Of a DNA stretch of 64,000 nt, positions 1 to 64,000 are shown one piece after another. Source of the stretch: Longimicrobiales bacterium (GTDB taxonomy: Bacteria > Gemmatimonadota > Gemmatimonadetes > Longimicrobiales > Gaopeijiaceae). The position numbers were made by a program, and so were the translations under genes. The notes beneath the pieces were generated by a model. The model was not told the DNA's origin and searched no databases. It was given only the letters and a program-made list of their open reading frames with translations. Every line of letters begins with the position of its first letter. The stretch's first letter is position 1. The DNA lies in contig OZ242947.1 in assembly GCA_965211645.1 (NCBI GenBank), positions 2,459,864-2,523,863 on the forward strand, given 5' to 3'.

Positions 1-1100
1 TGCTCCAGCCCGTCGGCGACCTCTTCATCAACCTGCTGGTTCTGGCGGCGGTCCCGCTCGTCTTCTTCAACCTGCTCGCCGGGCTCACCGCGCTCGCCGA
101 CGCGCGCACGCTGGGGCGGCTCGCCGGGAAGACTGTGGGCTACTACCTGACGACGGATCTGGTCGCGCTGTCGCTGGGGATCGGGGCCGCGATGCTGCTG
201 CGTCCCGGCGCCGGCATGCAGCTCACCGAACAGGTGGCGGGGCCAGTGGCCGAGGTGCCGGGGGTGGCGGAGATCCTGCTCGACATGATCCCCACCAACG
301 TCTTCCGCGCGTTCAGCGACGGGAACGTGGTGCAGCTGGTCGTTCTCGCGCTGCTGCTGGGGGTGGCGACGATGGCGCTGCGGGGCGGCGCGCGCGAACG
401 CCTCGCCACCGCCTACGAGGACCTCGCGAACCTCTTCCGGCGCCTGGTCCATCTCATCCTGTGGACGGCGCCAGTGGGGATCGGCGCCCTCATCGCGGTG
501 ACGGTGGGGCGCTACGGGGCTGAACTGCTCGGGCCGATGGCGCGCTTTCTGGGCGGCCTGTGGGCGGCGCAGCTCGTGATCTTCGCCGGGTACATGACGC
601 TGCTGCGCTTCTTCAGCGATTTCCGCCCGGGCCGCTTCCTGCGCGATACGGGTTCCCTGTGGGCCACCACCGCGGCCACGACGTCGAGCCTGGCATCCCT
701 CTCTGTCGGGATCGAGACGGCGCGCAGGCTCGGCCTGCCCCGCGGCGTGTACTCGTTCACCCTCCCCCTCGGGGCACAACTCAACAAGGACGGGACGGCA
801 GCGATGCTGGGCGCGGTCCTCATCTTCACCGCGCAGGCGGCGGGGGTCGCCTTCACGCCGGCCGATTTCGTCGCGATTCTGCTGCTGGGGCTGTTGCTGT
901 CGGAGGGGTCCGGAGGGATTCCCGGCGGAGGATTCGTGATCGCGCTGATTTACGTGCAGGCGTTCGGGCTGCCGATCGAGGTCGCGGCGATCGTGGGCGG
1001 GATCTACCGGCTGGTCGACATCGGCAACACGACTATTAATATCATGGGAGACATGGTGGGGACGTCGCTGGTGGCAAGGTCGGAGGCGAGACGAGAGTGA
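1..1100 (+). CDS. dicarboxylate/amino acid:cation symporter (DAACS/GltP-type), 5' end outside window
   Basis: The frame is open from nt 3 (LQPVGDLFINLLVLAAVPLVFFNLLAGL) into the listed 135..1100 ORF. Multi-TM protein with GIPGGGFV and NTTINIMGDMVG blocks typical of the family. Confidence 0.8.
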   Translation, partial: LQPVGDLFINLLVLAAVPLVFFNLLAGLTALADARTLGRLAGKTVGYYLTTDLVALSLGIGAAMLLRPGAGMQLTEQVAGPVAEVPGVAEILLDMIPTNVFRAFSDGNVVQLVVLALLLGVATMALRGGARERLATAYEDLANLFRRLVHLILWTAPVGIGALIAVTVGRYGAELLGPMARFLGGLWAAQLVIFAGYMTLLRFFSDFRPGRFLRDTGSLWATTAATTSSLASLSVGIETARRLGLPRGVYSFTLPLGAQLNKDGTAAMLGAVLIFTAQAAGVAFTPADFVAILLLGLLLSEGSGGIPGGGFVIALIYVQAFGLPIEVAAIVGGIYRLVDIGNTTINIMGDMVGTSLVARSEARRE

Positions 1101-1166
1101 ACCACGCGAATACTGTGAACGCGGCGGCCCGGCGGCTGGGCGCAAGGGTCAGGAGGCGAATGCCCC

Positions 1167-2345
1167 ATGAATCCTGAAATCCGAGCGCTGTTCCCCGGCG
1201 CCGGCGAGCAGGTCTACCTCGACATCTCCGCGCGTGCGCTCGTGCCGGAGCCGGTGCGCGCGGCGATCGCCGACCACCTGCGGATGAGAATGCTGCGCGG
1301 GGGGGACAAGGACGCCATGCGGGCGGTCGTCGAGCGGACGCGGGAATCGTTCGCCGGGCTGATCGGGGCTCGCCCGGACGAGATCGCCATCACGAAGAAC
1401 GTGTCGGAGGGGCTGAACCTCTTCGGCACGAGCCTGCCGTGGGAGGCGGACGACAACGTGGTGCTGTGCCCCGCGCTGGAGCACCCCAACAACATCTACC
1501 TGTGGCACAATCTGGCCCGGCTGCGCGGGATCGAGGTGCGCGAGGTAGCCCCTGACGGCGGCCACGTCCCGGTCGAGGCGATGGAAGCGGCGATGGACGA
1601 ACGCACGCGGCTCGTGACCATCCCCAGCATCTCGTTCGCACCGGGGTTCATCACCGATGTGAAGCGGATCGTGGCGGCGGCCCGGCGCGTGGGGGCGGTG
1701 ACGCTGGTCGACGCGGCTCAGTCGATCGGAGTCCTGCGCACCGACGTCGAGGAACTCGGTATCGACGCGCTGGCGGTCGCCACGCAGAAGGGCCTGCTGG
1801 CGGAGTACGGTTTCGGTTTCCTCTACGTCCGGCGGGAACTGGCCGACACGCTGGTTCCGGTCCACCTCGCCCGCTTCGGCGTGGCCCTGGACGCTCACGA
1901 GACCGAGTACGTGGACGGCGAGCTGCGGTACGCGCTCGGCGCCCTGCGGTTCGACATCGGCAACTACAACTACCTGGGCGCGGCGGCCGCCGGAGCGGCG
2001 CTTGACCTGCTCACCGAGTGGCAAATCGGCCGCATCGAGGCGTTTGTCCGCCATTTGGCGGCGTTTTTGGCGGACAAACTGCTCGATCTGGGGCTGCCGG
2101 TGGCCGGCGGACGTGCCGGACCGCACCTGGCGCACATCGTCTGCGTCGGGAAGAGCGGCGGCGGCAGACACTACGCGGTCGACGATCCGGAGATGAAGTC
2201 GCTGCACGATCACCTGCGGGCCTCCGGGATCCGGCTGGCGATCCGAAGCGGGACGCTGCGCTTCTCGGTGGGGGTCTACAACAACGAGGATGATGTCGAG
2301 CGGGTGGTGGCGGCGGCGCGGGAGTGGCGCCGGGCGAGGGGCTAG
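1167..2345 (+). CDS. aminotransferase class V-fold PLP-dependent enzyme (cysteine desulfurase-like)
   Basis: 392-aa ORF. N-terminal YLD..A....P, ITKNVSEGLN and LVDAAQSIG...DALAVATQKGL (PLP-Lys region) resemble NifS/CsdA-like enzymes. Confidence 0.75.
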   Translation: MNPEIRALFPGAGEQVYLDISARALVPEPVRAAIADHLRMRMLRGGDKDAMRAVVERTRESFAGLIGARPDEIAITKNVSEGLNLFGTSLPWEADDNVVLCPALEHPNNIYLWHNLARLRGIEVREVAPDGGHVPVEAMEAAMDERTRLVTIPSISFAPGFITDVKRIVAAARRVGAVTLVDAAQSIGVLRTDVEELGIDALAVATQKGLLAEYGFGFLYVRRELADTLVPVHLARFGVALDAHETEYVDGELRYALGALRFDIGNYNYLGAAAAGAALDLLTEWQIGRIEAFVRHLAAFLADKLLDLGLPVAGGRAGPHLAHIVCVGKSGGGRHYAVDDPEMKSLHDHLRASGIRLAIRSGTLRFSVGVYNNEDDVERVVAAAREWRRARG

Positions 2346-3430
2346 CGCGACTCGCTCCACTGCGCCCGGCCGTCGCGGACTTCCAGCCGCGTCCCAAAGG
2401 CGGCCGACATCGACGCGAACCGCTCCACGATGGCCGTGCCCTGTTCGCCCTCGGCAACCTCCGGATATCCGCGCAGTTCGAAGAACAGCTCGTCCTCGAT
2501 CCCCTCGTTGAGCGCGACCGGGGTGAAGACCGCCTCGCGCACTCCGTCGGGGTCCAGCGAGAGCGTGGCGACAACACTCTCCCAGGCCTCGGGCGGGTAG
2601 TTCCCGACCTCCGTCCTGGTGTGGAAGATGAAGTTGCCCAAGCCATAGAGGATGAGGCCGCCGCGGTACTCCTCGATGCCGGCCAACCGGGGTTCTCCGT
2701 GGCTGATGTACAGGTCCGCACCCGCGTCGATCGCCGCTCGGGCCCATCGCTGCTGCCAACCTTCCGGTGCGTCGGCCTGGAAGTGCTGGTAGGCGATAGC
2801 GATGTCGCTGCCGGCGGCGGCCCTGCGGATCGCTTCGATGTTGAGTTTCCAGGCCGCCTCGTCGTCGGGCGCCATCATGTTGACGCCGATCCCGGTGTCC
2901 GTCGCCCCGGCCTCCGGAGGCGCGTTGACCGTCGCGACGGCCACCAGCCCCACGCGCAGACCGCCCACCTCGCGGTAGGCCGGCGCCACCGCGTGCTGCA
3001 GGGTACGCCCGGTACCCGCGTAGGTGAGCCCGCGCCGGGCAGCCTCCTCGAACGTCGACACGACACCCTGGGGTCCGTAGTCCCACGAGTGGTTGTTGGC
3101 GAGCGAGAGCATCGAAACCCCGATCCCGGACAGGTAGTCGAGCACCTCGGGCCCGGCGCCATGGAAGTAGATGTCGTCGCGGGTGGGCTCGCAGTGACAG
3201 CCCGGTCCCGCGATTGCGACTTCCAGATTCGTGAAGACCGCGTCGGCCGCGTCGAGGATGGGGACCACGGTCGCGAGCGGCGAATCGAGGAATTGCCGGG
3301 GATCGTGCTCGATCAGCGCCTGGCCGACGACGGCGAGCGTGGCCGAGGGGCCGGTCGCGTAGCGATCGTCGCCTGCCGGCGCGTCACAGGAAACAAGGAG
3401 GGCGGAGGCGACGACGAACAGGCGTTTCAT
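2342..3430 (-). CDS. CapA-family (poly-gamma-glutamate synthesis-like, metallophosphatase fold) lipoprotein
   Basis: Start chosen at MKRLFVVASALLVSC (ATG 3430) inside the 404-aa ORF. FTNLE, LSLANNHSWDYG and LYGLGNF motifs. A 4-nt overlap with the stop of the convergent aminotransferase gene. Confidence 0.7.
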   Translation of the reverse strand: MKRLFVVASALLVSCDAPAGDDRYATGPSATLAVVGQALIEHDPRQFLDSPLATVVPILDAADAVFTNLEVAIAGPGCHCEPTRDDIYFHGAGPEVLDYLSGIGVSMLSLANNHSWDYGPQGVVSTFEEAARRGLTYAGTGRTLQHAVAPAYREVGGLRVGLVAVATVNAPPEAGATDTGIGVNMMAPDDEAAWKLNIEAIRRAAAGSDIAIAYQHFQADAPEGWQQRWARAAIDAGADLYISHGEPRLAGIEEYRGGLILYGLGNFIFHTRTEVGNYPPEAWESVVATLSLDPDGVREAVFTPVALNEGIEDELFFELRGYPEVAEGEQGTAIVERFASMSAAFGTRLEVRDGRAQWSESR

Positions 3431-3517
3431 TGGGCGGCCTCCGGTTGCTTGCCCGCGAACTGTCTTCTGCGGCACAATGTAGTCCGTTGGCAAGGGAGTA
3501 GCGAAGGAGGCAAATCG

Positions 3518-4000
3518 ATGAGCGAGATCACACTCACGGTCAACGGCGAGAGGCACACGGTCGACGTCGATCCGTCTACGCCGCTGCTGTACGTGCTGCG
3601 CAACGATCTAGGGCTGCGCGGGCCCCGCTTCGGCTGCGGTCTCAGTCAGTGCGGCACGTGTACGGTGCTCATGAACGGCAACGCGGTGCGCTCGTGTTCG
3701 CGGCCGGTGTCGCGCGCCCAGGGGACCGAGATCACGACGCTGGAGGGGCTCTCCGCCGACGGCGAACTCGATCCCGTCCAGCAGGCGTGGATCGACGAGC
3801 AGGTGCCGCAGTGCGGGTACTGCCAGAACGGCCAGATCCTCACGGCCAGGGCGCTGCTCGACAACAATCCGAGCCCCAGCGACAACGAGATTCGCGAGGG
3901 GATGAACCGCGTCCTCTGCCGCTGCATGACCTACTATCGCATACAGGCGGCCGTGAAGCGCGCGGCCGTGGCGATGGCGGACGGGGAAGCGGAGCGATGA
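3518..4000 (+). CDS. (2Fe-2S)-binding small subunit of a molybdopterin oxidoreductase (IorA/aldehyde oxidase type)
   Basis: GAAGGAGG sits 7 nt upstream of ATG 3518. CGLSQCGTCTV, CGYCQNGQ and LCRC cysteine clusters. Confidence 0.85.
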   Translation: MSEITLTVNGERHTVDVDPSTPLLYVLRNDLGLRGPRFGCGLSQCGTCTVLMNGNAVRSCSRPVSRAQGTEITTLEGLSADGELDPVQQAWIDEQVPQCGYCQNGQILTARALLDNNPSPSDNEIREGMNRVLCRCMTYYRIQAAVKRAAVAMADGEAER

Positions 4001-6393
4001 GGGCCGAGCACCAGCTCCCGACCGATGTCGACCGCGCCCTCGCGCCCTGGGACGGCACCTCCTCCCGCCGTGACTTCCTCAAGACTTCGGGCCTCTTCGT
4101 CCTCGGCTTCACGGGCTTCGGCGCGGTCGGCATGCGCCGCGGCGTCACTGGCGACGATCCCGACGAGCCTCCCCTCTATCCCGACCCCGACTTCCTCCAG
4201 CTCGACTCCTGGCTGGTGGTCAACGAGGACGGCACCGCCACCTTCTACGTCGGCAAGACCGACGGCGGCCAGGGCACCGGCACCGCCACCCGCCAGGTCA
4301 TGTGCGACGAGCTCGACATCGCCTACGACATGGCCACCCTGGTCATGGGCCGCACCGACAGGACCGTCGATCAGGGCGGGTCGGGAGGTTCCGACGCGAT
4401 CGAGCGTGATGCGATGGTGGCCCGCCGCGTGGCGGCGGAAGGGCGGCGGGTGCTGCTCGAGATGGCCTCGGAGCGCCTGGGCGTCCCCGTGGGCGAACTC
4501 GACGTGAGCAATGGCGTGATCTCGGTGCGGGACGACCCCGACCGAACCGTCCCCTACGGCGAGCTGGTCGGCGGACGCCGATTCGACATCGCCCTGACCG
4601 GTAACAACGTCAACGCGACCACCGGCGTCGCGAGCGTGAAGCCCGTCCAGGACCTCAAGCTGGTCGGGCAGTCGATCCCCCGGTACGACATCCCCGGCAA
4701 GGTCGACGCGTCGCTCCAGTGGGCGGTCGACGTGAAGCTTCCGGGGATGGTGCACGCGCGCAATGTGCGGCCCCCGTTCGCGGGCGCGACGCTGGTCGGT
4801 GTGGACGAATCGTCGGTGCGGGATCTTCCCGGGTTCATCCGGGTCGTGAGCTGGGGCAACTACGTCGCGGTGGCGTGCGAGCGCGAGGAGCAGGCCATCG
4901 AGGCGGCGGATCGGCTCGTGGTGCAGTGGGAGAGGCCGGCGGCGGCGCCCTTCCCCAGCTCGGAAGACCTGTTCGACTACATGCGGAGCGCGGCTCCGGT
5001 GGGTGTGCCCGGCGGCGGGCGTCCGCCACCGCGGCCCGTGGGCGATCCGGAGGCGGCGCTGGCCGAGGCCGCAACGGTCGTCGAGGCCGCCTACGACGTG
5101 CCATTCCAGGGACACACAGCGATCGGTCCCGCGCACGCCCTGGCCGACCCCTCCGACGACCAGATGACCATCTACACGAACGACATGAAGCCGTACAGCC
5201 ACCGCACCGGAATCGCCGAGTTCCTGGAACTGCCGCCGGACCGCGTGCGAGTGATCTGGATGGACGGCCCGCAGCTGTACGGCCGCACGGCAGCGGACGA
5301 CGCGGGTTTCGAGGCCGCCTACCTGGCAAAGGAGCTCGGCCGTCCCGTGCGCGTGCAGTGGTCCAGGGAAGAGGAGACGGCCTGGGACACCAAGGGCCCC
5401 GCCTTCGCCTTCGACCTGCGCGGCGGGCTCGACGCCGAAGGCAACCTGATCGCGCTGGACTACCGCGCCCGCATCGCCAACTACGCGCACGTCGGCTACA
5501 ACCAGGCCCGGACGGTGCTCGTCGCCCAGCTCATGGGGCTGCGTCCCGCGCGGCCCTCGCCCGGAGGCGGCCGGGGACCCGACGACATGTACTACATCCC
5601 GAACCGGCGCCAGGAGACGCTTCCGGTCCGATTCCCGCAGGCATTCGAGACGCCGCTCCGCACCGGCAATCTGCGCGATCCCAACGGGCCGCAGACGACC
5701 TTCGCCGGCGAGTCATTCATCGACGAGCTGGCCGCGGTCGCGGGCACCGATCCGGTCGAGTTTCGGCTGAGGCTGCTGCGCGGCTCGACCGAGGACGACG
5801 AGGCCTACCGACGCGCCCGCTCGATCGCGGTGGTGGAGGCGGCTGCCGAGGCGTATGGCTGGGACCCGCGGCCCTCGCCCAAACCGCTGGGGAGCGAGCG
5901 AATCCTCACAGGCCGCGGCATCGCCTACGCATACCGGGCCCGCACCACGGTCGCCACGATCGCCGAGGTCGAAGTCGACCGCGAGACCGGGCGCGTCTGG
6001 GTCCGGCGCATGGTGTGCGGGCACGATTGCGGGCTCGTCATCAACCCGGACGGGCTCGAAAGCACCGTTCAGGGCAACCTGCTGCACGGGATCAGCCGCA
6101 CCCTGTACGAAGAGGTGCAGTTCGACAGCGATAAGGTCACCAGCGTGGACTGGCACACCCACCCCACGCTCACGCACACCGACACGCCCGAGCACATCAA
6201 CGTCGTGATCGTGAACGGCGACCCGAACCCGGACCGTCCCGACCTGCTCCCGTACGGCGCGGGCGAGCCTTCCCACCGGACCGTGCCCGCAGCCATCGCG
6301 AACGCGATCCACGACGCGACGGGAGTTCGCATGCGGCGGCTGCCGCTGCGGCCCGAGCGGGTGTCGGCGGAGTTGGAGCACGCGGGCCTGTAG
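3997..6393 (+). CDS. molybdopterin-binding large subunit (IorB / xanthine dehydrogenase family), Tat-exported
   Basis: ATGA overlap with the upstream subunit. SRRDFLKTSGLFVLG twin-arginine signal. About 800 aa, with family-typical length and C-terminal GAGEP block. Confidence 0.8.
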   Translation: MRAEHQLPTDVDRALAPWDGTSSRRDFLKTSGLFVLGFTGFGAVGMRRGVTGDDPDEPPLYPDPDFLQLDSWLVVNEDGTATFYVGKTDGGQGTGTATRQVMCDELDIAYDMATLVMGRTDRTVDQGGSGGSDAIERDAMVARRVAAEGRRVLLEMASERLGVPVGELDVSNGVISVRDDPDRTVPYGELVGGRRFDIALTGNNVNATTGVASVKPVQDLKLVGQSIPRYDIPGKVDASLQWAVDVKLPGMVHARNVRPPFAGATLVGVDESSVRDLPGFIRVVSWGNYVAVACEREEQAIEAADRLVVQWERPAAAPFPSSEDLFDYMRSAAPVGVPGGGRPPPRPVGDPEAALAEAATVVEAAYDVPFQGHTAIGPAHALADPSDDQMTIYTNDMKPYSHRTGIAEFLELPPDRVRVIWMDGPQLYGRTAADDAGFEAAYLAKELGRPVRVQWSREEETAWDTKGPAFAFDLRGGLDAEGNLIALDYRARIANYAHVGYNQARTVLVAQLMGLRPARPSPGGGRGPDDMYYIPNRRQETLPVRFPQAFETPLRTGNLRDPNGPQTTFAGESFIDELAAVAGTDPVEFRLRLLRGSTEDDEAYRRARSIAVVEAAAEAYGWDPRPSPKPLGSERILTGRGIAYAYRARTTVATIAEVEVDRETGRVWVRRMVCGHDCGLVINPDGLESTVQGNLLHGISRTLYEEVQFDSDKVTSVDWHTHPTLTHTDTPEHINVVIVNGDPNPDRPDLLPYGAGEPSHRTVPAAIANAIHDATGVRMRRLPLRPERVSAELEHAGL

Positions 6394-6415
6394 GCAGCGT
6401 CCGTCTCGAGCAAAC

Positions 6416-6444
6416 TGGACATTTGAAGTGACTGGTCATATAAT
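6416..6444 (+). promoter_or_regulatory. putative sigma70-type promoter of the phd-vapC module, embedded in operator-like repeats
   Basis: TGGACA (6416..6421), 17-nt spacer, TATAAT (6439..6444). The 8-bp inverted repeat CTGGACAT (6415..6422) / ATGTCCAG (6462..6469) spans the start codon. GACATTT occurs twice. Confidence 0.35.
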
Positions 6445-6461
6445 ACGGCCAGACATTTAAC

Positions 6462-6746
6462 ATGTCCAGTTTATCGGAGCGTGGAACCGTGAAGAACCAG
6501 ACAATCTCGGGGAGGGCTTCGGCGCTGCCGCAGACGATTGGGGCCGCCCGATTCAAGGAGCAGTGCCTGGCGTTGCTGGACCGGCTCGGTCCTGATGGTT
6601 TGGTGATCACCAAGCGGGGCAAGCCGGTAGCGCGGGTGTTACCCTACGATCGCGATTCGGCCAGCCTGATCGGCAGCCTGCGGGACAAGGTCAAGGTGAA
6701 GGGAGATATCATGTCCACCGGGATTCGCTGGGACGCGGAGTGCTGA
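6462..6746 (+). CDS. Phd/YefM-family type II antitoxin
   Basis: 94 aa. FKEQCLALLDRL...LVITKRGKPVARVLPY core. Overlaps the PIN toxin start. Confidence 0.65.
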   Translation: MSSLSERGTVKNQTISGRASALPQTIGAARFKEQCLALLDRLGPDGLVITKRGKPVARVLPYDRDSASLIGSLRDKVKVKGDIMSTGIRWDAEC

Positions 6747-7102
6747 ACCTCGACACGCACATCCTGATCTACGCCCTTCAGGGAGAACTGAAGAGCAACG
6801 AGGTAGAACTGCTCGCCGGGGACCAGTGGTCGGTCTCCGCCATCGTTCTCTGGGAGATCGCGAAACTCGTCGAACTGGGACGGATCGAGGTGGACCTCGA
6901 CGACCGGCAGGTGCTACGAACCCTGAGCCGGATCCACAGGTGGCCGATCGACCTGGCCGTGGCCCGCGCCTCCACGAGACTCGATTTCAAGGGTGACCCG
7001 GCGGACGAGATCATCGCGGCCACGAGCGTCGTGCACGGTGTCCCTCTCGTCACACGCGACTCCGTGATCCGCGGGTCGCGCATCGTGCCACTGGCCACAT
7101 AG
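6740..7102 (+). CDS. vapC: PIN-domain toxin VapC
   Basis: GTG start. LDTHILIYAL N-terminus, later D...E and TRD acidic residues. 120 aa, overlapping its antitoxin. Confidence 0.8.
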   Translation: MLNLDTHILIYALQGELKSNEVELLAGDQWSVSAIVLWEIAKLVELGRIEVDLDDRQVLRTLSRIHRWPIDLAVARASTRLDFKGDPADEIIAATSVVHGVPLVTRDSVIRGSRIVPLAT

Positions 7103-7148
7103 CGCACCGGCCGGGGCCACCCTACCATTGGGGTGACATCCCATCCCC

Positions 7149-9179
7149 ATGAACAGGAGTCCCCCAATGCGGCCCGTTTTGGTCATCGCCTCCGCCCTGC
7201 TCCTCGCTGCTCCCGCCGCGGCCGTCGCCCAGGATCGCCAGAACCCCGATGGCGAGTGGCGCTACCAGAGCGCGGACGCCTGGGGCACCCGGTATTCGCC
7301 CGTCGACCAGATCAACGCAAGCAACTTCGGCGACCTCGAGGTTGCATGGGTGTGGCACGCGAACAACTTCGGGCCCGATGTCGATCCGCAGATGAAGTCG
7401 ACCCCGACCTACATCGACGGGATGCTCTACACGGTGGCTGGGCAGCGCCGCACCGTCGCGGCGATCGACCCCGCGACCGGCGAGACGGTGTGGACCTACC
7501 GCGAGCCGAACACGATCCGCTGGGAGCGCTCGATGCGGCAGAACTACGGCAAGGGCGTGGCCTACGGCGAACTCGACGGGCGCGGCGTCATCTACTACAC
7601 GTCGCCCGCGTTCTTCCTGCATGCGCTGGACGCCAAGACCGGGCGGCACATCGAGGAATTCGGCCAGCCGGTCCCGATCGACGGCTTCCCGGAGACCGGC
7701 GTCGTCGACATGCTGCCGCCCCTTCTCGACGGCTGGGGTCCCTGGGAGGGCGCCGAGGAGGACTACGATCCCAACTACGGCATCCCGCGCGATCTCGGGT
7801 ACATCACGACGTCGTCACCGCCGATCGTGATCGACGGCGTGGTGGTCGTCGGCAACTCCGCCGAGCAGGGCTACTACCAGACGCGCATCGAGAACGTGCC
7901 GGGCGACATCCTGGGCTTCGACGCACGCACCGGGGAGCACAGGTGGAAGTTCCACGTCATCCCCCGCCCCGGTGAATTCGGTCACGACACCTGGGAGAAC
8001 GACGCATGGGAGTATACGGGTGACGTGTCCTCCTGGGCGCCGATGTCGGCCGACTACGAGCGCGGCATCGTCTACATCCCCACCAACCCGCCCACGATCG
8101 ACTACTTCGGCGGATTTCGCCCCGGCCACAACCTGTTCTCGACCAGCGTGATCGCCCTCGACGCATCGACCGGCGAGCGCGTGTGGCATTACCAGACCGT
8201 ACACAACGACCAGTGGAACTACGACCTGCCCAATGTGCCGATCGTCGTCGACCTGACCGTGGATGGCGCGGCGGTGCCGGCGGTGGTCCAGACCACCAAG
8301 ACCGGCCTCATCTTCGCCTTCAACCGGGAGACCGGCGAGCCGGTCTGGCCGATCGAGGAGGTAGAAGTCGTGCAGACCGAGGTTCCCGGGAACTGGACGG
8401 CGGCAACCCAGCCGGTGCCCACCTGGCCCGAGCCGATGGAGCCGATGGGCCTGTCCGACGACGATGTGATCGACCTCACGCCCGAACTCCACGCCGAAGC
8501 AATGGAGATACTTGGCCGCTACCGCGTGGGCGGCCCCTTCGTGCCCCGGCTGCATGAGGGCTACGACGGCCCCGTCGCCGAGAACATCCGCTGCTACGGC
8601 GGCCTCAACATCACCCACCCCGCCACCCTCGATCCCACGACGGGGATTCTGTACGCGTCGCACCGGCGCAACTGCAGCGGCGGGCGGGTCGGTCCCGGCG
8701 CCGACGCCGACGATCCGGACGATCCGGCGACCACCGGCATCACCATTTCCCAATGGGTCGCGGGCGCCGGTGGCGGGCTGCCGCGCGTCCAGGGCCTGCC
8801 GATCCCGAAGCCCCCGTACAACCGTCTCTCTGCATACGACATGAACACCGGCGAGCGGCTCTGGTGGATCCCCATCGGCGAGGTCGCCGAAGCGATTCGC
8901 GATCACCCGGCCACGCAGGGCGTCGACCTGTCACGCGCGGGGGGCGGCGGCCTCTCGATCCAGATGGTGGCGGGCGAACTGCTCTACACGACCGAGGGCG
9001 CCAACGGACCCCCGGTGCTGAACGCTTTCGACAAGATGACGGGCGAGCCGGTCGGCACCGTCGAGATGCCGGGCGTCGGGCAGTACGGGATGATGACCTA
9101 CAGCCACCAGGGGCAGCAGCACGTGGTGGTGCAGGTGGGGCGGCCGGGGCGGCTGGTGGCGTTGCGGTTGCCGGAGTAG
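7149..9179 (+). CDS. secreted PQQ-dependent dehydrogenase (quinoprotein beta-propeller)
   Basis: Signal peptide MRPVLVIASALLLAAPAAAVAQ. YSPVDQINASNFGDLEVAWVW and repeated W-containing propeller motifs. 676 aa. Confidence 0.8.
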   Translation: MNRSPPMRPVLVIASALLLAAPAAAVAQDRQNPDGEWRYQSADAWGTRYSPVDQINASNFGDLEVAWVWHANNFGPDVDPQMKSTPTYIDGMLYTVAGQRRTVAAIDPATGETVWTYREPNTIRWERSMRQNYGKGVAYGELDGRGVIYYTSPAFFLHALDAKTGRHIEEFGQPVPIDGFPETGVVDMLPPLLDGWGPWEGAEEDYDPNYGIPRDLGYITTSSPPIVIDGVVVVGNSAEQGYYQTRIENVPGDILGFDARTGEHRWKFHVIPRPGEFGHDTWENDAWEYTGDVSSWAPMSADYERGIVYIPTNPPTIDYFGGFRPGHNLFSTSVIALDASTGERVWHYQTVHNDQWNYDLPNVPIVVDLTVDGAAVPAVVQTTKTGLIFAFNRETGEPVWPIEEVEVVQTEVPGNWTAATQPVPTWPEPMEPMGLSDDDVIDLTPELHAEAMEILGRYRVGGPFVPRLHEGYDGPVAENIRCYGGLNITHPATLDPTTGILYASHRRNCSGGRVGPGADADDPDDPATTGITISQWVAGAGGGLPRVQGLPIPKPPYNRLSAYDMNTGERLWWIPIGEVAEAIRDHPATQGVDLSRAGGGGLSIQMVAGELLYTTEGANGPPVLNAFDKMTGEPVGTVEMPGVGQYGMMTYSHQGQQHVVVQVGRPGRLVALRLPE

Positions 9180-9194
9180 GGGGCGGGCGGGCCG

Positions 9195-9833
9195 TCAGCG
9201 CCCGAACACCATCACCCGCCACACCAGCCCATCGCGCAGGTAGCGGCGCGACAGCCCGTGCTCCACCAGCACGGCTTCGACCTCATCCGGATCGTGCACG
9301 TAGACGCGGAAGGGATGGCGCCTCAGCCGCTGGATCAGGTTCGCGACGCCGACGCCGAAGCGCATCAAACGGGTCCCGCGCGGGATGATCAGGCCCACCG
9401 TGCGTTGGGCGAGTGAGGCGGCGGCGCCCAGCATCGAGGGCATGTCGGGATAGCAGCACACGACCCGATCCAGGGTGACGATGTCGGCCTTGTCGAGCTC
9501 GGCCGCCCGCTCCACGAAGTCGCCGTTGACGTAGCGCATCCGCTTCGCGTAGCCGCGCGATTCGGCCTCGGTGCGCGCTGCCGCGAGGTATGCGGGAGAC
9601 GCGTCCGCACTGGTGCCACGCGCCGCGCCCCGGCCCATCAGGTCGTGCTGGATGGCCCCGACGCCCCCGCCGACGTCGATGAAGGTGCGGCCGCCAACGC
9701 CGCCGGCGGCGATCGCCTCCAGTAGCCGCCGCGTTGCCCTGGCCGGACCCTTGCGGCGATAGTGGCGCAGTTGGCGGCGCGCCATCCTGTCATCGAACAT
9801 CTGCTCGATTCCCTGGCACTGGCAGCAGGTCAT
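9195..9833 (-). CDS. class I SAM-dependent methyltransferase
   Basis: FIDVGGGVGAIQHDL glycine-rich SAM motif. Unusual N-terminal MTCCQCQG cysteine cluster. 212 aa. Confidence 0.7.
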   Translation of the reverse strand: MTCCQCQGIEQMFDDRMARRQLRHYRRKGPARATRRLLEAIAAGGVGGRTFIDVGGGVGAIQHDLMGRGAARGTSADASPAYLAAARTEAESRGYAKRMRYVNGDFVERAAELDKADIVTLDRVVCCYPDMPSMLGAAASLAQRTVGLIIPRGTRLMRFGVGVANLIQRLRRHPFRVYVHDPDEVEAVLVEHGLSRRYLRDGLVWRVMVFGR

Positions 9834-9938
9834 GGGCTGGTTTCCCGGAGGCGGAGAGGCGATATCTTGCAGAAGCTACGTTCCAGGACCGGCGCGTACC
9901 ACCGGCACCTCGATCACCGCGGGGGTTGGCAATCGACA

Positions 9939-10469
9939 ATGAGCGACCGCATCAAGCGACGGAAGAAGGCGGAGCGCAGGCTCTTCATTCTTTGCGGGTC
10001 GATCGCCGCGGCACTCCACGTTGTTCTGTTCGTTGTCCTGCGCCAGACACGGATCACGGTCGAGGAACGGGAATACAACATCGAGTCGGTCGAAATCACC
10101 GATCGCAAGCCCATTCCCCTCGATCTCTTCTTCGGGCCGCCGGCGATCACGAACGCCACCGGGGGATACTCGGTCGAACCCCCTGAACGGGTGCTCGAGG
10201 TGGACAGGCTCGTGTATCTCCCCGGCACCTGCCGGGCCATCATCCGCGGCTCCGGCGATGTCGCCCGCGGCAGCGTGCGTCTCAAGGTGAACGGGACGGG
10301 TCGGGTGGATGTCCTGGGGGTCGAGCGGTCGACCGGATTTTCCTGCGGCGACGCGACGCTGACCAGGGTGGCGGGCGACCTCTGGTACCGCTGGCTCCCC
10401 AGCGAGGAGTTTCCGGCCCCGGTGGAACTGGTTCAGCCGCTGAGCTTCGCGGAGAAGGTGGGCCCGTAG
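9939..10469 (+). CDS. membrane-anchored hypothetical protein (possible TonB_C-like C-terminal domain)
   Basis: Start at MSDRIKRRKK followed by one TM (LFILCGSIAAALHVVLFVVL). The C-terminal GSVRLKVNGTGRVDVLGVERS resembles a TonB C-terminal fold. This call is tentative. Confidence 0.4.
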   Translation: MSDRIKRRKKAERRLFILCGSIAAALHVVLFVVLRQTRITVEEREYNIESVEITDRKPIPLDLFFGPPAITNATGGYSVEPPERVLEVDRLVYLPGTCRAIIRGSGDVARGSVRLKVNGTGRVDVLGVERSTGFSCGDATLTRVAGDLWYRWLPSEEFPAPVELVQPLSFAEKVGP

Positions 10470-10599
10470 CGGCGCCCGGAGCGATCCCGCGGAACACGGA
10501 GCACGGAGAAGCCCGGCGTTTTCGCGGAGCCCGGAAGACGGAGAGGCCCGGCGCTTCCGCGGATCGCGGGCACCGAGCGCGCGGCTGCCGCCAGTAACC

Positions 10600-12438
10600 C
10601 TACTCCGGCGCGCGCCTCGACCAACCGAGTGCCACCCCCACCGCCAGCACGACCCCCGCCCCGATCACGTTGTGCCACAGAAACGACACGGACGGCGCGC
10701 CGAAGGTCACTGCCGCCACCGCCGCCATCCCGGCAAACAGGCCCCAGAATGCGCCGCTCCCCCCTGCCCGCGACACCATGGCCAGCAGGAAGACGCCCAG
10801 GATCGAGCCGTAGAAGAACGACCCGAAGCGGTTGACGACTTCGATCAGCGAGCCCAGGCTGACCGCGTAGACCGCCACGAAGCACGCAAACACCCCCCAG
10901 AGGGCGGTCGCGACCTTGGAGACCGTGAGGTAGTGGGCATCGCTGGCCTCCGGGCGGAACCAGCGCCGGTAGAAGTCGATGATGCTGGTGGTCGACAGCG
11001 AGTTGAGTTCGGACGAGATGCTCGACATGGCGGCCGCGATGATCGCCGCGATGAACAGGCCGGCGAGCCCGATCGGGAGCTCGCCGAGGACGAAGCGGGG
11101 GATGATGTAGTTCACGTCGCGGGAGGGCTCGCCGGTGACCTCCTCCGCCATGGCGAGGGCCTCGGCGCGGATCTGCTGGACGGCGGCTTCGCGGGAGAGG
11201 AATTCGTCCATGGCGGCCTGGCGGGCGGCGGCCTGTATGGGGGCGTCCAGGACGGCGGCGCCGCTGGAGGGCGAGGCGGCCAACATGGGAGCCCCCGCCG
11301 CGTCCTGCGAGGCTGAAACGGCCTGGCCGGCGGCCGGCACCGGCGTCGGCGCCGCCTGCGGCGCTGCCGCCGCTCCGTCCGGGGCAGAGGGGGGAGCAGC
11401 GGGCGCGGTCAGCCCCGCCGCGCGGCGAGCGGCGTCCTCCCTCAACTCGAACGCCTCTCCGTAGCGATCCTGGAGCGCTGCATACTCCGCGCCCCGGGCG
11501 TCCACCACCGCGCTCTCGTGGGCCGGGTTGTACAGCAGCGGGGCGGGGCGGAACTGGTAGTAGACGAAAACCATCACGCCGACGAGGAGCACGAGCGCCT
11601 GGAGCGGGATCTTCCAGTAGGCGCTCATGAGGAGGGATGTGCGTGCGGCGTTGACGGACTTCGCGGCCAGGTAGCGCTGCACCTGGGACTGGTCGGTGCC
11701 GAAGTAGGAGAGCATCAGGAAGGTGCCGCCGATGAGGCCCGACCAGAAGGTGTACGTCTCGTTGATGTTGAAGGAGAAGTCGAAGACCTTGAGGCGGCCC
11801 GTCGCGCCGGCGATCTGGAGCGCTTCGCCCGGCGACACCGGCATCTGGACGATCAGGACGACGACGACCGCGAGCAGCGCGAAGACGATCAGGATCATCT
11901 GTTTCACGTCGGCCCAGGTGACCGCCTGGATGCCGCCGAGCATGGTGTAGGCGACCGTCGGGATGCCGATCAGTGCCACGCACCAGATGAGCGGCCAGCC
12001 GAAGATCGCCGAGAAGACCACGGCGGGGGCGGCGATGATGACACCGCACGACATTCCGCGCGAGAGGAGGAAGAGGAGCGCGGTTAGTGCGCGGGTGCGC
12101 GCGTCGAAACGGCGCTCCAGGTACTCGTAGGCGGTGTAGACGCCGGCGCCGCGCAGGAACGGCACGAGGGTGACGCCGAGGATGACCATCGCCAGCGGCA
12201 GCCCGAAGTAGAACTGTACGAAGCGGAGGCCGTCGGTGGCGCCCTGGCCCGTGGTGCCGATCATGGTGACGGCGGAGAGCTGGGTTGCCATCACCGAGAG
12301 GCCGACCGCCCACCACGGGAGGGTGCGGCTCGCCAGGAAGTAGCCTTCGATCTCGTTGGTGCCGCGCGCGCGGCGGATGCCGTCGACGAGGACGTACGCG
12401 ACGTAGGCGCCGACGATCAGCCAGTTGATTGGGTGCAT
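10600..12438 (-). CDS. sodium:solute symporter (SSS) family transporter with a long Ala/Pro-rich insert
   Basis: 612 aa, many TMs, SSS-typical N-terminus (INWLIVGAYVAYVLVDG...FLA.R.LPWW). A low-complexity loop of about 150 aa is encoded at roughly 11100..11535. Confidence 0.8.
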   Translation of the reverse strand: MHPINWLIVGAYVAYVLVDGIRRARGTNEIEGYFLASRTLPWWAVGLSVMATQLSAVTMIGTTGQGATDGLRFVQFYFGLPLAMVILGVTLVPFLRGAGVYTAYEYLERRFDARTRALTALLFLLSRGMSCGVIIAAPAVVFSAIFGWPLIWCVALIGIPTVAYTMLGGIQAVTWADVKQMILIVFALLAVVVVLIVQMPVSPGEALQIAGATGRLKVFDFSFNINETYTFWSGLIGGTFLMLSYFGTDQSQVQRYLAAKSVNAARTSLLMSAYWKIPLQALVLLVGVMVFVYYQFRPAPLLYNPAHESAVVDARGAEYAALQDRYGEAFELREDAARRAAGLTAPAAPPSAPDGAAAAPQAAPTPVPAAGQAVSASQDAAGAPMLAASPSSGAAVLDAPIQAAARQAAMDEFLSREAAVQQIRAEALAMAEEVTGEPSRDVNYIIPRFVLGELPIGLAGLFIAAIIAAAMSSISSELNSLSTTSIIDFYRRWFRPEASDAHYLTVSKVATALWGVFACFVAVYAVSLGSLIEVVNRFGSFFYGSILGVFLLAMVSRAGGSGAFWGLFAGMAAVAAVTFGAPSVSFLWHNVIGAGVVLAVGVALGWSRRAPE

Positions 12439-12448
12439 GTGGGCGGGG

Positions 12449-12568
12449 TCAGCCGTGGTAGGTGGCCTGGAGGAGCCACAGCAGCACGAGTGTGGCGACC
12501 TGGACCAGAAGCACCCGCACCAGCGTTTTGCGGAAGCGGGTGCGGGTGCCTGGGTCGTCAGTGGTCAC
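12449..12568 (-). CDS. 39-aa single-TM micro-protein upstream of the SSS gene (symporter small accessory protein-like)
   Basis: GTG at 12568 overlaps the MerR stop (GTGA). VTTDDPGTRTRFRKTLVRVLLVQVATLVLLWLLQATYHG. The stop lies 10 nt before the SSS start. Confidence 0.4.
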   Translation of the reverse strand: MTTDDPGTRTRFRKTLVRVLLVQVATLVLLWLLQATYHG

Positions 12569-13344
12569 GAGCGGTTCCTCCAGCGCGCCGCGTTGGCCCG
12601 GATGGCGTCCTGCACGAACACGGCCAGCCCCTTCGCGCGCTTCTCGAAGTACTCCTCGAAGCGGGGGTCCGCCGTGTACATCTCGGCGAGGTTGCAGTGC
12701 ATCCCGTGGCTGCACCGGTAGAACCAGCGGTCGATGTGGTGGCGGTGCTGTTCGGCCAGGTCCATCGCCGCCCGGCCCGCCGCCTGCGCGCCCTCGGCCA
12801 TCAGCTCGGCCAGCCTGGCCACCACCGTCTCCCCTTCTTCCTTGATGCGCGCCCAGTCGCCCTTGCCATATCGCCGCGTGCGGCGCATCGACTCCTTGTA
12901 GGCGTCGGTGTGGCCCCAGCGCTGCTCGGCCTCTTCCTGGTACTGCTCGTGGTCGAACTCCTCCAGCCCTTCGAACATCTCGGTCCTGTCCATCTCCGTC
13001 TCCTCTTCCATCGCCCGCAGGGCCCGGTCGACCCCGCGAATGATACTGTCCGTCCTCTCCTGCCGCTCCCTCAGCAACTCCCGCTGCGCCTCCAGCGCGC
13101 TCCGCCGGTCGTACGCCGGGGCGTCGAGCATCTGCCCGATCGCTTCCAGGCTGAACCGCAGTTCGCGCAGCAGCCGGATCTGGCGCAGCCGCTCGAGGTC
13201 GCCGTAGGCGTAGAGCCGATAGCCCTGCTCGGACCGCTGCGACGGCGACAGCAGGCCGATCCGGTCGTAGTGGTGCAGGGTGCGCACCGTGACGCGGGCC
13301 AACGCGGCGACCTCGCCGACGGTGTGGAGTTGGGGGGGTTCCAT
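12565..13344 (-). CDS. MerR-family transcriptional regulator with TipAS-like C-terminal domain
   Basis: Start at MEPPQLHTVGEVAALARVTVRTLHHYDRIGLL (MerR HTH). The C-terminal WG.TDAYKES...W...H...MYTADPRF block is TipAS-like. Confidence 0.85.
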   Translation of the reverse strand: MEPPQLHTVGEVAALARVTVRTLHHYDRIGLLSPSQRSEQGYRLYAYGDLERLRQIRLLRELRFSLEAIGQMLDAPAYDRRSALEAQRELLRERQERTDSIIRGVDRALRAMEEETEMDRTEMFEGLEEFDHEQYQEEAEQRWGHTDAYKESMRRTRRYGKGDWARIKEEGETVVARLAELMAEGAQAAGRAAMDLAEQHRHHIDRWFYRCSHGMHCNLAEMYTADPRFEEYFEKRAKGLAVFVQDAIRANAARWRNRS

Positions 13345-13358
13345 GGCGGGCAAGGTAA

Positions 13359-13379
13359 ACCCTGACGTTACGTCAGGGT
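13359..13379. promoter_or_regulatory. perfect palindrome, likely MerR/TipA-type operator
   Basis: ACCCTGACGT-T-ACGTCAGGGT has 10-bp arms and lies 15 nt upstream of the MerR start codon. Confidence 0.55.
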
Positions 13380-13735
13380 CAAGGGGGTCGGGATCACGGC
13401 CAGGAATCGCCCAAGTTGAACTGGGACTGCACGATCTGCCGTCCTTTGCCGTGTGGCCCGTGTCTGGCCTCACCCCAACGGAATAGCGGGAAACCGGCAT
13501 CGAATGGCCGGAATACTTGCCATCGTCAGATGGCGTTTCCATAGCTGCGACTATCGCAACTCGGGCACCGGCAAGACACGGTTGCGGAGTCGATTTCTGA
13601 TGCGTCACCTGGTCCCATGCGCATGACTTGCCTCTCAACTTCCCGCGGGCATTCTGCGACAAACCGTGTGAGGTCGCTGGCCTGAACTCCCACTTCGCGA
13701 TCGACAGACGCCACGCGAGAGAGACATCCCTCGCT

Positions 13736-14260
13736 TCATAGCGTCCGATTCTCGATTCCGGTTGACACCACACCCTCAAAGAGAACCACACGGCCCTTGA
13801 GCGCCCCAAATGGCAAACAGCTGATCACCCGGGTCATATTCCGGTTGCTCAAGCGCACGAGGCCGGTACTGCGCGAGTGTCTGGTCCAGCCCCTATTGAC
13901 GCAATGGTGCACCACTTCGTCGAGAACATCTGTTTGGGCACCGGCATCCCAAATGGCCACACGCATCCTGTTCCTGCCTCGTAGCACTTCCAAGATTGTG
14001 GAGCCGACCTCCGGGATGAAGGGCAACCCAGCAGGATACCGACCAACCGGCTTCTCCGCAGTGTGGGACCACCAAAGCCGTACTCGCTCCCTGTTCGCTG
14101 TACGGATCGCGGCCGCGATTCTGTCTTCCAGCTTCCAGCCACCAACGCGCAGACCGCCATGTCGAAACCGAAAACGCCCGCTCTCTCTGTTTCGCAAGTT
14201 CTCAATGATCTCATCTACCCAAGCGAAATCAAAGCCCGATACCGAGTCGCTAGCAAACAT
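13736..14260 (-). CDS. hypothetical protein, last gene of the thioredoxin / Cys-peptide / propeller cassette
   Basis: GGAGG sits 5 nt before ATG 14260. 174 aa with no motif I recognise. Lower-GC region. Confidence 0.45.
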   Translation of the reverse strand: MFASDSVSGFDFAWVDEIIENLRNRESGRFRFRHGGLRVGGWKLEDRIAAAIRTANRERVRLWWSHTAEKPVGRYPAGLPFIPEVGSTILEVLRGRNRMRVAIWDAGAQTDVLDEVVHHCVNRGWTRHSRSTGLVRLSNRNMTRVISCLPFGALKGRVVLFEGVVSTGIENRTL

Positions 14261-14320
14261 GGTTGCCCCCTCCACTCATAGCACAGGGAGCGCCTTCACA
14301 AAGTGCTGCCAATCGGTTCC

Positions 14321-15210
14321 TCATGGGTCACGGATTCTGTAGACATCAACTCCCTTTGTTCCACCCAGAGCCGATGTGTGCGCACGTTCTACGAGCATCG
14401 CTACCAACGGTCCTTCAATCGCGAGGGCAAGCACCCGATCACGCACCTTAACCTGCACCGGTTCTCCCTCTCGGCTGAGAATATCGATTCTGGTGCTGTC
14501 GCGTTGAAAGCTAGGCAATGTAGTGGCCACCCACAAGCGATCTCGGCCGTCTACGGCAAATCCCCAGGGCGTGAAGACGGGCATGGGCTTTCGCCGAAAA
14601 CTGTCCAGCGCGCTACGAAGCGCTTCACGGTCAAATGGGATACCGGATTGCCTGGCCGCATCCTCGATATTCGATCTTTGGCGTGCTAGTTCGATGTCCG
14701 TTGGCAACCGCACGGTCATTGACGGCCCGATGGTGCGAAGCAATCGCCCATCGGGCACCGCGCGTTTCTCGATTGTGTAGTCACTCGGCCCAGTCCCCGC
14801 ATACAATGCTCCCGTCGTGTCTGCGACTACCGGCACTACGCCTGTCTCAGCATTTGTGAGGACAAAGAGGGTCTTCGCCGTCATCTCACCTTGCCGCAAT
14901 AGTCCGACCGAAGGCAAGGCTTTATCTCCGAAAAATGGGGTCCACACAGCCAGCACTTCGTCCGCGCTTCCCCCGAGCAGGTGTACCGGCATCCCAGGTA
15001 TCCCACTGAATCTAACTGCCGTCGCTGCCTGGACGTCAGCAAAAAAGGTCGCACTTGGTGGCTTTGCATCTCCTACCAGGAGCTGACGTGACACACCGGT
15101 CCCTGCCACGAGTACTGGCCATCCGAACTCTCCAGGCCCCTCGCCCTGTCGACCAACCACTCCTTGTCCTGCACCACTGGTGTCAAACAAGGATACTGTT
15201 CCATCCCGTG
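14321..15210 (-). pseudogene. 3' portion of a 6-bladed beta-propeller gene split by IS21 copy 1
   Basis: RDGTVSLFDTSG...GEGPGEF... to VDVYRIRDP*. It joins in frame to 17609..17346 once the IS and one copy of the target duplication are removed. Confidence 0.8.
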
Positions 15211-15333
15211 TGTCAATGGGCATCGAAAATCTGACACATCTGGGCAGCGAAAGTCGGACACTCGGAGAGACGGCCCGCGGAGGGAGCGAAGCGACCGGAG
15301 CGGGGCGTCTCGGTAGGGTCTGTGAGGTACGCA

Positions 15334-16152
15334 TCATGGGGTCTCACCGTGGCCGGTGTGTTCGGCCGAGCGAGCCCGGGCTGCGGTCGGGTGGATGGCC
15401 TTGGAGAGTTCGGTGTGTCGGCGCATGCGGTAGCTGTTGCCGCGGATGTTGACGATGTGGCAGCGGTGGAGCAGCCGGTCCAGGAGCGCGGCCGCCATGA
15501 CCTCGTCGTGGAGGATCTCGCCCCAGCGCTCGAAGCCCTGGTTCGAGGTGAGCACCGTTGAGGCGTGCTCGTAGCGTCGGTTGACCAACTGGAAGAAGAG
15601 GATGGCACCGCTCCGGGTGACCGGGAGGTAGCCGATCTCGTCGACGACCAGGAGCGCGGGGTAGGTGAGGGTCTTGAGGCGTTGGTTCAGACGGCCGGCG
15701 GCTTGGGCCTCCTCGAGCGAGTCGATCAGGTCGGTCAGGGTGCCGTAGTAGACCTTCCGGCCGCTTTGGGCCGTTGCGATGGCCAGGCTGATGGCCAAGT
15801 GGGTCTTGCCGACACCGGGGGGGCCGAGGAAGATGACGTTCTCCTTGCGCTCGACGAAGCCGAGCTCGTGCAGCGAGTCGATCTGCTCCCGCTTGACTGA
15901 GGGCTGGAAGCTGAAGTCGAAGTCCGCGAGCGTCTTGATCGCCGGGAGCCTGCTCGAGCGCATCGCGGTCTGCAGGCGGCGGCTGTTGCGAAGGGTGATC
16001 TGAGCGTTGAGGAGGCGCTCGATCGCTTCTGCGGCGGTCGTACCTCCTCCATCCACCCCGGCGAGGATCTCGTCCAGCGCCTCCAGGGCGCCCGGCATCT
16101 TCAGGTCGGCCAGCTGGGCCGCAATGCGTTCACGGCGCGAGAGCGGCTTCAC
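15334..16152 (-). CDS. istB: IS21 helper ATPase IstB
   Basis: GTGA overlap with istA. Walker A GPPGVGKTHLA and Walker B LLVVDEIGY. 272 aa. Confidence 0.9.
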   Translation of the reverse strand: MKPLSRRERIAAQLADLKMPGALEALDEILAGVDGGGTTAAEAIERLLNAQITLRNSRRLQTAMRSSRLPAIKTLADFDFSFQPSVKREQIDSLHELGFVERKENVIFLGPPGVGKTHLAISLAIATAQSGRKVYYGTLTDLIDSLEEAQAAGRLNQRLKTLTYPALLVVDEIGYLPVTRSGAILFFQLVNRRYEHASTVLTSNQGFERWGEILHDEVMAAALLDRLLHRCHIVNIRGNSYRMRRHTELSKAIHPTAARARSAEHTGHGETP

Positions 16153-17189
16153 TGGATGTCTCCCGTGATCCGGGCGTATGCGGCCAACGGGCGTCGCTCG
16201 ACGTCCACGACGGGTGAGACCGCCGCTGTCCGAGTCCGACGCGCCCCTTGCGGCTCAGCTCTCGGCGCCACGGGGCGGTACAGCCAGGGAGTCAGAGGCG
16301 TTAGATGCGGGCGCTCCCGCTCGAAGCGGTCTGCTGGCCTTTCCCTGAGCGTGCCGTGGATCCGGACGTTGGCTTCGCCATCGAGCCACTGCAGCACCCG
16401 AGCGTTCAGATCGTCGTCTGAGACGAAGTTCCGGCCGTAGAAGAAGCTCTCGCGGACATACCGGATCGGCCGCTCCACCTTGCCCTTCGTCTGCGCCCGG
16501 TAGGGGCGGCACGCCCGGATCCGGAAGCCCCAGTGGTGGCTGAAGCGCAGGAACTCCGGGTTCTCGACCAGCCGGCCCCCTTCCCCGCGCCCGTCCCGGT
16601 TGATCACCGCCTTCATCTGGTCGAACAGCAGCTCCGAAGGGACGCCGCCGAAGTACCGGAACGCCGCTTCGAGGCCCCGCATCACCACCGGCATCGTCTG
16701 CCGCTCGTAGTAATGCAGCCACATCAGCCGAGAGTACCCCAACACCACGATGAGCGCGTGCCGCTTGCCCCACGGCAGCCGGAAGTCCGCGAAGTCCACC
16801 TGACCCTGATGGCCCGGAGGGGTCTCGAACCGTCGCACAGGCTCCTCTGGAGGCCGGGGCCGAACCTGTCGAACGTACCGCTTCACCTGGCTGTAGCTAC
16901 CCGGGTACCCTGCGGCCTGAACCTCCTTGAACAGCCGCGTGGCCGTCAGCTTCGGATACTCCGCCAACCGCGCTTCAATGATCGCCTTGTAGGGGTCCAG
17001 CTTCGACGGCACTGGCGGCCTCGGCCGGTATCTCACCGCTTCCCCGTCCAGATCCCGGTCCAACTGTCCCGTCGCGATCCAACGATAGATCGTGTCGCGG
17101 CTCACGCCCACCTGCCGGGCGATCGCCGCCTTCGTCATGCCCTGCTCGAGATAGTGGCGTAGAAGCACCCGCTTCTCTCTCCCAATCAT
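16149..17189 (-). CDS. istA: IS21 transposase IstA
   Basis: GGAGG sits 5 nt upstream of ATG 17189. N-terminal HTH (IARQVGVSRDTIYRWI), DDE-type integrase core (QVDFADF...). The longer listed ORF extends beyond the IS end. Confidence 0.85.
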   Translation of the reverse strand: MIGREKRVLLRHYLEQGMTKAAIARQVGVSRDTIYRWIATGQLDRDLDGEAVRYRPRPPVPSKLDPYKAIIEARLAEYPKLTATRLFKEVQAAGYPGSYSQVKRYVRQVRPRPPEEPVRRFETPPGHQGQVDFADFRLPWGKRHALIVVLGYSRLMWLHYYERQTMPVVMRGLEAAFRYFGGVPSELLFDQMKAVINRDGRGEGGRLVENPEFLRFSHHWGFRIRACRPYRAQTKGKVERPIRYVRESFFYGRNFVSDDDLNARVLQWLDGEANVRIHGTLRERPADRFERERPHLTPLTPWLYRPVAPRAEPQGARRTRTAAVSPVVDVERRPLAAYARITGDIQ

Positions 17190-17345
17190 CGCGCCTCCAG
17201 TGCTGAATGGAGACGCCAGTGTAGAGCGAGGTCCGGTCAACCTCACGAACTCTCTGATCCACCGCCGAACCCGACCCCCGAACAACCACCCGAAATGTCC
17301 GACTATCGACGGCCACGTCTGTCTTATTTTGCATGGCCGCCAACA

Positions 17346-17609
17346 CCGTGGGTTCGGCACCGCAATTCGGTCCGATCCGACCCACGCGATACTGTGCGCG
17401 GGAGAAAACTCTAGCGATACCAGCTCCCCTACGAAGGTCAAAGCATGGACTCTCCTCGGTTCCGGGAGGGCGGCATTCCGGTCATGCGTCCGGCCGCAGC
17501 CAGGGTTGCACAATATCGCGACCGTAGCAAACGCAACAGCCACCCGTGAGAAGGCACATCGTTCCGATGCAGAGTACACTGCTGCATTCCGCTCCCTATT
17601 GTCTGTCAC
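17346..17609 (-). pseudogene. 5' portion (signal/lipoprotein region plus first blade) of the IS21-split beta-propeller gene
   Basis: The GTG start overlaps the stop of the upstream Cys-peptide gene (GTGA). ...VAFATVAILCNPGC...LTFVGELVSLEFSPAHSIAWVGSDRIAVPNP runs to the IS junction. Confidence 0.7.
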
Positions 17610-17863
17610 GACTCACCAGACTCCTCACTTGGATTCCATCCGCAACCTGTCATGCATCCGTCAAACATGCCGTGGCAGAATTCCAGATTCTGATATTCCC
17701 ACATACAACCGCCCCAGACGCCACTGCAGGTGATTATGCAGAACACACCGGGCGGCAGGTGGGCCGATGCGGGCCGTGGCTGCTTCCCAACCGCCATGCA
17801 AAAACAAACGACCGCAACAACGAGTCGCAGGGTCTTTCTCTTTGTTTCTAGTGCTCTCGACAT
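17606..17863 (-). CDS. secreted six-cysteine mini-protein B (85 aa)
   Basis: AAGGAGG SD before ATG 17863 with a spacer of about 6-7 nt. Signal-like LRLVVAVVCFCMAVG. Core C-x3-C-x6-C-x9-C-x6-C-x3-C with a GCMTGC tail. Paralogous to 17931..18179. Confidence 0.6.
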   Translation of the reverse strand: MSRALETKRKTLRLVVAVVCFCMAVGKQPRPASAHLPPGVFCIITCSGVWGGCMWEYQNLEFCHGMFDGCMTGCGWNPSEESGES

Positions 17864-17930
17864 GATTCTCCTCCTTCCCTGTCTTGTCATGGAAGCGAAG
17901 ACGCCCCAACCATGGAGGCGAATTTACGCC

Positions 17931-18179
17931 CTACTTGGGAAGCATGCACCCGATCATGCAACCGGTGAAATAGCCAGCGCAGTAGTCGGGGCTACTGTCT
18001 GGGCCTGTACAGTCCTCCACCGTCTTGATCCCGCAATAGACAAGGCAGGGGTGAAGCATGGGGAACTGTGCTTTGGCCTCACGGACGGTGAGCAGCGACT
18101 GCGCTGTCACCCCCAGTGCAAGCGACAGTGCTACTGCTAGGCGGACGCTTCGGTAGGTTCCTCTTGTAATCCGATTCAT
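17931..18179 (-). CDS. secreted six-cysteine mini-protein A (82 aa)
   Basis: ATGA overlap with the thioredoxin gene stop, GGAG upstream. Signal peptide RLAVALSLALGVTAQS. Core C-x3-C-x7-C-x9-C-x6-C-x3-C with a GCMIGC tail. Confidence 0.6.
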   Translation of the reverse strand: MNRITRGTYRSVRLAVALSLALGVTAQSLLTVREAKAQFPMLHPCLVYCGIKTVEDCTGPDSSPDYCAGYFTGCMIGCMLPK

Positions 18180-18820
18180 CGTGCATGCTCCTCGTTGTGT
18201 GTTTGTCCGGTGCGCAGCGCTTTGGTCGTTTCGTCTTCGATGGTGGAGAGAACGACTCGAATGTGCTGCTTGTTGAGAAGGCCGGAATGGTGAAAGAGTA
18301 TTCGTCCTTCCCGACCGATCAATATCGTTGTCGGGACGAGATGTGTGTACATGTATTGGAAAAACGCGGTGGGACTGACCGGCTGGTAGACCGGCAAGTG
18401 TCCGCCCGCATATTGGAAATATGTTGATACATTTGGAGTTAGCGATTCAGGGGTTACCCCCACCACCTCGGATCCCCGCTGCCTAGCCTGTTCGCCCAGG
18501 GTCAACCACTCGGGTTTCGCGGAAGCACACGCAGGACAGTCTGATCGAAAAAGGAACACCAGAGTTGTCGCGCTACCGGCAACCGGAATGGGATGGGCTG
18601 TCTCGAAACTGCTGATGAGCACGAGACTATCAGCTTCAAGCATTGAGTCTGCCGGAAGCTCGGCAGCAATGAAGTCGTTCGGGCGAGCGGGGCCATGCAC
18701 GGATTCAAGGTACATCCAGCCGGCGGCAAGGATTGCGGCAATCGTGGCGAGGTCTATCGCTCGGTCCAGAATGCCACGCCCTATGGAAGAATGACTCGCG
18801 TTCATCAATGTGTGCCCCAT
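18176..18820 (-). CDS. membrane-anchored TlpA/ResA-like thiol:disulfide oxidoreductase (thioredoxin fold, CPAC)
   Basis: N-terminal TM IDLATIAAILAAGWMYL. TLVFLFRSDCPACASAKPEW active-site block and VPTTILIGREGRI cis-Pro block. Confidence 0.75.
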   Translation of the reverse strand: MGHTLMNASHSSIGRGILDRAIDLATIAAILAAGWMYLESVHGPARPNDFIAAELPADSMLEADSLVLISSFETAHPIPVAGSATTLVFLFRSDCPACASAKPEWLTLGEQARQRGSEVVGVTPESLTPNVSTYFQYAGGHLPVYQPVSPTAFFQYMYTHLVPTTILIGREGRILFHHSGLLNKQHIRVVLSTIEDETTKALRTGQTHNEEHAR

Positions 18821-18857
18821 TCGCCCCCAAGCTTCTCAAGTGGACCATCCGTCCGCC

Positions 18858-19061
18858 TCACGCCTCTGTATTGGAGTGGTACGAAGGGTCCGATCTGTTT
18901 AGTCCGGTCGGTCGACCTGTATTTGACTTGCGGTTGCATCCAGCGGGACTCGTCCAATCCCCCTCCACACTTGGGTCCGCGGCCACACGCCCCGTCGCCT
19001 CCGGGTTCCATGGCTCGCCCAGGTAGGCGGCGCAGAGCACCAGACACGAGACGGCGACCAC
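18858..19061 (-). CDS. possible small exported protein upstream of the thioredoxin gene (weak call)
   Basis: GTG-initiated 67-codon ORF with hydrophobic N-terminus VAVSCLVLCAAYLG, ending 37 nt before the TlpA-like start. No other support. Confidence 0.2.
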   Translation of the reverse strand: MVAVSCLVLCAAYLGEPWNPEATGRVAADPSVEGDWTSPAGCNRKSNTGRPTGLNRSDPSYHSNTEA

Positions 19062-19102
19062 CGCTTTCGGCAGCGGTACGCAGGGCGTCCGTCACGGCCG
19101 TT

Positions 19103-19415
19103 CTAGCGCGACTGTTCGATCAGCTCGGCGAGTTGTTTCTCGTTCGCCTATCCGACGTGCTCCCCGAGCCGGTTAGAGATCGTCGTGGTTTCGGTCACCC
19201 GGAGCGCCTCTCCGAATCTCGTGTCTTCCTCCAGGCTTTCGTCCCGCTGCTTCCGCTCCTGAGGCAGCGTTCGGACGCAACCAGGTCGTCCACGCCGGCT
19301 TTCTCGGCGAGCGTCCTCCAATCTCCGGTGTCCCGCCACTGCATCGACTCGAAGAGAAGCGAGTGTAAATGTGGGAAGCGTCCCTGCTCCTCCGCGCAGA
19401 TCGCCGCGCGCGCGG
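19103..19415 (-). pseudogene. DsbA-like (Thioredoxin_4-type) gene remnant with a frameshift and an internal stop
   Basis: Two frames read AAICAEEQGRFPHLHSLLFESMQWRDTGDWRTLAEKAGVDDLVASERCL and then ...EALRVTETTTISNRLGEHVG*ANEKQLAELIEQSR*. The N-terminal CxxC part is missing. Confidence 0.45.
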
Positions 19416-19420
19416 CGGGC

Positions 19421-19600
19421 TCAGGACGACTTGACCGCCACGAAGTGCACGGGTCGGATCCTACGCCGCCTCCGTGATCGCCTCCGCGTCGGTCGCGTCA
19501 TTCTTGCCCCAGTCGACGAACGGCTTCGCGTAGATCGCGGGAACCAGAATCGAAAGCGAGTCGCCCGGGCTACACGATTGGCGATCCCTGTCGACAGGCG
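19421..19600 (-). mobile_element. IS110-family transposase N-terminal remnant (frameshifted)
   Basis: SILVPAIYAKPFVDWGKNDATDAEAITEAA* then, after a frameshift, RPVHFVAVKSS*. This matches the conserved IS110 block (P..VKPF....KND..DAEAI.EA..RP.MRFV.VKS). Confidence 0.5.
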
Positions 19601-19640
19601 CTGTCTGGCCCACGCCTCCTGCTCGTATCTTTGATGCCTG

Positions 19641-21419
19641 ATGACGTTCGACATCCTATTCGTGCTCGGCCTGACCCTGGCGGCGCTCGTCCTGTTCGCC
19701 CTCGACCGGATCCGGGTGGACCAGGTCGCCATCGCGGTCCCGGTCGTGCTCCTCCTGAGCGGCATACTCTCGCCGGCCGAAGCGGTATCGGGTCTGTCCA
19801 GCCGCGCGACCGTGACGGTCGGCTCGATGCTCGTGCTGGGTCTGGGGCTTCGCAAGACCGGTCTCGTGGCCGCCATCGGGGCGTGGGCGCGCACCGCTCC
19901 CCTTGGCGGCAAGTACGCGCGCATGTTCGCGCTCTGCCTGATCTGCGCGCTCCTTTCCCCCTTTCTGATGACCACCGCCGTCGTGCTGGTTTTCATGCCC
20001 GTGTTCCTCGCGCTCGCCGAGCAGGCCGAGGAGCCGGCCTCCAGGTATCTCATGCCGCTCTCCTTCGTCTCGATTCTCGGGGGCACGGTCACGCTGATGG
20101 GCACCACCACCAACCTGGTCGTGCACGGCGAGGCGATGCGGCGGGGGTTCGACGCACTCGGCATGTTCTCGATCACCCCGCTGGGGCTGATCAGTCTGGC
20201 CGTGGGTTTGCTGTATCTGTTCACCGTCGGCCGCGTGCTGCTGCCACGGCGCTTCCGGCCCCCGGACCTGTCCGCCAAGTACGACGTCCGCCGCTTCGTC
20301 ACGGAACTGCACGTCCCGGAGGACTCGCCCGCGAACGGCCGCTCGCTGGCCCAGCTGAGGTGGGGCGAACGCTATGGCGTCACCGTGCTGGACATCGAAC
20401 GCGGCGACCAGGAGATCACGGCGCCGCATGGAGACCGCTATATAAGGCCGGGCGACATCCTGTACGTGCAGGGGCCCGCCGGGCGCCTCCTCGAGCTTGC
20501 GCGCCGCCAGCGGCTCGAGACTCCTGGGGAACAAAGGGAGCATGAGCTGGACCAGGCGGACGGGCGCGGCAGGCTGGTCGAGATCCTCGTGGCGCCGGGC
20601 TCGAATCTCGTAGGCCGGACGCTCCGCGACCTGAACTTCGCACAGCGCTTCGATGCGACGGTGATCGCCATCCAGCAGCACGGCGTCACCGTACAGGAAA
20701 GGCTGGCAGCAATCTCGTTTCGCGTCGGCGATCTTCTGCTCGTGCGCGGAACGACGACCGCGCTCCAGCGGCTCGCCGACGATCCCGGCTTCGTCCCGCT
20801 GGCGGAAGTGAAGGCCGACACGGGGAACAGACCGCGAGCCGGCGTCGCCGCGGCGATCATGGCCGGCGTCGTGCTCAGCGCCAGCTTCGGTGTCCTCGAC
20901 ATCATGACGGCCGCGCTCACCGGCGTGATCCTGATGGTGTTCACGCGCTGCGTGCACATCGAGGAGATCTACGGGGAGGTGGAATGGCTGGTCATCTTCG
21001 TGCTTGCGGGCCTCATCCCGCTCGGCCTGGCGCTCGAGACCACGGGGGCGGCGGAGCTGCTCGCGGGTTGGGTGGTAACCCTCTCGTCGCCGCTGGGAGA
21101 GATCGGGCTGATCGCGGCCTTCTATCTGCTGACCGCGGTGATGACCGCCGTCGTGTCCAACGCCGCGACGGCCGTGATGCTCACCCCGGTCGCGATCCTG
21201 GCGGCCACGCAGGGCGGCGTGAACCCGTACGCGCTGCTCATCGCCGTCATGTTCGGGGCCTCGGCCTCCTTCGTCACGCCCTTCGGCTATCAGACCAACG
21301 TCATGATCTACGGGCCCGGCGGGTACCGGTTCATGGACTTCGTGAAGGTGGGGGGCCTGCTCAACCTCATCCTGCTGGTTACGGCCACGCTCTTCATTCC
21401 CCTCTTCTGGCCCAGTTAG
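19641..21419 (+). CDS. SLC13/DASS-type permease with two central TrkA-C (RCK_C) domains
   Basis: 592 aa. N- and C-terminal multi-TM halves flank two units of about 70 aa of the type L.E..V...S.L.G.TL..L......G..VL.I.R. Confidence 0.8.
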   Translation: MTFDILFVLGLTLAALVLFALDRIRVDQVAIAVPVVLLLSGILSPAEAVSGLSSRATVTVGSMLVLGLGLRKTGLVAAIGAWARTAPLGGKYARMFALCLICALLSPFLMTTAVVLVFMPVFLALAEQAEEPASRYLMPLSFVSILGGTVTLMGTTTNLVVHGEAMRRGFDALGMFSITPLGLISLAVGLLYLFTVGRVLLPRRFRPPDLSAKYDVRRFVTELHVPEDSPANGRSLAQLRWGERYGVTVLDIERGDQEITAPHGDRYIRPGDILYVQGPAGRLLELARRQRLETPGEQREHELDQADGRGRLVEILVAPGSNLVGRTLRDLNFAQRFDATVIAIQQHGVTVQERLAAISFRVGDLLLVRGTTTALQRLADDPGFVPLAEVKADTGNRPRAGVAAAIMAGVVLSASFGVLDIMTAALTGVILMVFTRCVHIEEIYGEVEWLVIFVLAGLIPLGLALETTGAAELLAGWVVTLSSPLGEIGLIAAFYLLTAVMTAVVSNAATAVMLTPVAILAATQGGVNPYALLIAVMFGASASFVTPFGYQTNVMIYGPGGYRFMDFVKVGGLLNLILLVTATLFIPLFWPS

Positions 21420-21438
21420 TGCAGCGCGGGAGACCCAG

Positions 21439-23787
21439 GTGCTGACATTGGAACTCGTCCTCGTTCTGGCGGTTCTGGTGGTGGACATCGTCCTCTTCAT
21501 GCACGGGCGACTCCGGATGGACCTGGTCGCGCTCCTCACGCTCGTGTTCCTTGCCGTGACCGGGCTCATCGAACCGGCCGAGGCGCTCGCCGGGTTCTCC
21601 AATCCGGCCGTCGTGACCGTCTGGGCGGTCTTCGTGCTGAGCGGGGGACTCTCGCACACCGGCATCGCCAACCTGGTCGGCCGGCAGGTCATACGCTTTG
21701 CGGGCGAAAGCGAGACCCGCATCATCCTGGTCATCATGGTGACCGCCGGCCTGGCGTCCGCCTTCATGAACAACGTGGGCGTGGCCGCGATCCTCCTGCC
21801 CGTCATCATGGATCTCTCGAGAGAGACCCGAATCCCGCCCTCCAGGCTTCTTCTGCCGCTCGCGTACGCGTGCCTCCTGGGTGGATTGACGACCCTCATC
21901 GGCACCCCGCCCAACATTCTGGTCGCAGAGGCACTCCGGAACGAGGGTCTCGAGCCGTTCGGACTCTTCGACTATTCGCCGGTAGGACTGGTCGTGATGG
22001 CGGCGGGCTTCGTCTTCATCCTCCTGGCCGTCCCCAGGCTGTTGCCGAAGCGCCGCATCGGGGTCGACGGCCCCGGCGGAGGCGATGAACGAGTGCTGCC
22101 GGACGTCTACGGTCTGAACGAGCGGTTCATCATCCTTAGACTGCCGGAAGCCTCGCCCCTCGCAGGAAAGAGCCTCGGTGAAATCCGGCTCGGGTCCGTG
22201 GCCGGACTACAGGCGATTACCGTCATCCGTGACGGGCGGCCCCGACCCTCCCCCGGCCCGGACTTCCGTCTCCGGGCGGGAGACCGCATCGTCGCTCAGG
22301 GGCCGGTGGACCGGCTGGACCAGCTGCGGGAGAGCTCCGCACTCGATATCGAGGAAGCGGGGATGGGCGTAAGGGTGCTGGACTCTCCCGAATTCGAGAT
22401 CGCGGAGGTGGGGGTACCCGGCGGCTCCGAGCTGACCGGGCGGACGCTCCGCGACGTGGACTTCGCCGCCCGTTTCGGGGTTCGCGTAATGTCGATCCGG
22501 CGCGACGGGAAGACCCTGCCGGCTCCCCTGCAGGATGTGCCCCTACAGCCCGCCGACACGCTGCTGGTGCAGGGCCCACCGGACAAGGTCGAGGACCTGG
22601 GCGCGCATGAGGAACTGACCGTCGCCCCGGCCGACCACATCGACCTCTACAGCCTGCAGGACGAACTGTTTGCGGTTCGCGTGCCCCGCGACTCATTCCT
22701 GGCGGGCCAGACGCTCAAGGAGTGCGGATTGGGCGCCGCTCTGGGGTTGTGGGTGATCAGCATCCTTCGCGAGGGTCGGAAGCTCGAGATGCCGGGGCCC
22801 GGCGAGCGCCTGCAGGCGGGGGACCTGCTGGTTGTGAGGGGCCGGCCTGAAGGGTTGTCCGCGCTGAAGGGGATTCGAGAGCTCGAGGTCGAGGGCAGGG
22901 GGACAGGGGAGAGCCCCACTCTCGAAACCGAGCACATCGGGATCGCCGAGGTCGTCCTCTCACCCCACACGAGGCTCGTAGGGCAGACCCTCCGCCAGCT
23001 CAGCTTTCGCAGGAAGTACGGGCTGATGGTGCTCGCGATCTGGCGCGAGGGGCGGCCCCATCGAACCGGACTCCGCGACCTGCCGCTCCGCTCCGGTGAC
23101 GCGCTGCTCGTTCACGGCCCCCGCGAGAACCTCCGCGTCCTCGCCTCGGATCCGAACTTCCTCGTTCTGACCGAGGGTGTGCAGACGCCGCCCCGGCGTC
23201 GCAAGGCGCCGGTCGCGGCCCTGATCCTGGGCGTCACGCTGGGGCCCGTCCTGCTCGGGTTGCTGCCGATCTCCATCGCAGCCGTGGGAGGCGCCGCCCT
23301 CATGGTCCTATCCGGGTGTCTGACCATGGAGGAGGCCTACCGGTCCATCGAGTGGCAGGCCGTCTTCCTGATCGCCGGCATGCTCCCCCTGGGCGTGGCG
23401 CTGCAGGACGCGGGCGCTTCGGCGCTCCTCGCGCAGGCCGTTGTGGGGACGGTCGGGGACTTCGGGCCCCTCGCCGCCATGGGCGCCCTGTTCCTTGTTA
23501 CCTCTTTGGCGACTCAGGTCATCCCGACGGCGGCCCTCGTGGTCCTCATGTCCCCCATCGTGCTCGGCACCGCGGAGAGCCTGGGCATCTCCCCCTACCC
23601 CCTGATGATGGCTACGGCGATGGCCGCATCGGCAAGCTTCGCCAGCCCCGTCTCCCACCCGGCGAACGTTCTCGTCATGGGGCCCGGCGGCTACCGGTTC
23701 ACCGACTACCTGCGCGTGGGCCTGCCCCTGACCGCTGTCGTGTTCGCGGTGGTCATGCTCGTGGTCCCGGTCTTCTGGCCCTTCTGA
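21439..23787 (+). CDS. SLC13/DASS-type permease paralog with four TrkA-C domains
   Basis: GTG start 19 nt after the previous stop. 782 aa. Four RCK_C-like repeats lie between the transporter halves. Confidence 0.8.
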   Translation: MLTLELVLVLAVLVVDIVLFMHGRLRMDLVALLTLVFLAVTGLIEPAEALAGFSNPAVVTVWAVFVLSGGLSHTGIANLVGRQVIRFAGESETRIILVIMVTAGLASAFMNNVGVAAILLPVIMDLSRETRIPPSRLLLPLAYACLLGGLTTLIGTPPNILVAEALRNEGLEPFGLFDYSPVGLVVMAAGFVFILLAVPRLLPKRRIGVDGPGGGDERVLPDVYGLNERFIILRLPEASPLAGKSLGEIRLGSVAGLQAITVIRDGRPRPSPGPDFRLRAGDRIVAQGPVDRLDQLRESSALDIEEAGMGVRVLDSPEFEIAEVGVPGGSELTGRTLRDVDFAARFGVRVMSIRRDGKTLPAPLQDVPLQPADTLLVQGPPDKVEDLGAHEELTVAPADHIDLYSLQDELFAVRVPRDSFLAGQTLKECGLGAALGLWVISILREGRKLEMPGPGERLQAGDLLVVRGRPEGLSALKGIRELEVEGRGTGESPTLETEHIGIAEVVLSPHTRLVGQTLRQLSFRRKYGLMVLAIWREGRPHRTGLRDLPLRSGDALLVHGPRENLRVLASDPNFLVLTEGVQTPPRRRKAPVAALILGVTLGPVLLGLLPISIAAVGGAALMVLSGCLTMEEAYRSIEWQAVFLIAGMLPLGVALQDAGASALLAQAVVGTVGDFGPLAAMGALFLVTSLATQVIPTAALVVLMSPIVLGTAESLGISPYPLMMATAMAASASFASPVSHPANVLVMGPGGYRFTDYLRVGLPLTAVVFAVVMLVVPVFWPF

Positions 23788-23810
23788 GACGACGGTGAAG
23801 GGTGTCCCGG

Positions 23811-24311
23811 CTAGTCGGCAGGATCCTCGGAGAACGGCGCAGCGCCCACCGGATCCGTCTCCGCTGCCCCTTCCCTCACCAGCTGCGGGCCTGACGGATC
23901 CCCGACGATCTTGAACGGCACCTGGTGATAGCCGCGTGTGATGCGGTAGATGCCGAAGTGCTTGTGGTCCAGCGTAAAGACCTTGTCGGTGCCCACTTGT
24001 TCCGCAGCGGCGACGATGGAGGCGTCGGCGAAGTCCATCGGAATGTCCGCGTAGCGCTGCATCAGCTCGAAGCAGCGGTTGAGGCCTTTGCGCTCCAGCG
24101 AAACAACGGCAGCGCCACCGTCGCGAATGAAATCGATCAGGCCCGAGACACGGTGCGTCAAGGGTCGCAGGAGGTGAAGCGCTTCGGTGAGGACCGGAAG
24201 TGTTGTCGCCATTCGGTCGTCCAGTCGACTCAGGATCCGCCGACAACCTGCGTGGCTTTGGTCAGTCGCATCGAACAAGCCCACGAGTGGCCCGGTATCG
24301 ACCAGAATCAT
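23811..24311 (-). CDS. vapC: PIN-domain toxin VapC
   Basis: MILVDTGPLVGLFD N-terminus, DASIVAAAE, TLD. ATGA overlap with the upstream RHH gene. Confidence 0.8.
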   Translation of the reverse strand: MILVDTGPLVGLFDATDQSHAGCRRILSRLDDRMATTLPVLTEALHLLRPLTHRVSGLIDFIRDGGAAVVSLERKGLNRCFELMQRYADIPMDFADASIVAAAEQVGTDKVFTLDHKHFGIYRITRGYHQVPFKIVGDPSGPQLVREGAAETDPVGAAPFSEDPAD

Positions 24312-24571
24312 CGTCCGTGTTTCTTTCGGATGATCTCGGCCACCGCCTCCTTGGCCTTCGCGGCAGGTGCGAGGGCCCTCTCTCCTTCCCTCGGAAGCCC
24401 AAGGCTCTTGTACACCTCGTAGGGACGCCTCGTGATGTCCGAGTCCAGCTCCCGTTCATAGGCACGCAAGCCTCGCCTCATCACCTCTGAAATCGACTGC
24501 CCCGTCCGCCGCTGCAGGTCAGCCAGCGTCGCCTCGGAGGCGTCGTCCATTCTTACCGTTCGCGTGCTCAT
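24308..24571 (-). CDS. ribbon-helix-helix (CopG-like) antitoxin
   Basis: AGGAGG lies before ATG 24571. MSTRTVRMDDASEATLADLQRRTGQSISEVMRRGL is a typical RHH. Confidence 0.65.
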   Translation of the reverse strand: MSTRTVRMDDASEATLADLQRRTGQSISEVMRRGLRAYERELDSDITRRPYEVYKSLGLPREGERALAPAAKAKEAVAEIIRKKHGR

Positions 24572-24727
24572 TCCATCCTCCTCTCGGGCAGGCATTATAG
24601 TGTATTGCAATCATAATACACAAGAGAGCGATGGCCATCAGACCACTCCGGTGAACTCCCCCGATCGACCCCGGCGACCCGGCCGCAGGTTGCGCCGTCC
24701 GCCCGCATCGCCCGAGGTTGCCACCCC

Positions 24728-24994
24728 ATGAAATCCTTCTTCCCGATGGTACGCCGCGAGGGCGCCACGCTCGTGTTCCTCATCGCCTTCGCCGCGTTCG
24801 CGTTCATCCCCGCCTGGCGCACCATCGAGATCGGCGGCATGGCCCTGTTCGGATGGCTGATCGCAGCGCTGATGCTGATCTCCCCGGCGATCACCCTCGT
24901 CATCTTCACGCGGCGACCCCGGGGCGGCCGCGCTGCGAATGCGGCCCGCGCAGATGATACCGCCGGTGCCGAGCGGGACAGCGACTCACCCTGA
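24728..24994 (+). CDS. small 2-TM membrane protein (DUF3311-like) paired with an SSS transporter
   Basis: 88 aa, two hydrophobic helices. Its stop shares one nucleotide with the SSS start (TGATG). Confidence 0.55.
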   Translation: MKSFFPMVRREGATLVFLIAFAAFAFIPAWRTIEIGGMALFGWLIAALMLISPAITLVIFTRRPRGGRAANAARADDTAGAERDSDSP

Positions 24995-26427
24995 TGCTCC
25001 TCGAGCGCATCCTCGTCGGCGTCTACCTGGCCGCCTGCATCGGGATCGGCATCTGGGCGTCGAGGAAGGCCCTGGGCTCCGGCAGCGAGTACTGGGTCGC
25101 GGGGCGGCGCATCGGCACGGTCGTCAACTCGATGGCGATCATGGCGGCCCTGGCCAGCGGCGGCTCGATCATCGGCGTCATGGGGCTGGCGTATGCCCAG
25201 GGCATCCCGGCCACACTCGCTCTCTTCGGCGGCGCGGTCGTCGGCTTCCCGCTCGCGTCCATCCTCGTCGCCCGGCCGCTCCGCAACTTCGGCAAGTTCA
25301 CGATCACCGACTTCCTGGGCTTTCGCTACCCGCACGCGCTGGTCCGCTACCTGGTCCCGATCCTAATCGTCATCGCCTTTACCATCTACATCGTCGCGCA
25401 GCTCAAGGCGGCCGGCATCGCCGCGGAAGCGCTGCTCGGCATCCCCTACAACACGGCCCTGGCAATCGCCACCGTCGTGTTCATCGTGTACGTCTCCTTC
25501 GGCGGCATGGTCGCGATCACCTGGACCGACGTGATCCAGGGGTTCCTCATGGTGCTGGTCGTCGTGGGCACGGCCGCCGTACTGATCTGGCGGGTGGGAT
25601 CTCCCTTCGAGATCATGACCCAGGCCACCGCCGTCGCCCCCGAACTCGGGCAGGTCGCCCACCGGCCCGTGTCCAGCTACCTCGGCTACTTCGTGATCTG
25701 GGCCACGGCGATCCCCGTCATCCCGCACATCGTCATGCGCGTCTTCACCGCGCGCGACGCCGACAGCGCACGCATGTCCCTCAACCTGTCCATGCTCGTC
25801 TACAGCGTGATGATCCTCGCCGCGGTCCTCGCGATCGTACCGGTCGGCCGGATCGACTTCCCCGGCCTGCAGGACGCCGACGAACTGTTCCTGCGCGTCA
25901 TGGAAACCCAGTTCCCGCCCCTGATTCGCGGGATCGCCGTGGCGGCCGTACTCGCCGCCGTCATGTCCACCACCGACGCACTCCTCCTCGCCTGCAGCTC
26001 GGCCATCGCACACGACATCCTCGGCGGCGCCATGCGGGGCCGCGCCAGCGAACGCACCCTCGCCCTCGTGCGCATCGTCTCCACCTGGGTGATCGGGATC
26101 GCGGCGCTCGCGTGGGCGTTCTCCCCACCCGAGCTGATCACCGAGTTCTACACGGCGGGCGTCGGCGTGCTCAGCTCCAGCCTCTTCGTCCCCACCATCG
26201 CCGGCCTCTGGTGGAAGCGGGCCAATCTCGCCGGCGGCGTCGGAGCCATCGTTTCGGGCGCGACCGTCTACATGGTCGTTCAGCTCGGCCTCATCGACAT
26301 CGGCCTGGCACCGGTAGTCATCGCACTCTCGGCCAGCGCCACGGCCATGGTCCTGGGTGGGCTGTTCGGCCCGCAGGAATCCCACGAGATGGTCGAGCGG
26401 ATCGAAGCGCTGCACGGCCAGGGCTGA
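24994..26427 (+). CDS. sodium:solute symporter family transporter
   Basis: 477 aa, about 13 TMs, SSS N-terminal pattern (YWVAGRRIG...NSMAIMAALASGGS). Confidence 0.85.
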   Translation: MLLERILVGVYLAACIGIGIWASRKALGSGSEYWVAGRRIGTVVNSMAIMAALASGGSIIGVMGLAYAQGIPATLALFGGAVVGFPLASILVARPLRNFGKFTITDFLGFRYPHALVRYLVPILIVIAFTIYIVAQLKAAGIAAEALLGIPYNTALAIATVVFIVYVSFGGMVAITWTDVIQGFLMVLVVVGTAAVLIWRVGSPFEIMTQATAVAPELGQVAHRPVSSYLGYFVIWATAIPVIPHIVMRVFTARDADSARMSLNLSMLVYSVMILAAVLAIVPVGRIDFPGLQDADELFLRVMETQFPPLIRGIAVAAVLAAVMSTTDALLLACSSAIAHDILGGAMRGRASERTLALVRIVSTWVIGIAALAWAFSPPELITEFYTAGVGVLSSSLFVPTIAGLWWKRANLAGGVGAIVSGATVYMVVQLGLIDIGLAPVVIALSASATAMVLGGLFGPQESHEMVERIEALHGQG

Positions 26428-26591
26428 CGCGCGCAAGTCCCGCCGGTCGCTTTGGCAGCGTTTTAGCGGGAAGTGAAGGAAGGGCGAAAATGACAACTTA
26501 AGTTGACATCTTGTAAAGCGCGGTGTATATGTCGGCCCGGCAGAGAGGGGAGTGTGGCGCCCCGACGGAAGAGGCGAATTGATCCTGCACA

Positions 26592-27815
26592 ATGACTCCG
26601 GATAGATCTTTCACGGTCGGGGCCTGTCTGGAGGAGCAACCCATCAACCGTCGCGACTTCGTTCGCCGTGCGGGCGGTCTGGCGGGCCTTGGCCTGATCT
26701 CATGCGCGAGCCCGGTCGAGCCGGAAGACTCCCCCGGAGCGCTCGTCCCCACCGGCCAGCCACTGCGGATTGTCGTGGTCGGCGCCGGCATGTCGGGTCT
26801 GGTCGCGGCCTACGAGCTCTCCCGCGCGGGGCACGAGGTGACCGTGCTCGAAGCGCGTGCGCGTGTGGGCGGGCGGGTCCTCACCGTGCGCTCCCCGTTC
26901 GCGTCCGGACACTTCGCCGAGGCAGGAGCGGCGCGCATCCCCCCGGAGCATGACCTCGTCCTGGGATACGCCCGCCACTTCGGACTGGAGACGGACCGCT
27001 TCTACCCGGACGACGGGCTCTTCCTCCGCTTCGAAGACGGCGCGCGGACGACGGTGCCGCCGAGTTCCTTCCTGTCGGAATGGCCCGGTTTCGTGAAGAT
27101 CAGGGGCGGGAGCGACCGTTTGCCCGCTGCTCTCGCGGCAGAACTGGGCAGCCGGGTGGTGACGGCATCGCCCGTGACCGAGATCGTGGCCGGGCACGCG
27201 GTGCGCACGAGCACCGCCGACGGCCGCAACTACGAATCGGACCGGGTTCTGGTGACCGTGCCGGTGCCTCTTCTCTCCGACATCCGGTTTTCGCCGGCCC
27301 TTTCGCCCGCCAAGACCGAGGCGATGAACGGCGGCTTCCGCTACCAGAGCGCCACGCGCGTGTTCGTCCGGTTCCGGATGCCGTTCTGGGAGGCCGAAGG
27401 ACTGAACGGCTGGGGGACGACCGACTGGCCGGAAGAGCTCTGGCATCCCACCTGGGACGCGCCGGGGCCGGAGGGCGTCCTGCTTACGTAGGTGCGCGGC
27501 GCCCTTGCGGAAGAAATCGACGCGCTCGACGAAGACGGCCGCGTGGCCCGTGTGGTCGCCCACTGGGAGGAGTTCCTGCCGGGTGTGGCCGACCACGTCT
27601 CGGGCGGCACCTCATACTCGTGGCAGCGGGACCCCTGGAGCCGCGCTGCCTGGGCGGATCCGACGCCGCGGGAGGACAGCGAACTCGGAAGGGCACTCGC
27701 CCGGCCTGAAGGACCGCTTCACTTTGCGGGCGAGCATGTCTCTGGAGCCCGGGGATGGATGAACGGGGCAATCGAGTCAGGGCTGCGGGCCGCCGAGGAG
27801 ATCCACCGAGGCTGA
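26592..27815 (+). pseudogene. Tat-exported flavin amine oxidase interrupted by an in-frame TAG (27489..27491)
   Basis: RRDFVRRAGGLAGLG Tat signal. VVVGAGMSGLVAAYEL...VTVLEARARVGGR FAD motif. Listed ORFs 26592..27491 and 27492..27815 share one frame (GVLLT*VRGALAEE). The C-terminus FAGEH.S...GWMNGAIESG completes the fold. Confidence 0.75.
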
Positions 27816-27914
27816 GCGGGCGGTGCCGCGAATACGGCCCGACCCTCGCCACCGCGCGCCCGACACCGTACCATGCGTTCAGCTTTCAGCCATCGACAGT
27901 CCGGAGGAAGAACC

Positions 27915-29732
27915 GTGAAGACCGCCCTGCTCACCGGAGCCCTGCTCCTCACCGCCAACGCGACCGCCGCAACAGCTCAGCAGCGCCCGGAGCGCGACCC
28001 GAACAGCATGGGCGGCGGCGACTGCGCGGCCAACGTCTACAACTGCGCGGACACGCCCAACCCGCTTCCCGCGCCGAACACGGTCTGGATCGAGGAGATG
28101 ACTTGGATGGATGTCCGCGACGCGCTCGCCGACGGCAAGACCACGGCCATCATCCCCACCGGCGGCGTCGAGCCCAACGGACCCTGGCTCGCGACGGGCA
28201 AGCACAACTTCGTCCTGCGCGCCAACTGCGACGCCATCGCCCGCGAGCTGGGCGACGCGCTCTGCGCTCCGATCATCAAGCTGGTGCCCGAGGGCAACAT
28301 CGACCCCCCCAGCGGGCACATGACCAGCCCCGGCACCCTCAGCCTGCGACAGGAGACCTTCGAGGCGCTGCTGACCGATGTCGCTCACAGCCTCAAGATG
28401 CACGGATTCCGCAACATCATCTTCATCGGCGACAGCGGCGGGAATCAGGGCGGCCAGCGCGCCGTGGCGGAGAGGCTGAACGAACAGTTCGCGGGCGCGG
28501 CCATCGTCGCCCATGTGCAGGAGTACTACGACTACAACTCCGTCACCCGCTACATGGCATTCCGTGGCCTCGAGGCGGGCGAGAACGAGGGCATGCACGA
28601 CGACCCGATCATCGCCCTCAACATGTTCTACGACGACCCCTTCTCGGTGCGGTTCGACGAGCGGGTCGCGGCGGGCAAGGCGACCATCAACGGCGTGTCG
28701 CTCGAGAACCGGGTCCAGTCGCTGGAGTGGGCGCGCGAGATCGTGGACTTCCGGGCCGAGCACACAGCCGATGCGATCCGCGCCGCCATCGCGAATCGCG
28801 GCACGCTGCCGGCTCCCGACCGATCCGCGCAATTCGCGGCCATGCGGCGCGCAGCCGGAGGGCAGGCGCAGCGTCCGGGCGGCGGGCCCGGCGGTCGCCA
28901 ACGCCCCGCTCCCGACCCCCGCTCGATGGGCGGCGGCGACTGCAGCGCCAACATCTACAACTGCGCCGACACGCCCAACCCGCTGCCCCCGGTCGAGACC
29001 ATCTGGATCGAGGAGATGACCTGGATGGACGTTCGCGACGCGCTCGCAGGCGGCAAGACCACGGCCATCGTCTCCACCGGCGGCGTCGAGCCCAACGGTC
29101 CCTGGCTGGTCACCGGCAAGCACAACTACGTGCTGCGCGCCAACTGCGCCGCCATCGCACGCAAACTCGGCAACGCCCTGTGCGCGCCCGTAATCGAGAC
29201 CGTTCCCGAAGGCAACATCGATCCGCCCAGCGGCCACATGACCAGCCCGGGCACGATCAGCCTGCGCCAGGAGACCTTCGAGGCCGTGCTCACCGACGTC
29301 GCTCAAAGCCTGAAGATGCACGGCTTCGAGAACATCGTGTTCATCGGCGACAGCGGCGGGAATCAGCGCGGCATGGACAACGTGGCCACCGCGCTGACCG
29401 ATGCCTGGGGCGGCGATGCGGCCGTCCACTTCATCGCGGAGTACTACCGCGCCCCGCCGGGCAGCCCGAATGTCCTGCGCGACCTCGGCGTCGTCACCGA
29501 CGACATGACCAGCGACGGACTCCACGACAACCCGACCATCACGCTGAACATGATGCTCGACGATCCGGCCTCGGTGCGCTGGGCGGCGCGGGTGAAGGCC
29601 GGCCAGGCGGTCATCGACGGGTTCTCCATCGCCGATCTGGGCAAGTCGCTGGAACTCGGGCGCCGGATTTCGGATGCGCGGGCCGACCGCACTGCGCGGC
29701 TTATCGAGGAGAGGATCGCGGGACGGGACTAA
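27915..29732 (+). CDS. secreted protein made of two tandem creatininase-fold domains
   Basis: GGAGGA sits 6 nt before GTG 27915. Signal peptide KTALLTGALLLTANATAATAQ. The block MGGGDC.AN.YNCADTPNPLP...IEEMTWMDVRDAL..GKTTAI..TGGVEPNGPWL.TGKHN...FIGDSGGNQ occurs twice. Confidence 0.7.
   Translation: MKTALLTGALLLTANATAATAQQRPERDPNSMGGGDCAANVYNCADTPNPLPAPNTVWIEEMTWMDVRDALADGKTTAIIPTGGVEPNGPWLATGKHNFVLRANCDAIARELGDALCAPIIKLVPEGNIDPPSGHMTSPGTLSLRQETFEALLTDVAHSLKMHGFRNIIFIGDSGGNQGGQRAVAERLNEQFAGAAIVAHVQEYYDYNSVTRYMAFRGLEAGENEGMHDDPIIALNMFYDDPFSVRFDERVAAGKATINGVSLENRVQSLEWAREIVDFRAEHTADAIRAAIANRGTLPAPDRSAQFAAMRRAAGGQAQRPGGGPGGRQRPAPDPRSMGGGDCSANIYNCADTPNPLPPVETIWIEEMTWMDVRDALAGGKTTAIVSTGGVEPNGPWLVTGKHNYVLRANCAAIARKLGNALCAPVIETVPEGNIDPPSGHMTSPGTISLRQETFEAVLTDVAQSLKMHGFENIVFIGDSGGNQRGMDNVATALTDAWGGDAAVHFIAEYYRAPPGSPNVLRDLGVVTDDMTSDGLHDNPTITLNMMLDDPASVRWAARVKAGQAVIDGFSIADLGKSLELGRRISDARADRTARLIEERIAGRD
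27990..29732 (+). repeat. intragenic tandem duplication, period 918 nt (306 codons)
   Basis: ATGGGCGGCGGCGACTGC at 28008 recurs at 28926. About 450 nt after each anchor are highly similar at nucleotide level. The distal halves are more diverged. Confidence 0.8.
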
Positions 29733-29738
29733 GGCAGG

Positions 29739-30914
29739 TCACTCACCGCCACGGTACCGCCTGTTTGGCAGGATGGAATCGTCAGGCGGCAGCCCCCTGG
29801 TCCCGCAAACCGTGTACTCCCTCCCCCCGCGTCGGATACGGTAGGTCTGCTTCGTCACCGGGACGACGATGTAGTCCCGCCCGACCGGATACCGCCGCCG
29901 GAACGCAGCGGTAGCGCGGGGCTGAATCTCGCCCGGATCGATCTTGCACTCGAAGGTGTCGAGGCGCTCAGCTCCGCGCCGGATCACGAAGTCGACTTCC
30001 CGGCCGTTCTTGTCGCGCCAGTAGAAGATGTTCTCGTCCAGGTGCCGGAAGCGGAGGGAATCCAGCACCAGATGCTCCCAGAGCAGACCCCGGTCTTCTT
30101 CCCTTATCCGTTCCCAGCCCTTCTCGAAGGTGACAAAGCCCGTATCGAAGGCATAACACTTGGGCCGACTCACGATTTCACCGGTGCCGCCACCCCGGAA
30201 GGGCCGCAGGAGATGGATGGCGTGGGCAATTTCGAGAGCCTCGGCATATGACTTGACGGTGGGGCGACTCAACTCGGTCAGGCGAGAAAGACGACTGTAG
30301 TCGATCTGTCCTCCACTCCATCTCAACAGAAGACGGAAGAGGGAGAGGAAACCCTGGCGGTTGCGGACGCTGAACAGTTCAAGGATGTCACGAGCGTAGA
30401 AACTGTCGATCCATTCCGCGAACGCCTCCGGGGACCTGGTTTCCGCCAACAGCGACTCCGGAAGTCCGCCGTGGAGCAACCGGCGGTCGAAATCCGGCAG
30501 CCCGAACGCTTCGCCGCATTCCTCCCACAACACCGGACACAGGTAGATGGCCCCCTTCCGCCCGGTCAGCGAGTCGCGGAACTTCCCCGTGGCCGCCAGC
30601 GTGGACGATCCCGTGGCCAGGATCTTGAGATGCGGGTACTCGTCTGCGGCGATCTTGAGGAGGAGGCTGGGATCGGACAGCCGATGGACCTCGTCGAATG
30701 CCAGCACCGATCCCGTCTTCTGACCGCTGAGAAAGAACTCCGGATCTTCGACGGCGCGGGCTGTCGAAGGCAGGTCGCAGTTGTGATAGACGGCCTCGGG
30801 CACCATTTGTGCCAGTGTCGTCTTCCCCACCCTGCGGACGCCGGAGAGCCACGCAATGGGCCTCTCGGACCATGTGCGCCGGATTCTGTCGAGCCATCTG
30901 GGACGCCTGATCAT
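29739..30914 (-). CDS. AAA+ ATPase with DUF4143-type C-terminal domain (COG1373-like)
   Basis: Walker A GVRRVGKTT, Walker B LAFDEVHRL. C-terminal restriction-endonuclease-like region EVDFVI. An AT-rich putative promoter lies at 30915..30960. Confidence 0.7.
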   Translation of the reverse strand: MIRRPRWLDRIRRTWSERPIAWLSGVRRVGKTTLAQMVPEAVYHNCDLPSTARAVEDPEFFLSGQKTGSVLAFDEVHRLSDPSLLLKIAADEYPHLKILATGSSTLAATGKFRDSLTGRKGAIYLCPVLWEECGEAFGLPDFDRRLLHGGLPESLLAETRSPEAFAEWIDSFYARDILELFSVRNRQGFLSLFRLLLRWSGGQIDYSRLSRLTELSRPTVKSYAEALEIAHAIHLLRPFRGGGTGEIVSRPKCYAFDTGFVTFEKGWERIREEDRGLLWEHLVLDSLRFRHLDENIFYWRDKNGREVDFVIRRGAERLDTFECKIDPGEIQPRATAAFRRRYPVGRDYIVVPVTKQTYRIRRGGREYTVCGTRGLPPDDSILPNRRYRGGE

Positions 30915-31021
30915 AAATATAATTTACATATGGTATGACCAAATGGCAATTACACCTTCGTCCAGGCGTTTCAGCTGAAACGCCGCCGTGCGCGGAGAGA
31001 CGCAGAAGGGCCCGCCCTCGC

Positions 31022-31927
31022 CTACCGCCCCATGCTCTCCCGAATCGCCCGCACCGTAATCTCCGTGCGGTACGCGATCAGCGCCCGGCCGATCTCCAGC
31101 GTCCGCCCCACCGGCCCCAGCTCCACCTTGTTGATCGAATAGAGCCCCGCCTCGATCCGCTGGCGCGCGCGGATGTGCCCGGGATCGACGGTCGCAACGA
31201 TCGCCGAGTAGTGCACGTCGTCGTGGTAGATGTCCCGCGTCGCGGTACAGATGTCCGGCTGCTGGAAGATCCCCAGCTCTTCCTTCAGGAACTCGCAGCT
31301 CCAGATGTCCTCGCGGTAGTACTCCGCGATGTAGTGAGCCCGCGCCTCGCCGCCCCAGTACTCGTTGAGCCTGTCCGCGGTCTCGGACATCCCGTTCTGG
31401 TTGCCGCCGCTGTCGCCGATGAAGACGACGTCGGTGAACCCCTGGCTCTTCAGGCTGTTGGCCACGTCCTCGAGCATCATGCGGAAGGTCTCCTGGCGGA
31501 CGCTGAGGGTGCCGGGATAGCGGATGTTCTCGGGATCGCCCTCAGGCACGTACTTCATCACCGGCGCGCACAGCGCGTTGCCCAGCTCCCGCGCGATCGC
31601 GTCGCACATCGCCTCGAGGACGTAGTTGTGCTTGCCGCCGGCCATGTACGGCCCGTTCTGCTCGACCCCGCCGGTCGCGATGATCGCGGTCGTCCTGCCC
31701 GCCGCGATCTCGTCGCGCATCTCCATCCAGGTCAGCTCGTCGATCCAGATCGAGTTGATGCCGTCGATGGGGCGGGGGGCGGTCATCATCGCCTCCTGGC
31801 GCGCCTGCAATTCGGCACGCTGCTCCGCCGTGAGGTTGCGGCGGTCCTGGGCTTGTGCCGGGAAGACGACGAGCGCCGACAACACGAGCGCTTCCAGCAG
31901 CCATTTCGCCGCCCTCATCCCCCTCAT
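31022..31927 (-). CDS. secreted single-domain creatininase-fold protein (paralog of 27915..29732)
   Basis: Signal peptide LLEALVLSALVVFPAQAQ. IDELTWMEMRDEIAAGRTTAIIATGGVEQNGPYMAGGKHN...FIGDSGGNQ. ATGA overlap with the upstream SDR gene. Confidence 0.7.
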   Translation of the reverse strand: MRGMRAAKWLLEALVLSALVVFPAQAQDRRNLTAEQRAELQARQEAMMTAPRPIDGINSIWIDELTWMEMRDEIAAGRTTAIIATGGVEQNGPYMAGGKHNYVLEAMCDAIARELGNALCAPVMKYVPEGDPENIRYPGTLSVRQETFRMMLEDVANSLKSQGFTDVVFIGDSGGNQNGMSETADRLNEYWGGEARAHYIAEYYREDIWSCEFLKEELGIFQQPDICTATRDIYHDDVHYSAIVATVDPGHIRARQRIEAGLYSINKVELGPVGRTLEIGRALIAYRTEITVRAIRESMGR

Positions 31928-32907
31928 CTCCCCTGCCCGTCGAAACGAACCCCCGTCAGCTCCTCGCTCAGCTCCCTCAGCCGGGCCCGCGCATCGGGAT
32001 CATAGGCCTGATCGTTGGCGCGGCGCGGCGTGAGCCCGCTGAAGTACTGCCCGCTCTCGAAGTCGTCGGAGTCGACCACCTGCATCGTCGCGTCGGCGCC
32101 CTCGGCGATCGTCGAACGCGGCGTCGCCCCCGCCCGCCGGACCATCTCCGTCGGCATGAACGTCGCCGGATGCAGCGAGCCGACCACGACGCCGGTCCCC
32201 TCCAGCTGCTCCGCCAGGTCGTGCGTGAACATGATCTGCGCCAGCTTGCTCTGCGCGTACGCCCGCCGCCCGCTGAAATTGTTCTCGATCATCACGTCGT
32301 CGAAGTCGATCGGCGTCTGCGCACCCGACGACACGTTCACGATCCGCGCCGGCGCGCTCGCCAGCACCCGCGGCATCAGCATGTGCGTGAGCAGAAAGGT
32401 CGACAGGTAGTTCACCTGGAAGCGGTACTCGTGCCCGTCCTCGGTCACCCACCGCTCGTCGGGCGCCGACCCGAACCCCGCGTTGTTGATCAGGATGTCC
32501 AGCCGCTCGTAGTCCGCCAGCAGCGTCTCGGCGAACGCGCGCACCTCGGCGAGCGACGCGAAATCGGCCCGGTAGAAGCGCGCGCTCCCGGGACCCGCCG
32601 CGTTGATGGCGTCGACCACCTCGGCGCCCCGCTCCTCGTTTCGTCCGTGCACAATTACATGGTCACCCCGCGCGCCCAGCCGGATCGCGAGTTCGCGGCC
32701 GAGCCCCGAGGTGGCGCCGGTGACGAGGGCGACCTGCTGTCCGGGGGCGGGCGTCGCCTGGGCCAGGATCTCGGTGCCGGGGCTGAGTGAGGAGGAGATG
32801 AGGGCGGCGACTGCGGCCGCGGCGGCCCAGCGTGCCCGCGGCTTCAGGCGAGCCGTCGACCGGGCAGCCTGCGTGAAGATGCGCTTCTCGAATGCGGTTG
32901 TGTTCAT
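31924..32907 (-). CDS. exported short-chain dehydrogenase/reductase (SDR)
   Basis: Start at MNTTAFEK. ALVTGATSGLGRE cofactor motif, NNAG, YAQSKLA catalytic motif. Confidence 0.8.
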   Translation of the reverse strand: MNTTAFEKRIFTQAARSTARLKPRARWAAAAAVAALISSSLSPGTEILAQATPAPGQQVALVTGATSGLGRELAIRLGARGDHVIVHGRNEERGAEVVDAINAAGPGSARFYRADFASLAEVRAFAETLLADYERLDILINNAGFGSAPDERWVTEDGHEYRFQVNYLSTFLLTHMLMPRVLASAPARIVNVSSGAQTPIDFDDVMIENNFSGRRAYAQSKLAQIMFTHDLAEQLEGTGVVVGSLHPATFMPTEMVRRAGATPRSTIAEGADATMQVVDSDDFESGQYFSGLTPRRANDQAYDPDARARLRELSEELTGVRFDGQGR

Positions 32908-33078
32908 GGTGCCAACTTCCGTTTGGGGTTCGGTGGGTGGGTTGTGGCAAGTTACGGGCACGACCCTCCCGGGGCGAAGGCCACGGGCGGCCGGAACGCG
33001 GATGTCGCGGATCGCTTGACCGCGTTGGAGGCCTGCTGTATGATATCATTGCCTTCACTACAACGACAGCATCACGAC

Positions 33079-33315
33079 ATGGCTCAACTCATCGTCCGCA
33101 AGCTTTCCCGTCCGATTGTCGACAGACTCAGGCAGCGCGCGGCCGCCAACGGCAGGTCCGCCGAAGCCGAACACCGCGAGATCCTGCGCAAGACCCTGCT
33201 CCCGGCCGAGGGTACATTCGCCGAGCGTGCCCGGGCGATGCGGCAGAGACTCGCATCGTGCATCGACAGCACCGACACCATTCGCGCCGACCGGGACCGG
33301 GATTCGCTGCCGTGA
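33079..33315 (+). CDS. VapB/FitA-like (Arc/RHH-type) antitoxin
   Basis: MAQLIVRKLSRPIVDRLRQRAAANGRSAEAEHREILR. GTGA overlap with the PIN gene. Confidence 0.7.
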   Translation: MAQLIVRKLSRPIVDRLRQRAAANGRSAEAEHREILRKTLLPAEGTFAERARAMRQRLASCIDSTDTIRADRDRDSLP

Positions 33316-33758
33316 AGGGCTACGTCGTCGATGCCAGCGTGGCCGTGAAGTGGCTGGTCGCCGAACCCCTGTCAGAGGAGTCCGCGGCACTGCTCGATTC
33401 GGACGTTACGCTTCTGGCGCCCGACCTGCTCTTTGCCGAGGCAACCAGCGCGCTTGCCGCCAAGCACCGGCACGGCGAACTGGACCATGACGAGTTGGCC
33501 GACGCGGTCGACCTCCTGCGTATCGCCCCCGTGAGCACACCCCTTTCCATGCGCCGCCTCGCCGCTTCCAGCGCACGCCTTGCGCGAGATCTGGAGCACC
33601 CGGTGTACGACTGCTTCTACCTCGCGCTGGCCATCCACGAGAACTATCCGGTCGTGACGGCCGACACGCGCTTCCACGACAAGGTGCGCCGACACCCCTA
33701 TCTGGCCGACCGGGTGGTCCACGTCGCCGAAATCGCCGGCCGGGATTCCGCCGGCTGA
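33312..33758 (+). CDS. vapC: PIN-domain toxin VapC
   Basis: GTG start. YVVDASVAVKWL, YDCFYLALA, VTAD motifs. Confidence 0.8.
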   Translation: MKGYVVDASVAVKWLVAEPLSEESAALLDSDVTLLAPDLLFAEATSALAAKHRHGELDHDELADAVDLLRIAPVSTPLSMRRLAASSARLARDLEHPVYDCFYLALAIHENYPVVTADTRFHDKVRRHPYLADRVVHVAEIAGRDSAG

Positions 33759-33787
33759 GCCCGCCGGGCACCCGTCCCACGGACACC

Positions 33788-34381
33788 TCAACTCCCCGGC
33801 AGGTACTTCGCCGGAATCGGATGGTCCTCGCTCTCCTGCAGCCAGTAGATCGACACGATCCACCAGCGCGAGCCGTCCCAGAGCAGCTGGAACGAGTTGA
33901 TGCCGCGCGCGAACGGCTCCGGATCGCTCGCGAGCCGCCGCGACTCGTAGGTGCTGAAGGCGTGCGCGATCACCCCGTACTGCTCGGTCACGCGATGGAT
34001 CTCGACCTCGTGAAACCCGTTCTGCTCCAGGTAGCTGCCCGAGGTCTCGGCGTACTGGTCGGGCGTGATCGCGCGCCGCACGTACGTGGCGCCGTCGGGC
34101 CGGCCGACCGGGCTGAGCGTGGCCCCGGGCGCAAAGAGCGAGCGGAACCGGTCCCAGTCGCGCGCCTCGCCGGCGTCGCCCGAAATGACGTCGTAGACGG
34201 CGATCATGATGGCGTCGATCGACTCCACATCGGCGGGGTCGGCGGCCGGGGCGTCGGTCTGTTGGGCTGAGGAGGGCGTCGGCACCGTCGCGGCGGCCAG
34301 GGCGATGAGGAGGGCGAGCGCGGTGGCGAGGGGAAGGGTGGAGGTGGGGGCAGTGCGCCGCGGGGAGGATGTCGAAGTCAT
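33788..34381 (-). CDS. secreted NTF2-like (SnoaL/DUF4440-type) protein
   Basis: Start at MTSTSSPRR with a signal sequence. Size and W-rich C-terminus (LLWDGSRWWIVSIYW) fit the NTF2-like fold. Confidence 0.5.
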   Translation of the reverse strand: MTSTSSPRRTAPTSTLPLATALALLIALAAATVPTPSSAQQTDAPAADPADVESIDAIMIAVYDVISGDAGEARDWDRFRSLFAPGATLSPVGRPDGATYVRRAITPDQYAETSGSYLEQNGFHEVEIHRVTEQYGVIAHAFSTYESRRLASDPEPFARGINSFQLLWDGSRWWIVSIYWLQESEDHPIPAKYLPGS

Positions 34382-34474
34382 GTCAGGTTGGCTCGGTGGG
34401 TGGGGGGCGATTGGCAATGGCGAGCGGTACAAGATACGGGCCCTGTCGCCTGGCGGCACCGGCAGCGGCTGACG

Positions 34475-35764
34475 TCAGCCCCGGCCCTCCGGCGCGCGCG
34501 AACGGCGCAGCAGAGTCCCGGGGTCCGGCCCCGGTTCCCCCGCGGCCCGCGGCAGCGTGTCCGGCCTGATGTCCTCCGCCGACGCCGAGCGCGGCAGCGA
34601 GGCCCGCGCTTCGAGCTTGCCGATCGCGGCCGACACGGCCTGGCCGGTGGGATTGTGCTCGCCGATTCTCCTCAGGACCCTGCGGAGGCGGGGCAGCGCT
34701 TCAACGGCGTGGAACTCCGCGAGCGCACCGGCAGCGTGCGTGCCTTCACGCCAGTTCACCGCGCTGACGAGCGCATCGATGATCTCCGACCTGTATGGGC
34801 CGTCGTAACTCTGGAAGCGCCTGAAATCGCCGCCGAATGCCGCGAGCATCATGTCGGCCAGCCGTGCATGGCCCATCAGCCTGAGCGCCTCGGCGACCCG
34901 TTCGCGGATGGACCGCCCGTCGGCGGCCCTGGTGTCGCCGAGCCGGCGCACGAGGGGACCGACCGCGTCCTGGTAACCGATCCCGGTGAGGGCCTCGATC
35001 GCCCTCGCGACGAGCACGGTATCCCTGTCCCCCAGCACCGCCACAAGGGCCGGAACGGCAAGGGGGTCCGCCAGCCGCCCGAGCGCGGCCGCCGCGTCGC
35101 GTCGCGGCCCGTCACCCTCCCACAGCACGTACTTGTCCTTGATCTGGCCCCCGGGCGCGCGCAGCCGCCGGATGTGGATCCTCACATCGTCCTCGTACGC
35201 CTTCCCCTCATGGCACACCTGCTGCAGGACTTCGGCGAAGAGTTCGAACAGCGTTCGGAGCTGGGCAAGATCCTTGAGCTGGCCGGCCTTCTGGAAGTGG
35301 AGCGCGTCCATGCCGGCGGGGTACTTGCTCAGCCATCCCTCGTGCCCCTTGACGGACAGGTGGATCTTGGGAAGCGCATCGATCAGGCGACGAATCTCTT
35401 CGTTGTCGAAGAGCCGCCGTATGCGCCGCGGTGCATTGCCCTTGATTACGAAGTCCCGGTCGAAACGACGATGGCCCACCTCGATGTCCTGCATGCCCAG
35501 CGCAACCGCGACATCGCTGAAGATGCCCGCCCGGTAGATCTCGAACCTGAAGCCTTCGGGATTGAAATACGGCGCGCGCAGCCGCGTGTAGCTGGCGTTG
35601 TTGGTCGTAAGCGTGTCGAGGGTGATGATCCAGTCGTCGGTGCGGGCCTGGACGGCGGACGAGGTGAAGAGGCCTCCGTCGTGGAACTGCCCGCCGACCT
35701 CCTTGGACAGCTGCCGCCAGATCTCCTCCCGGCTCGGCCCGAAGAGAGCTTTCAGCACGCTCAT
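34475..35764 (-). CDS. HEAT-repeat protein with an uncharacterised N-terminal domain
   Basis: 429 aa. The C-terminal half carries repeated AA.ALGRL.DP.AVPALV..L.D-type HEAT/PBS units. It follows the Hsp70-like gene by 50 nt. Confidence 0.65.
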   Translation of the reverse strand: MSVLKALFGPSREEIWRQLSKEVGGQFHDGGLFTSSAVQARTDDWIITLDTLTTNNASYTRLRAPYFNPEGFRFEIYRAGIFSDVAVALGMQDIEVGHRRFDRDFVIKGNAPRRIRRLFDNEEIRRLIDALPKIHLSVKGHEGWLSKYPAGMDALHFQKAGQLKDLAQLRTLFELFAEVLQQVCHEGKAYEDDVRIHIRRLRAPGGQIKDKYVLWEGDGPRRDAAAALGRLADPLAVPALVAVLGDRDTVLVARAIEALTGIGYQDAVGPLVRRLGDTRAADGRSIRERVAEALRLMGHARLADMMLAAFGGDFRRFQSYDGPYRSEIIDALVSAVNWREGTHAAGALAEFHAVEALPRLRRVLRRIGEHNPTGQAVSAAIGKLEARASLPRSASAEDIRPDTLPRAAGEPGPDPGTLLRRSRAPEGRG

Positions 35765-35814
35765 TCGATCGATTCCCCGATGCTGGTCACGGCATTCATT
35801 GGATCATTCAATAA

Positions 35815-37407
35815 CTATCGCAATCGCACGACCGGGTGCCCGACCTTCAGATCGGCCTTCCGGTGCAGATCATGTACGGTTACGCAAAGCCAGCGGTTCT
35901 CGTCAACCGAGTAGGTGACGCGCAGGCGAGGCGCCGCGCCGCTGCCGGGCGGACTGAGCGGCAGGGCCGGGTCCGCCTCGTTCAGGCACAGGCAGAACGC
36001 GCGCTCGCCCGCGGTCGTCGGCACGAAGAAGCGGGAGCCGCCGGGCCTTTCGTTCCAGTCGACGGGGCGGCCGGCCACGCGCCCGACCTCGCAGATGAAG
36101 AGGTTGATGTGCTGCTGGCCGTCGAAGCCGGGGGCGTAGTAGCGCGTCACGAAGTTGTTGACGGTGGGGAAGCGCGTGCCGCCGGGGATGAGGAGCTCGT
36201 ACTCGGCGTCGCGGCCGTCGTCGGGCAGGAGCCGGAGCGCGTAGTCGTGATAGATGAAGTCCTCGACGTGCGCACCGCCCGCGAAGATGCACGCGCCTCG
36301 CGCGACGGCCTCGAAGGGCAGCCATTCGCGCACCTTGTCGCGGCCCAGCACGTCGCCCACCACGTTGCGCACTTCCGGGAGAAGGGTGGACCCGCCCTCG
36401 AGGATCACGTCGTCGATGTCGTCGGCGGGCATGCCGTGCCGGGTGCGCAGCTCGGTCAGGAGGGCGTCCAGGAGTTCCCGCATCCGCGCGTACAGGCCGT
36501 TTGCGGCGAGGGTGTCGCGCAGCACTTCGTAGTCGAGCGTCCCGAAGGACTCGTTGCGGAAGGTGAAGTCGCCCTCGCTCCCGGCGCTCGCGAGCAGCTT
36601 TACACGCTCGGCCTCCCACCGGAGCGCGACTTCCCACTCGGGCCAGTCGTGCAGCGCCCTGGGGACGAACCGCTCCAGAATCCAGCGGTCGACGTCGTCG
36701 CCGCCGAGCTCCACGGCCTGCTTCGCCAGCACCTCGGCCTGGCCGGTCTCGACCGTGCGGGCACCGTAGGTCCTCACCACGGCCGCTTCCATCGATCCGC
36801 CGCCGAAGTCGAAGGCCACGAGCGTGGTGGGGCGGCCGACATCCACGCCGTAGCCGAGCGCGGCCGCGACCGGCTCGTCGAGGGTGCGGAAGGCGATCCC
36901 GGCCGGCTTCCCCCGCAGCCGGGCCCATATGCGCTCCCACCAGCCGCGCCGCTTCACGCGCCGGACGATCGACTGCAGTTCGGCCCGGTACGTCTCGTAG
37001 AACCCGCTCGGCGTGGCGACGGTGACGTTCGTCACTTCGTCGCCGAATCGCGCCTCGAGGGTGCGGATGACCTCGCGCAGGAAGAGGGATGCGACATCCT
37101 GCGCGGAAAAACTCCTCCCGCCCACCCGCGCCATGGTCCGGGCGCTTTCGGTGCCGAGGTAGCGCTTGAACCCGCGCGCGAATCCCGCCGCCCGCCCGTC
37201 CCAGTTGTAGGTGACCGCCTGCTGCCCGATCAGGACATCGTCGCCGCTCTCGTCCATGACGCACACGCACGTCGGCACGACCGGCGTCTGCGTCAAGGGT
37301 TCGATCTTCGCCAGATCCGGCAGGTTGACGACGTGCGGCCGCCCGGACCGGTCTTCGCAGATGGTCGTGTTGGAGGTGCCGAGGTCGATTGCCCAATGGG
37401 TTGGCAT
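35815..37407 (-). CDS. atypical Hsp70-family (actin-like ATPase) protein
   Basis: Start at MPTHWAIDLGTSNT (phosphate-1 motif). DEPVAAALGYG, AFDFGGGS and ILEGGSTLLP motifs. Divergent C-terminal region. 530 aa. Confidence 0.75.
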   Translation of the reverse strand: MPTHWAIDLGTSNTTICEDRSGRPHVVNLPDLAKIEPLTQTPVVPTCVCVMDESGDDVLIGQQAVTYNWDGRAAGFARGFKRYLGTESARTMARVGGRSFSAQDVASLFLREVIRTLEARFGDEVTNVTVATPSGFYETYRAELQSIVRRVKRRGWWERIWARLRGKPAGIAFRTLDEPVAAALGYGVDVGRPTTLVAFDFGGGSMEAAVVRTYGARTVETGQAEVLAKQAVELGGDDVDRWILERFVPRALHDWPEWEVALRWEAERVKLLASAGSEGDFTFRNESFGTLDYEVLRDTLAANGLYARMRELLDALLTELRTRHGMPADDIDDVILEGGSTLLPEVRNVVGDVLGRDKVREWLPFEAVARGACIFAGGAHVEDFIYHDYALRLLPDDGRDAEYELLIPGGTRFPTVNNFVTRYYAPGFDGQQHINLFICEVGRVAGRPVDWNERPGGSRFFVPTTAGERAFCLCLNEADPALPLSPPGSGAAPRLRVTYSVDENRWLCVTVHDLHRKADLKVGHPVVRLR

Positions 37408-37429
37408 GGGAGCCGGTCCTCGACGGCGG

Positions 37430-39100
37430 CTAGGGAGCCGGCACCCGCACGATCGGATACACCCCGCCAGCCTCAAGCCGGTCCGCCAGGAAACCCCAAT
37501 TCGCGAATCCGTCGTCGGACTGCGGCTCCAGCAGCGTGAACAGCAGCCGCCCCAGCGGCTGGTCTGCGCGCGCCCACATGTCTCCCGGGCCCGGAATGAC
37601 CCGGGCCCGCTCATAGCGGCCGAAGAGGGTTTGCTCGTTGCGGCCCTGGAATGGGCGCTCGGCGGACCGGATCGAATCGATGCGGAAGGCCTCGGCGTCG
37701 ACGGGTGTCGGGCCGGCCGGGTCGGCCCCCGCGGCCGGATCCAGCGCGATTCCGTGGGCCGCGAGCCGGATCAGCACGTCTTGCAGTTCGGCGGGGACAA
37801 GGTAGGCCTGCGGAACGCGCTCGGTGAGCGTCGGCGCGAAGGTCCCGTATTCGTACATGGTCTCGACGTACTGCGTGTCGGCGCGCAGGAGCAGCGGGCG
37901 GCCGGTGAGCGGGTGCGGTTCCTCGACCACGGCGCCCATGAGGATGTCGACCGGGGCCTCCGAGCGCTCGGGCACGGCGCGCAATGCGAGCGACTCGCCG
38001 ACCACCGAGGCGGCGTCGGCATCGGCGACGATCCGGCGCACCTCGTCCGCGTGCTCGTGCACGTAGTCGAGGATCTCTTCGACGAAGTACAGCGTGGCGA
38101 GCACGCGCTCCTCGAAGGTGGCGTACGAATAGGCCTCGCTGAGGATCGCGATGCGGTTGCGCAGGCCGATGTAGTTGTTGTTGAAGCGCGGGCGGTGGTC
38201 GAAGGTGTACCAGCCGCGCTCGCCGCCGCCGGGAGCGAAGGCGTTGCCGTAGTAGTAGTACTCCCAGCCGTGCCTGGTCCGGATCCGGTCGGTGACGTGG
38301 GGGAAGAGGCCGGCCCGCAGGAAAGTGTCGATTTCCGCAGGCGTGTTTGGGTGGAGTGGTGGAGAGTACGTGAGATGATAGGCGTGCCGGGTCCCGTTGG
38401 TCGTATGTAAATCAACTGCCAACTGCGGATCGTACTCGTTCAGCAGACGCGCCACGGACCGGCCTTCGGGCGAGTCGAGCTTCATGTGGTCGCGGTTGAG
38501 GTCGTAGCCCTGGGCGTTCGGGCGCTGGCCCATGCCGCCGATCGGGCCGTGCTGGCGGCCGCGGTTGGTGAGCGTGACGCGCTCGTTGCCGTCGGCGTTG
38601 TAGATGGGCGCGACCAGGAGGACCAGCGACTCGCGCCAATCTCCGTGGCGGCCGGCCAGCAGGTCGCGGAGGAGCATCTGGAGCGCCTCCTTCCCGCACA
38701 CCTCGCCGGCGTGGATGTTGCCCTGCAGGTAGACCACCGTCTTGCCGGACGACCTGACCGACGCCGGACTCGCGTCCGCGACGTCGCCCACGACGGCGAG
38801 CGGCAGCGGCCGGCCCTCGGTCGTGTAGCCGAAGGTGGTGTAGTGGACCGAAGGATCCGCGGCCGCCGCGCGCTGCAGGAAATCGACGACCTCGGCATAT
38901 GAGCTGGTCTCGCGGTAGTCGGTGCGTTCGGCGCGGGTGAGGAAGGCGTCGTTCGGCGGCGGGGACGGGTCGCACGCGGTGAGAACGGCGGCGGCCGCCA
39001 CGAGCAGCCCGGGAACGACTCCCCGCGCCCACAGCGGGCGGCGGGGATCCTGGGCAGCCCGCGGCCTCCAGGTCGAAACGCCAGCTTCACAGACCTCCAT
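37430..39100 (-). CDS. M14-family zinc carboxypeptidase lipoprotein
   Basis: LLVAAAAVLTAC lipobox. GNIHAGEVCGKEA (HxxE), NADGNE, YDLNRDH and VDLHTTNG motifs. Confidence 0.8.
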   Translation of the reverse strand: MEVCEAGVSTWRPRAAQDPRRPLWARGVVPGLLVAAAAVLTACDPSPPPNDAFLTRAERTDYRETSSYAEVVDFLQRAAAADPSVHYTTFGYTTEGRPLPLAVVGDVADASPASVRSSGKTVVYLQGNIHAGEVCGKEALQMLLRDLLAGRHGDWRESLVLLVAPIYNADGNERVTLTNRGRQHGPIGGMGQRPNAQGYDLNRDHMKLDSPEGRSVARLLNEYDPQLAVDLHTTNGTRHAYHLTYSPPLHPNTPAEIDTFLRAGLFPHVTDRIRTRHGWEYYYYGNAFAPGGGERGWYTFDHRPRFNNNYIGLRNRIAILSEAYSYATFEERVLATLYFVEEILDYVHEHADEVRRIVADADAASVVGESLALRAVPERSEAPVDILMGAVVEEPHPLTGRPLLLRADTQYVETMYEYGTFAPTLTERVPQAYLVPAELQDVLIRLAAHGIALDPAAGADPAGPTPVDAEAFRIDSIRSAERPFQGRNEQTLFGRYERARVIPGPGDMWARADQPLGRLLFTLLEPQSDDGFANWGFLADRLEAGGVYPIVRVPAP

Positions 39101-39260
39101 GCGCTCACCTCGTCTTTCCGGTGGTCGGGATGCGTCTTGACCAACCCTAACCCTTCGCTGTCCAACCCGCACTCGGAGCCCGTCACGCTATTGCGGATGC
39201 GGCGCGCGGCGTGGCACCATAACACATTGCAACCCGCGGTCGTCCCTGAAGGAGGACATC

Positions 39261-39581
39261 ATGGCCAAGTACATGTTCCGCACCAGCTACACGCAGTCCG
39301 GCCTGAAGGGGCTGCTCGCCGAGGGCGGCACCAGCCGGGAGGCTGCGTTGCGCGACACCATCGAGGGTTCCGGCGGCACGCTGGAGGGGTTCTACTACGC
39401 CTTCGGCGAGTGCGACCTCTATCTGCTCGCCGACCTGCCCGACGAAGCCACGGCCACGGCACTGGCGCTGAACATTGCGGCGGCTGGCGCGCTGACGGTG
39501 TCGGTGACCGTGCTGATTTCGCCCGAGACCGTGGACGAGGCGGTGGCCAAGGACGTGGGGTACAGGTTGCCCGGGGCTTGA
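39261..39581 (+). CDS. GYD-domain protein
   Basis: MAKYMFRTSYTQSGLKGLL...GTLEGFYYAFGECDLYLLADLPDE is a typical GYD family sequence. Confidence 0.75.
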   Translation: MAKYMFRTSYTQSGLKGLLAEGGTSREAALRDTIEGSGGTLEGFYYAFGECDLYLLADLPDEATATALALNIAAAGALTVSVTVLISPETVDEAVAKDVGYRLPGA

Positions 39582-39605
39582 GCCGATGATCCGGAGCCTG
39601 GGCCG

Positions 39606-40745
39606 ATGATCGAATGGCTGGGCATCGGCCACCTCTTCGAGCTGTCGCGAACGGAAGTGATCGCCGGATTTTTCACGCCGCTGGTGATCTGCGTCGTGTT
39701 CTTCGCGGCGCAGATGGTGCTGCCGGGCAGGCGGGTCCCCGGCTACGTGATCGATCCCGGGGCCGGCGAGCCGCGCAGCTACCGGCTGAACGGTCTCCCG
39801 GTCTTCGTGATCGCCCAGATCGTGTGGGCATTCGAGCTCACCGGGATGCCGCACGACTGGTTCTACCGGGCTTCGATCCCGGCCGTGGCCGGCGGAACGG
39901 TTCTGGCCACCGTCCTTGCGGTCCTGGCGGTGTTCAGTCAGCCGCAGCGCGAGGGTCAGGGTCCGCTCCGGGCGCTCTGGGACGGACGGGCCCTGGAGTT
40001 GTCGTTCCTCGACAGCCGCTTCGACGTGAAGATGTACCTGTACGTGGTGGGCGGCACGATGCTGTCGCTGAACGCCCTGTCCGGCGCCGCGTACCACCAC
40101 GGACTGTTCGGCGACGCATCCAATCCGGGCGTTTTCCTGTTTGCAGGATTCCTGACGTTCTATGTCCTCGACTACTTCATCTTCGAGCGTGTGCAGCTGT
40201 ACACCTACGACGTGATCCATGAACACCTCGGCTTCAAGCTGATCTGGGGCGGACTCATCGTCTACGGATGGCTCTACATCCTGCCGCTGTGGGGCCTGGC
40301 CGTCCTTCCGGATCCCGGGTTTTCCCAGCCGTGGAAGCTGGTCTGGCTCATCGGAGCGCCCGTTCTGTTCCTGGCCGGATGGTGCATCACGCGCGGCGCC
40401 AACATGCAGAAGTACACCTTCAAGCGATGGCCCGAGCGCAAGTTTCTGGGACTCATCGAGCCGGAGTACATCGAAGCCGGTGACCGCAAGATCCTGTGCA
40501 GCGGATTCTGGGGCGCCGCCCGGCACTTCAACTACCTGGGCGAGGGCTCCTTTGCGTTGGCGATCGCCCTGGTATTCGGCCATTTCGCCAATCTCTGGGC
40601 CTGGACCTACCTGATCTTCATCGTCGGGCTCTTCATCGGCCGGCAGCGTTTCGACGACCGGTATTGTGCCGAGAAGTACGGCGCGGAGAAGTGGGCCGAG
40701 TACCGGGCGCGCGTGAGGTGGCGGATCGTCCCCGGGATCTATTGA
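39606..40745 (+). CDS. ERG4/ERG24-type sterol-reductase-like membrane protein (DUF1295 superfamily)
   Basis: 379 aa, multi-TM. C-terminal signature LCSGFWGAARHFNYLGEG...GRQRFDDRYCAEKYGAEKWAEYRARVRWRIVPGIY. Confidence 0.7.
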   Translation: MIEWLGIGHLFELSRTEVIAGFFTPLVICVVFFAAQMVLPGRRVPGYVIDPGAGEPRSYRLNGLPVFVIAQIVWAFELTGMPHDWFYRASIPAVAGGTVLATVLAVLAVFSQPQREGQGPLRALWDGRALELSFLDSRFDVKMYLYVVGGTMLSLNALSGAAYHHGLFGDASNPGVFLFAGFLTFYVLDYFIFERVQLYTYDVIHEHLGFKLIWGGLIVYGWLYILPLWGLAVLPDPGFSQPWKLVWLIGAPVLFLAGWCITRGANMQKYTFKRWPERKFLGLIEPEYIEAGDRKILCSGFWGAARHFNYLGEGSFALAIALVFGHFANLWAWTYLIFIVGLFIGRQRFDDRYCAEKYGAEKWAEYRARVRWRIVPGIY

Positions 40746-40763
40746 AGGCGGCGCGCCGAAGTC

Positions 40764-41393
40764 ATGTTCCCCAGGGCGAGGCACGGGTGGATCGAGGTTG
40801 TCGCCGGCGTCATGTTCAGCGGCAAGTCCGAAGAGCTCATCCGGCGCGTCCGCCGCGCGCTGATCGCCGGGCGGCGGGTCCAGCTCTTCAAGTCGCACCT
40901 CGACGACCGCTACGGCGGCCAGTTCCGCATCTCGTCGCACGACGGCCGGCAGATCGACGCCGAGCCCGTGTCCAACTCCGTGCAGATTGCGGAGAAGGTG
41001 CGCCCGGACACGCAGGTCGTCGCCATCGACGAGGCCCAGTTCCTGGACGACGGCGTCTGCGAGGTTGCCGACGCGCTGGCGGATGTGGGGATGCGCGTCA
41101 TCCTGGCGGGGACCGACATGGACTTCCGGGGCGAGCCCTTCGGTCCGATGGGGCTGCTTCTGGCGCGCGCGGAGCGGATCGACAAGCTGAGCGCGATCTG
41201 CGTGGTGTGCGGCGACCCCGCGACCCGCAACCAGCGGCTCATCGACGGGGAGCCGGCGCCGGCGGAGGGGCCGACGATCCATGTGGGCGGGGCGGAGAGC
41301 TACGAGGCGCGGTGCCGGCGGTGCCACGAGGTGCCGAAGCGGGACCGGGCGCAGAGGGAGTTGTTGTTCGGGGGGCCGGACGGGCCCGGATGA
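40764..41393 (+). CDS. tdk: thymidine kinase
   Basis: GVMFSGKSEELIRR P-loop, VAIDEAQF, C..CG...R and the C-terminal CRRCH zinc site. Confidence 0.9.
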   Translation: MFPRARHGWIEVVAGVMFSGKSEELIRRVRRALIAGRRVQLFKSHLDDRYGGQFRISSHDGRQIDAEPVSNSVQIAEKVRPDTQVVAIDEAQFLDDGVCEVADALADVGMRVILAGTDMDFRGEPFGPMGLLLARAERIDKLSAICVVCGDPATRNQRLIDGEPAPAEGPTIHVGGAESYEARCRRCHEVPKRDRAQRELLFGGPDGPG

Positions 41394-41408
41394 GCGGCAT
41401 CCTCGTCG

Positions 41409-41681
41409 TCAGTAGTGGTAGCGGGCCGCGAGGAAGCAGATCCGATCGCCGGTGACCTGATACACCAGGCGGTGTTCGGTGTCGATGCGGCGTGACCATC
41501 GACCCGCGAGTTCGCCACGCAGGCGTTCAGGCTTGCCGATGCCTGCGACGGGATCGCGGAGAATCGCTTCCACCAGCTTGAGCGTGCGCAGGGCCCGCTT
41601 GCGATCGGTTGGAGTCCAGCAGGTCAGGTCCTCAAGAAACGCGCGATCGAACACGGCTTCTTTCGGCTGTGATCTCGTCAC
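41409..41681 (-). CDS. yoeB: YoeB/Txe-family toxin
   Basis: GTGA overlap with yefM. ...GIGKPERLRGELAGRWSRRIDTEHRLVYQV...AARYHY C-terminus. Confidence 0.85.
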   Translation of the reverse strand: MTRSQPKEAVFDRAFLEDLTCWTPTDRKRALRTLKLVEAILRDPVAGIGKPERLRGELAGRWSRRIDTEHRLVYQVTGDRICFLAARYHY

Positions 41682-41962
41682 TCTCCAGCCAGGACGAGGC
41701 GACGCCGTAACTCGTCGACTTCAAGGACCTCTCCCTCCCCGGAGTCGGCCCGCGCCATGGCCTGTCGCAATCTCTCGGCGTTCTCCGGCGACCGAAGCAG
41801 ATAGCTGGTCTCCATCCACGCACTCAGGTCTTCGGCCGCGATCAGAGCGACGGGCTCCTTCCCGCGCCTTCGGATGACGACCGGCTCGTGGGTGTCGGTT
41901 ACCTGGTCCATGAGGGCGGCCAGGTTCTTTCTCGCTCCGGTGTAGGATGTTTCGCGTATCAT
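41678..41962 (-). CDS. yefM: YefM/Phd-family antitoxin
   Basis: Start at MIRETSYTGARKNLAALMDQV...PVVIRRRGKEPVALI. Only the last 94 codons of the 397-aa listed ORF look real. Confidence 0.85.
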   Translation of the reverse strand: MIRETSYTGARKNLAALMDQVTDTHEPVVIRRRGKEPVALIAAEDLSAWMETSYLLRSPENAERLRQAMARADSGEGEVLEVDELRRRLVLAGE

Positions 41963-42003
41963 GGGGGCTTTCCTGGAATCTGGATTGGCGGTGATCACTC
42001 TTA

Positions 42004-42022
42004 TGTACAGGTATTCTGTACA
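42004..42022. promoter_or_regulatory. paired TGTACA motifs, candidate YefM-YoeB operator
   Basis: TGTACA at 42004..42009 and 42017..42022, about 45 nt upstream of the yefM start. Confidence 0.45.
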
Positions 42023-42049
42023 AGTATTTGCGAAGGAGCAAGCGTCGCG

Positions 42050-43372
42050 ATGCTTGTCGCGGGTATGGTGAAACTGCCGCCAGGTCGTCATCATCTGATC
42101 AATAGCGAGACGCCCGGGCAGTTGAACCGCATTCGATGGAGTCTGACCTTGCCATCCCGCGCATACCCCCGCCTCACCCTGCTCCTCGCTGTCCTGGCGC
42201 CAGCGGCCGCCTGCGCCCCGGACCCCACTGCCTCCACCCCCACCCCACACCACACCGCCGACAGCCTCGGCATCCGCCTCGTCACCTACGACCACACCCC
42301 CACCGCCGCCGCACCCTTCCACCTCGCGGCGGAGCCCCGCTATCGGCACGGCGCCAACCCGGGCGACTACGCCTTCCAGGGCGTCGGCCCCGGCCGCATC
42401 CTCCCCGACGGCAGCGCGGTCGTCTACGACGTGTGGAACACCGAACTGGTCGCGTTCAACACCGACGGCAGCACGCACCAGGTGCTCGCAGCGCAGGGAG
42501 AGGGACCCGGGGAGATCAGCTACGTCACCGGCATATTCGCGCTGGGCCGGGACAGCCTCCTGGTGGCCGATCCGGGTCTCGCCCGCGCCACCCTCTTCGT
42601 CGGCGATTCGGTCGCGCGCATCACGCCCCTTCCGCGCACCGCCCGGCTCGCCGTCGAGGGGATCGCCCCGTCCGGCGGCCTCCTGCTGGCCACCTCCTAC
42701 GCCCCGTTCAGCGACGAGGACGAGTGGCGCCCCGGGCACATGGCGCGGCTCGACCTCGAGACCGACGCCCTCGACACCGTCGCGTCGTACGACTTCATGC
42801 CGCGCATCCCGGCGGGGCTGCAGTGGGAGCCGATCCCGGCGGTCGGCGAGGTCACGGTCGCCAGCGGGCACTTCGTCCAGACCAGATCCGACAGCCCCGA
42901 GCTCACCTGGCGCCTGCCCGACGGCACCGTCACGCAGATCGTCCGGTGGCAGGCCGCTCCGGCGCTTCTGACCGAGGAGTGGCTGGACCCGATCGAGGCC
43001 GAGCTACTGAAGGAGATCCGCATGCACAGCCCCGATCTTCCCGAGGCCCGGATCGCGGAGATCGCCGGCAGCAACATGGCCATCTACCGCGCTAGCATCG
43101 GCCGCCCGATGCCGCTCTTCAGCAACCCGTTCGCCGACGCCGAAGGAAGGGTATGGCTGCCCTCCTACAAGCCGGGCGGCGAGATCCACGACGTGCCGCC
43201 CTACACGGTCATCGCGCCCGACGGCGAGTGGCTGGGTACGGTTGAGGCCCCGCCCAGGTTCCGCATTCTCGATGTAGCTGCGGGGCTTGTCCTCGGCGTG
43301 GCGCAGGACGAATTGGATGTGGTGAGTGTGGTGGTGTACGAGGTGGTCGGGGGGTCCGGGACGGGACGCTAA
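42050..43372 (+). CDS. 6-bladed beta-propeller lipoprotein (paralog 2)
   Basis: GAAGGAG sits 10 nt before ATG 42050. LLLAVLAPAAACAP lipobox. GEGPGEI motif. C-terminal ELDVVSVVVYEVV shared with the paralogs. Confidence 0.7.
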   Translation: MLVAGMVKLPPGRHHLINSETPGQLNRIRWSLTLPSRAYPRLTLLLAVLAPAAACAPDPTASTPTPHHTADSLGIRLVTYDHTPTAAAPFHLAAEPRYRHGANPGDYAFQGVGPGRILPDGSAVVYDVWNTELVAFNTDGSTHQVLAAQGEGPGEISYVTGIFALGRDSLLVADPGLARATLFVGDSVARITPLPRTARLAVEGIAPSGGLLLATSYAPFSDEDEWRPGHMARLDLETDALDTVASYDFMPRIPAGLQWEPIPAVGEVTVASGHFVQTRSDSPELTWRLPDGTVTQIVRWQAAPALLTEEWLDPIEAELLKEIRMHSPDLPEARIAEIAGSNMAIYRASIGRPMPLFSNPFADAEGRVWLPSYKPGGEIHDVPPYTVIAPDGEWLGTVEAPPRFRILDVAAGLVLGVAQDELDVVSVVVYEVVGGSGTGR

Positions 43373-43776
43373 AACAACGTGTCGAGCGCCTCCGAGGGTG
43401 TGATCGCGGGGATCGGGGAGTGCCTGAAGTCCCTCGCGTTCCTGGTGACAACAAAGCGGGCACCGCAGGCACGCGCCGCAGCAACCTGCATTGCGTCCTC
43501 GAAGTCGGGCATGCCAAGGCCGGCCGCAAACCCGATCGCGCTCGTCCCGCAGTCCGCGACAGCCACGAACCGAATCAGTTCGGTGATGAAGGCGCGCGCA
43601 TCCGAACCACCCTGCGAGGATGCGACGAGGTAGTAGAAGTTCGACAGGGTGTGCCACGCGACGAACGCGCGCTTTGGCCCCGTCTGCAACCGATCGAGCA
43701 GTTTTGACGCCGCGTCCGAGAACGGTTCCCGGTCGAGCGCGACATCGATGAGGACGTCCGTATCGATCAGGATCAA
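43369..43776 (-). CDS. vapC: PIN-domain toxin VapC
   Basis: Probable TTG start overlapping the antitoxin stop (TTGA). ILIDTDVLIDVAL, FEDAMQVAAA, VTRN. Only the last 135 codons of the 422-aa listed ORF look real. Confidence 0.7.
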   Translation of the reverse strand: MILIDTDVLIDVALDREPFSDAASKLLDRLQTGPKRAFVAWHTLSNFYYLVASSQGGSDARAFITELIRFVAVADCGTSAIGFAAGLGMPDFEDAMQVAAARACGARFVVTRNARDFRHSPIPAITPSEALDTLF

Positions 43777-43994
43777 AGGTACTTCCGTGCCAATGCGTCG
43801 TAGCGGGGATCGCCGCGGTTCGCAGCCCGGAACCGACCTCTCCACAGCGAAGCGAACGACGGCTCTCCCACGCTGGCCGCGTCCCGCAAAGCACGCTCGA
43901 TCAATGCCGACAGCGACACCCCTCGCGATCGCGCATGTCGCTTCGCGGCGACGACAACATCGGGATCCACGGTGACTGTGAGCTTTTGTTTCAT
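43773..43994 (-). CDS. RHH-type antitoxin
   Basis: MKQKLTVTVDPDVVVAAKRHARSRGVSLSALIERALR. Confidence 0.65.
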   Translation of the reverse strand: MKQKLTVTVDPDVVVAAKRHARSRGVSLSALIERALRDAASVGEPSFASLWRGRFRAANRGDPRYDALARKYL

Positions 43995-44036
43995 GCCCTG
44001 CCCGGTCAAGCATTGGATGTGTACGTGTATACGATA

Positions 44037-44056
44037 CCAGTATACGTATTTCGGAT
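44037..44056. promoter_or_regulatory. direct GTATACG repeats, candidate operator of the 43369..43994 TA module
   Basis: GTATACG at 44037 and at 44050, 43-60 nt upstream of the antitoxin start, in an AT-rich stretch. Confidence 0.3.
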
Positions 44057-44190
44057 ACGATGTCAACCAGCGGGCAGACAAGCCGTTGCGCCGCCCTGAC
44101 TAGCAGGCGCCGGAGAGCGGCTGTGGCGGCCCGACCAGGCTGGCCGCCGGAAACACTTGTCGCCGCGGTGGGTATCAGGTACAGGTAACG

Positions 44191-45219
44191 ATGGGCACCA
44201 CAACCGGGGGCAATTCGATGAATTCTGAGCGTATCGTCAAGATCGCGTCGACGACAGCCGGATTGGTCGCCCTGACGGCCTGGGCCGGCGGTTGCGGAGC
44301 GTCGACCGACGGGCCGCAGTCGACGGCGGACTCGCCGCTGCACGAGGCCCTTCAGTCGAACGCGGATGCGGACATGGTCGAAGTGCTCCTCGCCGCCGGA
44401 GCCGATGTCAACGCGGTCAACTCTCAGGGGGCAACCCCATTGCACCATGCCGCGGCGCACGCAGACAGCGTGGCTGTGGTCGACCTGCTTCTCGCGGCTG
44501 GAGCCGAGGTGGCAGCGAGGCACCGATATGGCGACACGCCGCTGCATTGGGCGGCAATGTCCACCGAGAATCCGGCGGTGATTGAGGCTCTGGTGACGGC
44601 CGGAGCCGATGTGCACGCGCGAGACTCGAGCGGCCACACACCGCTATTCGATGCGGCACGGAATCCCGCCGCCTTCGCGGCGCTTGTGGCTGCGGGGGCG
44701 GATTTGACAGTGCAGAATGATGACGGACAGACGCTCCTGCACGCTGCGGCCTCTCTTGCCTTTCATTGCTTCCCCGAGTGTCTCGAGGGCCATGATCCCG
44801 CGGTTGTGGCGCTACTGCTGGTCGCAGGGGCGGATGTCGACACTCGAAACGGGGACTACGACACTCCTCTGCACCTTGCGGCGGGGTATAGCGGATGGGT
44901 GGACAACCCGCGCGGCCCCCCTATGCCGACCGGCACGGAGGTCGTCGAGGCACTGCTCGCCGCCGGGGCAAGCGTGGAGGCGCGGGATGCCTACGGTAGA
45001 ACCCCTTTGCATCGTGCGGCGCAAAGCAACTACAACCCGGCGGTCATCGAGGTATTGTTGGCGGCTGGGGCGGATGCAGATGCGCGAGACGAACAGGGTC
45101 GAACGCCTCTGGATCTGGTGAACCGTCGTTCCCTGTTCCCCGACTTGAAGGAGGCGCTGCGGGACCGCCTGCAGCGTGGGTCGGAATCGGGCAGGCCGCG
45201 GACGCTGCCAGATCGATAG
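44191..45219 (+). CDS. ankyrin-repeat lipoprotein
   Basis: LTAWAGGC lipobox (alternative start ATG 44218). At least 7 repeats of the G.TPLH.AA......V..LL.AGADV.A type. Confidence 0.8.
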   Translation: MGTTTGGNSMNSERIVKIASTTAGLVALTAWAGGCGASTDGPQSTADSPLHEALQSNADADMVEVLLAAGADVNAVNSQGATPLHHAAAHADSVAVVDLLLAAGAEVAARHRYGDTPLHWAAMSTENPAVIEALVTAGADVHARDSSGHTPLFDAARNPAAFAALVAAGADLTVQNDDGQTLLHAAASLAFHCFPECLEGHDPAVVALLLVAGADVDTRNGDYDTPLHLAAGYSGWVDNPRGPPMPTGTEVVEALLAAGASVEARDAYGRTPLHRAAQSNYNPAVIEVLLAAGADADARDEQGRTPLDLVNRRSLFPDLKEALRDRLQRGSESGRPRTLPDR

Positions 45220-45256
45220 GGTCGGGGAATCGGCTCGACGGCTCCGGGCGCTACTG

Positions 45257-46519
45257 TCACCTCATCCCCACCACCACCCGGCTCACCACCAGCGTCGGCA
45301 CGTCCAGCTCGTCGCGCACCAGATGCACCACCAGTCCGCCGGGCCCGAACGCCTCCGGCATCCCCGGTTCCCCGGCCGGCAGCATCCCCACATACTCCCG
45401 ATCCGCATTGAACACATCGATCGGCCCTTCGTCGTCCCACGGATCCTCGCCCCGACGCTGTACCCACAGTCCACCGTCCCAGGTGGCCCCGAGGCCCCGA
45501 ACCACGGGGACCTCGTGGTAGAACGCTCGATCCAGAATCCTCCGGCGGCTCGCCTCGGGATCCCGCGGCGGCAAGAGCCCGGCTGAAGACGGACCTCTCG
45601 CCAACCGCTCCTCGAGGCGTTGCAGGTGGAAGGCGATGGTCGCCCGTTGCATTCTCTCGGACACCGCCTCGGGCGAGAACGGACGCCTCAGCACGTCGAT
45701 CACCGATCCATCGGGACTGGCAAGCTTGATCGCGTAGCCTGACGAGTCGGAATGGGCGATGGTGCCGTCGGACAGCACGTCCCAGTGAAAGCCCGGCTCG
45801 AAATAGCGGTCTTCCATCGACGCAACAACCCTCGGCCAGTCCTCCAGGGCGTCGGATGTCAGCGGTTCGGGACGAGGCGCCCGCCACCCCTGCAGGACCG
45901 GTTCCTGCACGATCACATCGCCGGAGATATCCAATGTCTCGAGCGCGCGGTCATCGACCCCCCCAGTGTCGTCTTCCGGGTACCCCATGCGCCGGTTCAT
46001 GCGGTTCATCATCTCAATCAGGACGCCCCGGACCCCTCGAGCGACGAGCCTGTCGCCCAGCGGATCGGCCCGAATCTCCCTGTGACGGAGGGCGCTGGAC
46101 AGCGTTCTGGCCTCGCCGGGCCACCTGATGAACCGCTCGAACTCGCCGTCCGGACTGAACACCTGAACCGCGGAATGGTCCGTGTCGGGCACCGCCGTGC
46201 GTCCATCGCGCCACACCGCGAGGGCCTGGATTTGCTGAAACTCGCCCGGCCCCTCGCCCAACCTGCCGAGCTCACGTACGAGTTGGCCATCGCGTCCGAC
46301 GACGACGACCCGATTGGCCAGAACATCCAGCACCACCAGGTTGCCGGCTCCGTCGAAGCGTACCTGCAGGGCAGGCTGGAAGAATGCCCACTCCTGCGCG
46401 TTGACGCCGCCCACGCGGTAGACCTCGGTCACGTCCGCGGTCAGCGGTCGGTCCTGCGCGGCGACGGGCGTAGCGAGCAGGGTTGCGATAATCGCGCAAG
46501 CAGCAAGTGCCGGTCTCAT
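45257..46519 (-). CDS. 6-bladed beta-propeller protein (paralog 3), secreted
   Basis: Start at MRPALAACAIIATLLATPVAAQ. GEGPGEF motif. C-terminal ELDVPTLVVSRVVV. Confidence 0.7.
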   Translation of the reverse strand: MRPALAACAIIATLLATPVAAQDRPLTADVTEVYRVGGVNAQEWAFFQPALQVRFDGAGNLVVLDVLANRVVVVGRDGQLVRELGRLGEGPGEFQQIQALAVWRDGRTAVPDTDHSAVQVFSPDGEFERFIRWPGEARTLSSALRHREIRADPLGDRLVARGVRGVLIEMMNRMNRRMGYPEDDTGGVDDRALETLDISGDVIVQEPVLQGWRAPRPEPLTSDALEDWPRVVASMEDRYFEPGFHWDVLSDGTIAHSDSSGYAIKLASPDGSVIDVLRRPFSPEAVSERMQRATIAFHLQRLEERLARGPSSAGLLPPRDPEASRRRILDRAFYHEVPVVRGLGATWDGGLWVQRRGEDPWDDEGPIDVFNADREYVGMLPAGEPGMPEAFGPGGLVVHLVRDELDVPTLVVSRVVVGMR

Positions 46520-46910
46520 CGTGACTGTCTCCCGAGTTCGAAGGGGTGCCGCTGCAGGAGGACGGCCTGGTGTCCAAACCCGTCCCTGTCTCATCAATAT
46601 GCGCGCGAACAGGGAGAGATGTTTCGTGCGGGCGTGGGCTTTCCTGTGCAATCCACGCGCTCTTCCTCACGCATGAATTCGGGGATTCGGGTGGAGTAAA
46701 TCGGTTGGGGGGTAGGCAATCAGGCCGTTTTGGCGCAAAACGACCCTCCAGGTCCGCACTTCCTTGGCATCAGGTAGGCGTGTTCAGCGATTCCGAGTCC
46801 TCCGTCGTCGCTGAAAACACCACCTACCCCACGTGCACCTCGTGCCGCTGCTGGCAACGTGAGTGCGAGCATCCAACGGTTCGAAGGATCGCCAAGAAAG
46901 GACTAGTCTG

Positions 46911-48596
46911 ATGACGAGCGCGACGAATTGGTTCATTGGAATCATACTCCCCATCCTGCTGCTTGGGACGGTCAGCAAGGTAGTAGGCGTCAGAGCCGAG
47001 ACCCGGCGTCGAAATGCGGAGAAGACAGCCCGCAGATTGGGGGCCTGGTTGCGAACGAGCGAGCAACTCGTGGAGCGACACGCCGATGCTACGCAGCGAA
47101 TCGAGGACCTCAAGGACGATGCGAGGTGGCGGAGACGCCTGCTCAAGGGGCTTTATGGAATTCCCGTGGCCTGGCTGGGACTGAGAAACTGGTGGGGGAA
47201 CTATCTCGACAAAGGGCTTCAGGATAGGGTGCGTGACTACGAGGCCTCTATGGTGGAAAAGGAGCGCGAATACCTGGAGCACCGTGAAAAGGACAGGGCT
47301 GCGGGGAGGAAGATGATAAAGACAAGCATAGGGATGGACGCTCTGCTTGGGACAGACGGTCGACATGTGGGATTTGGAGTGATTCTCACCTTTGTTGCCA
47401 TGACATTCGCTTGGTGGTTGAGCCCCGCACCTGAAGCGGATGGAATCGAATGGATGGTTGGGATTGTGTTGTTCGGCACGGTTGTCGTATTGAATTATCA
47501 AAAAGGGAGAGCATTTGCCTGGGGCTGTGCATTCATAGTGTACCTGTGCCTTACGACATTGGACGCAAGCCCGCTGGCCGATCTGGAGTTTAGACAAGCG
47601 ATCGACGCACAGCGCGTCAATGTAATGTTCATCGGCGTCGCGATCATGCTGACTTTGTGTCAATTCTTTGGGCGAGAGGGCGCATTGGGGGAGATTGAAG
47701 AAGACGAGCGTCAGGTGATCAGTGAAAGTGATGCGTTGACGAAATGGGCCCAAATGACCGGAACTTTCGTGAGGGCGATGCGAAGGCGCGAGGGTTTGTG
47801 GATTTTCCTGGCGCTGGCGGCTTATGGGGCGTCAATCGTCTATTTTGTTGATCCAATTCGTGACTTTCTGTGTTGGAGGCTGCCTTGTTCGACAGACGCA
47901 CGTGTAGAGGTTGTTTCCATTGCCGCGATAGCGACGCTTGCGCTACCGCTCATTTCGGTGTCACGGGCGGCCGAGGCAGAACGCATCGGTTTGGTTGTGG
48001 GTGTGGGGATTGTTGCTGGGGTAGTCGTAATGTGGTGGCTGGCCGAGCCGGGTGAGAAGCCGGACGAGTCGGTCAATCAGGACACGGTGATGACCATTTA
48101 CCCCGTGGTGACGATGGATACTGCGGTGGTTGAACGAGCGCTGCCGGCCGGGGACCGTGATGTCCTGGGTCAAGCCATCTGGTTTGGATTCGAGAGCGAT
48201 GAGCTTTCGGAAGGTGGGCAGGATACTCTGTCGACCGTAATGGATGTCCTACGGAGATACCCGACGATGGAGGTCAGAATAGAGGGGCACGCCGACGAGA
48301 GTGGAGATGAAGAATTCAATATCGATCTCGGAACGCGCCGTGCCATCGCTGTCCTGGGGCATCTGACTCGTAATGGACTGGATGGGAGTCGCTTCGCGAT
48401 CAGGTCATATGGCGAGAGCGTATCGATCAGCGACACGGCGGCGCGGAATCGGCGGGTTGAGTTCGCCGTCACCAAAGGGCCGGTGACGGAAACCGTGGTG
48501 ACCGCCAACACAAGGATGGTCATCGAGGCGGATACCGTCACGGGCCTTGGGACCATAGTGAATGCGGACACGGTCATCGTTATCGAAGTAAGGTAA
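46911..48596 (+). CDS. polytopic membrane protein (about 8 TM) with C-terminal OmpA/MotB-like peptidoglycan-binding domain
   Basis: Clearly lower-GC ORF. OmpA_C signature FESDELSEGGQDTLSTVMDVLRRYPTMEVRIEGHADESGDEEFNIDLGTRRA..V...L...G......I.SYGES......NRRVEF. Confidence 0.7.
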   Translation: MTSATNWFIGIILPILLLGTVSKVVGVRAETRRRNAEKTARRLGAWLRTSEQLVERHADATQRIEDLKDDARWRRRLLKGLYGIPVAWLGLRNWWGNYLDKGLQDRVRDYEASMVEKEREYLEHREKDRAAGRKMIKTSIGMDALLGTDGRHVGFGVILTFVAMTFAWWLSPAPEADGIEWMVGIVLFGTVVVLNYQKGRAFAWGCAFIVYLCLTTLDASPLADLEFRQAIDAQRVNVMFIGVAIMLTLCQFFGREGALGEIEEDERQVISESDALTKWAQMTGTFVRAMRRREGLWIFLALAAYGASIVYFVDPIRDFLCWRLPCSTDARVEVVSIAAIATLALPLISVSRAAEAERIGLVVGVGIVAGVVVMWWLAEPGEKPDESVNQDTVMTIYPVVTMDTAVVERALPAGDRDVLGQAIWFGFESDELSEGGQDTLSTVMDVLRRYPTMEVRIEGHADESGDEEFNIDLGTRRAIAVLGHLTRNGLDGSRFAIRSYGESVSISDTAARNRRVEFAVTKGPVTETVVTANTRMVIEADTVTGLGTIVNADTVIVIEVR

Positions 48597-48626
48597 GCCG
48601 GTGCCGGGGGCCTGAAAGCGGTAGTG

Positions 48627-48647
48627 GCGCGCGCCGAAGCCGCGCGC
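48627..48647. terminator. GC-rich hairpin between convergent genes (possible bidirectional terminator)
   Basis: GCGCGCG-ccgaagc-CGCGCGC has a 7-bp stem and a 7-nt loop. No U-tract follows. Confidence 0.3.
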
Positions 48648-48666
48648 GGAGCGAGGCGTCACCGCG

Positions 48667-49629
48667 TCACCTGTTGACGCTCGCTCGACGGAGCATGGCA
48701 ACCGCCCTTGAACTCCCGGCATCCTCTGCTGCTTCCAGGGGCGTCCGACCGTCGTAGTCACGGACCGACACATCGGCGCCGGCCTCGAGCAGGACGTTCA
48801 GAATGTCCGTGTTCTCCGCATTCGCCGCCAAGTGCAAGGGTGTCGCGCCCGTCGCGTTCCTGGCGTTCACGTCGGCCCCGGCTTCGATAAGGGCAAGAGC
48901 CACTTCGGGGTTCCAGTTGGCATACAACGCCCTCAGGAGAGGGGTATCTCCATACCCGTTTTCGACGTTCACGTCGGATCCCCCGTTCACAAGAGCCAAC
49001 GCTACCTCGGGGTTCTCGTTGTTCGCCGCCGCCAGGTGGAGTGGTGTCTCGCCGAGGTGGCTCGCACGGGCGTCGGGTTCAGCTCCGGCTCGCATGAGAG
49101 CCATAGCCATCTCCGGGTTCTCGTTGGACCGTGCCGCGAGCGAAAGGGCTGTCCATCCTCCCGGGCTCGTGGCGTTCACGTCCACTCCGGCGCGGACGAA
49201 CGTCAGGGCCACCTTCGGATTCCCGTTGAATATTGCCGCGTCGAGCAGGTGCCGGGTTTCGGCGCGTGCGCCGGCTCCGAGAAGGACAAGCGCCACCTGG
49301 GGATTCCCGTTGTACCGCGCTGCCATGTCCAGGGGTGCCCGATGCATGGCGCTTGTGCCGAAGTAGCTGTCCATGGCGCCGATGTCGGCCCCGGCTTCGA
49401 TAACCGCTTCAACCACACCCGGGTGCCCGCTCCAGGCCGCAGCGAGATGAAGGGGCGTCAGACCGGCTGAATCCCGGACCATCACATCTGCCCCCGCCGT
49501 CAGGCAGACCCTCGCATCGCCAGGAGTTGCCGACCTGAAGAAGGCTTCGGTATTCCAGGTTGCGCAATCGGGGGACGCGCACGCAGCCAGCAGAAACGTT
49601 GTCAGCAACAGACTCGTGGTCCGCAGCAT
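48667..49629 (-). CDS. ankyrin-repeat lipoprotein
   Basis: Start at MLRTTSLLLTTFLLAAC (lipobox). At least 8 ankyrin repeats (G.TPLHLAA....NP.V...L...GADVN). Confidence 0.8.
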   Translation of the reverse strand: MLRTTSLLLTTFLLAACASPDCATWNTEAFFRSATPGDARVCLTAGADVMVRDSAGLTPLHLAAAWSGHPGVVEAVIEAGADIGAMDSYFGTSAMHRAPLDMAARYNGNPQVALVLLGAGARAETRHLLDAAIFNGNPKVALTFVRAGVDVNATSPGGWTALSLAARSNENPEMAMALMRAGAEPDARASHLGETPLHLAAANNENPEVALALVNGGSDVNVENGYGDTPLLRALYANWNPEVALALIEAGADVNARNATGATPLHLAANAENTDILNVLLEAGADVSVRDYDGRTPLEAAEDAGSSRAVAMLRRASVNR

Positions 49630-49787
49630 CGAAGGCCTTCCAGAGAAATGCATGGAGTGATGGTCGCCACCCTGGCAGGGGTCTTGAGATTCTCGAACAA
49701 GGCAGCAACAGGCACCCGCCTTCCGTCCAACCTCGCTTCCCAAAGTACTGTGTCGCCCCCATCAGGACGTGCCACGCGGCGCTGGCC

Positions 49788-50996
49788 CTACCCCCCACCT
49801 CCCCCAACCGGATCCTCCAACCCCCGCGCCACACACAACCGCCGGATCTCGGCCATGGTGTACTCGTTGCCCCAGTTCCACTCGCTCTCGAGAGTAGCGT
49901 AGGCATCGCGGAACTTCCCGAACGCACCTTCCGCGTCGCCTTCGGCCAGGAGCACGGCGCCCTCCGTTCGGGTCCGGACTGTCGGATCGAAGGCGAGCAA
50001 TGCGCTCTTGCCCGCTCCCTCCAGCCGGCTGCGCGCGGACTTCGCGTCACCGGCATAGGCGCCCTCGAAGTATGCCGCGGCCAGGTCGATGACCGGCCGG
50101 TATGGGGGATAAGCCCCGTCGCGGTGGTTCAGCAGGTACCGGATGTGCTCCCCGGCGGCATCGACATCCCCGCGATGCAGCGCATCTGAGTGGGCAGCGA
50201 GGCGCCCCGCCAGGTCCTCGTGGGAGCCGTCGGCCAGCGAGGCGGCCTTCGCGACGAGGCCTGGGTCCCGGTCGCTAGGAGGCACCTGGGCCATCGCGTA
50301 CGCGCCCAACGCCATGAGGGCCGCGTATCCGTCCGCGTACGCACCGGGACGCAGGAGCTTGAGAATCCGCTTGCCGTCGTTGACGAACGCGCCCTGATTG
50401 ATGGGCAGCAGCGTCACGAACCCGATGCCGACCGACACTATGCCCAGGAAGAGCACGCCGGCGGCCAGCGCATCCTGCAGGGGGCCCTGCGCAGCCAGAG
50501 TGCCCGCGAGGTCCGCGCGCACGTAGATCACGAACACGAGCACGCCCACCACAATGCTGGTGACCGGCCCGCCCGCGATGAAGCTCAACATGGCCCTGCG
50601 CAGCCTCCGCGTGCTTCCGGGCACACTCGACACCACCCCGCCCGCCAGCGCCAGCCTTCTGTTGAGCCGCCAGCCCAGGCGCCCGTCGGGTTCACGCTGG
50701 ATGTGCACGGGTCCCACGATCAGCATGCCCAGGCGCATCCCGCGCAGGCGTCCGCCGATCGCATGACCGAGCTCGTGGACAGCGAGCGCCAGGAAGGCCG
50801 CAACAACCATGAATGCGATGAGTGCAACGATGGACGACGACGCCCCGCCCTCGTCAGCGGCCGGGCCGGGATCCGGGTCGCCGAAGAGCGCGTTCACGCC
50901 CAGCGCCAGACCGACTCCGAGCCCGACGGCGAGCAGGAGAGTGGCCGCGGTTCGGGCGCGGGGTTTGACTGTCGAGTTGCTCTTATGAGTCGGCAT
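49788..50996 (-). CDS. M50-family (site-2 protease-like) membrane metalloprotease with TPR-like C-terminal domain
   Basis: HELGH in a TM helix, later LLPINQGAFVNDG (NxxPxxxxDG-like). Helical repeat C-terminus. Confidence 0.65.
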   Translation of the reverse strand: MPTHKSNSTVKPRARTAATLLLAVGLGVGLALGVNALFGDPDPGPAADEGGASSSIVALIAFMVVAAFLALAVHELGHAIGGRLRGMRLGMLIVGPVHIQREPDGRLGWRLNRRLALAGGVVSSVPGSTRRLRRAMLSFIAGGPVTSIVVGVLVFVIYVRADLAGTLAAQGPLQDALAAGVLFLGIVSVGIGFVTLLPINQGAFVNDGKRILKLLRPGAYADGYAALMALGAYAMAQVPPSDRDPGLVAKAASLADGSHEDLAGRLAAHSDALHRGDVDAAGEHIRYLLNHRDGAYPPYRPVIDLAAAYFEGAYAGDAKSARSRLEGAGKSALLAFDPTVRTRTEGAVLLAEGDAEGAFGKFRDAYATLESEWNWGNEYTMAEIRRLCVARGLEDPVGGGGG

Positions 50997-51120
50997 GTGG
51001 CTCCTCGGCGTCTTCAGAATTTGCGTGCCGCCGCTTTGACTCCCGGGTTACAATCAACCCCCCCAACACACTGCGCCGACTCGATCGTCGGCCGCAACCA
51101 CATCAACAAGAGGAACCCAA

Positions 51121-52197
51121 ATGCGATACAAGCTCCTGGGAAGAAGCGGCCTCCGCGTGTCGGAGGTCTGCCTGGGCACCATGATGATGTCGACGGAGTC
51201 GCCCAGCTCCGCCGGACCCGAGGAGAGCCGCCGGATCCTGGAAGCGTTCGCGGACAGGGGCGGCAACTACTTCGACACGGCCAACGAAGTCTACAACGGC
51301 GGTCTCAGCGAGCGGATCCTCGGGGACTTCGTCGCTTCCGAGCGCCATCGCTACGTCGTGACGACGAAGTACACCAACACCTTGTACAGCGCCTTCGACC
51401 CGAGCATTCGGGACCATCCCAACGCCGGAGGCAACCACAAGAAGAGCATGGTGCACTCGGTCGAAGGCAGCCTGAAACGCCTCGGCGTGGACTACATCGA
51501 CCTCCTCTGGATTCACTTCTGGGAGTACAGCACCGACATCGTGGACGTGATGCGCAACGTCAACGACCTCGTGCAGCAGGGCAAGGTCCTGCACTTCGGC
51601 TTGTGCAACACGCCGGCCTGGGTAGTGGCGCGCGGCCAGACCGTGGCCGAGCAGAGAGGCTGGGAGCCGATCTCGGCACTGCAGTACCAGTACAACCTGG
51701 TCTCGAGGGACCTGGAATTCGAGATCATCCCCTGTGCCCGCGCGCTCGGAATCAGCATGAACGCCTACTCGCCGCTGGCCGGCGGCTTCCTGACCGGCAA
51801 GTACACACGTGGCGACAACAGCGAGAGCCGACGCTTCGACAGCGAGCTCTGGAGGCAATGGGCCTTCCAGTTCGACGAGAGAGCGTTCGACATCGCCCGC
51901 AAGGTCGACGAGATCGCCGACCGCCTCGGAACCAGCTCCGCCGCGGTGGCCCTGGCGTGGGTGCGCGACCGCGGCGTCATCCCGATGATCGGGGCCCGGA
52001 AGGTCTCCCAGATCGAAGACAGCCTGCGATATCTGTCACTCACCCTGCCCGCCGAGGACATGCAGGCGCTGAACGAGGCGAGCGCCCCCGTTCTGCCTTG
52101 GACGTACCACCTCCTCCACAGCGACGAGAGCCGGATACGCCAACTCGCCACCGGCGGCATGCTGGACGCGATCGACAATGAGCGTTTTCCGTTCTGA
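51121..52197 (+). CDS. aldo/keto reductase
   Basis: MRYKLLGRSGLRVSEVCLGTM, FDTANEVYNGG.SE, LHFGLCN, YSPLAGG motifs. Confidence 0.85.
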   Translation: MRYKLLGRSGLRVSEVCLGTMMMSTESPSSAGPEESRRILEAFADRGGNYFDTANEVYNGGLSERILGDFVASERHRYVVTTKYTNTLYSAFDPSIRDHPNAGGNHKKSMVHSVEGSLKRLGVDYIDLLWIHFWEYSTDIVDVMRNVNDLVQQGKVLHFGLCNTPAWVVARGQTVAEQRGWEPISALQYQYNLVSRDLEFEIIPCARALGISMNAYSPLAGGFLTGKYTRGDNSESRRFDSELWRQWAFQFDERAFDIARKVDEIADRLGTSSAAVALAWVRDRGVIPMIGARKVSQIEDSLRYLSLTLPAEDMQALNEASAPVLPWTYHLLHSDESRIRQLATGGMLDAIDNERFPF

Positions 52198-52256
52198 GGA
52201 CTGATCGCTGGCGGTCCGCGGCGGCCGAGTCAGTGGTATTGGCGGTAGGAGGGGGG

Positions 52257-52332
52257 AGAAGAGGGCGGCGATGGCGGTTGCGGGCGTGGTGGCCGTGCCG
52301 GGTTGCAGCTGGTGGGTATCGGCACGGGGGGA
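52257..52332 (+). repeat. 76-bp repeat, copy A (70/76 identical to 56766..56841)
   Basis: AGAAGAGGGCGGCGATGGCGGTTGCGG...GTGCCG-N19-CGGCACGGGGGGA. My manual alignment gives 6 mismatches and no gaps. Confidence 0.8.
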
Positions 52333-52442
52333 GGGTCAGGATACCGCACGGTGATCCTTACCTCGCCAGGTCCCGTTATCTAGCGGCGTCATTGCAGGGC
52401 GCCCATGCAGCGGCGTCAGCCGGAGGAGAGTGACAACTACCA

Positions 52443-52471
52443 TTGTCATACTGTAAAGCATACCTTACATT
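52443..52471 (+). promoter_or_regulatory. weak candidate sigma70-type promoter
   Basis: TTGTCA, 17 nt, TACATT in an AT-richer spacer upstream of 52635..53645. Confidence 0.2.
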
Positions 52472-52634
52472 TCGGTTCACTGCTGCACTTGGCGTCTACT
52501 CCCCACCGACCACAACCGGGGAAACTTGGCCGATTCAGCTATGGTGTCGATCCACAGGTCTTCGTATTGATTCCCGCCAACGGAGGAATTGCCGCGGCTC
52601 GCAAAGCCGCGTGACCAGGGAACGGGAGAGGCTG

Positions 52635-52829
52635 ATGGAGAGACGGGCAGGGCACAAGACCGAGCGGGGTCGGACCATCCACCATACCGTGAGCGGCGGC
52701 CACTCGGTCGATCGTGCGGAACTCCTTCGAAGCAAGAGGGTCCAGAGGGTCATTTCCGAAGTGGCCGAGAAGCTGAAGGTTCCCGGGCCAACGGCTTCAC
52801 CTCCACCGGCACCGAAACAGACCGCCTAG
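52635..52829 (+). CDS. small hypothetical protein, possible antitoxin partner of the zeta-like ATPase
   Basis: GGGAGAG sits 4 nt before ATG 52635. 64 aa. It ends 42 nt before the P-loop gene. No motif recognised. Confidence 0.3.
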   Translation: MERRAGHKTERGRTIHHTVSGGHSVDRAELLRSKRVQRVISEVAEKLKVPGPTASPPPAPKQTA

Positions 52830-52871
52830 TCTCCGCGCCGCCCAGCGGAAGTCCCACGGGTTCGCCGCGCT

Positions 52872-53645
52872 ATGAGGATCCTCGTAATCGCGGGTCCGAA
52901 CGGAGCCGGCAAGACGACGTTTGCACGGCGCTACCTGAAACGCGAGGGGGATCGACGTCGGTTCGTGAACGGTGACGAAATCGCCGCGCGGCTGCGTCCG
53001 GACGACCCCGGTGCCGTCGCGCAACAGGCGGGGAGGTTGGCGTTGCGCGAAATGGAGGCCCACGTCGCCAGAGGGGAAGACTTCGCAACCGAGTCCACCC
53101 TCAGCGGCAGGACCTACGCCAAAAGGATCAGACGATGGCAGGCCGCCGGATATCGGGTCGCCATAATCTATCTTCGGTTGCCGAGCGTCGATCACGCCGT
53201 CGCGCGCGTCGCCCGACGCGTTCGCGAAGGAGGGCACCAGATTCCCGAGGCCGTGATCCGCCGGCGCTTCGAGCGGAGTTGGCGGAACTTCCGCGACCTT
53301 TACCGGAAGGTTGTGGACGGATGGCGGGTGTACGACAATTCCGGTGAGGGGCCGGTTCTGCTGGAGGAGTCCGAGGAATGGAACGCGGTCCGCGAGCCGA
53401 GTACGAAGTGGCGGCCATCGGACGGAAGGCAACAAATGACAGAGCGACCCTGGAGATTTCCGGAAGGGGAACCATCGCACGAGAGCATTCTCGCCGCCCT
53501 GGTCCTCGCACGTAAGGACGCAATGCGAAGGGTAGCCGAATACGAAGCCCGGGAAGCGGCCAAGGCAGCGGCGGAAACGGACGGCGGCGACGGTGACGGC
53601 GAAACGAAGTCGACTCAACCCGCCGCCGAAGGAGAGCCGCCGTAG
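52872..53645 (+). CDS. zeta-toxin-like / COG4185-type P-loop kinase-fold protein with a C-terminal extension
   Basis: MRILVIAGPNGAGKTTFARRYL Walker A. A core of about 190 aa is followed by an acidic/Ala-rich tail of about 65 aa. Confidence 0.6.
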   Translation: MRILVIAGPNGAGKTTFARRYLKREGDRRRFVNGDEIAARLRPDDPGAVAQQAGRLALREMEAHVARGEDFATESTLSGRTYAKRIRRWQAAGYRVAIIYLRLPSVDHAVARVARRVREGGHQIPEAVIRRRFERSWRNFRDLYRKVVDGWRVYDNSGEGPVLLEESEEWNAVREPSTKWRPSDGRQQMTERPWRFPEGEPSHESILAALVLARKDAMRRVAEYEAREAAKAAAETDGGDGDGETKSTQPAAEGEPP

Positions 53646-53742
53646 CCTGCGGACTACCTCGGTACGACCCCTGTCGTCACGCTTGAACCTGGCTGCGGGG
53701 CGGCGGCTGCCGTTGGGCTTGGCCTGGCGAGGGAGGAGCAAG

Positions 53743-55143
53743 ATGAGGAAGCCAGGAGGACGGCTCCCCTCAGCGGGTCTGACCGCCGTACTAACCGTAA
53801 TTTCCCTCCTCGCCGCGCCGTCGCTCGACGCCCAGTCGAACGCAGAGGAATCCGCAACTTCCCCTGCCGACCAGACCGACTCCGCCGCAATCGCGACTCT
53901 CGCGGCGTGGGCGGATCAGGTGTGGCTGTCCCTGCTCGACCGCGACGGTGCCTACTACGGCCGTCTGGCAGAGGAGGGCATCTTCCAGCGGTTCAACCCG
54001 CGAATGAACGACGAGTACGAGCTGGAGATCCGCGGAAGCCTCTTCCATCCCGGTGAAGACGCACGCTGGGCCGAGAAGCCCAACGGCTTTCGGGTTGCCG
54101 GGGCCTCGATCAGCCATCCGCACATCCTCAACTTCGTGGACTGGCGCCAGGAGATCCACGTCTCCGGCCCCGTGGATCTGATGGCACGCTACCGCCGTGA
54201 GCGATCGCTCACGGCACGGCGCGACTACCCGTCGGTCGGCATGCGCTGGCGCGACGTGCTCGGGACGCCGTGGACCGCGCAGGTGGGGATCGGCGTCCAC
54301 TTCTTCAAGCCGTCCGCAGACGTGGAGGTCGCGCTGGCACGCTCCTGGAGAGACGGCGAAGACCGGAGCTGGGGGCTGGAGGTGCGCCTCGCAGCGCTCG
54401 ACGCCTTCAACGAAGCGATCTTCCAGGGCCTGGGAGTGAGGGCGGACGACGTGGACGCCCACTACGACTACACGGGGGCTCCCCTCGCCGCCCGCACGAC
54501 CCTGAGGGCCGCGGCGTCACGCTGGCGAGCGGAGCTGCACGCGGGATCGAGCCGAAGAAGCGAGGTACGCGTGACCTTTCCGGCAACCGGCCAGGCTCCG
54601 TTTACCCAGCTCGAACGGGTCGCGTTCCTGGGAGCACTCCTCCAGGTCACACCGCTCGAGCGGGTGACGGCGGCGCTGTACGGCACATGGGCGAGGGCGG
54701 ACACCGAGCGGCGGCGGGCGTCCTCGAGCGGGCCCGGCTTCACTCTGCGCGAGCAAACGGTGACCGTGGGCGCCCGCGCACGGACCCGACTGAACCCGCT
54801 GTGGGCGGTCGAAACGGAACTGGAGCGGGTGGGGCGACCCGAATCGCGCGCGCCGGGTGGAGGCGCTCCCCGCGAGCACCGTGATCGTGAGGTTTTCGCC
54901 CGGACGGCCCTCGTCCGGTACCCGGAGGCGGGATGGACGAGCCGCCTGGCCTACGCGCTCCTGGACCGCGATGCGGGCTACCTGGCGCCCTGGCTCACCG
55001 CGCAGAATCATCGACTGATCACGGAAGCGGGCCACCGATTCCGGTCGGGCTTCGAGGTGACGGCCGGGGTCAGCTGGGACCTGGACCACTTCGGGCTGGC
55101 GCCGTTCGACGGCGGGCATCTGCGGCTGTCGGCGGGCTGGTGA
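53743..55143 (+). CDS. putative outer-membrane beta-barrel protein
   Basis: GGGAGGAG precedes ATG 53743. Signal peptide LTAVLTVISLLAAPSLDAQ. Alternating-polarity strands. C-terminal ...GGHLRLSAGW ends in an aromatic residue. Confidence 0.45.
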   Translation: MRKPGGRLPSAGLTAVLTVISLLAAPSLDAQSNAEESATSPADQTDSAAIATLAAWADQVWLSLLDRDGAYYGRLAEEGIFQRFNPRMNDEYELEIRGSLFHPGEDARWAEKPNGFRVAGASISHPHILNFVDWRQEIHVSGPVDLMARYRRERSLTARRDYPSVGMRWRDVLGTPWTAQVGIGVHFFKPSADVEVALARSWRDGEDRSWGLEVRLAALDAFNEAIFQGLGVRADDVDAHYDYTGAPLAARTTLRAAASRWRAELHAGSSRRSEVRVTFPATGQAPFTQLERVAFLGALLQVTPLERVTAALYGTWARADTERRRASSSGPGFTLREQTVTVGARARTRLNPLWAVETELERVGRPESRAPGGGAPREHRDREVFARTALVRYPEAGWTSRLAYALLDRDAGYLAPWLTAQNHRLITEAGHRFRSGFEVTAGVSWDLDHFGLAPFDGGHLRLSAGW

Positions 55144-55193
55144 AGCGGTCCAGCCCGATTGGAGCGGCATCGCGGATGCTTGCCAGCCTACCC

Positions 55194-55625
55194 TCAAGAG
55201 GGGCCGCCGCCCGGGGAAAGCAGCGGAATGCGCTGCCTCCGGCTCCTGCGATAGATCGTGAAGTCGCGGTCCAGGGTGAGGACCGGACTGGCCCGGTGCA
55301 GTTCGGACATCCGGACCAGGCACGCATCCGCGAGAGACATGGGGACGTCGCGGTACTTCGTGACGAGGCGGTCCACTGCATCGATCTCGTCCGAGAGCGA
55401 AAACGACAGATCGAGGGCCCCGCGGCGGACGACGTCGAGTACTCTGCTCTGGCCCCCCGGCGTGAGACGCCGGGCGAGAAAACACGCCTCGACCAACACC
55501 GCCTCGCAGGAAAGGAACGGGGGTTCGAGCGCGCCCCACTGCTCGCGCGCCCACGCGTGGTGAGGATCGCGCGAATTGAGAAGAGCAATCAGGGGGCCCG
55601 TGTCGAGAATGATCTCCCGGTTCAC
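55194..55625 (-). CDS. vapC: PIN-domain toxin VapC
   Basis: GTGA overlap with the RHH gene. IILDTGPLIALLN, LADACLV, TLDRDF. Confidence 0.8.
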   Translation of the reverse strand: MNREIILDTGPLIALLNSRDPHHAWAREQWGALEPPFLSCEAVLVEACFLARRLTPGGQSRVLDVVRRGALDLSFSLSDEIDAVDRLVTKYRDVPMSLADACLVRMSELHRASPVLTLDRDFTIYRRSRRQRIPLLSPGGGPS

Positions 55626-55861
55626 TCACCGAAGCCTTGCATGTACTTCCTGTTTGTCGACAGATCCTCTGGGCCTTCGCAGGAACCAGCAAGATCGAAC
55701 ACGAGGTCCAGGGCCGATTCGGGGCCTCCGGCCCCTTCCCCGTCGAGGAAGGCGTCGATGGCCTCGCGAATGAGCGCCGATTTGCTGACGCCCTTGCGGT
55801 GGGCAGCCGCGGCGACATCCCCGGCAAGAGACTTCGGCATTCTCAGCGACACGCTGACCAT
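55622..55861 (-). CDS. RHH (CopG-like) antitoxin
   Basis: VSVSLRMPKSLAGDVAAAAHRKGVSKSALIREAIDAFL. Confidence 0.7.
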   Translation of the reverse strand: MVSVSLRMPKSLAGDVAAAAHRKGVSKSALIREAIDAFLDGEGAGGPESALDLVFDLAGSCEGPEDLSTNRKYMQGFGE

Positions 55862-56077
55862 GGTACTTTCCCGTCCCCGATTGTCCGTATTACCCCTAAC
55901 AGCGAATCAGTATTACAGACAACGAGGCCCTCGTCAAGGCGGACGCCCTGGTCTCTGGCCACGGAGGGCAGACTTCGGCGTGGCAAGCAGCGCCCGGAGA
56001 ACGCGAGTTGGATGCCCAGTGGCCTCCTCGAGGCTTCCCTGCTCGGCCAGGTAGTCCCCGAAGGCCGGGCTCCGCGC

Positions 56078-56614
56078 CTATTCGGGGTTGTAGGGTAGCG
56101 ATGAATGATGAAGATTGATCTTCAAATCACCGTCAACAAGTACGTAGCCAAACGTGTACTCAACCTTTGTCTCGCTGCCGTCCGGACCCGTGAAGTAGTA
56201 GTTGCCCATGGCCATTGCGGAGGCGTCGTTGGTGTAGATGCCGTTGTTCTCCCACCGAACGTTGGTCCAGCCCGAGATTGCGAACCCCTTGTCCTCCGTT
56301 CCGTCCTGCCCGATGAAATAGCTCAGGGCTCCCTCAAATGTCTCTCGGAACTGGTTTTCCGCTGCCATGGTCGGCTTGAACATGACCCTGGTCTCGCCAT
56401 ATGCATAAAGGTCATTGATGTGTTCCGTCGCACGGGCGGCGTAGTCGCCGCCATCGGCATGAGTCCTGGCAATCGCGACAATACCCGCGCCCCAGGCTCT
56501 CTGTGCATCAATGACAGCCTGTTCGGAGATCTGTTGCGCTGCCGCCGAAGGCGCCATGGCGGCGGGGGCGAGGCCGGAAGCCGCGGTCGGAACAAGATCG
56601 TGTTGATCCTTCAT
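56078..56614 (-). CDS. NTF2-like (SnoaL/CaMKII-association-domain-like) protein
   Basis: 178 aa. VIDAQRAWGAGIVAI...G.YYF....G....V.YTFGY pattern. Tentative fold-level call. Confidence 0.5.
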   Translation of the reverse strand: MKDQHDLVPTAASGLAPAAMAPSAAAQQISEQAVIDAQRAWGAGIVAIARTHADGGDYAARATEHINDLYAYGETRVMFKPTMAAENQFRETFEGALSYFIGQDGTEDKGFAISGWTNVRWENNGIYTNDASAMAMGNYYFTGPDGSETKVEYTFGYVLVDGDLKINLHHSSLPYNPE

Positions 56615-56765
56615 GATCGGTGTCCTCCCTTTCGTGGAATAGACGAGATCGTGAACTCGTGGCTGGTTTTAGCAACCGTTTCCTTTCCCAGCAACACCTG
56701 CGCTGCGTCGGAGAACAGGAGTTGGAATGTCAACCGCAGTTTCCATTAAGTAAACTCTGATTCAC

Positions 56766-56841
56766 AGAAGAGGGCGGCGATGGCGGTTGCGGCCGCGATG
56801 GCGGTGCCGAGTTGCAGCTGGTGGGGATCGGCACGGGGGGA
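56766..56841 (+). repeat. 76-bp repeat, copy B
   Basis: See copy A. It lies 127 nt before IS21 copy 2 and 89 nt from the displaced higA stop. Confidence 0.8.
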
Positions 56842-57091
56842 CGTTGACCGGGTCACGCCGGCCCGGATCACCACACGCCGTGATAGCGTTCCGCTCCTGA
56901 CCGCGGCCGCCCCGCCAAGTACCGCTGCCCCTATGCCCCCACCTCAGCCGACCCCGAACCGGCCCCCGTGTCAATGGGCATCGAAAATCTGACACATCTG
57001 GGCAGCGAAAGTCGGACACTCGGAGAGACGGCCCGCGGAGGGAGCGAAGCGACCGGAGCGGGGCGTCTCGGTAGGGTCTGTGAGGTACGCA

Positions 57092-57910
57092 TCATGGGGT
57101 CTCACCGTGGCCGGTGTGTTCGGCCGAGCGAGCCCGGGCTGCGGTCGGGTGGATGGCCTTGGAGAGTTCGGTGTGTCGGCGCATGCGGTAGCTGTTGCCG
57201 CGGATGTTGACGATGTGGCAGCGGTGGAGCAGCCGGTCCAGGAGCGCGGCCGCCATGACCTCGTCGTGGAGGATCTCGCCCCAGCGCTCGAAGCCCTGGT
57301 TCGAGGTGAGCACCGTTGAGGCGTGCTCGTAGCGTCGGTTGACCAACTGGAAGAAGAGGATGGCACCGCTCCGGGTGACCGGGAGGTAGCCGATCTCGTC
57401 GACGACCAGGAGCGCGGGGTAGGTGAGGGTCTTGAGGCGTTGGTTCAGACGGCCGGCGGCTTGGGCCTCCTCGAGCGAGTCGATCAGGTCGGTCAGGGTG
57501 CCGTAGTAGACCTTCCGGCCGCTTTGGGCCGTTGCGATGGCCAGGCTGATGGCCAAGTGGGTCTTGCCGACACCGGGGGGGCCGAGGAAGATGACGTTCT
57601 CCTTGCGCTCGACGAAGCCGAGCTCGTGCAGCGAGTCGATCTGCTCCCGCTTGACTGAGGGCTGGAAGCTGAAGTCGAAGTCCGCGAGCGTCTTGATCGC
57701 CGGGAGCCTGCTCGAGCGCATCGCGGTCTGCAGGCGGCGGCTGTTGCGAAGGGTGATCTGAGCGTTGAGGAGGCGCTCGATCGCTTCTGCGGCGGTCGTA
57801 CCTCCTCCATCCACCCCGGCGAGGATCTCGTCCAGCGCCTCCAGGGCGCCCGGCATCTTCAGGTCGGCCAGCTGGGCCGCAATGCGTTCACGGCGCGAGA
57901 GCGGCTTCAC
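57092..57910 (-). CDS. istB: IS21 helper ATPase IstB (copy 2)
   Basis: Translation identical to 15334..16152. Confidence 0.9.
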   Translation of the reverse strand: MKPLSRRERIAAQLADLKMPGALEALDEILAGVDGGGTTAAEAIERLLNAQITLRNSRRLQTAMRSSRLPAIKTLADFDFSFQPSVKREQIDSLHELGFVERKENVIFLGPPGVGKTHLAISLAIATAQSGRKVYYGTLTDLIDSLEEAQAAGRLNQRLKTLTYPALLVVDEIGYLPVTRSGAILFFQLVNRRYEHASTVLTSNQGFERWGEILHDEVMAAALLDRLLHRCHIVNIRGNSYRMRRHTELSKAIHPTAARARSAEHTGHGETP

Positions 57911-58947
57911 TGGATGTCTCCCGTGATCCGGGCGTATGCGGCCAACGGGCGTCGCTCGACGTCCACGACGGGTGAGACCGCCGCTGTCCGAGTCCGACGC
58001 GCCCCTTGCGGCTCAGCTCTCGGCGCCACGGGGCGGTACAGCCAGGGAGTCAGAGGCGTTAGATGCGGGCGCTCCCGCTCGAAGCGGTCTGCTGGCCTTT
58101 CCCTGAGCGTGCCGTGGATCCGGACGTTGGCTTCGCCATCGAGCCACTGCAGCACCCGAGCGTTCAGATCGTCGTCTGAGACGAAGTTCCGGCCGTAGAA
58201 GAAGCTCTCGCGGACATACCGGATCGGCCGCTCCACCTTGCCCTTCGTCTGCGCCCGGTAGGGGCGGCACGCCCGGATCCGGAAGCCCCAGTGGTGGCTG
58301 AAGCGCAGGAACTCCGGGTTCTCGACCAGCCGGCCCCCTTCCCCGCGCCCGTCCCGGTTGATCACCGCCTTCATCTGGTCGAACAGCAGCTCCGAAGGGA
58401 CGCCGCCGAAGTACCGGAACGCCGCTTCGAGGCCCCGCATCACCACCGGCATCGTCTGCCGCTCGTAGTAATGCAGCCACATCAGCCGAGAGTACCCCAA
58501 CACCACGATGAGCGCGTGCCGCTTGCCCCACGGCAGCCGGAAGTCCGCGAAGTCCACCTGACCCTGATGGCCCGGAGGGGTCTCGAACCGTCGCACAGGC
58601 TCCTCTGGAGGCCGGGGCCGAACCTGTCGAACGTACCGCTTCACCTGGCTGTAGCTACCCGGGTACCCTGCGGCCTGAACCTCCTTGAACAGCCGCGTGG
58701 CCGTCAGCTTCGGATACTCCGCCAACCGCGCTTCAATGATCGCCTTGTAGGGGTCCAGCTTCGACGGCACTGGCGGCCTCGGCCGGTATCTCACCGCTTC
58801 CCCGTCCAGATCCCGGTCCAACTGTCCCGTCGCGATCCAACGATAGATCGTGTCGCGGCTCACGCCCACCTGCCGGGCGATCGCCGCCTTCGTCATGCCC
58901 TGCTCGAGATAGTGGCGTAGAAGCACCCGCTTCTCTCTCCCAATCAT
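57907..58947 (-). CDS. istA: IS21 transposase IstA (copy 2)
   Basis: Translation identical to 16149..17189. The listed 599-aa ORF reads through from higA. Confidence 0.85.
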   Translation of the reverse strand: MIGREKRVLLRHYLEQGMTKAAIARQVGVSRDTIYRWIATGQLDRDLDGEAVRYRPRPPVPSKLDPYKAIIEARLAEYPKLTATRLFKEVQAAGYPGSYSQVKRYVRQVRPRPPEEPVRRFETPPGHQGQVDFADFRLPWGKRHALIVVLGYSRLMWLHYYERQTMPVVMRGLEAAFRYFGGVPSELLFDQMKAVINRDGRGEGGRLVENPEFLRFSHHWGFRIRACRPYRAQTKGKVERPIRYVRESFFYGRNFVSDDDLNARVLQWLDGEANVRIHGTLRERPADRFERERPHLTPLTPWLYRPVAPRAEPQGARRTRTAAVSPVVDVERRPLAAYARITGDIQ

Positions 58948-59103
58948 CGCGCCTCCAGTGCTGAATGGAGACGCCAGTGTAGAGCGAGGTCCGGTCAACC
59001 TCACGAACTCTCTGATCCACCGCCGAACCCGACCCCCGAACAACCACCCGAAATGTCCGACTATCGACGGCCACGTCTGTCTTATTTTGCATGGCCGCCA
59101 ACA

Positions 59104-59388
59104 CCCCGCCCGATTCGGCTCGATATCGAGCTCGCCCTCGCGCCCCCGCGTGCGGGCAATGTCGTAGGACGACTGCATGCGCATCAGCGTGTCCATCCTG
59201 ACCTCGAACGCCTTCTCGATACGCAGCGCCATCATCCCGGACAGGTCCGACCGGCCATTCAGAAACGTCGAGAGCGCGGGCCGGGACACGCCAAGCACTT
59301 TCGCGGCGGCGGCCACAGCCAGACCGTGCGGCTCGATCACCTCGGTCTTCACGAATGCACCGGGGTGTGGAGGATTCAGCATGCGCAT
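59104..59388 (-). CDS. higA: HigA-family (XRE HTH) antitoxin whose last 11 codons were severed by IS21
   Basis: MRMLNPPHPGAFVKTEVIEPHGLAVAAAAKVLGVSRPALSTFLNGRSDLSGMMALRIEKAF. The native 3' end (AGSGSAEVGA*) lies at 56931..56968, on the other side of the IS. Confidence 0.75.
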
Positions 59389-59402
59389 TTTGGTGCCCCG
59401 GT

Positions 59403-59633
59403 CTAGTGGTAGTCCTCGAGTCTCAGGTCCACGATCTCGTTGCCGGCGATGGAGAACGTCAGCCGCCAGTTCCGCGTTACGTGGAGGCTCCAGAAGTCCT
59501 TGCGATCCCCGACCAGGCAATGTGCTCGCCAGATCCCCAGCGCCCGCAGTTCGCTCGGGTGCTCCTTGTATAGTGTTGCGTAACGCTCTTGGCGTGGATT
59601 GCCGCCCGATTCCTGAACAGGGATCGCGCACGG
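59403..59633 (-). pseudogene. higB: HigB (plasmid-maintenance killer / RelE-fold) toxin remnant lacking its start and N-terminus
   Basis: The open frame ...LRALGIWRAHCLVGDRKDFWSLHVTRNWRLTFSIAGNEIVDLRLEDYH* has no start codon. The N-terminal-like FRNRAAIHAKSV lies in another frame. Confidence 0.6.
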
Positions 59634-59850
59634 TCTTCCTCACCGCGCTGATCGTCTCTGCGTGCCTGTTCGCCGTGCCCCACCTCCTCGGCCGGTCGCT
59701 GCCCACCGACTCGGCGCTTGCCCTCTACGCGTCGGGCGTTGTTGTGAAGAGCGGGGCGGCAGGTCTTGTGCTGGGTTGGATCTTCTGGCGCTGGGGGCTC
59801 CCTTATGCGATGGTGCGCCGCGTGATTGATGTCAACTACACCATACATTT
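59628..59850 (+). pseudogene. C-terminal fragment of a CPBP (CAAX/Abi) intramembrane protease
   Basis: FLTALIVSACLFAVPHLLG...GAAGLVLGWIFWRWGLPYAMVRRVIDVN resembles CPBP motifs 3-4. There is no upstream part and no start codon. Confidence 0.35.
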
Positions 59851-59868
59851 AGTAAAGTCGACATTACA

Positions 59869-60187
59869 TCAGATCTCGACTTCGATACATTCACCCCGGC
59901 CGATTTCGTCGATCGCCGCGCGTATCGCTTCAGCCTGAAACCGAATCCGAGGCCATGCTGTCGACATCAGTACCAGTACCGCCAACTCCCTGTTTGCCAG
60001 ATCTTGCTGATAGCGGAGGCTCTGGTCTGTTGTTATGAGGGAGTTCGTACCCCTCTTCTTCCGCTCTGTCCAGCAAGGCGCTATTGCGGAGCTGGGACCA
60101 GCCACGCTCATAAGCCGTATCCACACGGTGCTCCGGCAGGTGACGCCTGAGAGGTACTGGAGTCCCCTGATCGAACAGGACCCTCAC
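59869..60187 (-). pseudogene. DUF5615-like (PIN-like, Mut7-C-related) toxin gene with a frameshift near 60040
   Basis: ORF 59930..60187 (MRVLFDQGTPVPLRRHL...LLDRAEEEGYE) and ORF 59869..60126 (...LITTDQSLRYQQDLANRELAVLVL...) join if one nucleotide in the GGG run at 60039..60041 is removed. GTGA overlap with the DUF433 gene. Confidence 0.6.
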
Positions 60188-60411
60188 GAAGCGACGGTCT
60201 CTGCCAATTCGCCGAGTTCGTGATCGAGAACGGTCTCAACCTGCCAGCGGTCCACACCCTGAAACCACTCGAGAAACTGGTCGATCGATGCGCCGGCTTT
60301 GAGGTTTTCGAACAGGGCAGAGACGGGCACCCGCGTACCCTTGAATACCCACGCACCGCTCACCCGAAGCCGATGGCGTTCGACCGCGGGACAGGCTTCC
60401 CAGTTGGCCAT
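60184..60411 (-). CDS. DUF433-domain (antitoxin-like) protein
   Basis: MANWEACPAVERHRLRVSGAWVFKGTRVPVSALFENLKAGASIDQFLEWF. Confidence 0.7.
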   Translation of the reverse strand: MANWEACPAVERHRLRVSGAWVFKGTRVPVSALFENLKAGASIDQFLEWFQGVDRWQVETVLDHELGELAETVAS

Positions 60412-60780
60412 GTGGTCACCTCGTGTTCCGATCTCGCTTGGTTGATGCTGCTCAACCAAGCCGCACAAAGTAATCTGTGGCCCTCAGTACGCGATCACAA
60501 ATAGAGCGACCGTGGCCATTCCCTGGGCGACGTGATCCATTCTGCGGGTCACGTCCACGAGGGAGAGCTGCGATTCCCGGAGCGCACCGTCGTTCTGGTG
60601 CAGGCCACTGTGGAGCAGATGAGTGGTTCAGCTCGTCACGAAGGTTCTCACGCCGGTAGATCAGGAACTGCTGTAGTGCATGGCAACCCTGACCTCGGGC
60701 CGACCTGTCCAACAGCAAACCGACCGACCCATTCCCGGCCGGCCATTGACGCGCCCGGCGAGCGTGAAGCGAGACACACC

Positions 60781-62019
60781 ATGAGTGCTGCGAACAGAAT
60801 CCCCCTCCTCATCGCAATTCCCCCTCTTGCCGGCATCCTGGTCGCCAGCCTCGCCTGCCAACCCTCGGGCCCAGCCTCCGACTGGAGCACCGCCCGAGAG
60901 ACGCTGCCCTCCGGAGCCGTCCTCGTCACCAATACACCCTCAGCCGATGCGTCGCCGACATTGATGCTGGTCGAGGAGTTGCGAGTCGGCTCCCTCGATG
61001 GCGCTCGGCCGGAGTCCTTCGCGGCACTCAAGGGCCTGGTGGCGCTCCCCGGAGGCGGGTTCGCCGTTCTGGATTCGCAGGCTCAGGAGATTCGCGTCTT
61101 TGGGGCGGACGGGTCGCACGTCGCGACGCACGGGCGCCCGGGCGAGGGGCCCGGCGAATTCGTCGACGCAACCGGGCTGATGCTGGATCCGCGGGGACGC
61201 ATCTGGGCGGCGGATCCGCGTGGCGCGCGCATGTCGGTGTTCGATCCGGTCGATGGGTTCCTGGAGTCCTTTCGCTACCAATACATGGTTCGGGGGTTTA
61301 TCTGGACGGGCATCATGACCGATCGCGGCCACATCCTGAAGCCCTCGATGTCGCGCCAGGACTTTCGACCGATGCTGCGGGTCTACGATTCCACGATGAC
61401 GCAGATCGATTCAATCTTCTCCGCGGAAGAGGACGAGGGCGGGCCTCCCGACCCCGAAGACAGTCCGGGCGCCTTCTACTACGAAACGCCCGGGGGCGGG
61501 TACGGTTTGATGGGGATTCCCTTCTATCCGGGAGGCACCTCGCACACGGATCGCAACGGAGAGACCTGGTCCGGAAGGATGGCCGACCCGGGTTACCGCA
61601 TAGGAAAACACGCACCCGGCGGGGACACGACCCTGATTGTCGTCACCGAACGGCCACCCGTTCCCGTCACTCCGGCGGAGCGCGATTCGGCGATCACCGT
61701 GATCCGGGAGAATCTCAGGGAATCGGGTGTCACGACAGAGATGGACTGGTCCCGAATCCCCGACGTGAAGCCGGCGCTGGAATCCATCTTCACCTCGGCG
61801 GAGGGGAACGTCTGGGTCGCGATTCCGAACCTGAGCGGGGGGATAGACTACGATGTGCTGTCGAGCGATGGCTCCTACCTGGGAACGGTGACGGCCGGCA
61901 GCCTCGACGTGTATCCCTGGCTGCCGCCGGTCGTCGTGGGGGACACGTTCCTGGCGGTGGTACGCGACGAGCTGGACGTGCCCTACGTCGTCCGCGCGAG
62001 GATTGTGCCGGTGGAGTGA
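60781..62019 (+). CDS. 6-bladed beta-propeller lipoprotein (paralog 4)
   Basis: Start at MSAANRIPLLIAIPPLAGILVASLAC. GEGPGEF motif. C-terminal DELDVPYVVRARIV. Confidence 0.7.
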   Translation: MSAANRIPLLIAIPPLAGILVASLACQPSGPASDWSTARETLPSGAVLVTNTPSADASPTLMLVEELRVGSLDGARPESFAALKGLVALPGGGFAVLDSQAQEIRVFGADGSHVATHGRPGEGPGEFVDATGLMLDPRGRIWAADPRGARMSVFDPVDGFLESFRYQYMVRGFIWTGIMTDRGHILKPSMSRQDFRPMLRVYDSTMTQIDSIFSAEEDEGGPPDPEDSPGAFYYETPGGGYGLMGIPFYPGGTSHTDRNGETWSGRMADPGYRIGKHAPGGDTTLIVVTERPPVPVTPAERDSAITVIRENLRESGVTTEMDWSRIPDVKPALESIFTSAEGNVWVAIPNLSGGIDYDVLSSDGSYLGTVTAGSLDVYPWLPPVVVGDTFLAVVRDELDVPYVVRARIVPVE

Positions 62020-62310
62020 GGCCGGGTTTGGGAGCCGGAGGACGGTGGGCAGCGTGGCGGCCGGGTGGGGGCGGGATCACGCGCTCAAGGGCTCATGGGC
62101 GAGCTAGGTCGCCGCGCGCTGCACGGACGCCGGAAGTTGCGGGAAACGGACACGATCAACCAGTTTCCCGGCGGCCGTTGACACGTGAGATGCGTCGGAC
62201 ACTAGATCAGCCCGCCGAAATCTTGGCCGATCCAGCTATACCTTAGGCTCAACCGAATCTATACGTTGCTAGCCGACCCAGAATCACGCTAGCGGAACCG
62301 GAGATTACCG

Positions 62311-62430
62311 ATGGCCAGTGCCAGGCAGTTCAAGGCGTTGCTGGGGCCGCACCTGGAAGGCGACAACGACCAATTCGTCTCGGTCGCCATGCAGGTCGCT
62401 GCTCACGAAGCCAAGCCGGCATCGATCTGA
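62311..62430 (+). other. 39-codon ORF, possibly the orphaned N-terminus of an AAA+ ATPase gene
   Basis: GGAG sits 6 nt before ATG 62311. From memory only, MASARQFKALLGPHLEGDNDQFVSVAMQVAAHEAK resembles the N-terminal helix pair of a class of conflict-system AAA ATPases. It terminates at TGA 62428. Confidence 0.3.
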
Positions 62431-62444
62431 TTCGGCCGGGTTAG

Positions 62445-63254
62445 ATGAAGATCAGGCCACCGCGATACCGCCTATGGAGGGGCGGTCATCTGGTGCTGTC
62501 GGTCGTTGTGGTGGTGGTGGCCCGGATTCTTGATCTGCCTACCCCTTCGGAGCAAACAACCATCTGGCAGAGCACTGTCGCGTTCATTCAGGATTACGGA
62601 TGGTGGGTCATTCTCCTCGGCATCTTCGCCGGAGAGGGCGGGATTCTCTGGGTCGAGTCGAAGGAATCCACGATTGTGACCAACGCTCTGAACGCGATCC
62701 TGAATGAGTTCCGGGACGAATTGTTCGGCGATGCCAGCGGGCAACAGGGGGACCACCGGGTAACACTGTTCCAGTACCGAAAGACATGCTGGAGAGTGAT
62801 CTGGCGACGAGCACGATGGCCACGGGGTGGATGGCTGGTTCCAGTTGCTCGGCCGGGTCATACCTCACAACGATCCCATACAGTGTTCCGTGCCCCGGAC
62901 GATCCAGGCAGGCTGGAGGGAATCGCGGGCAAGGCGTGGGGCGCCAACAGCAAGACATACGAGGTCTTCGATTTGCCCGACTTGTCGGAGGTAGCGAAAC
63001 CAAAGGGGGATCCGCTCGTAGCCGAGTACGCAAACCGGACCCACGTCTCACAGTGGTGGGTACGAAGGCGTATGAAGAAGAAGAGGCTGCTCGCCCGTTC
63101 GCTCATGGGGTTCAGGGTCGAGCAGCCGAACAGTACCGCGTGGGGGGTCCTTGTCCTGGAAAGCAAGCAGTCCCATATCAATGGAAAGAGAATCGGGGAG
63201 GAGTTTCGAGACCTATGGAGAAGATCGCTCAGGCACATGGTAGCGGAGCTGTGA
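62445..63254 (+). CDS. 2-TM membrane protein with a GAF-like C-terminal domain (tentative)
   Basis: Two hydrophobic helices (HLVLSVVVVVVARIL, WWVILLGIFAGEGGILWV). Then HRVTLFQY...GIAGKAWG...RSLMGFRV...WGVLVLES, which follows the GAF sequence logic. Lower GC. Confidence 0.5.
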   Translation: MKIRPPRYRLWRGGHLVLSVVVVVVARILDLPTPSEQTTIWQSTVAFIQDYGWWVILLGIFAGEGGILWVESKESTIVTNALNAILNEFRDELFGDASGQQGDHRVTLFQYRKTCWRVIWRRARWPRGGWLVPVARPGHTSQRSHTVFRAPDDPGRLEGIAGKAWGANSKTYEVFDLPDLSEVAKPKGDPLVAEYANRTHVSQWWVRRRMKKKRLLARSLMGFRVEQPNSTAWGVLVLESKQSHINGKRIGEEFRDLWRRSLRHMVAEL

Positions 63255-63676
63255 GAGGCCGCTGGACGGACATCGATCCCACCAAGTACGACGAGCCACA
63301 CGAAGTTCCGGGACTCGAGCTGGATGCAGGCTCCTTCATCTCTCCCTACGACGTGCCGGACGGAGTACGGCTGCGCTTCACTTCTCAAAAGCGCTGCCGG
63401 ATCGAACTGCGCTACCTCACCGACCAGGAGAAGATCGAGTTCATGGAGACGGAACGGCCCGAGATCTACTTCGGCCTGGGACGTCTCTCGAACCGCCTGG
63501 TATCGGTGGAGGTCGCCGCCTCCCCTGAGTTCCCCGAATGGGAAATCGTGGAACGGGTGCTCTCCCGGCTGACCAGCCAGAAGAACTTCGTCAACCACTA
63601 CGTCGCGATAACCGTCCTGCGTGACTTGTGGTCCCGACTAGCCGAGCAGGTTCAGGAATTGGAGACGGAACGGTAG
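63251..63676 (+). CDS. hypothetical protein translationally coupled to the 2-TM/GAF-like gene
   Basis: GTG 63251 overlaps the upstream stop (GTGA). ATG 63215 is an alternative start. 141 aa with no recognised motif. Confidence 0.45.
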   Translation: MRGRWTDIDPTKYDEPHEVPGLELDAGSFISPYDVPDGVRLRFTSQKRCRIELRYLTDQEKIEFMETERPEIYFGLGRLSNRLVSVEVAASPEFPEWEIVERVLSRLTSQKNFVNHYVAITVLRDLWSRLAEQVQELETER

Positions 63677-63700
63677 CGCCTGCCGGCTCGCGCCCCATCG

Positions 63701-64000
63701 CTACTCCGGCGGCCACTCCGTGAGCGCGACGTTGGTCGCAAGATTGGCCTTCCGTTGCTCAGCGTCCGGCTCCTCGAAACCGGCGGCGCGCAGACGAGCT
63801 TCACGCTCTTCACGGCGGGAGTCGATGGCGTCCCCCGCCGCCTTCGCTTTTCGAATCGCCTCCTTGGCCGCAGCCTCGTCGATGGCCTCTTCGCCCAAAA
63901 CATCGAGGATAGGCCGGCCGCCGGACTCGAGTGGAGACCTGACGAATCGCGGGAAAAGCGGCTTGGCAGGCGAGACCCGTGATTCCCGGAGCAACCGCAG
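63701..64000 (-). CDS. hypothetical protein, probably 5'-partial at the window end
   Basis: The frame is open to nt 64000. Charged, helical C-terminus (EAIRKAKAAGDAIDSRREEREARLRAAG). Confidence 0.35.
   Translation of the reverse strand: MRLLRESRVSPAKPLFPRFVRSPLESGGRPILDVLGEEAIDEAAAKEAIRKAKAAGDAIDSRREEREARLRAAGFEEPDAEQRKANLATNVALTEWPPE

Follow-up and report, generated by a model that had tools for sequence, protein, structure and literature searches.

A rare, horizontally acquired operon, proposed to serve the cell envelope, encoding paired six-cysteine mini-proteins with a predicted thioredoxin and propeller

DsbA, the general oxidant, tends to link each cysteine to the next one as they emerge, and proteins of the TlpA, ResA and CcmG type are classically reductants. 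Only a handful of systems are known to have a periplasmic oxidoreductase dedicated to one substrate. In methylamine dehydrogenase, the small subunit partners a beta-propeller large subunit. MauD, a membrane-associated thioredoxin-fold protein with a CXXC motif, is required for maturation of the small, disulfide-rich, exported subunit (bioRxiv 10.64898/2026.03.05.709764). In NHLRC2 and SOQ1, a TlpA-like domain is fused to an NHL propeller with a redox motif at the interface (PMC6107167; bioRxiv 10.1101/2021.03.16.435614). That motif is turned towards the surface with which the propeller binds. The SOQ1 pair is membrane-anchored in a compartment that is topologically equivalent to the periplasm.

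Here we describe a five-gene cassette on the minus strand of the window (the whole 64-kb stretch of DNA analysed), in the order thioredoxin, peptide A, peptide B, propeller and 179-aa protein (Table 1). The cassette is rare and horizontally acquired, and would be a mobile operon for the cell envelope. It has the same gene logic as MauD, MauA and MauB, that is, a thioredoxin, a small cysteine-rich protein and a propeller, but no sequence relationship to them was detected. The cassette peptides have 45 to 50 aa and three putative disulfides, compared with about 130 aa and six in the Mau small subunit, and they do not have the conserved Trp pair for the quinone cofactor (the peptide alignment contains no conserved Trp column). 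No MauE- or MauG-like genes were found among the called genes of the loci, and the Mau propeller is seven-bladed whereas that of the cassette appears to be of the NHL type. Like NHLRC2 and SOQ1, the cassette combines an NHL propeller with a thioredoxin fold of the TlpA class. Here, however, each is encoded by its own gene, two peptide genes lie in between, and CPAC stands in place of CC(I/V)NC. The NHLRC2 and SOQ1 chains in the PDB were not retrieved by the propeller profile (E = 10) or the thioredoxin profile (E = 1). We tentatively propose, with confidence that stops somewhat short of even, that the mini-proteins act with the propeller and owe their non-consecutive disulfides to an oxidoreductase dedicated to them.

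Table 1. Positions of the cassette genes, the insertion sequence and adjoining features in the window
Feature	Position	Strand	Basis
Predicted TlpA/ResA-class thioredoxin-fold oxidoreductase, 214 aa	18176..18820	-	ORF and CPAC motif
Pep1, type A (position-1) six-cysteine mini-protein precursor, 82 aa	17931..18179	-	ORF, cysteine scaffold
Pep2, type B (position-2) six-cysteine mini-protein precursor, 85 aa	17606..17863	-	ORF, scaffold, ribosome-binding site
Predicted NHL-type propeller gene, 5' part, codons 1-86 plus one base	17351..17609	-	Aligned to L003/L001 N-termini
Target-site duplication CCGTG, right copy	17346..17350	.	The 5 bp are also at 15206-15210
IS21-family insertion sequence, 2,135 bp	15211..17345	-	blastn, IS ends, NCBIfam, Pfam
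Target-site duplication CCGTG, left copy	15206..15210	.	
Propeller gene, 3' part	14321..15210	-	Frame restored by IS removal
Fifth cassette gene, 179 aa, without signal peptide	13736..14275	-	Homologue in L003
Non-coding or decayed stretch 5' of the cassette	18850..19420	-	Stops in all three frames

A preliminary description had placed three of these genes in a low-GC patch, and base composition agrees with it. The cassette genes have a GC content of 55 to 60% and a GC3 of 0.56 to 0.67, the neighbouring host genes 67 to 70% and 0.84 to 0.94, and the cassette forms a low-GC island within a window of about 68% GC. It is a low-GC island in two different hosts. The genes are tightly packed or overlapping, and they are co-linear and co-inherited across independent contigs. 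The TGA stop of the thioredoxin gene overlaps the ATG of the 82-aa Pep1 ORF (ATGA), the Pep2 TGA overlaps the GTG at 17609 that opens the propeller reading frame (GTGA), and the sequence upstream of the Pep2 start, GGGAAGGAGGAGAATC-ATG, carries the ribosome-binding site AAGGAGG; all three had been reported before and were found in the sequence. Promoter and terminator scans gave sites no more numerous than in shuffled sequence, no direct repeats flank the island, the 64-kb window contains no tRNA genes, and PADLOC defence-system models had no match. A nearby MerR/TipAS regulator is host DNA and lies outside the low-GC island.

The thioredoxin carries the motif FRSDCPAC with its CPAC active site and a VPTT cis-Pro loop. 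Its N-terminal stretch AIDLATIAAILAAGWMYL is a putative membrane anchor; residues 21 to 39 are hydrophobic (mean Kyte-Doolittle 1.44) with basic residues N-terminal to them. In four homologues, LVFLFRSDCPAC and VPTT are kept as FR[ST]DCP[AV]C and [VL]P[TA]T, and the homologues in loci L003, L001 and L005 share the CP[AV]C site and the cis-Pro loop. Scores against curated models are under the cut-offs: 23.8 bits against 26.6 for Pfam Redoxin, 16 against 26 for AhpC-TSA, and 17 to 20 bits against cut-offs of 123 to 170 for NCBIfam ResA and DsbE. With a four-sequence profile, E values of 2e-5 to 1e-3 were obtained against solved structures of ResA, DsbE and thioredoxin; the matches from 2e-5 to 4e-2 include 2l5o, ResA (3c71, 1st9), DsbE (3gl3) and CcmG, and the structure matches span about 100 to 115 residues. 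By active site, cis-Pro loop and profile, the protein would have a TlpA/ResA/DsbE-class fold, though it is below the curated cut-offs. It resembles TlpA, ResA and CcmG (DsbE) in fold, putative N-terminal anchor, a CxxC with Pro second and the cis-Pro loop. It differs from them in scoring below the Pfam and NCBIfam cut-offs, in lying outside a cytochrome c or copper-protein context and in having candidate substrates encoded next to it. A word-index search with the thioredoxin gave no match, a negative that is unreliable because the known L003 homologue P0012, present in the same collection, was missed as well. A metagenome scan with the thioredoxin motif gave no confirmed relatives.

The mini-proteins share a cysteine scaffold, which is C-x3-C-x7-C-x9-C-x6-C-x3-C in Pep1, within a mature domain of about 45 aa after the signal peptide, and C-x3-C-x6-C-x9-C-x6-C-x3-C in Pep2. 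Both end in the tail C-x-G-[YM]-F-x-G-C-M-x-G-C. The scaffold and tail had been noticed earlier; in all six frames of the 64-kb window, the six-cysteine pattern occurred in frame only at these two places, and it had no occurrence in 50 shuffled windows. A BLASTP match at E = 4e-7 identifies Pep1 and Pep2 as paralogues. The N-termini, previously called signal-peptide-like, have Sec-like features (a basic start, an 11- to 12-residue hydrophobic core and an AxA site before the cysteine domain) by rule of thumb rather than by a dedicated predictor.

Relatives of the peptides were found in metagenomes. A first search from two sequences returned only the window's own proteins. Exhaustive HMMER on 1.84 billion representatives, together with a word-index profile search, gave six further proteins of 61 to 85 aa, all with six cysteines, and six-frame scans of the contigs carrying homologues gave five more members. 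The family has approximately 13 members, all in metagenome contigs, and every one keeps the six cysteines. Homologues from six other contigs retain all six cysteines and the signal peptide, as expected from the preliminary view of a family constrained on its cysteines. Identities among homologues are 25 to 47%, and the Pep1 homologues P0006 and P0007 are 43 to 47% identical in the mature part. In an alignment of seven trimmed cysteine-domain sequences, no column is invariant other than those of the six cysteines and of the Gly that precedes Cys5. Two peptide types can be told apart: x7 spacing with EYCAGY[FW]xGCM marks the peptides at position 1, and x6 spacing with [DE]FCxGxFDGC[MW] those at position 2. 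Across loci, members of one type are closer to one another than to the peptide beside them, and Pep2 falls among the position-2 peptides found in L003 and in two JGI contigs. A metagenome scan with the EYCAG motif gave no confirmed relatives, and Pep1 was not on record by exact look-up. Membership in DUF3551 (PF12071) was considered and rejected, with Pep2 scoring 19.6 bits against 26.5 and any match seen in only one of eight family members. The family is very rare; neither Pfam nor NCBIfam has a model for it, and it has no literature.

AlphaFold2 (AF2) modelling of Pep1 from an 8-sequence alignment gave helices at residues 42-56 and 64-79 with pLDDT 83 to 89. The predicted fold is a helix-loop-helix with a Cx3C on both helices, C45/C49 on helix 1 and C74/C78 on helix 2. 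In Pep1 the loop is preceded by cysteines at distances of 12, 8 and 0 residues and followed by cysteines at 0, 7 and 11, and because this spacing is symmetric about the predicted loop, three nested disulfides are implied. In the model the peptide resembles alpha-hairpinins and small Tim proteins, which are helix-loop-helix proteins with a facing Cx3C on each helix (PMC11591084). The cassette peptides differ in being bacterial and Sec-exported, in a third cysteine pair flanking the loop, and in showing no sequence homology; Foldseek with the peptide model had no match at E below 3, and a PDB sequence search with the peptide had none at E below 0.1. Compact as it is, the predicted three-disulfide helical hairpin could lend itself to engineering.

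The proposed pairing of the cysteines has to be weighed against binding of metal. Because TlpA, ResA and CcmG are classically reductants, the thioredoxin could keep the peptide cysteines reduced instead of helping them to pair. The mini-proteins would then be periplasmic metal-binding proteins, with Cu(I) or Zn on the facing Cx3C motifs, reduced by the TlpA-type thioredoxin before metallation. Such sites can be likened to the cysteine sites of the Cox17 or Csp type. TlpA itself reduces ScoI and CoxB before metallation (cited in PMC6107167 as reference 40). The TlpA/ResA/DsbE class with its reductant members, cysteines that lie on one face of each helix in the predicted model, and a Met or Trp conserved after Cys5 are consistent with this. 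Conserved His or Asp ligands are lacking, however, since only Cys and Gly are invariant, and the even, symmetric cysteine spacing fits a disulfide ladder. Copper and cytochrome genes are absent from all loci examined, and the MerR/TipAS regulator belongs to the host. We regard metal binding as improbable.

The synteny of the cassette was examined in a sample of seven loci, all singletons. In every locus whose upstream context can be seen, a thioredoxin-like gene lies directly 5' of the peptides, and in every locus whose downstream context can be seen, the specific NHL-type propeller lies 3' of them. L003 has a CPAC thioredoxin, two peptides, a propeller and a 161-aa gene, and is co-linear with the window across the IS gap by tblastx. 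L001 has a CPAC thioredoxin, two peptides, a propeller, a third peptide whose stop overlaps the start of the next gene, and a second propeller; its peptide and propeller pair has been duplicated as one unit. L005 has a CPVC thioredoxin and a peptide. The two JGI contigs carry a 195-aa gene (one of the two with a weak Redoxin match), a gene of about 70 aa and a peptide, followed in one of them by a further gene of >269 aa that is ended by the contig edge. The link between thioredoxin and peptides suggested in the preliminary description therefore extends to L001, L003 and L005, where a CP[AV]C homologue precedes the peptides. Nothing that it had named as speaking against its hypothesis, such as a lost six-cysteine spacing or a thioredoxin gene consistently without peptides, was found. 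Viral-contig scans with two queries and a plasmid tblastn with the thioredoxin and peptide had no match.

This arrangement could also suit a two-peptide bacteriocin or toxin, in which types A and B form a disulfide-stabilised antimicrobial, the thioredoxin folds it, and the propeller, the 179-aa protein or both protect the producer. Plant alpha-hairpinins and class IIb two-peptide bacteriocins offer parallels. The paralogous peptides are kept side by side as a pair, their surfaces outside the cysteine scaffold are highly variable, the peptide-propeller pair is duplicated in L001 as toxin-immunity pairs are, and the cassette forms a mobile island of low GC. The alpha-hairpinin antimicrobial scaffold is moreover a Cx3C...Cx3C helical hairpin (PMC11591084, PMC7191063). 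In a diderm, however, a Sec signal peptide reaches only the periplasm, and neither an exporter, a double-glycine leader nor a lysis gene occurs in the cassette. As an immunity protein, a propeller of about 380 aa would be unusual, no match to an immunity, PADLOC or Pfam family was found for the 179-aa protein, and the peptide family is extremely rare. On balance we think a bacteriocin unlikely. Bacteriocin, signal and metal binding, the roles suggested in the preliminary description, are candidate functions, and nothing in these data speaks for a product released from the cell more than for one that stays in the periplasm as a partner of the propeller.

In this genome, an IS21 element has recently interrupted the propeller gene. 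The reading frame of the gene starts at 17609, runs for 259 nt, is cut after codon 86 and resumes at 15210. The element carries istA (16149-17195) and istB (15334-16152), and a second copy about 42 kb away (56969-59103) is 100% identical, with a blastn block of 2,138 bp at 100%. The 5-bp duplication CCGTG flanks the copy in the propeller, and CCCCG is on both sides of the second. IstA and IstB, terminal TGT...ACA ends and a short target duplication, all present here, characterize the IS21 family, and the NCBIfam models for IS21 transposase (NF033546, 298 bits) and IstB (NF038214, 278 bits) and Pfam IstB_IS21 (267 bits) agree. Removing the element and one copy of the duplication in silico gave an open propeller frame of 382 aa. 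IstB was not on record by exact look-up, and a plasmid megablast with the IS had no match. The preliminary description had the GTG start overlap right but treated the propeller gene as a neighbour, when it is IS21-split and an integral, co-inherited part of the cassette. Neither the split nor the fifth conserved gene had been noticed.

The 5' part of the propeller aligns to the N-termini of the L003 and L001 propellers, and the reconstructed protein is 46 to 47% identical to that of L003. The lipobox region reads LWLGGC in L003, GGAAC in L001 and a non-canonical ILCNPGC in the window, and the cassette propeller may be a lipoprotein. A profile of three cassette propellers matched the NHL domains of TRIM71, Thin, TRIM2, TRIM3 and Brat at E = 3e-25 to 8e-7, and NHL-profile matches cover 2 to 6 stretches; judged by these matches, the protein appears to be of the NHL type. 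Against PF17170 (DUF5128) the reconstructed 382-aa propeller is borderline (21.0 bits, under the 22.9-bit cut-off), whereas L012, L013 and L018 encode distant relatives that clear it, at 47.9, 42.3 and 31.1 bits respectively. The cassette propeller is a profile-profile relative of the clear PF17170 member in L018 (hhalign 97.5%, E = 8e-12). A genome scan found 44 propeller loci, distant relatives only, none of which has six-cysteine peptides or a thioredoxin of the cassette subfamily. On their own profile, the cassette propellers score >350 bits and all 44 genome relatives <=62 bits, which suggests on sequence grounds that the cassette propellers are a separate subfamily. The nearest relatives are in metagenome-assembled genomes (MAGs) of Gemmatimonadota, Longimicrobiales and Aminicenantes; these and the high GC of the window do not fit the Bacteroidota setting of the preliminary description, and the host probably belongs to Gemmatimonadota. 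A literature search for PF17170, DUF5128, NVEALA and BF3164 yielded nothing useful and turned up no paper on the first three.

One possibility is that the propeller modifies the peptides by cyclisation, cleavage or cross-linking, as in RiPP-like maturation, with the thioredoxin managing thiols. Peptide and propeller strictly co-occur with coupled genes, six-bladed propellers include enzymes (PMC6107167), about half of the predicted mature N-termini begin with Gln, and other small cysteine-rich ORFs adjoin PF17170 propellers in L013 and L018. No catalytic motif was identified in the propeller, however, for which single-sequence AF2 gave a mean pLDDT of 35. Its best relatives are protein- and RNA-binding NHL domains, and the peptides have no conserved C- or N-terminal residue to mark a modification site. 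We consider such maturation improbable.

The 179-aa protein is homologous to the 161-aa gene in the same position in L003 (BLASTP E = 4e-17), and its gene has a GC3 of 0.65, low like the rest of the cassette. It had no Pfam, NCBIfam, PADLOC or PDB match. It is a fifth conserved cassette member, putatively cytoplasmic by the absence of a signal peptide. On the other side of the cassette, a decayed DsbA-like gene had been suggested from resemblance by eye. The stretch at about 18850-19420 has stops in all three frames, no Pfam match at E <= 0.1 and no DsbA among PDB matches at E <= 10, and this suggestion lacks statistical support.

For the dedicated oxidoreductase that we propose, the sequence of events might be as follows. 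Each mini-protein (about 45 to 50 aa), once exported by Sec and freed of its signal peptide, would fold as an antiparallel helix-loop-helix, a hairpin stapled by the nested disulfides C1-C6, C2-C5 and C3-C4. Because DsbA joins consecutive cysteines, the two Cx3C pairs could easily mis-pair, and a dedicated thioredoxin would be needed. This thioredoxin, of the TlpA/ResA class, would be anchored in the membrane with its domain facing the periplasm and would prevent or resolve wrong pairings, much as MauD serves the small, disulfide-rich subunit in methylamine dehydrogenase. Peptide types A and B would then act with the putative lipoprotein propeller as small partners or ligands, and would not be released. 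The proposed model does not account for the fifth, cytoplasmic gene. In this genome the module is probably crippled, since the propeller is interrupted and the downstream gene may suffer polar effects. The importance of the cassette is limited by its extreme rarity, its partial inactivation in this genome and a role that is only proposed. It nevertheless offers a clean model for securing non-consecutive disulfides outside the general Dsb pathway, because the probable clients are adjacent and tiny (about 45 to 50 aa).

A related gene order was found in an Aminicenantales locus, L012, where the stop of a PF17170/NHL propeller gene overlaps the start of a Redoxin/AhpC-TSA protein with a CPSC motif. 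A secreted twin-Cx6C mini-protein is encoded just 5' of this pair, and small secreted cysteine-rich ORFs lie near some PF17170 members (L012, L013 and L018). In L018, a 207-aa CxxC protein was rejected as a thioredoxin (hhalign E = 0.12, not significant). Since a thioredoxin and an NHL propeller recur in the cassette, in the Aminicenantales locus and in NHLRC2/SOQ1, a conserved functional pairing is suggested. A bolder reading, which we consider doubtful, is that there is a wider, undescribed class of envelope modules whose TlpA-like thioredoxin and NHL/PF17170 propeller would together be the bacterial, split equivalent of NHLRC2/SOQ1, with disulfide-stapled hairpins from the same operon as clients. 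A bacterial operon that supplies candidate substrates would make the question of the thioredoxin-propeller pairing testable. If the wider reading were true, such operons would name candidate substrates for the pairing in animals and plants. The candidate clients are the six-cysteine mini-proteins in the cassette and the twin-Cx6C mini-protein in the Aminicenantales locus.

The cassette comprises five genes, all on the minus strand, for a thioredoxin-like protein, two six-cysteine mini-proteins (Pep1 in position 1 and Pep2 in position 2), a propeller and a 179-aa protein. The preliminary description had placed three minus-strand genes with ATGA and GTGA overlaps in a lower-GC patch, and both features are present: GC content in the cassette genes is 55-60% (GC3 0.56-0.67), compared with 67-70% (GC3 0.84-0.94) in the flanking host genes and IS genes. 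The patch is compositionally foreign. A decayed DsbA gene, claimed to lie upstream, could not be confirmed; the stretch has stops in all frames and showed no similarity in Pfam or PDB. A short ORF at 19461-19613 (minus strand), ending ...KNDATDAEAITEAA, looks by eye like the N-terminal region of IS110-family transposases and had no Pfam match; if it is a real IS110-type remnant, it would be a further mobile-element scar at the edge of the island.

Features of the cassette, the insertion element in its propeller gene and the related loci
Feature	Position	Strand	Description
Thioredoxin-like gene	18176-18820	-	214 aa, motif LVFLFRSDCPAC; stop overlaps Pep1 start (ATGA)
Pep1 gene	17931-18179	-	82 aa
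Pep2 gene	17606-17863	-	85 aa; GGGAAGGAGGAGAATC-ATG at start; stop overlaps GTG at 17609 (GTGA)
179-aa gene	13736-14275	-	3' of propeller gene; foreign composition like cassette
IS21-family element	15211-17345		2,135 bp; TGT...ACA ends; delimited by flank comparison of the two copies
IS21-family element, second copy	56969-59103		2,135 bp; 100% identical
L003, metagenome contig	1997-4900		CPAC thioredoxin, peptide, second peptide, 374-aa propeller, 161-aa gene
L001, metagenome contig			CPAC thioredoxin, two peptides, propeller, third peptide, start of second propeller
L005, metagenome contig			CPVC thioredoxin, then peptide
Two JGI metagenome contigs			195-aa gene, ~70-aa gene, peptide; in one, a gene of at least 269 aa follows, running into the contig end
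L004, metagenome contig (ENA ERZ25039545 contig_87511)	1715-2362		Exception: six-cysteine modules in tandem, two or three in number, that lack signal peptides; IS1595 fragments adjacent
L012, Aminicenantales MAG (JBEKVN010000008.1)	5501-7280		Twin-Cx6C secreted mini-protein, propeller, CPSC protein, membrane protein, ABC ATPase

The propeller gene had been described as opening at the GTG that overlaps the Pep2 stop; its frame does start there (17609), but an IS21-family element splits the gene. A 2,138-bp block at 15210-17347 is 100% identical to 56968-59105, and the element encodes istA (NCBIfam IS21 transposase, 298 bits) and istB (IS21 helper ATPase, 278 bits). Target duplications of 5 bp read CCGTG at the propeller copy and CCCCG at the second copy. 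The ORF listed as 486 aa proved to be 86 propeller codons fused by chance to the IS21-family transposase. Removal of the element and one duplication copy joins 17351-17609 to 14321-15210 in frame to give a 382-aa protein, so the insertion is recent and nothing else disrupts the propeller gene. Since the two element copies are identical and each has its own duplication, with one splitting the propeller gene, the element has transposed recently in this genome or is still doing so. The module in this genome is probably not fully functional because its propeller is interrupted.

Pep1 and Pep2 are 30% identical (BLASTP E = 4e-7), in agreement with their proposed paralogy and common six-cysteine scaffold. 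The scaffold is C-x3-C-x7-C-x9-C-x6-C-x3-C in Pep1 and is identical in Pep2 except for x6 in place of x7; a six-frame translation of the window has it in frame at no other place, and it did not occur in 50 shuffled windows. No Pfam or NCBIfam family was matched by the peptides. DUF3551 was rejected for Pep2, the match scoring 19.6 bits against a cut-off of 26.5 and recurring in no other family member. Invariance across seven trimmed cysteine domains is limited to the cysteines and to the Gly that precedes Cys5.

The AlphaFold2 model of the mature part of Pep1, obtained with an eight-sequence alignment, has helices at 42-56 and 64-79 (pLDDT 83-89). On helix 1, Cys45 and Cys49 share a face, as do Cys74 and Cys78 on helix 2; the loop is flanked by Cys57 and Cys67. 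From the latter two, the other cysteines are 8 and 12 residues back in helix 1 and 7 and 11 forward in helix 2, a symmetry that an antiparallel hairpin with nested disulfides would require (connectivity inferred as C1-C6, C2-C5 and C3-C4). In helix 2, Gly69 and Gly73 form a GxxxG-like pair, consistent with tight helix packing. A rival reading, in which the peptides are reduced and bind metal, we consider quite improbable. Foldseek and PDB sequence searches with the peptide found no relative. Small Tim proteins form a Cx3C...Cx3C helical hairpin, and so do the plant alpha-hairpinins (PMC11591084, PMC7191063). These are the closest known architecture to the peptides, which add a third cysteine pair. 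The peptide family is undescribed.

When 1.84 billion representatives were searched exhaustively with HMMER, with the mature domains as query, five real relatives came up beyond the two query proteins, together with three repeat artefacts, and a word-index search with a seven-sequence profile added one more. All six relatives are singletons of 61-85 aa from metagenome assemblies. The suggestion of a cysteine-constrained peptide family gains from them, as the six cysteines are kept in every one and a signal peptide in five. Six-frame scans of the contigs brought the family to approximately 13 members, while JGI metagenome contigs, viral contigs and plasmids yielded no further relatives when scanned. 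Proteins of L003 and L001 that were looked up each formed a singleton cluster among approximately 15 billion sequences, and three of them (P0012, the L003 thioredoxin homologue, P0014 and P0018) had been missed by the homologue searches, so the family must be larger than counted here. Even so, it is clearly rare. A word-index protein search with the thioredoxin gave no match despite the presence of P0012, which is 39% identical, in the collection; the 214-aa and 179-aa proteins of the window are absent from that collection and both peptides are present.

By tblastx, L003 is co-linear with the window, and the match skips exactly over the IS. One of the two JGI 195-aa genes has a weak Redoxin match. 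The hairpin modules of L004 lie in overlapping frames on a contig of 52% GC, and may represent either decayed copies or a multi-module protein with frameshifts. Position-1 peptides (type A) have the x7 spacing and EYCAGY[FW]xGCM, and position-2 peptides (type B) the x6 spacing and [DE]FCxGxFDGC[MW]. Peptides of one type are more alike across loci than adjacent peptides are to each other, indicating that the duplication is old and that both copies were kept, which suggests that types A and B act together. A two-peptide toxin with immunity would likewise employ both types, and we regard it as unlikely.

The thioredoxin scores 23.8 bits against Pfam Redoxin, just under the 26.6-bit cut-off, and a profile of it and three homologues matches the solved structures of ResA, DsbE, CcmG and related thioredoxin-fold proteins (E = 2e-5 and weaker), which upholds its description as TlpA-like. 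FR[ST]DCP[AV]C and the cis-Pro loop [VL]P[TA]T are conserved in the alignment. A basic N-terminus followed by a hydrophobic segment suggests, by heuristic judgement, a membrane anchor with the domain outside. Immediately 5' of the CPAC thioredoxin in L003, a divergent thioredoxin-like gene (1225-1869) has a single-cysteine CAHS motif and only a weak AhpC-TSA match (E = 0.059). The gene immediately 5' of the L001 thioredoxin (2887-4689) is for a gamma-glutamyltranspeptidase; this may be fortuitous or may reflect a connection with thiol metabolism.

Combined into a profile, three of the cassette propellers match the six-bladed NHL propellers of TRIM71, Thin, TRIM2, TRIM3 and Brat (E = 3e-25 to 8e-7), with several stretches per structure. 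The window propeller scores 21.0 bits against PF17170, below the 22.9 cut-off, and profile-profile comparison ties the cassette propeller to a clear member of that family (97.5%). The literature library searched had nothing on PF17170, DUF5128 or NVEALA. The propeller N-termini are lipoprotein-signal-like in L003 (LGGC) and L001 (GAAC), and less so in the window (NPGC). AlphaFold prediction from the single sequence gave a pLDDT of only 35. A low-confidence model predicts a two-helix insert between blades at approximately 258-293 of the reconstructed propeller (window approximately 14590-14700), and the propellers of L003 and L001 have the corresponding segment too. The 179-aa gene is homologous to the 161-aa gene at the same position in L003 (E = 4e-17); its product has no signal peptide and no match in Pfam, NCBIfam, PADLOC or PDB. 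The protein is cytoplasmic, and the gene has the low GC of the cassette.

The propeller profile, run against a single genome from each species, gave 44 loci, mostly in Gemmatimonadota, Longimicrobiales, Aminicenantes and Fermentibacteria MAGs, whose propellers score at most 62 bits against the cassette profile versus more than 350 bits for cassette members. These nearest relatives and the GC content of the window point to a probable Gemmatimonadota-like host. The six-cysteine peptide and the cassette thioredoxin subfamily were each found at 0 of the 44, from which the thioredoxin, peptide and propeller appear only together. The L003 cassette is also a low-GC island (51-58% GC, with flanks of 65-67%). 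Its occurrence as such in both L003 and the window argues, on compositional grounds, that the five genes move as a unit, and the donor lineage seems to be of lower GC than either host.

DsbA, a general oxidant, favours consecutive cysteines, and non-consecutive bonds need an isomerase or reductase. In our best reading, to which we give somewhat less than an even chance, Sec would export the peptides, whose Cx3C pairs would be prone to mis-pairing, the anchored thioredoxin would secure their non-consecutive disulfide pattern, and the folded A and B hairpins would work with the propeller. Functional coupling of peptide and propeller is supported by the stop-start overlaps, strict co-occurrence, duplication of the peptide-propeller unit in L001 and the separate propeller subfamily. 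RiPP-like modification of the peptides by the propeller would equally call for such coupling, and seems to us very improbable.

Two independent observations support coupling of thioredoxin and propeller. The first is L012, where the propeller is a bona fide PF17170/NHL protein (47.9 and 44.4 bits) whose stop lies in an ATGA overlap with the CPSC protein, a Redoxin/AhpC-TSA member (32.3 bits), and where the mini-protein encoded 5' of the propeller is secreted and has four cysteines. The partner set is the same as that of the window, but peptide family and phylum differ. The second is the fusion of a TlpA-like domain to an NHL propeller in NHLRC2 and SOQ1, with the redox motif at the interface (PMC6107167; bioRxiv 10.1101/2021.03.16.435614). 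For a thioredoxin that serves one small, disulfide-rich subunit, MauD is a precedent (bioRxiv 10.64898/2026.03.05.709764). By analogy, the cassette may work like a MauD-type, substrate-dedicated oxidative-folding unit, and it resembles a split NHLRC2/SOQ1-type protein, while being a member of neither: it lacks the conserved Trp pair and the MauE and MauG genes of the MauD system, its thioredoxin motif is CPAC and not CC(I/V)NC, and no sequence similarity to either system was found. A general class of thioredoxin and NHL-propeller modules, with disulfide-stapled hairpin mini-proteins as clients, is a doubtful extension.

Cysteine-rich ORFs with signal peptides, of 71, 72 and 110 aa, adjoin PF17170 propellers in a Gemmatimonadales MAG (L018, 5743-7853) and two Gemmatimonadetes MAGs (L013, 1933-3499, and L022). 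In L018, a 207-aa CLSC protein lies between the small ORF and the propeller; its candidacy as a thioredoxin was not significant (hhalign E = 0.12). Approximately half of the predicted mature N-termini of the peptides in the window, L001 and L003 start with Gln right after the AxA site (AKA↓Q, AEA↓Q, SSA↓Q, AAA↓Q and VAA↓Q), which would permit pyroglutamate formation.
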